From: an uncultured Spirochaetaceae bacterium
GTDB lineage: Bacteria; Myxococcota_A; UBA9160; UBA4427
DNA length: 30,820 bases
Assembly: GCA_964466005.1 (NCBI GenBank)
Contig: CAYXLY010000001.1
Location: 1-30,820, forward strand
Direction of reading: 5' to 3'
The first letter of the stretch is position 1; each line of letters starts with the position of its first letter. The notes below the pieces were generated by a model. The model ran no database searches, was not told the DNA's origin, and worked only from the letters and a program-made list of their open reading frames with translations. Below, one piece after another: positions 1 to 30,820 of this stretch. Both the position numbers and the translations under genes were made by a program.

Positions 1-136
1 CGCCCCGTGCCCTCTTCCCCGCTCCGCCGAGAAGGCGGCTCGTGCCGTCTGGCGTCGACTCGTGTAATGTCCTCTCGGAGCCTCTCGCGGCATTTCCTGC
101 TCGGTCGAGAAGCCGTTGGGCGGCGCAAGAGGTCGT

Positions 137-298
137 ATGCTGAACGAGCTCGGGAGCTTCGGAGACTTCATCGGCGGCCTCGCCGTCGTCCTTTCTCTCG
201 TGTATCTCGCGAGTCAGATCCGTCAGAACACGGCGACCGTTCGGGTACAGACCGTGCAGCATCTGCTCACGGCTGACACGGGAGCGGCGGGACGGTAG
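137..298 (+). pseudogene. Truncated small membrane protein (53 aa), N-terminus of a common hypothetical family (..LGSFGDFIGGLAVVLSLVYLASQIRQNT..)
   Basis: AAGAGG RBS before ATG137. One hydrophobic helix followed by QIRQNT, which I recall from ~150-aa hypothetical proteins. Stops at TAG298. Confidence 0.5.
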
Positions 299-400
299 GC
301 CGGGCGCGATCCCTGGCATCGATCTCTGACAACCCGGCTCGGGAGCCCTCGAAAGCAATCCATCGCCGAGCCTTCGATCCCCTGGGCAGCAGGAAGCGCC

Positions 401-901
401 GTGCAGTTCGAGCAGTTCTTCTCGTCAGCGATCGAGGTCGCCATTGCCACGGCGGGATTCTCCGGCATCGTGGTCATCCTCGGCCAGAGGGGCCAGGGCA
501 TGTGGAATCAGGCCGATCTGGCTCGCGTCTCCCTGCTCCTTCAAGCGAGCTTCATCGCGATCTTCCTCAGCTTCCTGCCGCTCGTTCTGGACGGCGCGGG
601 GGTTTCGACTTCGATGATCTGGCGTGTCGGTAGTGGGTGCTTCATCGTCTACGCCTGCATTGCGATCCCCCTGCGACGTCGCGCGATTCTTCGCGTCCGA
701 TCGGAAGACCCGACGTACTCTGCAAGGCTGCTCTTCGTCCTCCTTCCCGTAGTCCTGTTCCTGGTGGGTCTGCAGCTGTACAACATCCTGGCCCTGGGAA
801 GCGGATGGCCTTTCGTGCTGACGGTGGTCTTCGAGATTGGCGTCGCGCTGCTCGCGTTCGTTCGATTGCTTCGGATGCTATGGGAGAGGTCTGCTGGCTA
901 G
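401..901 (+). CDS. Hypothetical integral membrane protein (~5 TM; EVAIATAGFSGIVV motif)
   Basis: 166-aa ORF, GTG start with AGGAAG upstream, alternating hydrophobic segments. Confidence 0.75.
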   Translation: MQFEQFFSSAIEVAIATAGFSGIVVILGQRGQGMWNQADLARVSLLLQASFIAIFLSFLPLVLDGAGVSTSMIWRVGSGCFIVYACIAIPLRRRAILRVRSEDPTYSARLLFVLLPVVLFLVGLQLYNILALGSGWPFVLTVVFEIGVALLAFVRLLRMLWERSAG

Positions 902-955
902 CCTTCGGAGGCCGCTGCCACTCGCCATCGGGCCCGACCATCCTCCTCGAGGAGA

Positions 956-1468
956 ATGACGTCCGTGATCGCACGCATCTCGACCCGGTTGGCCTGCTCG
1001 GAAGAGGAGCTCTGGCAGAGGATCCTCGAACCGAAGTCGCTGCAGTTCGTCGCTTCACCTCTCTTGAGCTTCGCGCCCGCGAACGAAGGCGACCTGGATG
1101 GCGAGTGGCAGGTGGGGACTCCCTATCCGCTCCAGCTCTACCTCCTGAAGTTCATCCCCTTGGGAGGGCATACGATCGAGCTGCTGAGCATCGACGAGAG
1201 GACGCATACCCTCGTCAGTCGAGAGAGGGGACGGCTCGCGCGGGTCTGGAACCATACGATCTCCTTTCAGCAGGCTGCGCCGGGCTTCGTCGATTACACC
1301 GACGAGATCGAGATTCACGCGGGCTGGCTCACCCCCGTCATCTGGTCGTTCGCGCAGATCTTCTATCGGCACAGGCAGCGACGCTGGAAGGTCTTGCTGC
1401 GGAAGAGGGATTCTCCCGGGCGATCGATTCCCGACCACGAGAGCTCGGAGGACCCGTCCCGGCGCTGA
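956..1468 (+). CDS. SRPBCC/START-fold-like hypothetical protein
   Basis: GAGGAGA RBS. Pattern ..EELWQRIL..WNHTISF..YTDEIEIHAG..FYRHRQRRW resembles SRPBCC ligand-binding proteins. Confidence 0.65.
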   Translation: MTSVIARISTRLACSEEELWQRILEPKSLQFVASPLLSFAPANEGDLDGEWQVGTPYPLQLYLLKFIPLGGHTIELLSIDERTHTLVSRERGRLARVWNHTISFQQAAPGFVDYTDEIEIHAGWLTPVIWSFAQIFYRHRQRRWKVLLRKRDSPGRSIPDHESSEDPSRR

Positions 1469-1684
1469 CCTGGATGACCCGGGGAGCCCCGCGGCGCGGG
1501 CTTCACTGGCGGAAGCCCGGATCCGGATGGGCGCCTGACTTGCATGATCCCCTTCCAGCGATCAGACTCCGATCCGTCCACGAGAGAAGCCGGCCGGACG
1601 CCTGGCGGCAATCCCTGAACTTCGACCGAATGGGCGTCGGCGATCCCTGCCGCCCGTCCGCCACTCCGTCGAGCGGTAGAACCG

Positions 1685-1792
1685 ATGTCGAGCCAATACG
1701 GTGCACTCCAGACCTTCGCCGAGATCTCGGTGGCGCTCATTCTGTCTTTTCTGAAGCTCCTCGACGACGCCTTCGGAATCGCGAGCCCGTAG
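1685..1792 (+). pseudogene. Probable internally deleted remnant of the 401-901 membrane protein family (MSSQYGALQTFAEISVALILSFLKLLDDAFGIASP)
   Basis: Hand translation. FAEISVAL resembles AIEVAIAT and ILSFLKLLDD resembles FLSFLPLVLD of the 401-901 protein, with the intervening ~35 aa missing. Confidence 0.3.
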
Positions 1793-1957
1793 ACCGGCTG
1801 CTCTCCGGGGATCCTCCTCCGGACGGGGAGCCGACCTCGGGGATCGCCTCCTTCATCGGGCTCGACGCCTGTGACCGGGCAGTCGGGTGGGCGTCCTTCG
1901 CGCCACATGCGTACACGACGGCTTCCTCGAGAAGCGGCACATGGGATCCGGGGGCAC

Positions 1958-2860
1958 ATGGCGAGTGGAGGTACGGCGTACGTCGCACTGGCGGCGCTCT
2001 GTTGGGGGCTCTCGGGCGGGATCGGCGGAGTTCTCATGGCCGACGGCTGGGACCCGTTCGTGGTGTCGTTCTACAGGGGCGCGATCGGACTGCTGTTCAT
2101 CCTCGCCTGGCTGGCCCTGCGCCCGCGAGGCAGCGGGCTGACCGACCGCCGACTCTGGCTCTGGTCGACGATCGCGGGCGTCGGCGTGGCCGGCAACTTC
2201 GCCTTCTATTTCGTGGCCATCGCGGAGGGCAGCGTCGCGGTGGCGGCGACGCTGATGTACTGCGCCCCGGTGTTCGTCTATCTCCTGTCCTTCAGTCTCC
2301 AGCTCGAGAGAGCCACACCGCTCAAGTGGGCTGCACTCGCCCTGGTCATGGGGGGCGTCGTGCTGCTGACACGCATCCTCGAGATCGGAGAGAGCGGTGT
2401 CACGCCGATCGCCGTCGGCGCCGGCCTGCTCTCCGGCCTGTCCTATACGGTGTTCATCTTCGGCTTCAAGTATGCGGCACCGCACGGGAGCCCCCAGGCG
2501 ATTCTCATGATCGCGTTCGCGGCACTCGTCGCCATACTCGTCTGGCCAGGCGATGCCGAACAGACCGTGGCCGTGCTGAGTACGCCCAGCTGGCCGCTCT
2601 TCGCAGGACTGGGGATCCTGGGCGCAGGATTGTCATTCGTCCTCTACATCGTCGGCCTGCACCAGACCGCGCCCGCCGTGGCCTCGATCGTGGCGATGGT
2701 CGAGCCGGTCACCGCGGCGTTGTTCGGCGTCGTGGTTCTGGACGAAAGCCTGGCTGGTCTCCAGATCATCGGCATGGGCCTGATCCTCGTCACGGTGACT
2801 GCGCTGAGCCTGAGCTCGAACGCTCGATCGGAGCCCCGAGGCGACGGATCCCGGGGCTGA
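1958..2860 (+). CDS. EamA/DMT family transporter (~10 TM)
   Basis: Two EamA repeats (ALCWGLSG; A..LMYCAPVFV; ASIVAMVEPVTAALFG). Start moved from 1871 to ATG1958, where the hydrophobic pattern begins. Confidence 0.9.
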   Translation: MASGGTAYVALAALCWGLSGGIGGVLMADGWDPFVVSFYRGAIGLLFILAWLALRPRGSGLTDRRLWLWSTIAGVGVAGNFAFYFVAIAEGSVAVAATLMYCAPVFVYLLSFSLQLERATPLKWAALALVMGGVVLLTRILEIGESGVTPIAVGAGLLSGLSYTVFIFGFKYAAPHGSPQAILMIAFAALVAILVWPGDAEQTVAVLSTPSWPLFAGLGILGAGLSFVLYIVGLHQTAPAVASIVAMVEPVTAALFGVVVLDESLAGLQIIGMGLILVTVTALSLSSNARSEPRGDGSRG

Positions 2861-2908
2861 CTCTCCTCCCGATCAGCGGGCCGGGCGTGGAGCCCGTCTC
2901 CTGGCTCC

Positions 2909-3781
2909 TCACTCGACCCGAACAGCCGAGGGAAGCCCGTTGCCCTTCACGGCGGCCTGCACGCCCTGGTCTCCATCGAAGGCTCGCGCGGCGCGGCGCG
3001 CATAATCCACGAAATCCCTCGGCTTTCGGCCCAGGACGCGCTCGACGTCGTCGGTCGTGAAGGCGTTGTGGCCGTCCATCAGCCAACCGAAGAGACCGAC
3101 GAAGAACGTCACCTCGTCCGACGGCATGACTTCGGCCAGCATGTCGCCATACTCCTCGAGCGACACCGCCGCGTAGCGCAGCGGGCGACCCGAAGCGCGG
3201 GCGAGGGTCTCGACCGCTTCTTCGAAGCCCAGCACGCGGGGGCCGGTCAGCTCGTAGGTCCGTCCTTCGTGGCGCGCTCGCGTGAGTGCGTCGACCGCGA
3301 CGTCGGCGATGTCGTCGCAGTCGATGAAGGGCTCGAGGGTCGAGCCGCCCGGAAAGGCGATCGTGCCGTCGACCGGACGGACCCAGCCCTCGTCGAAGTT
3401 CTGATCGAAGAACGCACACTCGAGGATCGTGAAGGGCACGCCGCAGGAGCGCACCGCGTCCTCGGCCGGACGGACCTGGGGCTCGCCGCGACCCGAGAGC
3501 AGGACGATCCGTCGGAGCCCGGAGTCGCGGGCGAGACCGGTGAGTCGGCGCACGTGCTCGGCGGCTCCAGGGATCGCGAGATCCGGTGAGTAGGTCACAT
3601 AGAGGGCGTGGGCGCCGTCGAGGGCTTGCTCCCAGCTGCTCTCGTCGTTCCAGTCGAAGCGAGTGGGCGTCGAGCGCGAGGCGAGCTGCACCGGCCAGCC
3701 GAGCGCCGTGAGGCGGTCGGCAACACGCCGTCCCGTCTTGCCCGCGCCACCCAGAATCACCGTCTTCATCGAATCCTTCAT
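2909..3781 (-). CDS. NmrA-like atypical SDR / NAD(P)H-binding protein
   Basis: GGAGKTG Rossmann motif, FIDCDDIADVA, YELTGP. GGAGG RBS before ATG3781. Confidence 0.9.
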   Translation of the reverse strand: MKDSMKTVILGGAGKTGRRVADRLTALGWPVQLASRSTPTRFDWNDESSWEQALDGAHALYVTYSPDLAIPGAAEHVRRLTGLARDSGLRRIVLLSGRGEPQVRPAEDAVRSCGVPFTILECAFFDQNFDEGWVRPVDGTIAFPGGSTLEPFIDCDDIADVAVDALTRARHEGRTYELTGPRVLGFEEAVETLARASGRPLRYAAVSLEEYGDMLAEVMPSDEVTFFVGLFGWLMDGHNAFTTDDVERVLGRKPRDFVDYARRAARAFDGDQGVQAAVKGNGLPSAVRVE

Positions 3782-3864
3782 GTTCCCTGGCCTCCTGTAG
3801 ATCGAGTGGCGGCAGGATCCATCCATGCGTAGAAGACTTCCAGAGACAAATATTCATAGTATCA

Positions 3865-3877
3865 TTGCATTCATGCA
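3865..3877. promoter_or_regulatory. Candidate LysR T-N11-A box (TTGCATTCATGCA, containing the TGCAT-TC-ATGCA dyad)
   Basis: Lies in the AT-rich spacer between divergent nmrA-like and lysR genes and overlaps the lysR start, the usual LTTR autoregulatory position. Confidence 0.4.
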
Positions 3878-4781
3878 TCCAACGGATCTCGTCCTCGACG
3901 ACCTGAGCTGGGACGACGTGCGTCTCTTCCTGGCGCTGGGCCGTTCCTCGACCGTCGGCGAGGCCGCCGGCACGCTGCGGGTGGATGCATCGACGGTCTC
4001 GCGCCGGCTCGCGGCGCTCGAGGCCCGCCTGGCCACGCGGCTCTTCGATCGGGGACGTTCCGGACTCGCGGCGACCGAGGCGGCGTTGGAGCTTCTTCCG
4101 ATCGCCGAGCAGATCGAGGAGGGCATCGCGCGTTTTGCGGGTGCTGCCGAGGGCTTCGAGCGCGAGGTGGCCGGCCGAGTCCGGATCAGCTGTCCGCCCG
4201 ACGCAGCGGAGGTCCTGCTGGCCCCGCTGCTTCCCGAGCTGCTGCGACGTCACCCGGCGCTGCAGATCGACGTCGAGGCAGGAGAGGGCGTGGTCGACCT
4301 GACTCGGCGCGAGGCCGACCTCGCGTTGCGGACCGCGCGCCCGAAGCATGGAGATCTGATCGTGACCCGGCTCCTCTCGGTCCGCTGGCGAGCCGCCACG
4401 GCGCCCGCGCTGGCGCGTCGGCTCGATCCACTTCGTGCCTGGGGCGATGCGCCCTGGATCGGGCCCGGAGACCGCCTGGCGGGCATCGCGGCGGCTCGCT
4501 GGCAATCGAAGCACGTCCCCGATTCTGCGACCTCGATTCGCGCGGACAGTCTTCGAACCCAGATCGCGCTGGCCGTCGCAGGCGCCGGCGTGGCCCTCCT
4601 CCCGGAGCGAAGCATCGAGTACTACGGACTCGAGCCCGTGAAGGTCGACCGGAGGCTGCGCGCGGCGGCGGCCGAGTGGCCCGAGGACGAGCTCCACCTC
4701 GTGACGCACCGCGCTCTGCGCCACGTACCGCGAGTGCGTGTGGTCTGGGAGCTCCTGCTCGAGAAAGTCGGACGACGATAG
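3873..4781 (+). CDS. LysR family transcriptional regulator
   Basis: N-terminal HTH (WDDVRLFLAL..AAGTLRVDASTVSRRLAALEARLATRLFDR), substrate-binding domain (DLTRREADLALR), divergent from its likely target. Confidence 0.95.
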   Translation: MHPTDLVLDDLSWDDVRLFLALGRSSTVGEAAGTLRVDASTVSRRLAALEARLATRLFDRGRSGLAATEAALELLPIAEQIEEGIARFAGAAEGFEREVAGRVRISCPPDAAEVLLAPLLPELLRRHPALQIDVEAGEGVVDLTRREADLALRTARPKHGDLIVTRLLSVRWRAATAPALARRLDPLRAWGDAPWIGPGDRLAGIAAARWQSKHVPDSATSIRADSLRTQIALAVAGAGVALLPERSIEYYGLEPVKVDRRLRAAAAEWPEDELHLVTHRALRHVPRVRVVWELLLEKVGRR

Positions 4782-4978
4782 GCGGACTGCCCGAGCGCGA
4801 CGAGAGCCCGACCCGGGTCCGGAACGAGGCGCGGCACTCAGGCGTTCGGATCGGGAGACCGAAGAGCGGGGAGGAGCGGCGAGCCGGCACCCTCGTCGCG
4901 CAGCAGGCAGGCTGACCTTTCGCACGTCCCACGTCGCATGTCGTCCCTCGACGACCTGCTCGAGGAGGATCCCCGACC

Positions 4979-5773
4979 ATGTCCCGTCCCCAGTCTCGTC
5001 GATGGGCGGGGCAGACCGTGGCCCCGCTGCTCCCGATCCTCGCTCTCGTCCTCGTCCTCGGCACGGGCTGTGGCGAGATCGATCTCGACCTCCTTCGGGA
5101 TCCGGATCGCCTCGTCGCCGGGATCCGCGCGCGGCTGGAGGACGAGGCTGGCGAACGCGGAGCGGCCTCGAATGGGGCGGCGACGACGCCCGCGCGATCG
5201 ACCGCCGCGACGGCCCCGACCGGGAAGAGCGATCCGACCCGGACGAGCGGCGCCGGTCCGCGCGCCCCCGACATGGTCTCGATCGGCGGCGAAGACTCCA
5301 ATCGGATCTACTACCAGTTCATCGACGACCGGGGCCGGGTCCACTTCGTGGAGAGACTGAGCGAGGTCCCCGCCGACTGGCGCGACCGCGTGGGCTTCGT
5401 CGAGATGGATCGTCCGCCCCCGCTGACCCCGCGCGAGGCCCGCCGGTCCTGGTCCCTGTCCGCCGACGAGACCGCGCGCCTGCTCGCTGCGCATCCCCCG
5501 GCGGCCCGACGCACCGGCCCTGGCGGTCGCTCGGACGCCTCCATCCTGCTCTACTCCGCGACCTGGTGCGGCTACTGCACCCAGGCCCGTCGCCATCTCG
5601 ATCGCGAGGGCATCGACTACGAGATCCGGGACGTCGACGTGCAGGCAGTCGCCCGCGAGCTGCGCGACAAGACCGGTCGGGGTGGGGTTCCCGTCCTCGA
5701 CTACGATGGCCAGATCCTGCGCGGCTACAGCGCCGATCAATACCAGCGGGCCATCGCCTCGATCCGGGGCTGA
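4979..5773 (+). CDS. Exported glutaredoxin/NrdH-like protein (CGYC) with a DUF4124-like middle domain; possible lipoprotein
   Basis: GAGGAGG RBS. Hydrophobic leader ending LVLGTGC; YYQFIDDRGRVHF; LYSATWCGYC..GVPVLDYDG..RGY. Confidence 0.85.
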   Translation: MSRPQSRRWAGQTVAPLLPILALVLVLGTGCGEIDLDLLRDPDRLVAGIRARLEDEAGERGAASNGAATTPARSTAATAPTGKSDPTRTSGAGPRAPDMVSIGGEDSNRIYYQFIDDRGRVHFVERLSEVPADWRDRVGFVEMDRPPPLTPREARRSWSLSADETARLLAAHPPAARRTGPGGRSDASILLYSATWCGYCTQARRHLDREGIDYEIRDVDVQAVARELRDKTGRGGVPVLDYDGQILRGYSADQYQRAIASIRG

Positions 5774-5776
5774 GCG

Positions 5777-5821
5777 GACGGGGAGGAGCCCCGATCCGGC
5801 CCCGAGCGCTCCCGCCCCGTC
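5777..5821. terminator. GC-rich hairpin between convergent genes
   Basis: GACGGGGAGGAGC pairs imperfectly with GCTCCCGCCCCGTC. No U-tract. Confidence 0.3.
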
Positions 5822-7304
5822 AGAACTCGTAGAAGAGCTCGGCCAGACCGGTGAGCTGATCGTCCCGGTCGCTTCTCGAATCGCTCCGGCTGCCGTTCGC
5901 GAAGAGCTCCGAGTTCGAGAGGTTCCGATCCCATCGGACCTCCCCCCGGAGCATCAGTCCTTCGGCCAGCCGGTGATCCAGCGTGGTCGTCCAGGACACG
6001 ATCTCACTCTGCCCGACGACCCCGTCGCCTAGCAAAATCGAGAACGGCTCGTCGCCGCCGGCGACCACGCCCGCGGGTCCGAGGGGCTCGGAGATCGGCT
6101 CGATGCGGGTCGCGGAGCCTCCCGGGGAGAGCGTCGTCGTCGTCGTGCTCCGCTGACGCCCCCGGACGAAGCTGCGATCCGCGCGGAGGTACTCGACGCG
6201 GGTCGCCAGCCCGGTCGCTTCGGTCAGCGCCCATCGACCTGCGCCGGCGACGCCGTGCACGTCGCCGTCGGCGGTGTCGTCTCCGTGCGTCCTCACCCAG
6301 GTGTAGTCGAGCCAAAGCGCGAGGTCGTCGGTCGGGAAGACTCGCACGACCGCGTCCAGAACCGACGTGAAGCAGTCGTCTCCCGAGTCACAGCGGTTCG
6401 TGCCCGGGGTCGAAGGGGGAAGCGAAGCGCCGGTGATCCGGTCGTCCTTTCCCCAGAAGCCGCCGACCTCGATCCCGAATCGGTCCCGGACCAGAGCGAC
6501 CTCTCCGTAGTAGACCTTGTCCCGGCTGGTATCGACGTTGGACGCGACGAAGACGTCGTTCACGATTCCCGCGGTGAGGACCAGCCCGTCTAAGACCGCG
6601 GTCGAGGCCTGGACGCCAGTCGTCGCATTCGGCTGGAGCTGGAAGAGGAGGCCCTGACTGATGTTGAAGTTCTGGCTGGTCTGCATGCTCTCGGCCCCGA
6701 GAACCTTGGGCAGCCGACCGGCGTCGAGCTGGACGCCGTGGCCCACCGGAGCGAGCCAGCTCGCGTAGGCGGTGTAGATCAATCCCGAATCCCGATCGCC
6801 ACCCTGGGACTCGGCGGTCTCGCCCCAGACGAGGTCCGCGTGAAACCCGCCTCGACTCTCCTCGGTCGGCGTCTTGTCCAGGGTGATCCATGCCTGGTCG
6901 ATCTGGAACGTATTGGCGTTCGGATGCCGGAAGGAGCCGAAGACGTCGCCATCGTCGTCGTCCGGATCGAGGAATCGGTAGCTGAAGCTCGACGCGAAGA
7001 CGCCGCTCACCTCGACCCTCTCGACGAATCGGCCGAGCCCCGAACGCGTGCCCGCCTCGTGCTCCTCGACGAGGCCGGCGTCGGACAGCCTCTCCTGCTG
7101 CTCGTCCACCTTCGTCTTCGCAGCCTCGAGCGCTGCGGAGGTCGCCTCCAGCCGATCCTCCATCTCGGTCAGCCGCTGCTCCATCGAGCGGAGCTGTGCC
7201 TCGACCTCGGATCCGGTGGCGGAGGCAGCAGCGGCCTGCGCGGCGAGTCCTGCCATCGCGAATGCCGCGACGAGTCCGGCCTTCTTCATCGAGTCGATCG
7301 GCAT
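5820..7304 (-). CDS. Outer-membrane beta-barrel porin (BBP2/DUF1597-like) with N-terminal coiled coil
   Basis: Signal peptide (MKKAGLVAAFAMAGLAAQAAA), coiled coil, FQIDQAWITL, YTAYASW, LDAGR..LGAE..NFNIS, C-terminal aromatic strand ending YEF. Confidence 0.85.
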   Translation of the reverse strand: MPIDSMKKAGLVAAFAMAGLAAQAAAASATGSEVEAQLRSMEQRLTEMEDRLEATSAALEAAKTKVDEQQERLSDAGLVEEHEAGTRSGLGRFVERVEVSGVFASSFSYRFLDPDDDDGDVFGSFRHPNANTFQIDQAWITLDKTPTEESRGGFHADLVWGETAESQGGDRDSGLIYTAYASWLAPVGHGVQLDAGRLPKVLGAESMQTSQNFNISQGLLFQLQPNATTGVQASTAVLDGLVLTAGIVNDVFVASNVDTSRDKVYYGEVALVRDRFGIEVGGFWGKDDRITGASLPPSTPGTNRCDSGDDCFTSVLDAVVRVFPTDDLALWLDYTWVRTHGDDTADGDVHGVAGAGRWALTEATGLATRVEYLRADRSFVRGRQRSTTTTTLSPGGSATRIEPISEPLGPAGVVAGGDEPFSILLGDGVVGQSEIVSWTTTLDHRLAEGLMLRGEVRWDRNLSNSELFANGSRSDSRSDRDDQLTGLAELFYEF

Positions 7305-7603
7305 GGAAGATCCGCCTTTGTCCTGCTCGCGGCCGCCCTCGTCGCAAGGCCCTGGACCGGGTGCTGCGACAGGACGCGACCGGCCTGCACGAGAGTCGCA
7401 GCGCCTACCGTGCGAGGAGTAGCACAGGGATGACGGGGGCTTGAGGCGGAGGGTCTTCCGTCGAGCGCTCGCCACAGCTCCTCGCCGCCTGTCATGGAGG
7501 ACGCCGTCGGCCGGCGCAGGAGGCGCCCGCGCGGGGGTCTGGAGGTCGAGGACCACGCGAGAGGCGAGCCCGAGACCTCCTCGCTCCCCTTTGCCTGCCT
7601 CCC

Positions 7604-7609
7604 TATAAT
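7604..7609 (+). promoter_or_regulatory. Perfect TATAAT, possible sigma70 -10 for the DUF2062 gene
   Basis: Consensus -10 in very GC-rich DNA, ~100 bp upstream of ATG7712. The -35 at 17-bp spacing (TCGCTC) is poor. Confidence 0.3.
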
Positions 7610-7711
7610 CCGGGGCTGCGACGACCATTCTGGCGACGCGACAGCCGACGGGAGGGGAGCGGCAACGGACAGCCCTCTGCGTCGAGCGGGAAGGCCCCCC
7701 GAAAGGAATCG

Positions 7712-8416
7712 ATGATCGGTCCCGAACCCGTCCCGGGGGACGCTTCGCTCGGCTGGCTCGGCGTGAAGCTCCGACAGGGGACGCAGCCCACTCGTCGGCG
7801 GATCCAGCGCTGGCTGGAGACGCATCCCCGTGTCTCCCGTTTTCTCGAGCGCAGCGGCTGCCTGCATGTGGACGAGGCCACGGTGGCGCGGGGGCTGGCC
7901 GTCGGGCTCTTCGTCGGGTTCACCCCGACGGTCGGCATCCAGACGATCATGATCCTGGCGGGCTCGCTGTCGTTCAGGGCCAACTTCATCGCCGCCTTCC
8001 TCGTCTCGAACATCAGCAATCCGTTCACCATCGCGCCGCTCTATTACGGCTTCAACCGACTCGGTGAATGGCTGATGGCACGGCTGCCGATCTCGCATGC
8101 GTCGGTCCTCGACACCGGCGACGAGATCGCCCATGAGACGCTGGCGATGCTGATCGGCAGCATGATGATCGCGATCCCGATGGCCGCGATCGGATACCTC
8201 CTCTTCCTGAAGCTCGGACGCATGCTCGATCTGCACGCCTTCCATCACTCCACCCGGCGTGAAGAGGCCACCCGGCGTGAAGAGGCCACCCGGCGTGAAG
8301 AGGCTCCACCTCGAGGCTCGGCCCTGCAGCAGGACGAGACGCGACGCCCCGAGGAGGGGATTTCGGGGGATCGGCCGGGCCCGATTCCGGATCCGAAGAG
8401 AACGCTCCGATTCTAG
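7712..8416 (+). CDS. DUF2062 domain membrane protein
   Basis: AAAGGA RBS. ARGLAVGLFVGFTPTVGIQ..SNPFTIAPLYY..LIGS matches my recollection of DUF2062. Confidence 0.85.
   Translation: MIGPEPVPGDASLGWLGVKLRQGTQPTRRRIQRWLETHPRVSRFLERSGCLHVDEATVARGLAVGLFVGFTPTVGIQTIMILAGSLSFRANFIAAFLVSNISNPFTIAPLYYGFNRLGEWLMARLPISHASVLDTGDEIAHETLAMLIGSMMIAIPMAAIGYLLFLKLGRMLDLHAFHHSTRREEATRREEATRREEAPPRGSALQQDETRRPEEGISGDRPGPIPDPKRTLRF
8250..8303 (+). repeat. Perfect 18-bp tandem repeat x3 (CCACCCGGCGTGAAGAGG), in frame (TRREEA)
   Basis: Read directly from the sequence. Confidence 0.95.
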
Positions 8417-8606
8417 AAGGAGCGACCGCTATGCCTGCGATCTCGCGCCTCGATCTCGGGTAGAATCCACGCACCTTGCTCGGTCGGAGCGGGGTTGGAC
8501 TAGACTTTCGCGAGTCATGGCGTACGCGGCGTCTGCGGCGTACGCGGCTCTCAGGGCTCGCGCGATTCGCACGGTTTGCGCGGCGCGCGACAGGAAGGAT
8601 CCAATC

Positions 8607-10154
8607 ATGAACGGTGCAGAGAGTCTCCTTCGATCCCTGGTCGACTCGGGCGTCGAGCTCTGCGTGACGAACCCCGGGACCTCCGAGATGCATTTCGTCG
8701 CGGCGCTCGATCGCGTGCCTGGCATGCGGCCGGTGCTCGGCCTCCAGGAGAACGTCGTCACCGGCGCCGCCGACGGCTACGGGCGGATGCTCGACAAGCC
8801 GGCGGCCACGCTGCTCCACCTGGGCCCCGGCCTCGCCAACGGCCTCGCCAACCTGCACAACGCCCGACGCGCGCATACGCCGATCGTGAACGTGATCGGC
8901 GATCATGCGACGACCCATCGCCATCTCGACGCGCCGCTCACCTCGGACGTCGAAGCCGTCGCGGCGCCCTTCTCGCATTGGGTCCGGGTGTCGACGAGCT
9001 GTCGCAGCGTCGGCCGGGACGCGGCAGAGGCCGTCGCCGTGGCTCGTGCGCAGCCGGGACAGATCGCGTCGCTGATCCTGCCGGCGGACAGCTCCTGGAA
9101 CGAGCCGGGCGTGCCGGCGAAGGCGCGGCCCGTGCCCGAGCCGAGCGCGCCTCCGAGCGAGACCATCGACTCGATCGCCGCTCGTCTGCGAGAGCACACG
9201 CCCGCCGCGATCCTCCTCGGCGGTCGCGCGCTGCGCGAGGAGTCGCTCGCGCTGGCCGCAGCCATCGGAGAGGCGACAGGGGCGCGGATCCTCACCGACA
9301 CCTTCTTCGCCCGCCTCGAGCGCGGCGGAACGCGGCCTTCGATCGATCGCATCCCCTACTTCACGGAGCAGGCCGTCGAGAAGCTGGCCGACGTCGCGGA
9401 TCTCGTCCTCGTCCACACCCGGGCGCCCGTCGGCTTCTTCGCCTATCCCGACAAGCCGAGCGTGATCGCGGACCCGAAGACGAGGATCCATACGCTCGCC
9501 GAGCTCGAGGAGGACGCCGAGGAGGCGCTGCGCGCGCTGGCCGAAGCGCTGGGCGTGCGGAAGATCGAGCCGGGCGCGTATCGCTCGCGGGCACCGCGCC
9601 CGGAGCGCCCGACGGGAGCGCTCGATCCGATGGCGATCGCCCGGGCGGTCGGGGCGCTCCTGCCCGAGAACGCGATCGTCGTCGACGAGTCGGCGACGGC
9701 GGGCCTCGGGCTGCTGCCGGCGACCGAGTCGGCGCCGATCCACGACTGGCTGTCGCTGACGGGCGGCGCGATCGGCCAGGGAATCCCCTCCGCGACGGGC
9801 GCAGCCCTGGCCTGCCCGGACCGTCGCGTCCTGAACATGCAGGCGGACGGCTCGGCCATGTACACGATCCAGGCCCTCTGGACCCAGGCCCGCGAGAGCC
9901 TGGACGTGACCACGGTGATCCTCGCCAATCGGAGCTATGCGATCCTGAACCTCGAGCTGAACCGGACGGGCGCCGCCCCGAGCCGCGTCGCAGGCGAGCT
10001 CTTCGACCTGAGTCGGCCCGAGCTCGACTTCGTCTCGATCGCCGCGGGCCTCGGCGTGCCGGGCGTCCGGGTCGAGGATGCGGAGTCGTTCACGAAGGAG
10101 CTCGACCGGTCGCTGCGCGAGCCCGGCCCTCGCCTCATCGAGGCCGTTCTCTGA
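8607..10154 (+). CDS. ThDP-dependent enzyme, acetolactate synthase large subunit-like (MNGAESL..ANPGTSEMHFVAALD subfamily)
   Basis: NPGTSEMHFVAALD, TGAADGYG, HLGPGLANGLANLHNA, ThDP motif ADGSAMY..N. AGGAAGG upstream of ATG8607. Confidence 0.92.
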   Translation: MNGAESLLRSLVDSGVELCVTNPGTSEMHFVAALDRVPGMRPVLGLQENVVTGAADGYGRMLDKPAATLLHLGPGLANGLANLHNARRAHTPIVNVIGDHATTHRHLDAPLTSDVEAVAAPFSHWVRVSTSCRSVGRDAAEAVAVARAQPGQIASLILPADSSWNEPGVPAKARPVPEPSAPPSETIDSIAARLREHTPAAILLGGRALREESLALAAAIGEATGARILTDTFFARLERGGTRPSIDRIPYFTEQAVEKLADVADLVLVHTRAPVGFFAYPDKPSVIADPKTRIHTLAELEEDAEEALRALAEALGVRKIEPGAYRSRAPRPERPTGALDPMAIARAVGALLPENAIVVDESATAGLGLLPATESAPIHDWLSLTGGAIGQGIPSATGAALACPDRRVLNMQADGSAMYTIQALWTQARESLDVTTVILANRSYAILNLELNRTGAAPSRVAGELFDLSRPELDFVSIAAGLGVPGVRVEDAESFTKELDRSLREPGPRLIEAVL

Positions 10155-11982
10155 CCTCGGAGACGGGCGCTCCCGGCTTCCTCGACAGCCGCTCCGGCGT
10201 GTACCAGATCGGCGAGGTATAGGCGCGTTCCTGGATCAGGACCCTCTGACCCGCCAGAGGCGTTCCGTAGCGAGCGGCGTCGATCGCGTTCCAGCGCGGG
10301 GTCACGATCTCGAGCACCCGGGCGTAGTAGAACGCCGGCTGCTCGGGGTCGAAGTCCGGGTCCCGCCAGACGGCCGCCATCTCGCCATCGCCCCGCAGCG
10401 GATCTTCCGCCACGACCACGTCGACGACCTGCTCGCGATCCGTTCCGTCGCCCTCGAGCCAGCCCTTCACGATCTGGATCCGCTGGAGCGCCGCACCGGC
10501 CGGGTCACGCAAGGCCGCCAGCAGGAAGGTCGGCGCCGGGTCCTCGCCCTCCGGAGGCGAGTCGAGGTCGCCGCCCATCGGAACCCCCTTCGCACGGCCC
10601 GTGCGCGCCGTCTCCCGACCGCGCGCATCCGCCGCCTCGAAGCGCCAGCCCCCGAAGAAGAGCACGGTCATGCGCGGACCCGTCGTCGCGTAGACCTCCT
10701 TGCGCCGCAGGGCGTCGAAGATCGCCGCCCGGGTGTTCTCGCGCGCCCAGACACCCGCATAGCCCGCTGCCGCCTGCTCCCAGCTCATGGTGGAGGCGGC
10801 GCCCGGCACGCGGGAGCGGATGAACTCTCCCTCCATCCGCCGACTGCCCGGCGGCATGTTCGCCGTCTTGCCCCAGTAGTCGTCCTCGTCCGCGGTGGCG
10901 AGCGACGTATGCGCGTCCGTGCTTCCGATCAGGCCGAAGCGGAAGGGATTCACGCCGAGGCGCGCGAGCACACCGAGCCCCGTCTTCAGGGCGGCCCGTG
11001 CATAGCTCCCGGCGTGCATCGAGGGCTCGGTCTTCGCGAGCCCGAAGATGTTCGTCTCGTCCCATCGTTCGTAGTCCGCGAACTCGTCGTCGGGCGAGAG
11101 GAAGGGATGCGTCTCGCTGTCCCCCTTGATCTGGGTCACCTCGACGATCGGCTCGTAGCGGGCGCGGAGACGCGCCAGCTCGGCGTCCATCGCACCGCCC
11201 CGGGAGTCCTCGACCGCGAACATCAGGCCATTGGAGAGATTCGAGTTGTGCGGGATCGCGAAGGCCTGGCCGCCCGTCTCGGCCTCGTACCGGGCCAGGA
11301 AGTCCCAGAGATCCTCGGGGTGGATGCTGTGGACGGCCGAGAAGGGGAGGATGCGCTTCGTCTTGTCCGGACCGTCCCGGAACAGCACGTTGCGATGGAG
11401 ATTGTTCCCGCCCGGCGTCGAGCCCCACTCGTAGCCCACGATCGCGCTGAAGCGACCCGGCTCGTCGAATCGCTCGGCGATGTCGACGACGTCGTCCCAG
11501 ACGAAGCGCTGGATCGACTCGTCCTCCATCAACGGGTCGTCCTGAAGGAGCGCGTTCAGGGCGTTGATGTCCTCCGGACCGAAGATCGGGTTCTCGGCGA
11601 TGAGGCGCTTCACCTTCGCGGCCGTCTCCGAGTCCTCGACGATGGGATGGCCGTCCCGGATCATCGAGAAGACGCCCAGGTACTCCGCATGATCGGAGAC
11701 CACCAGGAAGTCGAGGGGGCGATCGAGCTTCGCAACCGCGCCGGCACCGGTCGTCACCGCCTCGCCGCGCGCGAAGCGATAGGCGGCGTCCGGTCCGAGC
11801 GTGAAGTTGTTGAAGAGATTCGCGTCGAGCGAGTAGGCGCTATGTACGTGCGTGTCGCCCCAGTAGAGCTCCGGCAGCGGCGCCTCGGCACGGACCGCTC
11901 TCGGCGCCGCGCCAGCGAGGCCCGAGAGCAGGAGCAGGAGCAGGAGCGACCCTTCCATCGCGGAACGAAATCCAGGTTTCAT
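10135..11982 (-). CDS. DUF3604 domain protein (exported, PHP-like metal-dependent hydrolase)
   Basis: Signal peptide; WGDTHVHSAYSLDA, SDHAEYLG, GYEW, NLHRNV, IPHNSNLSNG, EVTQIKGDSE, GSTDAH, QERAYTSPIWY. Confidence 0.9.
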   Translation of the reverse strand: MKPGFRSAMEGSLLLLLLLSGLAGAAPRAVRAEAPLPELYWGDTHVHSAYSLDANLFNNFTLGPDAAYRFARGEAVTTGAGAVAKLDRPLDFLVVSDHAEYLGVFSMIRDGHPIVEDSETAAKVKRLIAENPIFGPEDINALNALLQDDPLMEDESIQRFVWDDVVDIAERFDEPGRFSAIVGYEWGSTPGGNNLHRNVLFRDGPDKTKRILPFSAVHSIHPEDLWDFLARYEAETGGQAFAIPHNSNLSNGLMFAVEDSRGGAMDAELARLRARYEPIVEVTQIKGDSETHPFLSPDDEFADYERWDETNIFGLAKTEPSMHAGSYARAALKTGLGVLARLGVNPFRFGLIGSTDAHTSLATADEDDYWGKTANMPPGSRRMEGEFIRSRVPGAASTMSWEQAAAGYAGVWARENTRAAIFDALRRKEVYATTGPRMTVLFFGGWRFEAADARGRETARTGRAKGVPMGGDLDSPPEGEDPAPTFLLAALRDPAGAALQRIQIVKGWLEGDGTDREQVVDVVVAEDPLRGDGEMAAVWRDPDFDPEQPAFYYARVLEIVTPRWNAIDAARYGTPLAGQRVLIQERAYTSPIWYTPERLSRKPGAPVSEVRERPR

Positions 11983-12140
11983 CCGGTCCCCACTCGTCGT
12001 CGCTTGCACGGGTTCGTCTTGGGATGCGTGGCCGTCGGACTCGATCGAAGCCCTCGCGGCGACTTCCTGCCAGCACATCTTCTACACTCCCGGACGCGTA
12101 CTTGCATGCACACGGGAGCTTCCCGGGAGATCGCTCGATC

Positions 12141-14996
12141 GTGACGTCCGTCCAGGAGCCCACGACAGAGGCCCGTCAGGATAGAGGCTCGACGATCCGC
12201 CGCAACGGAGCCCCGGAGCTGCCCCTGCGCTCCGAGACCCGGGTCCGCTGGATCGCCACCTTCACGCTCTTCCTGCTGATGGCCGCGCATACGCTGATGG
12301 AGACCGGCCGGGATGCGCTCTTCCTGGCCAACATCCCGGTGGAGCGTCTTCCCTGGGTCTACATCGTGGTCGCGTTCTCCGCCGTCGGGCTCTCGCGACT
12401 CGTCGCGAACGGTACGACGAACACCTCGCCCCGGACGCGCCTCATCCTGCTCCAGATCCTCGCCGCGACCTCGGTCCTCGCGTTCTGGTCGGCCCTGGGC
12501 GGGTCGGGCCCCTGGCTCTACTATGCGCTCTACGTCTGGAGTGGAGTGATCTCCGGAGTCGTCGTCGTGACCTTCTGGATGCTCCTCGGTGACCTCTTCA
12601 CGATCACCCAGGGAAAGCGCCTCTTCGCCTCGATCGCCATCGGCGGATCCTTCGGAGCCCTGGCCGGGTCGGGCCTCGCGAACGGACTCGCCCCGACGCT
12701 CGGCGCGGACTCGCTGCTGCTGGCCTCGGCCGGCTTCTTCGCGATGAGCGCGCTGGCTCCCGTCTGGCTGGGTCGCGACGGCGATCCGCTCCCGGAGCCC
12801 CGGGCCTCCTCGATGCCCCCGCGGCCCGCTGCGTCCGTCAGCCTGCGCGAGGGCATGAGTCGGACGCTCGCGAACCCCTATGCCTGCCGGGTCGCCGTGC
12901 TGGTCGCGCTGGCGAGCGCCACGCTCACCCTGGGCGATTATCTCTTCAAGAGCGTGCTGACCGAAGAGGTGCCCGTCGACCAGCTCTCGACCTGGCTGGC
13001 CCGGATCTACTTCGGCCTGAACCTCGCGTCGATCGCGATGCTCGCCATCGGCGTGACACCCATCGTCCGCCGGGTGGGCGTCGATCGCTCGCTCGCCGTG
13101 CTGCCCGCGCTGATCGCGCTCGCCACGGTCGGCGTCTTCGCCGGGCTCGCATTCCTGGCGATCATCCTGCTGAAGGCGAGCGACGGGATGCTCAGGTACT
13201 CGCTGCACAAGACGGCGAGCGAGCTGCTCTATCTGCCGATGGAATCCGGGCTGAGATCCGCCGTGAAGGGCGTCATCGACCTCGCCGGAGACAGCATGGC
13301 CAAGGCCCTCGCATCGGTCGCGATCCTGGGCCTCGTGGCGCTCCCGCAGCCGAGAATGGCCGTCGCGCTCGCGGTGCTGCTGATGGCGGGTCTCTGGAGT
13401 GCGGCGGCCCTGCGACTTCGGCGGCCCTATCTCGACGTCTTCCGGAAGACCCTCCGGGAGGGCGCGATCGACCTCCGGATCGAGTTTCCCGAGCTCGACA
13501 TCGACTCGGCCGAGTCCCTGATCCAGGCGCTGAGCGATCCGGACGAGCGCGTCGTGATCGCGGCCATGGACCTGCTGACCGAGCGCGACCGCTGCTCCCT
13601 GATCCCGAGCCTGATCCTCTATCATCCCTCTCCGCGCGTCGTCGAGCGAGCCATCGACATCTTCGCCCAGAAGCGCCATGCCCATGTCCTGGACTTCGCC
13701 GACCGACTGATCGACCACGAATATGCGGCGGTCCGATCGGCGATCGTCCGGGCGAGTGCGCTGCTCGCTCCCGATCGCGCGCGCCTGGAGACCTTGAGCC
13801 ATGCCGACTGTCCCTGCGTCCGCGTGAGCGCGGTCGCCGGGCTGGTCGCCCATGACTGGATCGATCCCGAGAAAGCGCTGGCGGAGCTCGACGTCGCGCT
13901 CGTGCATCCCCATCCGGATACGCGCATCGCGGTCGCCAACGCAGCCAAGCTGCGTTATTCGGAGCTCTACCGCGAGCCCCTGCAGCGTCTCGCTCGGGAC
14001 CCGGATCCGGAGGTCGCTCGCGAGGCGGTCCGGGCGATGCGCGAGAGCCGCGATTCCGGGTTCGTCGATCCCCTGATCGGACTCCTCGACGACAGGCGGA
14101 TCCGCGAAGAGGTCCGGGCCGCCCTGCTCGAGAGGGGCGAGTCGGTGCTGCCCGCCCTGACCCGGGCGCTGGAGGCTCCCGACACTCCGGCGGCCGTTCG
14201 CCGCCATCTGCCGCGCACTCTGTCGAGATTCGACTCCATGGAGGCCGTCGGAATCCTGATGCACGGCCTTCGACATGGACCGAGCGGAATGATCCGCTAC
14301 AAGATCCTGCGCGGATTGCAGCCCCTGCTGGAAGGTCCGCTCGGCCGCTCCGTCGACACGACCCCGCTCGTGGAAGAGCTCGAGGACACGATCGACCGCA
14401 CTCTCCATCTGCTCCACCGGGAGGCCGAGATCGCGCGCGGACAGAGCGAGCGACCCGATCGGGCGACGGCCGGCGGCCGCCTCCTGCTCGACCTGCTGAG
14501 GGACAAGCGCAAGCTGGCGACCAGCCGGATCTTCCTCCTGCTCTCGCTGCTCTACCCGAACGAGGACTTCCGCACGATCGAGAACGGCATCCGGAGCGAC
14601 CGGCCTGTGGCGCAGGCGAGCGGGACCGAGCTCCTCGAGCATCTGCTTCCCCGCGATCTCGCCTCGACCCTGCTCGGCATCCTCACGCCCGGCTCGGCGC
14701 GCGATCGGCTCCAGGCCATCGGCTCGACGCGCTCGTCCGAAGAGAAGCTCGACTACCTGCGCACCGTCGACGAGCTCGGCCACGACTCGAGTCAGGCCGT
14801 TCGGGCCTTCGCCCTCTACCATTCGGGCGAGCTCGAGCTCGAGAGGCTGCGGGAAGAGGATCCGCGAGTGGGACCGGACCGGGCTCGCGTGCGGAGCCTG
14901 CGGGAGCGCGCCCTCGAGATCATCGAGGGACTGCCCGATGCCCTGGCCCTCCAGGCGCTCGATCCCGGAGAGAGTCCGGGCGCCTCCGATGCGTGA
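12141..14996 (+). CDS. NTT/TLC (Npt1/Npt2) family nucleotide translocase fused to HEAT repeats
   Basis: ~11-12 TM N-terminal half (ETGRDALFL, FWMLLGDLFT..GKRLFASIAIGGSFG, YSLHKTASELLYLP..KGVID), then helical HEAT-like repeats (ALSDPDERV, LARDPDPEVAREAVRA). GTG start with GGGAGA RBS. Confidence 0.85.
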   Translation: MTSVQEPTTEARQDRGSTIRRNGAPELPLRSETRVRWIATFTLFLLMAAHTLMETGRDALFLANIPVERLPWVYIVVAFSAVGLSRLVANGTTNTSPRTRLILLQILAATSVLAFWSALGGSGPWLYYALYVWSGVISGVVVVTFWMLLGDLFTITQGKRLFASIAIGGSFGALAGSGLANGLAPTLGADSLLLASAGFFAMSALAPVWLGRDGDPLPEPRASSMPPRPAASVSLREGMSRTLANPYACRVAVLVALASATLTLGDYLFKSVLTEEVPVDQLSTWLARIYFGLNLASIAMLAIGVTPIVRRVGVDRSLAVLPALIALATVGVFAGLAFLAIILLKASDGMLRYSLHKTASELLYLPMESGLRSAVKGVIDLAGDSMAKALASVAILGLVALPQPRMAVALAVLLMAGLWSAAALRLRRPYLDVFRKTLREGAIDLRIEFPELDIDSAESLIQALSDPDERVVIAAMDLLTERDRCSLIPSLILYHPSPRVVERAIDIFAQKRHAHVLDFADRLIDHEYAAVRSAIVRASALLAPDRARLETLSHADCPCVRVSAVAGLVAHDWIDPEKALAELDVALVHPHPDTRIAVANAAKLRYSELYREPLQRLARDPDPEVAREAVRAMRESRDSGFVDPLIGLLDDRRIREEVRAALLERGESVLPALTRALEAPDTPAAVRRHLPRTLSRFDSMEAVGILMHGLRHGPSGMIRYKILRGLQPLLEGPLGRSVDTTPLVEELEDTIDRTLHLLHREAEIARGQSERPDRATAGGRLLLDLLRDKRKLATSRIFLLLSLLYPNEDFRTIENGIRSDRPVAQASGTELLEHLLPRDLASTLLGILTPGSARDRLQAIGSTRSSEEKLDYLRTVDELGHDSSQAVRAFALYHSGELELERLREEDPRVGPDRARVRSLRERALEIIEGLPDALALQALDPGESPGASDA

Positions 14997-15927
14997 GCTT
15001 CCGCTCGTCTCGCCTCTGGACCGCGCGCTCTTCCTGAAGGCCCAGCCCTACCTGGCAGGCCTCCCTCCCCGGGTGGTCGCCGCGCTGGCCGAGCATACGG
15101 AGGAGCGCGAGCTCCGCGCACGGGATCCGATCTACGAGAGGGGGACACCACCGCGGGAGCTGCTCTTCCTCTCGACGGGCGGCGTCCGACTCCAGTACGG
15201 AGAGCCCGGAGGCATCCCTCCGATCGACGTGAGAGCGCCCGGCGGCGTCGGGCTGATGGAGCATCTCGCACGGTCGGAGGAGCCTCCCGCCGCCTGGGCG
15301 CTCGAGGACACCCAGGCCCTCGCCATGGACCTGCACGTGTTCATGCAGCTGATGGAGGAGGATTTCCAGCTCTATCAGGCGATCGCGCGAAGCCTGGGCC
15401 GAGCCGTTCTGGGGGCACGGCACGCGCTCGGTCGCCGCTGTCCCGCGGAGGCGGGCTATCCGCAAGGCATCCCGGACACGGCGCCCGAGCCCCTCGATCT
15501 CGTCCAGAAGCTGGTGCGTGCGCGCGAGGCGCCCTTCTTCCGGGAGACCAACGTGACGGTGCTGACCGAGCTCCTCCGATTCCAGCAGCCCCGACGACTC
15601 TCGCGCGACACGACCCTCTGGCGCCAGGGAGACCCCGTCTCCTCGATGGCGCTCGTCCTGGAGGGAGGCTTCGAGACCCACTGCGCCGACGTCGCCCTCG
15701 CGTCTCCAGCGGGATCGATGCTCGGCGCCTGGGAGATCTTCGCGCTCGAGCCGAGGGCCGAGACGGCGATCGCGACGACGGAGAGCCGCATCCTCGAGAT
15801 CGACCGGACGCATTTCACGGACGTGCTCGAGGATCGCTTCGAGTTCGCTCTCGACTATCTCGGCAAGCTGGCTCGCGAGACGATCCGACTCCGTTCGATC
15901 TCACCGGAAGGCCGCAAGGAGCAGTAG
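14989..15927 (+). CDS. Tandem cyclic-nucleotide-binding (cNMP/CNB) domain protein without HTH
   Basis: Two repeats (LDRALFLKAQPYL..IYERG..L.FLSTG and LVQKLVRAREAPFF..LWRQG..M.LVLEG..GAWE..PRAETA). Start overlaps the upstream stop (ATGCGTGA). Confidence 0.85.
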   Translation: MRELPLVSPLDRALFLKAQPYLAGLPPRVVAALAEHTEERELRARDPIYERGTPPRELLFLSTGGVRLQYGEPGGIPPIDVRAPGGVGLMEHLARSEEPPAAWALEDTQALAMDLHVFMQLMEEDFQLYQAIARSLGRAVLGARHALGRRCPAEAGYPQGIPDTAPEPLDLVQKLVRAREAPFFRETNVTVLTELLRFQQPRRLSRDTTLWRQGDPVSSMALVLEGGFETHCADVALASPAGSMLGAWEIFALEPRAETAIATTESRILEIDRTHFTDVLEDRFEFALDYLGKLARETIRLRSISPEGRKEQ

Positions 15928-15945
15928 CAAGAGAGACGCCGCTGC

Positions 15946-16773
15946 TCAGAACTCGACCCTGAAGGCCAGCCCGCCCGGGATGGGCGCCACGGACCAGCTC
16001 GCCTGGGGCTCCTCGGGTCGAGCCGGCCCGGAGACGAAGGCCCGATAGGCCTCGAGATCCTCCTGACCCTTCCAGGGCTCCGTCCAGAGCATGAGCTCGC
16101 CGGCCAGCGTACTGACCCCGATCTGTGTCACGGCATCGGACGGATTGCCGTAGAAGATCACGGTGAGGCCGGCCGCGGTGTTGAGCGCCACGTTGCCCGC
16201 ATGGGCCAGCCAGTTGTAGCGACGCTTCGAACGGTGGGCGACCCGAGCGAGCTGGGCCTCGCCTGCGCGGAGCCGCGCCATCGAGGCCGCGCGTCCCTCG
16301 CCCTCGATCTCGCGAATCGGAGACGCGCCGAGACGTGCGGGAGTCGGATCGAAGACGAGGCGCGCCACGCCGAAGGCGGCCTTGCCGGCCGTGAGGGCTC
16401 CGTTCAGCCGGTCGTCATGCTCGTTCGCAAGGCCCGCCTGGAGCCCCCCGATCCCGATCCCGAGCGTCCATCCCGAGGTGAAGCCCGTCTGCCAGAAGCG
16501 CGCGTAGGGTGCCCGCTCGTCTAGACGGCGGCTCAGGAAGGCGATCCGTCGCTCGATCTCCGCGTCGTCGAGGTCGCTGAGATCCCCCGAGATGACCGCC
16601 TCCCGCACCGGACGGGTCGAGTCCGTGTCTCCATCGATCTCGGAGGAGAGCGCCTCCGAGGCGCCTGTCGGGCTCGAGACGAGCAGGAAGAGAAGCAGGA
16701 CGAGGAGGCTCAGGGGAAGGCCCGGACCGAATCGCTCATCCGTCTGCGGATCCTTCGTCCCGATCGACCGCAT
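15946..16773 (-). CDS. Hypothetical exported/envelope protein
   Basis: Purine-rich RBS, hydrophobic leader, Gly-rich hydrophobic segments, C-terminal WSVAPIPGGLAFRVEF. Confidence 0.65.
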   Translation of the reverse strand: MRSIGTKDPQTDERFGPGLPLSLLVLLLFLLVSSPTGASEALSSEIDGDTDSTRPVREAVISGDLSDLDDAEIERRIAFLSRRLDERAPYARFWQTGFTSGWTLGIGIGGLQAGLANEHDDRLNGALTAGKAAFGVARLVFDPTPARLGASPIREIEGEGRAASMARLRAGEAQLARVAHRSKRRYNWLAHAGNVALNTAAGLTVIFYGNPSDAVTQIGVSTLAGELMLWTEPWKGQEDLEAYRAFVSGPARPEEPQASWSVAPIPGGLAFRVEF

Positions 16774-16882
16774 CCTCTCCCTCTTCCTCTTTCTCTTCCC
16801 CGCTCTCCAACGGCTCCGGAGGTCGGCTTCGCTACAGTCCCGCGAATCCTCCCGAAACAAAGAGCCGACAGGAACCCGCCCC

Positions 16883-17995
16883 ATGCCGTCGAGGCCGCTG
16901 AAGCCGCCGCGCAGGACCGACCCCTCTCGCTGCGCAGCGCTTCGTAGAATCCTCATTCTCTCATCGCTTCCGATCCTCTGGATCTCCCTGTCTGCCGGAC
17001 TGGGCTGCGTGGCCGCGAGCCCAGAGCCCCCTGGCGAGCTCTCCGAGCGTCCCGCTCCGAAGGCCCCCGGGCCCCTTCGTCATTGGCCTCTCGATCCCGA
17101 GAGGCTCGAGACGGCCCTGCGCAGCGACCCGATCGAGGTTCTCTCGGAGCGTTATGCCGGAGCCGGGCTGACCGGGGCCTCCCGCGTCGAGCTCCGCCTG
17201 CTCGAGGCTGGACTCGAGATCTCTGCAAAGTGGAAGCCGATGCCCCCGGGATTCGACGGGATCAACAACTCGCCCCGCAAGGAGCTCGCCGCCTACGAGG
17301 TCCAGAAGCTCGTCCTCGACCCCTCCGACTACGTCGTGCCGACCTCGGTGGCCCGCTGCCTCCCGGCCTCCGCCTTCCCCGATCCGACGGAGCATGTCGA
17401 GGAACGTTTCCCGGGCTCCCGATGCGAGCTCGGCGTCCTCTCCGTCTGGCTGGAGAACGTGACGCTACCCGAGCAGCTGCTCGATGTGAAGCGCTTCGAA
17501 GAGAATGAAGGATATGCGCGGCATCTGGCCCGATTCAATCTCGTCACCTACCTGATCCTTCATCAGGACGGGCGACGCGGAAACTTCCTCGTCTCGACCG
17601 ACCCGGAAGATCGACGCGTCTTCGCCGTCGACAACGGCGTGGCCTTCAGTGGCATCTGGTACAACTGGTTCGTTCCCAACTGGAAACGAATCCGGGTCCC
17701 TGCGCTCGATCAGCGCTCCTTCGAACGGATGCGGGAGCTCGATGCCGAAGACCTCGAGTCCCTGGCGGTCGTCGCCGAGCTCCGCCGTCTCCCGGACGGA
17801 ATGCTCGTTCCGGTCCCGGCGGGCCCGATCCGCGAGCGGGACGAGGGCGTCCGCATCGATGGGCCGACCCTCCAGCTCGGCCTGACCGAAGACGAGATCG
17901 AGAACCTCTTCGAGCGGATCGAGGAGCTGATCGAAGAGGTCGAAGAGGGGGATCTCTCGATCCTTCCGCCGCCCGGCTCGAGAGAAGACCTTTGA
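16883..17995 (+). CDS. Putative exported (lipo)protein with an atypical protein-kinase-like fold (PI4K type II / Fam20C / SCO1664-like)
   Basis: Leader ending SAGLGC; Gly loop AGAGLTG; AKWKP; KELAAYE; VVPTSVAR; GVLSVW; YLILHQDGRRGNFL; VFAVDNGVAF. Confidence 0.75.
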   Translation: MPSRPLKPPRRTDPSRCAALRRILILSSLPILWISLSAGLGCVAASPEPPGELSERPAPKAPGPLRHWPLDPERLETALRSDPIEVLSERYAGAGLTGASRVELRLLEAGLEISAKWKPMPPGFDGINNSPRKELAAYEVQKLVLDPSDYVVPTSVARCLPASAFPDPTEHVEERFPGSRCELGVLSVWLENVTLPEQLLDVKRFEENEGYARHLARFNLVTYLILHQDGRRGNFLVSTDPEDRRVFAVDNGVAFSGIWYNWFVPNWKRIRVPALDQRSFERMRELDAEDLESLAVVAELRRLPDGMLVPVPAGPIRERDEGVRIDGPTLQLGLTEDEIENLFERIEELIEEVEEGDLSILPPPGSREDL

Positions 17996-19410
17996 AACGT
18001 CCGGCTTCGCTCCGCCTCCTCGCCGATCTCCGGCCCGGCGAGGGGCCGATCGCGCTCCTGATGTGCAGCTACTTCTTCCTCGTGATCACGAGCTTCTGGA
18101 TCCTGAAGCCCCTGAAGAAGACGCTCCTGCTCGGCCTCTACTCGGACCGGAGCTTCCTGCTCTTCGGCCAGGAGCTCGGCGGGCCCGAGGCCGAGCAGGT
18201 CGCCAAGGTCGTCAACATGGCGGTCGCAGCCGTCGCGGCCGCCGTCTTCTCCATGCTCGCCGCCCGCTATCGACGGCAGCAGCTCACCTACATCTCGACC
18301 TTCTTCTTCATCGGCGCCTACGGACTCTTCGCGGTCGTGCTCGGCGACCCCTCCGTGCCGGCCGTCTGGAGCTTCTATCTCCTCGGCGACCTCTTCAGCA
18401 CCCTGATGGTGGCCACCTTCTTCGCATTCCTGAACGACAGCGTCTCGCCGGACGCCGCGAAGCGGCTCTTCGGGCCGATCGGGTTCGGAGGCGTCGCGGG
18501 CGGCGTCTTCGGTGCGAGCATCGTCGCCTACTTCATCTCCCTGGCGTCGCTGCGCGAATGGCTCGCCGTGACGACCGCGATCGCCCTTCTCATCCTCTGG
18601 ATCGCCCGGGCGGCCGGCCGTCGCGTGGCGACGACGAGCGGCTCCGGCCCGGGATGGGGCGACGAGAGCGGCTCGAGCGACGGATCCTCGCCTTCCCCGG
18701 TGGCCTCGCCGCCATCATCAGCCCCGACGCCATCGGCCTCCCCATCGCCGAACGACATGGGCGGCAGTCCGGCATGGGCGGGAGCGCGCCTCGTCTTCCG
18801 CTCCCCATACCTGCTCTCGATCGTCGCGGTCGTGGCGATCTACGAGATCGTCTCGACGGTGGTCGACTATCAGTTCACCCGGGGAGTCGTGCATTTCGTG
18901 AGTGACGAGGCGGCGCAGCGGCAGCATTTCGCGTCCGTCTTCGCCTTCACGAACTGGACGTCGATGATCGTCCAGCTCTTCCTGACCAGCTTCGTGATGC
19001 GCCGCTTCGGACTGGTCGTGGCGCTGATGATCCTGCCGGTCGCCCTCTTCTCGGCGAGCGGGGCCTTCATGCTCTTCCCCACCCTCTGGATCGCCAGCTC
19101 GCTGAACACCGTCGACAACGGATTCAGCTACTCGATCAACCAGTCCGCCAAGGAGGCGCTCTACGTCCCCACGACGAAGCAGGAGAAGTATCAGGCCAAG
19201 GCCTTCATCGACATGTTCGTCCAACGCTTCGCGAAGACCCTCGCGGTGGGCGTGAGCCTCACGACCGCTACCCTCTTCCCGACCTTCGGCGCGGCGCGGG
19301 GCCTGACGTTCTTCCTGCTTCCGCTGATGCTCGCGTGGGGCATCGCGGCCCGATATGCCGGAAGGCGCTTCGCCGAAGCGACCGAGAGGCGGCCCCGTCC
19401 ACCGCTCTGA
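17992..19410 (+). CDS. NTT/TLC (Npt1/Npt2) family nucleotide translocase, stand-alone
   Basis: FWILKPLKK, FFAFLND..DAAKRLFGPIGFGGVAG, YSINQSAKEALYVP..KYQAKAFID; ~12 TM. TTG start overlaps the kinase stop (TTGA). Confidence 0.88.
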   Translation: MKRPASLRLLADLRPGEGPIALLMCSYFFLVITSFWILKPLKKTLLLGLYSDRSFLLFGQELGGPEAEQVAKVVNMAVAAVAAAVFSMLAARYRRQQLTYISTFFFIGAYGLFAVVLGDPSVPAVWSFYLLGDLFSTLMVATFFAFLNDSVSPDAAKRLFGPIGFGGVAGGVFGASIVAYFISLASLREWLAVTTAIALLILWIARAAGRRVATTSGSGPGWGDESGSSDGSSPSPVASPPSSAPTPSASPSPNDMGGSPAWAGARLVFRSPYLLSIVAVVAIYEIVSTVVDYQFTRGVVHFVSDEAAQRQHFASVFAFTNWTSMIVQLFLTSFVMRRFGLVVALMILPVALFSASGAFMLFPTLWIASSLNTVDNGFSYSINQSAKEALYVPTTKQEKYQAKAFIDMFVQRFAKTLAVGVSLTTATLFPTFGAARGLTFFLLPLMLAWGIAARYAGRRFAEATERRPRPPL

Positions 19411-19491
19411 GGACGCGGGCGAGTGCACGGGAGCAGGCGGGAGAAGAGAGCCCGGAAGGCTCGATGAAGACCGAGGAAGGAGAAGAGAGAC

Positions 19492-20331
19492 ATGACGGAG
19501 CTGGAAGATCGCAGCGCGCTCGTCACGGGGGGTGGAACCGGGATCGGCCTCGGCATCACCCGTTCGCTCCTCGAGGCCGGCGCCCGGGTCACGATCGCTG
19601 CGAGACGGGTCGACGTGCTCGGCGCGGCCCTCTCGCAGCTCGAGACGGAGGGCCACGGGGGGCGGATCCAGAGCGTGGCTTGTGACGTGACGGACGAGGA
19701 GCAGGTCGCAGCCGCCGTCCAGAGCGCCTCGGGAGAGACCGGGCTCGACATCCTCGTGAACAACGCCGGCTCCGCCATGCCCGGCGTGCTCATGCAGATG
19801 GGCGCCGATGCCTGGCGTTTCTGCAGCGACATCAACCTCGTCGGGCCGGCCCTCTGCATGAAGCATGCAGCGCTCGGAATGAAGGATCACGGCGGGGGGC
19901 GGATCGTCAACATCTCGTCCGTCTCGGCCACCCACTACCAGCCCTGGCTCATCGGCTACAACGCCACCAAGGCGGCTCAGGACATGCTCACCCGTTCGGC
20001 GGCCGTGGAGCTCGCCCAGCATGGCATCCGGGTGAACGGCGTGGCGCCCGGGTTCGTCCCCGTGAACGACTTCATGAACGACGTCGCAGCGGGCTATCGG
20101 CAGATCACGCCCGCCAGGCGCCCCGGAGAGCCTCGCGACGTCGCGGAGGCCGTCCTCTTCCTGGCGTCCGATCGAAGCGCCTGGATCACCGGACAGATCC
20201 TCGCCGTCGACGGGGGACTGTCGGTGCCTCTCATGCTGGACATGGGCGCTCCCGCGAAGCTCCTCTACGGCGAGGAGCGCGTCGAGAGCTGGGGGGTCGA
20301 GGACTATCGGAGCGTGCGTACGGACGAGTGA
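19492..20331 (+). CDS. Classical SDR oxidoreductase, probably NADP(H)-preferring
   Basis: TGGGTGIG, NNAG, YNATK; basic ARR after beta-2. Confidence 0.93.
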   Translation: MTELEDRSALVTGGGTGIGLGITRSLLEAGARVTIAARRVDVLGAALSQLETEGHGGRIQSVACDVTDEEQVAAAVQSASGETGLDILVNNAGSAMPGVLMQMGADAWRFCSDINLVGPALCMKHAALGMKDHGGGRIVNISSVSATHYQPWLIGYNATKAAQDMLTRSAAVELAQHGIRVNGVAPGFVPVNDFMNDVAAGYRQITPARRPGEPRDVAEAVLFLASDRSAWITGQILAVDGGLSVPLMLDMGAPAKLLYGEERVESWGVEDYRSVRTDE

Positions 20332-20381
20332 CCTTGCGGAGCGAGCTCCGGTCCCCCGAAGAGGGTCCCGACAGGCGGCGC

Positions 20382-21233
20382 TCAGCCGGGCTGGATGCCC
20401 GCCTCCGACACGATCGGGGCGTTCGTCCAATTCCCGTTCGCGAGCCGGTAGAAGCCGGCGGCCGCCATCGCGCCACCATCGACGGGCAGGGTCACGCCCG
20501 TCATCCAGGAGGAGAGCTCCGAGGCGAGGAAGAGGGCGGCCCCGGCATGATCGTCCGGCCTGCCGAAGCGGCCGAGCGGCGTCATGCGCGACACGTGCTC
20601 CGCATGGCGCTCGGGGATCCACCGCTGCAGCGGGACCTGCTCCGTCTCGGTCGTCTCGGGGGCGATGGCGTTCACGCGCACGCCACGCGGCGCGACCTCG
20701 AGCGCGAAGCTGCGCGTGAACCCGGTGATGGCCGTCTTGAACGCGGCGTAGATGGAGTTGAAGGGAATTCCCCGGAAGGTCTCGATCGTCGAGACGTTGA
20801 TGATCGAGCCCGAGCCCCGCTCGACCATCCCGGGCGCGAGTGCGCGCGTGCAGCGGAAGACGTGCTTGAGGTTGACCTCGTAGAGGCTCTCCCAATCCTC
20901 CTCCGTCGTCCGGAGGAAGGGCCCGGCCCCAGGCATGAAGTTCCCGACGTTGTTGACGAGGATGTCGACCCGGCCGAAGCGATCGAGGGCGTCCGTCGCC
21001 AGCGCCTCGACGCCCTCTCGCGACTGGACGTCGACGACACAGCCGAGCGCCTCTCCCCCCCGTGTCTCGATCGCGCTCACGACCTCCCGAGCGAGATCGG
21101 GCTCCCGATCGACGACGACGACCTGCGCGCCGTGGGCGGCGAAGGTCTCCACGATGGAGCGGCCGATCCCGCTCCCCGATCCGGTGACGAGAGCGACCTT
21201 CGAGTCCAGGGACGTGGATTGCGGTTCGAGCAT
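20382..21233 (-). CDS. Classical SDR oxidoreductase, probably NAD(H)-preferring
   Basis: TGSGSGIG, NNVG, YAAFK; Asp after beta-2 (VVVDRE). Confidence 0.93.
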   Translation of the reverse strand: MLEPQSTSLDSKVALVTGSGSGIGRSIVETFAAHGAQVVVVDREPDLAREVVSAIETRGGEALGCVVDVQSREGVEALATDALDRFGRVDILVNNVGNFMPGAGPFLRTTEEDWESLYEVNLKHVFRCTRALAPGMVERGSGSIINVSTIETFRGIPFNSIYAAFKTAITGFTRSFALEVAPRGVRVNAIAPETTETEQVPLQRWIPERHAEHVSRMTPLGRFGRPDDHAGAALFLASELSSWMTGVTLPVDGGAMAAAGFYRLANGNWTNAPIVSEAGIQPG

Positions 21234-21311
21234 GCATCCTCCTCGGCGGCAGGGTTGCGAAGCGGATCGAGCGGCGGGACCCCGTTTGCGGTGGAGCGGC
21301 GAGCGCGCGTC

Positions 21312-21707
21312 TCAGCCGATCACGAGATCCCGGAATCTCTGCGAGTCGGTGAACTCCTGCATCCGCACGACTCGTCCGTCCGCACAGGTGTAGACCCAGC
21401 AGTAGACGTTGGAGTAGTCCGTGCCTCGGGTCGTCCGGCACTTCATCCGCTGGAGGAGGACGACCTTGTCGCCCTCGGCCACGATCCCGTCGACCTCCAC
21501 CTCCATCGTCGACAGGTCGAAGTTCTCCGCGCCGGCCTTCGCCATGGCCTCGAAGACGGCCTCCCGTCCCTGGACCGGTGCGAACACGGAGCCCGGCGGC
21601 TCCCATCGAAGATCGTCGGCCGTCAGTCGTCGCATCGCCTCGGCGTCGCCTCGGCCCTGTGCGGCCAGGAAGCCCAATACGGTCTCTCGACTCTCCTCGG
21701 TCGTCAC
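21312..21707 (-). CDS. NTF2-like / SnoaL-like protein
   Basis: 131 aa; DDLRWEPPG..GREAV..VAEGDKVV..YSNVYCWVY..DGRV..EFTD; GAGGAG RBS. Confidence 0.88.
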   Translation of the reverse strand: MTTEESRETVLGFLAAQGRGDAEAMRRLTADDLRWEPPGSVFAPVQGREAVFEAMAKAGAENFDLSTMEVEVDGIVAEGDKVVLLQRMKCRTTRGTDYSNVYCWVYTCADGRVVRMQEFTDSQRFRDLVIG

Positions 21708-21826
21708 GGATCGTCTCCTCTCTTCTTTCTTCTCTCGTGGAATGCTCTGGAACGAGACGCGGCCGGCGTTCGGCCTCTTCTTCGATCTCGATCGATCTCG
21801 GCTTCAGCTTCGGCTTCGGCCTCGGC

Positions 21827-23568
21827 CTATCGACGTCCTCGGACCAGACGCCCGGGCAGCGCGCCCGTGGCCTGTCCGTCCCGGAAGACGATCTCTCCCG
21901 CGCAGATCGTCGCAACGTAGCCCTCTGCCCGCTGGAGGATCCGCGAGGCGCCCGTCGGCAGATCCGGCGTGATCTCGGGAAAGCCCAGTCGAACCCGATC
22001 GAGATCGATGAGATTCAGATCGGCCCGTCGGCCGGGCGCCACGATTCCCCGATCCGTCAGCCCATAGAGAGCGGCGCCCTCCTGGCTCATCATCTGGACT
22101 GCCCGCTCGAGCGGAAGCCGCGGCCCCCGGCTGCGGTCGCGCACCCAGTGTTGCAGGACGAAGGAAGGCCAGCTCGCATCGCAGATCATGCTGCAATGGG
22201 CTCCGCCGTCGCCGAGACCGAGCACGCTCGCCTCGTCCTGCATCATCTCGCCCACGGCGTCGAGGTTGCCGTGGGCGTAGCCGACGAAGAAGACGACCAT
22301 CATGCGGGTCGTCCCGTCCTCCGAGCGGGCCGCGAGGTCGACCATCGTGTCGTAGAGCAGATGCATCGGGTCGACGCCCGAGGCGGCGGCCCGCGCGCCG
22401 ATCGACTCCGCGGGATCCGGCTCGAAGACGACCCGCCGTCCATGGCGAAGGTGCTCCCGAGCGCAGGTCCCAGGACCATCAGGCTGGGATTGTCACGCGA
22501 GGCTTCGTCCAGGATGCGGGCTCGACGTGCCGGGTCCTGGAGCGCTCCGACCCGCTCGCGATGAGGCCGGGCTGCAATCTCCTGATAGGCGGGACTGACG
22601 GCGAAGGGGTTGAAGGTGTCGAGTGAGAGCATGAGGCCGCCGCCACGGCTCAGGACCTGCGGAACCAGCTTCGCGCCGGCCGCGTTCGCCTCGTGCGTCT
22701 TGCGCATCCCCTCCCGCCACTCCTCGGGATAGGCGTGCACCTGCGGCGAAGTGAAGGTCACGGTCGCGCCCGTGGCCAGGCTGATCTCGCGATAGAGATC
22801 GACCTCGCGCGGGATGCCCCCCTCCTCCTCGTTCGTGCCTCCGATGGGGACGGATTGCATCAGCTGGCCGCCGCCCTTCACCACCGCTCGAGTGAGAGCC
22901 ATCAGCTCCTCGCCCGAGGCGAAGGTGCCCGGCACGGGGTCGCCGTGAATGCTCGTGTGTCCGGGCAGGCGATTCGTCGAGAAGGCGAGCGCACCGGCGC
23001 GCACGCCTTCCTCGACCAGGCGCGCCATCCGGTCGAGGTCGTCGGCCGTGGCGGGCTCCTGACGCGCTCCACGCTGGCCCATCACGTAGACGCGGAGGGC
23101 GCCGTGCGGAATCTGCGCGCCGACGTCGATCGTCCGCGGCCGCTTCTCGAGGGCGTCCAGGTACTCGGGGAAGCTCTCCCAGGCCCAGTCGATGCCCTCG
23201 TGCAGGGCCGTTCCGGGAATGTCCTCGACCCCCTCCATCAGCTCGATCAGCCAGCCGTGCTCGTCGGGCTTCGCCGGCGCGAAGCCGACCCCGCAATTGC
23301 CCATGATCACCGTGGTCACGCCATGCCAGCTCGAGGGCGCCAGCATCGGGTCCCAGGTCGCCTGGCCGTCGTAGTGGGTGTGCACGTCGACGAACCCCGG
23401 CGTGAGGAGCCGTCCGTCCGCATCGAGGACCTCGCCCCGGACCTCTGCGATCGTGCCCGCATCCGCGATCTCGGCGATGCGATCTCCCTCGACGCGGACG
23501 TCGGCGTCGCGGGCCGGTGCGCCCGTCCCGTCGACGAGCCGCGCGTTCCGGATCAACAGGTCGGCCAT
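21827..23568 (-). pseudogene. N-acyl-D-amino-acid deacylase-like amidohydrolase, split by a frameshift near 22432-22434 (real or sequencing error)
   Basis: [11 protein letters not shown] and GNCG in the 5' part; SDGGAH-equivalent GDGGAH and PGRRADLNLID in the 3' part. One extra G restores a continuous 580-aa frame (..MDGGVVFEPDPAESIGARAA..). Confidence 0.85.
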
Positions 23569-23821
23569 GTGCGTCTCCTCTCCCCTCTGTCGCCCTTCGT
23601 GGTCTCGTCTCTCGCGCCGACGCCCCTCGGTCCACGCTGCGCATCTCGAGGGCCCGACTGCTCGGCCGAGCGATCTTCGACGATACGGCAGGCCCGGGAG
23701 CAGGCGCCACCGCTCGAGAGAGCGCCCGCTCTCGTTCGATCGGGGCCCGCGAGGGGAGACGAAGAGGCGAGGCGGCGGGACGACGACTCCGGAACCGCGG
23801 GACAGAGGGAAGCCCCGGACC

Positions 23822-24187
23822 TCAGAAGATCTCCTTCTCCTCGGTCACGAAGACCGACGAGCGAGCGAAGTCGAGGAACTCCGCCTCGTCCTCGAGCAGG
23901 CGCTGCGCCGCCTCCGCAGCGGCCTGCGAACCCTGGGCGCCCATGGCCTCGAGGCTCTCGAACCAGACCTCCGTGATCCCGTCATAGGCCGGCTGGGTGC
24001 CGCGCGAGGCCCGAATGGGATCGTTCACCGCGTCCGGCAGGGTATGGCTCTGGACATAGCGCTTCATCATCGGGAGCTGCTCGCGCAGCCTTCGGACGAG
24101 TGGACCATGGACGTCGAGCCATCGCGTCTGGAAGGCCTCGCGGGTCATGCCGGGCTTGCGGGTACAGCAGAAGACGAGCTTCACCAT
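23822..24187 (-). CDS. EthD domain protein
   Basis: RKPGMTREAF..W...HGPL..RYVQ..YDGITEVWF. Confidence 0.9.
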   Translation of the reverse strand: MVKLVFCCTRKPGMTREAFQTRWLDVHGPLVRRLREQLPMMKRYVQSHTLPDAVNDPIRASRGTQPAYDGITEVWFESLEAMGAQGSQAAAEAAQRLLEDEAEFLDFARSSVFVTEEKEIF

Positions 24188-24212
24188 GGAGCCTCCGATC
24201 GGGAGCTCGACC

Positions 24213-25115
24213 TCAGGATGGGCCGAGCGGGGACATCACCTGATCCCGAAAGCGCGCGAGCTCGTCGGGCAGCGCGCCGTCGAGCTCGCCGCGGGGCGGC
24301 AGGACGACGACCCTTTCGGCTCCGAGCTCGGCGCAGAGCTCGGCCGTCTCGAGGGCGGTCTTCGCGTCGCTCGTGCTCGTGAGCGTCAGCCCGATCGAGT
24401 CCGGATCTCGACCGGCCTCCTCGGCGGCCTGCGCGATCCGGGTCTGCAGCCGTCGGAGCTCCTCGACGTTCGGCCCGCGTGTCGACCAGTGGGGATAGAA
24501 CTCGTCGCCGAGACGTCCCGCGCGGCGCGCCGCCGCCTCGCTGTGTCCGCCGATCATGATCGGCACCCCGCCCGTCTGGAGAGGCTTGGGGTTGCTCACG
24601 ATGCCTCCGAAGCGGAAGGAGTCGCCCTGGTGTGCCGCCACGGGCTCGGTCCAGAGCGTGCGCAGGATGGCGAGCCACTCGTCGGCCCGACGGCCCCGAT
24701 CACCGAAATCCTGTCCCAGCACCTCCGTCTCCTCCTTCACCCAGCCCACTCCCACGCCGAGCGTGACCCGGCCCTTCGAGTAGCGATCGAGCGAGGCGAC
24801 CTCCTTCGCGAGGATCATCGGATGGCGTTGGGGAAGGATCAGCATCGCCGTGCCCAGGCGGATCCGCTCGGTCACGCCCGCGATCATTGCGAGCAGGATC
24901 AGCGGATCGGGCATGTTCCCCTCCGCGGGGATCGGCGTGCGTCCCGTCGTCTTGTACGGATACCTCGAGTCGTACTCGAGACACATGAGCGCATGATCGA
25001 TCGTCCAGAGCGACTCGAAGCCCATCTCCTCGACGAGCCGCGCATAACGCACGATGAAATCCGGATCCTCGATCGGGCCCATCTGCGGCGGAGGAATGCG
25101 TATCCCGAACTTCAT
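24213..25115 (-). CDS. LLM-class, probably F420-dependent oxidoreductase
   Basis: GFESLWTIDH, RIRLGT..ILPQRHP..LAKEVASLDRYSKGRVTLGVGVGW..EE, IMIGGHS.AA.RRAGRLGD. GAGGAG RBS before ATG25115. Confidence 0.9.
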   Translation of the reverse strand: MKFGIRIPPPQMGPIEDPDFIVRYARLVEEMGFESLWTIDHALMCLEYDSRYPYKTTGRTPIPAEGNMPDPLILLAMIAGVTERIRLGTAMLILPQRHPMILAKEVASLDRYSKGRVTLGVGVGWVKEETEVLGQDFGDRGRRADEWLAILRTLWTEPVAAHQGDSFRFGGIVSNPKPLQTGGVPIMIGGHSEAAARRAGRLGDEFYPHWSTRGPNVEELRRLQTRIAQAAEEAGRDPDSIGLTLTSTSDAKTALETAELCAELGAERVVVLPPRGELDGALPDELARFRDQVMSPLGPS

Positions 25116-25140
25116 GGAGATCTCCTCGTCGGACAGGACC

Positions 25141-26616
25141 TCAGCGGGAGGGCGCGGCCGCGACCGCACGCCCCGCTCGCCGTCCGAAATAGCTCGCGTC
25201 TCCCAGCGAAGCGCCGCTTCCGGGATAGCCGTGGCCGCTGAAGAGGGCGGCCGTCCGACCCGCCGCATGGAGGCCGGGAACACGCAGACCGTCGGGCGAG
25301 AGCACCTCCCCGTCGAGCCCGGTCCGCAGACCCCCGAGCGTGAACCCCGACCAGATGGCGTTCTCGATCCGGCAGTCGATCAGGGCGAAAGGCGGCGTGA
25401 CGAGGGGCCGGAGGAGCTCGGGACGTTTGTGGAAGAGGGGATCCTCACCCTTGGCCGCGTGGCGGTTGTAGAGCTCCATCGTGGCGACCAGGACTCCTTC
25501 CGCGAATCCGGCCTCCCGCTCCAGCTCCTCGATCGTCTCCGCGACCCAGGAGGGCTCCATCCGGACCATTCCGCGGCGGAAGGTGGTCTCGTCGAGCAGG
25601 AGATAGACCCGACCCTGTTGATGGAAGAGGCCCTCGATCCCGATGTGGCCGTAATAGGTGTCTTCGTTGATGAATCGCTGGCCGGCGCCGTTCAGGTAGA
25701 CGCCCCGCGAGAGGGAGCTCGGGATCGTATAGGGAAGGGCCACCTCGCCGAGGTCCATGCGCAGCGTGTCGCCTCCAGCGCCCTGCCCCATCCGGATGCC
25801 GCTTCCGTCGTCGCCCTCCGTGCCGTTGGGATCGGTCACGCGAGCGAGCTGCGGGGCGTGGCGCGCCCGCATCTCGGGGTTCATGATGAAACCCCCGGCC
25901 GCGAGCACGACGCCCCTTCGTGCCCGGAAGAACCGATCGACGCCCGCGGTCCGGGCATGGATTCCGGCGACCGCGCCATCGTCGTCCAGAACGAGATTCT
26001 CGACGCGGGTATCGTTCTCGACCTCGACGCCGGAGCGCCCGACGGCCTCCAGCATGCACCGCATGAGGAGCCCCCCTCCCTTGCCCGGGACGCGGGGCTT
26101 GTGTCCGCGGGGCGCCGGTCGGGCGATCGAGCTCCAGGGATGACAATTCTCGCCGGCGCTGTAGACGAGACAGTCGTCGGTGCGCGGCTCGAGGCCGGGC
26201 TCCTCGCAGAAGGATCGCTTGAAGGGAACGCCCTGGGACTCGAGCCAATGGAAATGCTCGACACTGTCGCGGCAATAGAGCCGGATCTTCTCCTCGTCCG
26301 CCCCGGGCTGGGAGGCGGCGAGGAGGAAGGCGAACATCTCCTCCTCGCTGTCTTCGAAGCCAGCGGCCTGCTGGACCGGAGTCCCGCCCCCGAGATAGAT
26401 CAGCCCTCCCGAGAGCGCGGAGGCTCCGCCGCCTGCGCCCGCGCGCTCGAGCGCGATCACGCTGCGCCCGGCCGCGTCGGCCTCGAGCGCGGCACAGCAG
26501 CCCGCGACGCCCTGACCGACCACGAGGACATCGGCCTCGCGCTCGAAACGCACCACTTCTCGCGATCGGATCGGCTCGCTCGGCCGCCGCGGCTCGCTCC
26601 CGGACTCCGCAGTCAT
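25141..26616 (-). CDS. FAD-dependent oxidoreductase (FAD_binding_2), 3-ketosteroid delta4(5alpha)-dehydrogenase-like
   Basis: VVGQGVAG, SGGLIYLGGGTPVQ, RRGVVLAAGGF, RFINEDTY, FTLGGL, GLHAAGR, Y..SG.SLGD..FGRRAG. Confidence 0.8.
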   Translation of the reverse strand: MTAESGSEPRRPSEPIRSREVVRFEREADVLVVGQGVAGCCAALEADAAGRSVIALERAGAGGGASALSGGLIYLGGGTPVQQAAGFEDSEEEMFAFLLAASQPGADEEKIRLYCRDSVEHFHWLESQGVPFKRSFCEEPGLEPRTDDCLVYSAGENCHPWSSIARPAPRGHKPRVPGKGGGLLMRCMLEAVGRSGVEVENDTRVENLVLDDDGAVAGIHARTAGVDRFFRARRGVVLAAGGFIMNPEMRARHAPQLARVTDPNGTEGDDGSGIRMGQGAGGDTLRMDLGEVALPYTIPSSLSRGVYLNGAGQRFINEDTYYGHIGIEGLFHQQGRVYLLLDETTFRRGMVRMEPSWVAETIEELEREAGFAEGVLVATMELYNRHAAKGEDPLFHKRPELLRPLVTPPFALIDCRIENAIWSGFTLGGLRTGLDGEVLSPDGLRVPGLHAAGRTAALFSGHGYPGSGASLGDASYFGRRAGRAVAAAPSR

Positions 26617-26676
26617 CGATCTCCTCGCGCGCCCTGCATGGCCTGCGCGACCCGGATCGCCCGAGAGCCGGCCCGC

Positions 26677-27552
26677 TCAGCGCGTCTTCTGGATGACGTT
26701 CTCGGCGAACCAGTGGATGGCGCCGATCTTCTCCTCCAGCGTCTGGGTATCGGGCTCGGCGAGATAGGGATTCCGGAAGGCGACGATGGCCTCCTGGATC
26801 CCGAGATCCTCGAGCTTCCGCACGCCGTCGACACTGAATGCCTCGGCGCTCATCGACTGGTACTCGAAGGGCAGATGGTCCCGACCGTACGCCTTCCGGT
26901 ACTCCTCGATCTGGCTCACGGTAGCCGAGAGATCTTCGAAGCTGCCACCGGCGTGGATGAAGCCGTCGGCCTGCCGCGCGGCGCGCCGCAGGGCCGGCTT
27001 CGCATGTCCGCCGATCAGGATCGGGACGGGCTCGGAGGGGGCCGGGCAGATCTTGATCGAGTCGAGCTGGAAGATCTCTCCGTCGTAGGAGAAGTACTCC
27101 CCGCTCATGAGTCCCTTCACGATGTCGATCATCTCGTCCATCCGCTTGCCGCGCTTCTCCCAGGGGATCTGGCAGGCCGCGAAGTCGTCGGGCCAGGGGC
27201 TGATCCCGACGCCGAAGCCGAAGCGGTCGTTCGTCAGCACGGCGACCGAAGAGACCGACTTGGCGACCACCACGGGCTGCCGGACCGCGAGCTTCATGAC
27301 GGAGGTCGTGAACCGGATCCGCGTGGTCACGGCGCCCATCGCCGGAATCAGCGAGAAGGGCTCGAGAAAGGGCACGCCGTCCAGGAACTCCCGATCCCCC
27401 GTCTCGTTGTAGGGATATTGGCTGTCCGACTCCTCCGGGTAGCAGATGCTGTCGGGGAGCGTGAAGGTGTCGAAGCCAGCCTCCTCGACGGCCATCGCCA
27501 GCGGCAGGTAGAACTCGGGGTTGCACATGGAGGCGTGGTACGCGAATCGCAT
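26677..27552 (-). CDS. LLM-class, probably F420-dependent oxidoreductase (second paralog)
   Basis: EEAGFD..PDSICYP..YPY..PFLEPF, RQPV.VAK..S.AVLTNDRF..GVG, ILIGGH...ALRRAA..DG. Confidence 0.9.
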   Translation of the reverse strand: MRFAYHASMCNPEFYLPLAMAVEEAGFDTFTLPDSICYPEESDSQYPYNETGDREFLDGVPFLEPFSLIPAMGAVTTRIRFTTSVMKLAVRQPVVVAKSVSSVAVLTNDRFGFGVGISPWPDDFAACQIPWEKRGKRMDEMIDIVKGLMSGEYFSYDGEIFQLDSIKICPAPSEPVPILIGGHAKPALRRAARQADGFIHAGGSFEDLSATVSQIEEYRKAYGRDHLPFEYQSMSAEAFSVDGVRKLEDLGIQEAIVAFRNPYLAEPDTQTLEEKIGAIHWFAENVIQKTR

Positions 27553-27719
27553 GACTCTCTCCTGGGGTCGATCGTTGGCCCTGAACTCTAACGCCCTCGA
27601 GCTGCGACGGGGAGGCGGAGTCCGGCCTGTGGCTCGCAGGCTCCGCTCGGCGCCGCGGCGCTGCTTCTTCGTCTTCCGACGCTCCCACCCGATCGGTCCG
27701 GACGCGGGCCGCGGGATCC

Positions 27720-29117
27720 CTAGAACACCCGGAATCGCTTCTGGACGTGGCGCTGGCGGACCGCGATCTCCCGGCGTCGCTCCTCCGGCGTCACCGTCGG
27801 TGTCGACTCCGGAAGGTGCGAGCGGATCTCCGCGAAGGGAACCTTCCGGGCGCTGATCCGGGGCCAGCGATCGGGCTCGGGCGTCTCGCTGTACGCCCAG
27901 CGAGGCGACATGAAGCCCTGCGGATGCCCCGTGGTGTCGACCCAGTTGAGCACGCCGGGGTCTTCGTGGGCGATGACCAGGCGGATCACGCCGTCCGGAT
28001 CGACGTGGGTCTGGAAGCCGTTCCTCGAGCCCACGCGGTTCGCGTACTCGATCGATTCTCCCCAGAGGTTGCCGAGCTGGAAGCCGATGTACTGGGGGGC
28101 GAGGTCGATCCGATTCTCGATGATCAGCGCCTCGTCCGGCCCCAGATCGTAGACGCCGCCGGCGTAGAGATTCGTGCTCATCCCGCCGCCGGTCGCTCCG
28201 GACGCGGCGTTGATCCGGTTGAACGCGTTGCGCGGGAAGGACACGCCGGGGATGCTGCCCTCGCGCTCGCCGTAGGTGCCCATCGGGATCGTCCAGAAGG
28301 CGTTCCAGAAATGCATCTGGCTCTTCACGATCTCACCGAAGCGGCGGATCTCCCGACTCGCCTTCTCCGCCGTATAGGGCTCGGGATGGGTCCCCTCGGC
28401 GCCGAGCTGTCGGATCTCGAAGTGGATCGCGTCCTCACGGCCCCAGTCGTAGAAGAGCTGTCGCCCGCTCACGTAGCTCGCATAGCGCTCCGGCGGGACG
28501 TCCGGATCGACGGGATGCGGCTGACGCACGATCTTCAGCGTCGGAACGAAGTTCCCCTCGTAGCCTTCGGGCCGCTCGGGCGCGAAGAGGATCTCGAAGC
28601 TGCCGTCGTCGTCCACCTCGAGGGTCGAGCTGTCGAGCCGTCCGGTCTGCGTCTTCATGCCGGGTCTCAGCTCGGAGAGATCCCCGGAATCGCCAGCCAG
28701 GCCGCCCCAGCTCGCCTCGAAGATCACGTAGTGGGGCGCCTTGCGTCCCGTCTTCGCCGGGGGGTCGCCCTTCCAGTGGCGCGCGTCCCCGATCTCGCCG
28801 CGCAGCAGGTATTGCTCGCGACCGTCGATCGGCGCGTAGAAGTAGACGGCATCGGGGTTGTCGATGGTGCTCCGCGTGATGATGCTGAGCGCGTTGCGGA
28901 AATGCGGGCGCACGGGATCTTCGTGAAAGGCGCGCTCGACGGCGCTGTGCACGAATCCCATCAGGTAGCGGTACCCCTCGGCCAGGTTGCGCTCTGTCGG
29001 AGGAGGCGGCATCCGCTCCGGCACGTCGACGCCCTCCCGCGCCTCCTGCAGGAGGCCGATCATCTCGTCCCAGGCGGCTCGGAGCTCGTCTCGTGCATCA
29101 TGCGATTGGTCGCTCAC
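27720..29117 (-). CDS. DUF1214-like protein (sulfotransferase-associated type)
   Basis: AEGYRYL..DNPDAVY..G..Y..RG; VDPDG..R.VIAH.DPG..NW.DT.GH..G. GTG start overlaps the upstream stop (GTGA). Confidence 0.75.
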   Translation of the reverse strand: MSDQSHDARDELRAAWDEMIGLLQEAREGVDVPERMPPPPTERNLAEGYRYLMGFVHSAVERAFHEDPVRPHFRNALSIITRSTIDNPDAVYFYAPIDGREQYLLRGEIGDARHWKGDPPAKTGRKAPHYVIFEASWGGLAGDSGDLSELRPGMKTQTGRLDSSTLEVDDDGSFEILFAPERPEGYEGNFVPTLKIVRQPHPVDPDVPPERYASYVSGRQLFYDWGREDAIHFEIRQLGAEGTHPEPYTAEKASREIRRFGEIVKSQMHFWNAFWTIPMGTYGEREGSIPGVSFPRNAFNRINAASGATGGGMSTNLYAGGVYDLGPDEALIIENRIDLAPQYIGFQLGNLWGESIEYANRVGSRNGFQTHVDPDGVIRLVIAHEDPGVLNWVDTTGHPQGFMSPRWAYSETPEPDRWPRISARKVPFAEIRSHLPESTPTVTPEERRREIAVRQRHVQKRFRVF

Positions 29118-30310
29118 TGCGTCTCTCCCTGCTTCCCCTGCTTCCGGTCCGCGTCCCGACCCTCTCCGGCGTCGACCGACTCCCTCCACTGGAAGCGTTC
29201 GAAGAGGCTCCCGAGCTCGGCCCGGATCGCATCGGGCTCGAGACCGAACTCCTCGAGGCTGTAGACATGTCGGGTCTTGTGATCCCGGGCTCTCTTGCCC
29301 TCGCCCGCGAGGGTCTCGCGGTAGGCATCACTCATGCTCCAGCCCAGATCACGATAGATCTTCTCGACCGTCGCGGCCGGATCCGACACCAGGTCCCGAT
29401 AGTCGACGATCGATCCAGGCACCTCCGGATGCGCATCGAGATACTCGATCGGATGCAGGTAGGTATGCCATGACTGGTCGGCCAGGATCTTGAGGCAGCG
29501 CTGCTGTCGCTCCGGATCCCAGCCGAGCTGCTTCCAGCTCGTGCGCATGAGCTTGAGGAGGCTGGGGATCGTCTCGTAGGGGTCCCGGACGTTGACGATG
29601 ATCCGGGCGTCGGGGAAGGCTTCGAGCAGCGACGCGACCCGTCCCGAGTACATCGGGTTCTTGCTGAGATGGGTCTTCTCGGGGCCGTTCAGGTAGAGCT
29701 GACGACGGATGCACTCCCGGTACATGTCGTTGTAGCGACGGCGCTTCTTCTCGGGCCAGTCGTTCATGTGATAGAAGTCGAGGTCGCCCATGTAGGGCAT
29801 CTTCGTGATCCAGAACCCCGCGGCCATGGAGTAGTAGAGGACGATGTCGTCTTCCTCGGGCTCCGTGAGGCTCATGCTGTGTATGTGTCGAGACTGGCCG
29901 TAGCGCCATTCCTCCCAGGCTCGAACCTGACCAGCCAGGAGTCCCCGAAGCTTCTCCGCATCCCATCTCGCGATCGCGCGAATGGCCTGCTTCTGGATCA
30001 GGGAGGGAAAGTAGAGCTCGTAGAGCTGGAACGAGCTGAAACGACCCTCGTCCTTGCTGAGGAGTCGATGGGTCAGCGTCGTCCCGCTCCGGGCGTGGCC
30101 GACCATGAAGACGGGCTCGCGGACCTCGACCCGTCTCAGGTCCGGATGGACGACGACGTCGAGCGCGAAGCAGATGGCGTGGAAGACGGCGACGATCGGC
30201 ACCCAGAGGAGGAGCACCGCGAGGTAGTAGTAGCGCGCCTTGGGAACCTTCTCGTTCCAGGCGAGCCGGATCATCCGGAAGTAGTTGTCGAAATCGAAGT
30301 AGAACCACAT
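29114..30310 (-). CDS. PAPS-dependent sulfotransferase (Stf3-like) with N-terminal hydrophobic segment
   Basis: 5'-PSB loop VGHARSGTTL, EPEEDD, LSKNP, 3'-PB RDPYETIPS. GAGGAGA RBS. Confidence 0.9.
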   Translation of the reverse strand: MWFYFDFDNYFRMIRLAWNEKVPKARYYYLAVLLLWVPIVAVFHAICFALDVVVHPDLRRVEVREPVFMVGHARSGTTLTHRLLSKDEGRFSSFQLYELYFPSLIQKQAIRAIARWDAEKLRGLLAGQVRAWEEWRYGQSRHIHSMSLTEPEEDDIVLYYSMAAGFWITKMPYMGDLDFYHMNDWPEKKRRRYNDMYRECIRRQLYLNGPEKTHLSKNPMYSGRVASLLEAFPDARIIVNVRDPYETIPSLLKLMRTSWKQLGWDPERQQRCLKILADQSWHTYLHPIEYLDAHPEVPGSIVDYRDLVSDPAATVEKIYRDLGWSMSDAYRETLAGEGKRARDHKTRHVYSLEEFGLEPDAIRAELGSLFERFQWRESVDAGEGRDADRKQGKQGETQ

Positions 30311-30371
30311 GCGGGTCTCTCCTCGTCGAACCGGTTTAGTCGACTCGATCGACCCGCGCAAACCGTCTCGA

Positions 30372-30404
30372 CCCGCAATCGGACTCGGGGAGTCCGATTG
30401 CGGG
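30372..30404. repeat. Perfect 15-bp inverted repeat with 3-nt spacer (CCCGCAATCGGACTC-GGG-GAGTCCGATTGCGGG)
   Basis: Arms checked base by base. Located between divergent genes. Confidence 0.95.
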
Positions 30405-30472
30405 CGGGAGCGGTATCATGACGGCCGGGCGCGGCTGCAGTCGAGCCCGGCCCGGCCGCGAGGAGGCAAGCG

Positions 30473-30820
30473 ATGGGCACCGGGAAGGACCGCTCTCTCA
30501 GGTCGGTGTGGGGGGTCGCCGCGCTCCTCGCCCTCTCGGCCCTCGCCTTCGCCGCACATCGCTGGATCGGCTCCGAGAGCATCCGGGCAGGCGTGGAGGG
30601 GAGCTGGGCCCTCCTCCAGACCGCACCTCCCCTGGTCTTCTTCATCTCGATGGCGCTGATCTGCCTCCTGCCGGTGCCCATCAGCCTCTTCTACGTGAGC
30701 GCGGGCCCGCTCTACGGCATCGTGCCGGCGTTGCTCTGGATCGTGCCGGCCATCGCGTTGAACCAGGTCCTGGCTCACGGGCTCTGCAATGGCGTCCTTC
30801 GTCCCTCGATCGACCGCATG
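30473..30820 (+). CDS. VTT/DedA (TVP38/TMEM64) family membrane protein, partial at window end; apparent frameshift near 30510-30514 or alternative start ATG30418
   Basis: Hand translation: VAALLALSALAF..PPLVFFISMALICLLPVPISLFYVSAGPLYG..ALLW. AGGAGG RBS precedes ATG30473, which is one base out of frame with the body. Confidence 0.7.
   Translation, partial: MGTGKDRSLRSVWGVAALLALSALAFAAHRWIGSESIRAGVEGSWALLQTAPPLVFFISMALICLLPVPISLFYVSAGPLYGIVPALLWIVPAIALNQVLAHGLCNGVLRPSIDRM

Follow-up and report, generated by a model that had tools for sequence, protein, structure and literature searches.

A putative exported kinase between NTT-like carriers in a conserved gene block, with a possible role in nucleotide flux across the inner membrane

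Genes were placed by a GC3-based gene model and Pfam scans of the window, the whole stretch of 30,820 nucleotides that was analysed, and the positions of the six genes named in the initial annotation were all confirmed. A long carrier gene, NTT-HEAT (12141..14996), the gene of a cyclic-nucleotide-binding protein (CNB, 14989..15927), a kinase gene (16883..17995) and a stand-alone NTT gene, NTT2 (17992..19410), lie on the plus strand. DUF3604 (10135..11982) and ENV (15946..16773) are encoded on the minus strand. Two starts were corrected: that of NTT-HEAT is ambiguous (GTG 12141 or ATG 12024), and ENV begins with the ATG at 16773. NTT-HEAT ends within the start of CNB, its stop and the ATG of CNB lying in an overlap of 8 nt (ATGCGTGA). 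The TTG start of NTT2 overlaps the kinase stop (TTGA), and NTT2 is probably translationally coupled to the kinase. ENV and the kinase diverge from an intergenic region of 109 nt, which was read in sequence (16774..16882) and is presumably a shared regulatory region. A consensus promoter and terminator scan of positions 9900-19700 gave none above shuffled expectation. The DNA runs containing the window sequence were soil and lake metagenomes.

NTT2 matched Pfam TLC (PF03219) with 52.8 bits (cut-off 21) over profile positions 276-489 only, namely the C-terminal half. A profile of its orthologs matched the solved NTT1 structures 9j3n and 9j3j with E-values of 1.7e-17 and 3.4e-17. These were its sole transporter matches in the PDB, and they have the motifs FxxFxN...AKRxYxLxGxG and YSxxxSxKExxYxPxxxxxKxKxKAxID in common with NTT2. 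For NCBIfam TIGR00769 (NTP/NDP exchange transporter), NTT2 reached 53.8 bits and failed the cut-off of 387.2 bits. It is 21-23% identical to characterised NTTs. Judged by these comparisons, NTT2 stands on a distant NTT branch, away from the carriers that have been characterised; it appears closest to ATP/ADP translocases, and its cargo may be other than ATP. Transport by AtNTT1 needs the charged residues K155/E245/E385/K527.

NTT-HEAT consists of an NTT-like MFS carrier domain (approx. residues 30-490) and a cytoplasmic C-terminal HEAT-repeat domain; the Pfam matches HEAT_2 (E 2e-16) and HEAT (E 2e-4) are both C-terminal to the MFS/TLC region. Its TLC match was marginal with 24.0-24.3 bits (cut-off 21), MFS_1 stayed below its cut-off, and the PDB match to NTT1 was weak (E 0.0046). 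Its orthologs, 32-75% identical, take the corresponding place in related loci (L001-3, L027, L035, L038, L060, L080). NTT2 and NTT-HEAT are 18% identical to each other, which ruled out a recent duplication as their origin. Given this value and the correlated divergence described below, they are not unrelated independent arrivals, a case that the initial annotation had named as refuting its proposal, and they can be considered as ancient paralogs travelling together.

CNB contains two cNMP_binding domains (PF00027, 69.6 bits, cut-off 27.5) and no output domain. It lacks a hydrophobic segment and is cytoplasmic. At other loci (L054, L020, L059, L039, L010, L023 and L077), a cNBD is fused onto the long NTT beside kinases (NTT-HEAT-cNBD). 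The combination of an NTT-HEAT carrier with a cNBD, either fused or encoded downstream, has been described before (Major, Embley & Williams 2017, PMC5381601), and this report and the fusions adjoining kinases back the earlier suggestion that the HEAT carrier may be gated by cNMP. Against the PADLOC defence models, the module matched only by generic cNMP-domain similarity to models of Pycsar effectors and cyclases (E 4e-6 to 6e-3), and a reading as anti-phage defence system was rejected.

The kinase had no significant match in Pfam, NCBIfam or the sequences of the PDB, in the latter even with a profile search. PF00454 remained sub-threshold with 15.2 bits (E 0.021, cut-off 27.1), its alignment spanning the catalytic loop and the DxG motif, and a precomputed match to it was found for one of the 120 kinase homologs listed. 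The AlphaFold model (pLDDT 81.7) gave the type II PI4-kinase PI4KII-alpha (4hnd_B) as best Foldseek match with E 1.5e-8, prob 1.00 and a TM-score of 0.45-0.48, followed by ordinary protein kinases and MavQ. Because of this match, the assignment as a kinase, an atypical one, holds at the level of the predicted fold. In an alignment of 26 diverse members, K116/K118, E134, H227-x-D229-G-R-x-G-N234, D250-N-G252 and the pair Cys159/Cys181 were invariant; by analogy, K116/K118, D229, N234 and D250 would be the ATP-binding Lys, the catalytic-loop Asp and Asn, and the metal-binding Asp. The N-terminus has a signal peptide and a lipobox-like LSAGLGC with Cys42. In the window protein this lipobox is imperfect (G-L-G-C), and most members of the family, which comprises 646 clusters at 50% identity, have a signal peptide or lipobox. 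Export of the kinase is indicated by the signal peptide, the lipobox-like site and the Cys pair. Because of these export signals, it does not share the cytosolic location of a PI4K, and its likeness to PI4KII was taken as one of fold, without classing the protein as a PI4K.

In ENV, an exported protein of 275 aa, the signal peptide is followed by a helical bundle, and the chain closes at the C-terminus with a beta-hairpin whose last residue is a nearly invariant F/W. No match was found in Pfam, NCBIfam or PADLOC, and the family is small with 15 homologs. The model, built from a 14-sequence alignment (pLDDT 76), had no significant PDB fold match; the best were de novo helical bundles with E 0.011. 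An outer-membrane barrel, as the C-terminal F might indicate, is at odds with the helical model, and a four-TM protein with the hydropathy. ENV is kept beside a kinase or NTT in nine loci, and in L036 ENV and NTT read through as one ORF (NTT-ENV fusion).

The comparison of loci supports NTT-HEAT, CNB, ENV, the kinase and NTT2 (12141-19410) as one conserved, co-inherited module. The five-gene block was found again in Myxococcota, Binatia and Acidobacteriota. Close relatives retain exactly these five genes between differing flanks, and in distant lineages the same genes surround kinase homologs in permuted order. Four of the five genes, namely the kinase, NTT2, NTT-HEAT and CNB, were compared for pairwise divergence, and their divergences were correlated (p <= 0.0008, Mantel r 0.67-0.96). 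Of the 80 species-level loci with a kinase homolog, 38 have an NTT-like gene, a member of a rare family, at a distance of up to 10 kb; the very common SDR family, used as internal control, was found in only 6. Where the kinase was flanked by 5 kb or more on either side (40 loci), an NTT-like gene was at most 300 nt away in 16 and at most 10 kb in 24. The NTT-linked loci are scattered over many kinase clades, and the clustering of NTT and kinase is far above chance. NTT2 orthologs are located directly 3' of the kinase in 13 genome loci; in metagenomes, the kinase is directly upstream of the NTT2-type gene in 18 of 47 loci.

Several proteins from related loci join these parts in one chain. In P0230 and P0282, an NTT is joined to the kinase through a K/R-rich loop and then a single additional TM. 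In P0202 and P0250, a signal peptide and the kinase are followed by a PPP phosphatase, and in P0152 a signal peptide and a beta-lactamase-like domain precede the kinase. PPDK_N/PEP-utilizer proteins, an ATP-using family, were found with signal peptides in 13 kinase-neighbourhood loci and Y_phosphatase3 in 12; in the KIN-NTT2-phosphatase operons, the latter carries a lipobox and its gene lies directly 3' of the NTT. Related NTTs are also fused to non-enzymatic Ig-like He_PIG domains. The C-terminal domain of gammaproteobacterial NTTs matched CotH in one of two sequences (Pfam, E 0.0037) and the kinase with an hhalign Prob of 10%; its homology to the kinase can be regarded as suggestive. An exported neighbour of approx. 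554 aa, encoded next to kinase-less NTT2 genes, had no Pfam match and an hhalign Prob of 0.8% against the kinase.

The initial annotation had proposed one regulated nucleotide-flux module with a carrier dedicated to the kinase and extracytoplasmic enzymes that write and erase a mark. Conservation and co-inheritance from NTT-HEAT to NTT2 speak for the module, and the inclusion of DUF3604, which is absent in close relatives, was not supported. The dedicated carrier is backed by the start/stop overlap, the adjacency in many lineages and the NTT-kinase fusion proteins. Writing and erasing, both predicted functions, gained support from the lipoprotein Y_phosphatase3 after the NTT and the exported kinase-PPP-phosphatase fusions of related loci.

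Taken together, the locus can be read as follows, with chances that are about even: NTT2 swaps ATP for ADP across the inner membrane and fuels a periplasmic kinase, and the NTT-HEAT/CNB pair adds control by cNMP. In this reading, the direction of transport, the substrate of the carriers and the target of the kinase are inferred. NTT2 would act as a gradient-driven ATP/ADP exchanger, which the high cytoplasmic ATP of a free-living cell would set running outward, handing ATP to the tethered kinase at the periplasmic face and returning ADP. NTT-HEAT would be a second carrier, and because its cytoplasmic HEAT arm would be read by the separate two-domain CNB, nucleotide flux is proposed to track cAMP/cGMP levels. 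ENV could serve as exported accessory, adaptor or substrate, and the target of the kinase could be an envelope lipid, glycan or protein. Several points count against a supply of ATP, among them the imperfect lipobox, the low identity of NTT2 to characterised NTTs and the import of nucleotides by all natural NTTs that have been characterised. Free ATP is expected to escape through outer-membrane porins, and the kinase, for which ATP is a putative phosphate donor, is below the Pfam PI3_PI4_kinase threshold. The NTT-kinase fusions come from one lineage (two clusters, 66% identity), the search up to 10 kb around the kinase found no NTT-like gene in 16 of the 40 well-flanked loci, and the kinase is missing from 29 of the 47 NTT2-type loci. 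In favour of the reading, the carrier class is reversible: with ADP given outside, a characterised NTT let ATP out of a free-living cyanobacterium (PMC9042829).

The analysis suggests that some free-living bacteria may move ATP over the inner membrane to drive extracytoplasmic phosphorylation. A broader view, held with somewhat less confidence than an even chance, is that a sizeable set of free-living diderms runs an extracytoplasmic ATP economy, in which NTTs supply ATP to exported atypical kinases, PPDK-like enzymes and phosphatases, and these add phosphate marks to envelope components and remove them under cNMP control. It would extend over Myxococcota, Binatia, Syntrophobacteria and Acidobacteriota, and perhaps to Gammaproteobacteria via NTTs fused to other kinase-like domains. 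No relevant prior report of an NTT-kinase link, a periplasmic kinase or periplasmic ATP was found in a literature search.

Nucleotide scavenging is an unlikely explanation of the same genes, although it fares better than the other rivals of the ATP-supply reading. Both NTTs would import, like those of parasites and plastids, and the exported kinase-fold lipoprotein, phosphatases and PPDK-like enzymes would bind, trim or interconvert nucleotides from outside or from prey in the periplasm and pass them on to the carriers. The hosts are Myxococcota-like bacteria of soil and lakes, and the Myxococcota include predatory members. Exported phosphatases (Y_phosphatase3, PPP, DUF3604) are located near the carriers, as salvage would require, and every natural NTT characterised so far takes nucleotides up, as importer or as exchanger (PMC5381601). 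However, salvage does not supply the extracellular phosphate donor that the kinase needs, and the invariant catalytic base and metal ligands argue for catalysis over mere binding. The exported PPDK_N enzymes likewise belong to an ATP-consuming family, and the fusions tether the kinase at the outer face of the carrier, where delivery fits at least as well as capture.

It is still less probable that the NTT-like MFS proteins move the substrate or product of the kinase, such as a lipid head group or sugar phosphate, or that the kinase-fold domain is a sensor or pseudokinase regulating the carrier. The weak TLC matches, with NTT-HEAT at 24 bits and NTT2 covered over its C-terminal half, would fit such a role, as would the position of both proteins far under the NCBIfam NTT cut-off, the He_PIG fusions and the fact that a lipid kinase is the closest fold. 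Yet ADP/ATP carriers alone were matched by the NTT2 profile among solved transporters, with the hallmark motifs present, the catalytic residues of the kinase are invariant across its 26 diverse members, and if a substrate were transported, the exported kinase would still lack its phosphate donor.

The initial annotation in full, a six-gene unit (10135-19410) with DUF3604 as dedicated extracytoplasmic eraser, is very improbable. DUF3604 (Pfam DUF3604, E 6e-208) is a metallohydrolase-like, exported protein, whose N-terminus resembles a signal peptide if translation starts at the Met at 11982; the label "PHP-like" rests only on a weak CehA/McbA match (E 0.0015). Its gene diverges from NTT-HEAT at a distance of 158 nt, the kinase is paired with phosphoesterases at other loci, and L007 has two DUF3604 genes 2-6 kb upstream of a kinase paralog, all of which would suit an eraser. 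But L007 is the sole exception besides the window: 79 of the 80 kinase-anchored loci lack DUF3604, and it is missing in L001 and L082-L084, where a TPP gene abuts NTT-HEAT directly. The flanks in the window are variable, since a second insertion of approx. 7 kb is found on the other side of the module. On this comparison of loci, DUF3604 is best taken as a mere neighbour outside the module, inserted between TPP gene and NTT-HEAT specifically in this lineage. A chance or purely historical adjacency of the genes without functional connection, for which many kinase paralogs and NTT2-type genes that stand apart could be quoted and under which vertical descent alone would also give correlated divergence, is already disfavoured to the point of being negligible by neighbours kept across phylum-level distances in shuffled order, start/stop codon overlaps and several independent kinds of fusion protein.

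If the extracytoplasmic ATP economy is true, it answers what NTTs do in free-living bacteria. According to textbooks, the periplasm is without ATP, so that envelope processes use lipid-linked donors, the proton-motive force or membrane-spanning machines. A conserved pairing of NTT-family carriers and exported kinases, sometimes in one fused protein, would break directly with this rule. The kinases define an unannotated exported family of ~650 clusters at 50% identity, and new envelope modifications could come to light through their substrates. The module would moreover give a testable function to free-living NTT genes, whose role has been open since the 2017 catalogue (PMC5381601).

Compared with known systems, NTT2 belongs to the family of the canonical NTTs (Chlamydia Npt1, plastid NTT1; TC 2.A.12) by Pfam TLC and profile match. 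Those act in parasites and organelles, whereas the host of NTT2 is a free-living soil or lake bacterium and its net direction would, unlike theirs, be outward. The arrangement of Major et al. (PMC5381601), an NTT-like domain with HEAT repeats and a cNBD gene downstream, is the same as in window positions 12141-15927. Their paper mentions no kinase (0 occurrences), second carrier or ENV, while the pair in the window sits inside a larger conserved module with the exported kinase and NTT2.

PI4KII-alpha/beta (4hnd, 4pla, 4wtv) were the best structural matches to the kinase (Foldseek E 1.5e-8 to 1e-4, prob 1.0), at 13-16% identity and a TM-score of ~0.45; by sequence, none of the PDB chains was matched significantly. 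The motifs HxDGRxGN and DNG parallel DRxxxN and IDNG of PI4KII. PI4KII is a cytosolic palmitoylated enzyme, whereas the window kinase is predicted to be exported, with signal peptide, lipobox-like site and a Cys pair that is conserved; the likeness is limited to fold and motifs and does not imply phosphoinositide chemistry. FAM20C and VLK are kinases of the secretory pathway that are fed luminal ATP by the ER ATP/ADP exchanger SLC35B1/AXER. Their common logic with the module, a kinase topologically outside the cytosol that needs an ATP/ADP exchanger in the membrane, is an analogy only: FAM20-type structures were absent among the 50 PDB fold matches listed for the kinase, the carriers differ (SLC35 versus NTT/MFS), and the bacterial periplasm opens outward through porins, unlike the secretory compartment. 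LpxT phosphorylates lipid A in the periplasm with undecaprenyl pyrophosphate as donor, while ATP gave no detectable activity (PMC2229476). It is the usual answer to the missing periplasmic ATP; the module appears to bring a nucleotide carrier instead.

As the window has a G+C content of ~68%, its genes were selected with a filter on third-position GC (GC3) and assigned to families by Pfam and NCBIfam scans, and all gene coordinates of the initial annotation proved to be correct. A TPP enzyme gene (about 8610-10154, + strand) is followed by DUF3604 (10135-11982, - strand; Pfam E 6e-208) and by the carrier gene NTT-HEAT (12141-14996, + strand), which matched HEAT_2 (E 2e-16), TLC (24 bits with a cut-off of 21) and MFS_1. 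Downstream lie CNB with two cNMP-binding domains (14989-15927, + strand; 69.6 bits), the gene for the putatively exported helical protein ENV (15946-16773, - strand), the 'kinase' gene KIN (16883-17995, + strand), the latter two without annotation, and NTT2, a stand-alone TLC carrier (17992-19410, + strand; 52.8 bits). Two SDR genes were found in the same region. The stop codon of NTT-HEAT overlaps with the ATG of CNB (ATGCGTGA) and that of the kinase with the TTG start of NTT2 (TTGA); ENV and the kinase are divergent with a gap of 109 nt. Further upstream, a BBP2 (OmpL-like) beta-barrel porin (5820-7628, - strand; E 2.5e-40) and a LysR-like regulator (3825-4781, + strand; GC3 0.79, slightly below the gene filter) appear ordinary.

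The kinase had no significant match in Pfam, NCBIfam or PDB sequences (PF00454 with E 0.021). Judged by its sequence, it is a member of a discrete family without annotation that comprises at least 627 clusters at 90% identity, and 646 clusters at 50% identity in a search of 1.84 billion representatives. The family occurs in 246 GTDB species genomes, mostly of Myxococcota, 'Deltaproteobacteria', Binatia and Syntrophobacteria, with some Acidobacteriota and Gemmatimonadota. In an alignment of 26 diverse members, K116/K118, E134, H227-x-D229-G-R-x-G-N234, D250-N-G252 and two cysteines were invariant, and most members carried a signal peptide or lipobox at the N-terminus. The N-terminus was hydrophobic in 59 of 81 sequences. 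The AlphaFold model (mean pLDDT 81.7) had its top PDB fold matches among type II PI4-kinases (E 1.5e-8, prob 1.0), and next came ordinary protein kinases as well as MavQ, a lipid kinase of Legionella. The protein is thus called a putative exported, atypical kinase whose fold resembles that of PI4KII and whose catalytic motifs are intact. It was not named a PI4K because it stayed below the Pfam threshold and because PI4KII, though alike in fold, differs in localisation from the exported kinase.

The claimed clustering of NTT, CNB and kinase genes was confirmed by a synteny comparison of 80 species-level loci anchored on the kinase. The block of NTT-HEAT, CNB, (ENV), KIN and NTT2 was found again in nine further loci (L001, L002, L003, L027, L035, L038, L046, L060 and L080), in some of them with permuted gene order. 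A Syntrophobacterales-type architecture consists of a lipoprotein KIN, NTT2 and a lipoprotein Y_phosphatase3 (L024, L040, L050, L052, L057 and L063; L037 is of this type, but its sequence ends after NTT2). Other loci combine an exported PPDK_N/PEP-utilizer enzyme, one or two KIN genes, Y_phosphatase3, NTT-HEAT-cNBD and a short NTT, or carry a short NTT between two KIN genes. Of the 40 kinase loci flanked by 5 kb or more on each side, 16 had an NTT-like gene no further than 300 nt from the kinase and 24 had one within 10 kb, and the NTT-linked loci were scattered over the kinase clades. NTT-like genes were present in 38 of all 80 loci compared with 6 for the abundant SDR family, which served as internal control. 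Reciprocally, a kinase was found directly upstream of the NTT2-type gene in 18 of 47 metagenome loci having sufficient upstream DNA. The linkage is not obligatory, which counts against a supply of ATP to the kinase by the carrier.

Pairwise divergences of KIN, NTT2, NTT-HEAT and CNB were correlated over eight loci (Mantel r 0.67-0.96, p ≤ 0.0008), with a strong contribution from two close pairs, and vertical descent alone would also give a correlation. This argues against independent acquisition and is no proof of function by itself. Short carrier types pair consistently with long ones across the kinase-linked loci. Taken by gene order and, for all but ENV, by divergence, NTT-HEAT, CNB, ENV, KIN and NTT2 form a conserved and co-inherited module.

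DUF3604 had been proposed as a further member. Close relatives (contigs up to about 100 kb, kinase identity 69-72%) have the order DUF2062, TPP, NTT-HEAT, CNB, ENV, KIN, NTT2 and a luciferase-like gene; DUF3604 and the SDR genes are absent at the module in these relatives and likewise in L001. The window therefore contains insertions, namely, DUF3604 to the left of the module and ~7 kb to its right. In the relatives, NTT2 is directly followed by a homologue of window 26677-27552. The stretch from 19492 to about 26616, which these relatives do not have, encodes two SDRs, a SnoaL-like protein, a split amidohydrolase, EthD, a luciferase-like monooxygenase and one more ORF. The split Amidohydro_3 gene (21827-23568, - strand) consists of two overlapping ORFs with profile positions 1-236 in 22300-23568 and 355-472 in 21827-22366, probably owing to a frameshift in a pseudogene or an assembly error. 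Only one other of the 80 loci, L007, combined DUF3604 with the kinase family; there, a tandem DUF3604 pair (3870-8173) lies 2-6 kb upstream of a kinase paralogue with no NTT close by. On this gene content, DUF3604 does not belong to the conserved module.

Among solved transporters, the profile of NTT2 orthologues matched ADP/ATP carriers alone (9j3n and 9j3j; E 1.7e-17), with family motifs common to both, and NTT-HEAT matched them weakly. Identity was 18% between the two carriers of the window and 21-23% between NTT2 and solved NTTs. By these comparisons NTT2 is a distant member of the NTT family, which counts against ATP/ADP exchange as its activity. A rough NJ tree of kinase-linked carriers had four clades: NTT2-type short carriers, closest to canonical NTTs, a second short type, split NTT-HEAT and fused NTT-HEAT-cNBD.

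Several proteins join these components physically. P0230 (804 aa; called as a gene on a genuine contig) and P0282 (802 aa), 66% identical, consist of an NTT and a kinase domain (kinase HMM E 2e-74 and 3e-70) that are joined by a K/R-rich loop and then one additional hydrophobic segment. The NTT C-terminus is cytoplasmic, as established for Rickettsia Tlc1; one extra segment therefore puts the kinase domain, by prediction, outside the cytoplasm. P0202 and P0250 contain a signal peptide, kinase and PPP-type metallophosphoesterase, and P0152 a signal peptide, beta-lactamase-like domain and kinase. NTT-family carriers are coupled, physically or by translation, to the predicted exported kinase-fold protein. 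In a Binatia MAG, a single continuous ORF (L036:787-3039, + strand) encodes an NTT (TLC E 3e-23), a hydrophobic segment (the former signal peptide) and an ENV homologue, an apparent NTT-ENV fusion. ENV belongs to a small family with a signal peptide, a helical bundle and a terminal beta-hairpin whose last residue is F or W. Its model had no significant match to known folds, and hydropathy revealed no strongly hydrophobic segment apart from the signal peptide. Its NTT fusion and gene position suggest that ENV is an outside accessory or substrate.

Gammaproteobacterial homologues of P0230 with 770-870 aa (P0283, P0299, P0326, P0359, P0365, P0377 and 16 more) combine an NTT with one additional TM and a ~330-aa domain that has GNTDWS..HN and YDFDFSG motifs. 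Kinase homology of this domain is weakly supported: it matched CotH with E 0.0037 and the kinase family with an hhalign Prob of 10%, although with the motifs in register. These proteins are possibly another type of NTT-kinase fusion. P0298 and dozens more homologues of ~543 aa, from Xanthomonadales and Woeseiaceae MAGs and annotated as Npt1/Npt2 or AAA-family ATP:ADP antiporters, end in an Ig-like He_PIG domain (PF05345). An ORF of 914 aa that immediately follows a kinase gene (L075:11028-13772, + strand) matched TLC (E 3e-10) and weakly Metallophos (E 1e-3).

Further enzymes recur near these genes. Proteins of ~1010 aa with PPDK_N and PEP-utilizers domains were encoded in L059 (5826-8858, - strand), L012 (3224-6154, + strand) and 11 further kinase loci. 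They recurrently adjoin kinase and NTT genes, have a Cys-rich N-domain and, in 9 of 14 cases, an N-terminal signal peptide; with PPDK_N matches of E 4e-24 and 5e-29, they would be exported members of an ATP-using enzyme family. Y_phosphatase3 (PF13350, E about 1e-65) was detected in 12 kinase loci, directly after NTT2 in the six complete Syntrophobacterales-type loci and also in L039, L041, L047, L059 and L065. The phosphatases of the KIN-NTT2-phosphatase operons have a LILLGC-type lipobox and are therefore predicted to be exported; the other subgroup has no signal peptide. NTT2-type genes without a kinase often adjoin a ~554-aa protein (L147:1170-2834, L126:1454-3097, L138:4154-5797 and 6 more) with a signal peptide and motifs that resemble the catalytic loop DRxxxN and the metal-binding site IDxG. 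This protein had no Pfam match and no significant hhalign match to the kinase family (Prob 0.8%). In one lineage (L127, L145, L146, L150 and L157), L,D-transpeptidases (YkuD with Scaffold and PG_binding_1 domains, and YkuD_2) flank NTT2-type genes, a peptidoglycan-remodelling context.

In the explanation considered here, which is given an even chance, NTT2 would exchange ATP and ADP across the inner membrane and thereby feed the outside kinase, while NTT-HEAT and CNB would add cyclic-nucleotide control. Porins are a possible leak route for free ATP, which counts against it. An extracytoplasmic ATP economy is the more radical reading and is given somewhat less than an even chance; the main rival, nucleotide scavenging by import, is considered unlikely. 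Supply of ATP by NTT2 is plausible since a free-living cyanobacterium made to express a characterised NTT released ATP upon addition of external ADP (PMC9042829).

NTT-HEAT with a downstream cNBD and fused forms have already been published with no function assigned (PMC5381601). In the searchable literature, with most subscription journals outside it, no link of NTT-HEAT/cNBD to an exported kinase, a second carrier, ENV, phosphatases or exported PPDK-like enzymes was found. The module can be classified as an extended form of the known NTT-HEAT/cNBD pair. Periplasmic phosphorylation is otherwise known to proceed without ATP: LpxT avoids it (PMC2229476), whereas in the proposed module ATP would be brought out by a carrier.
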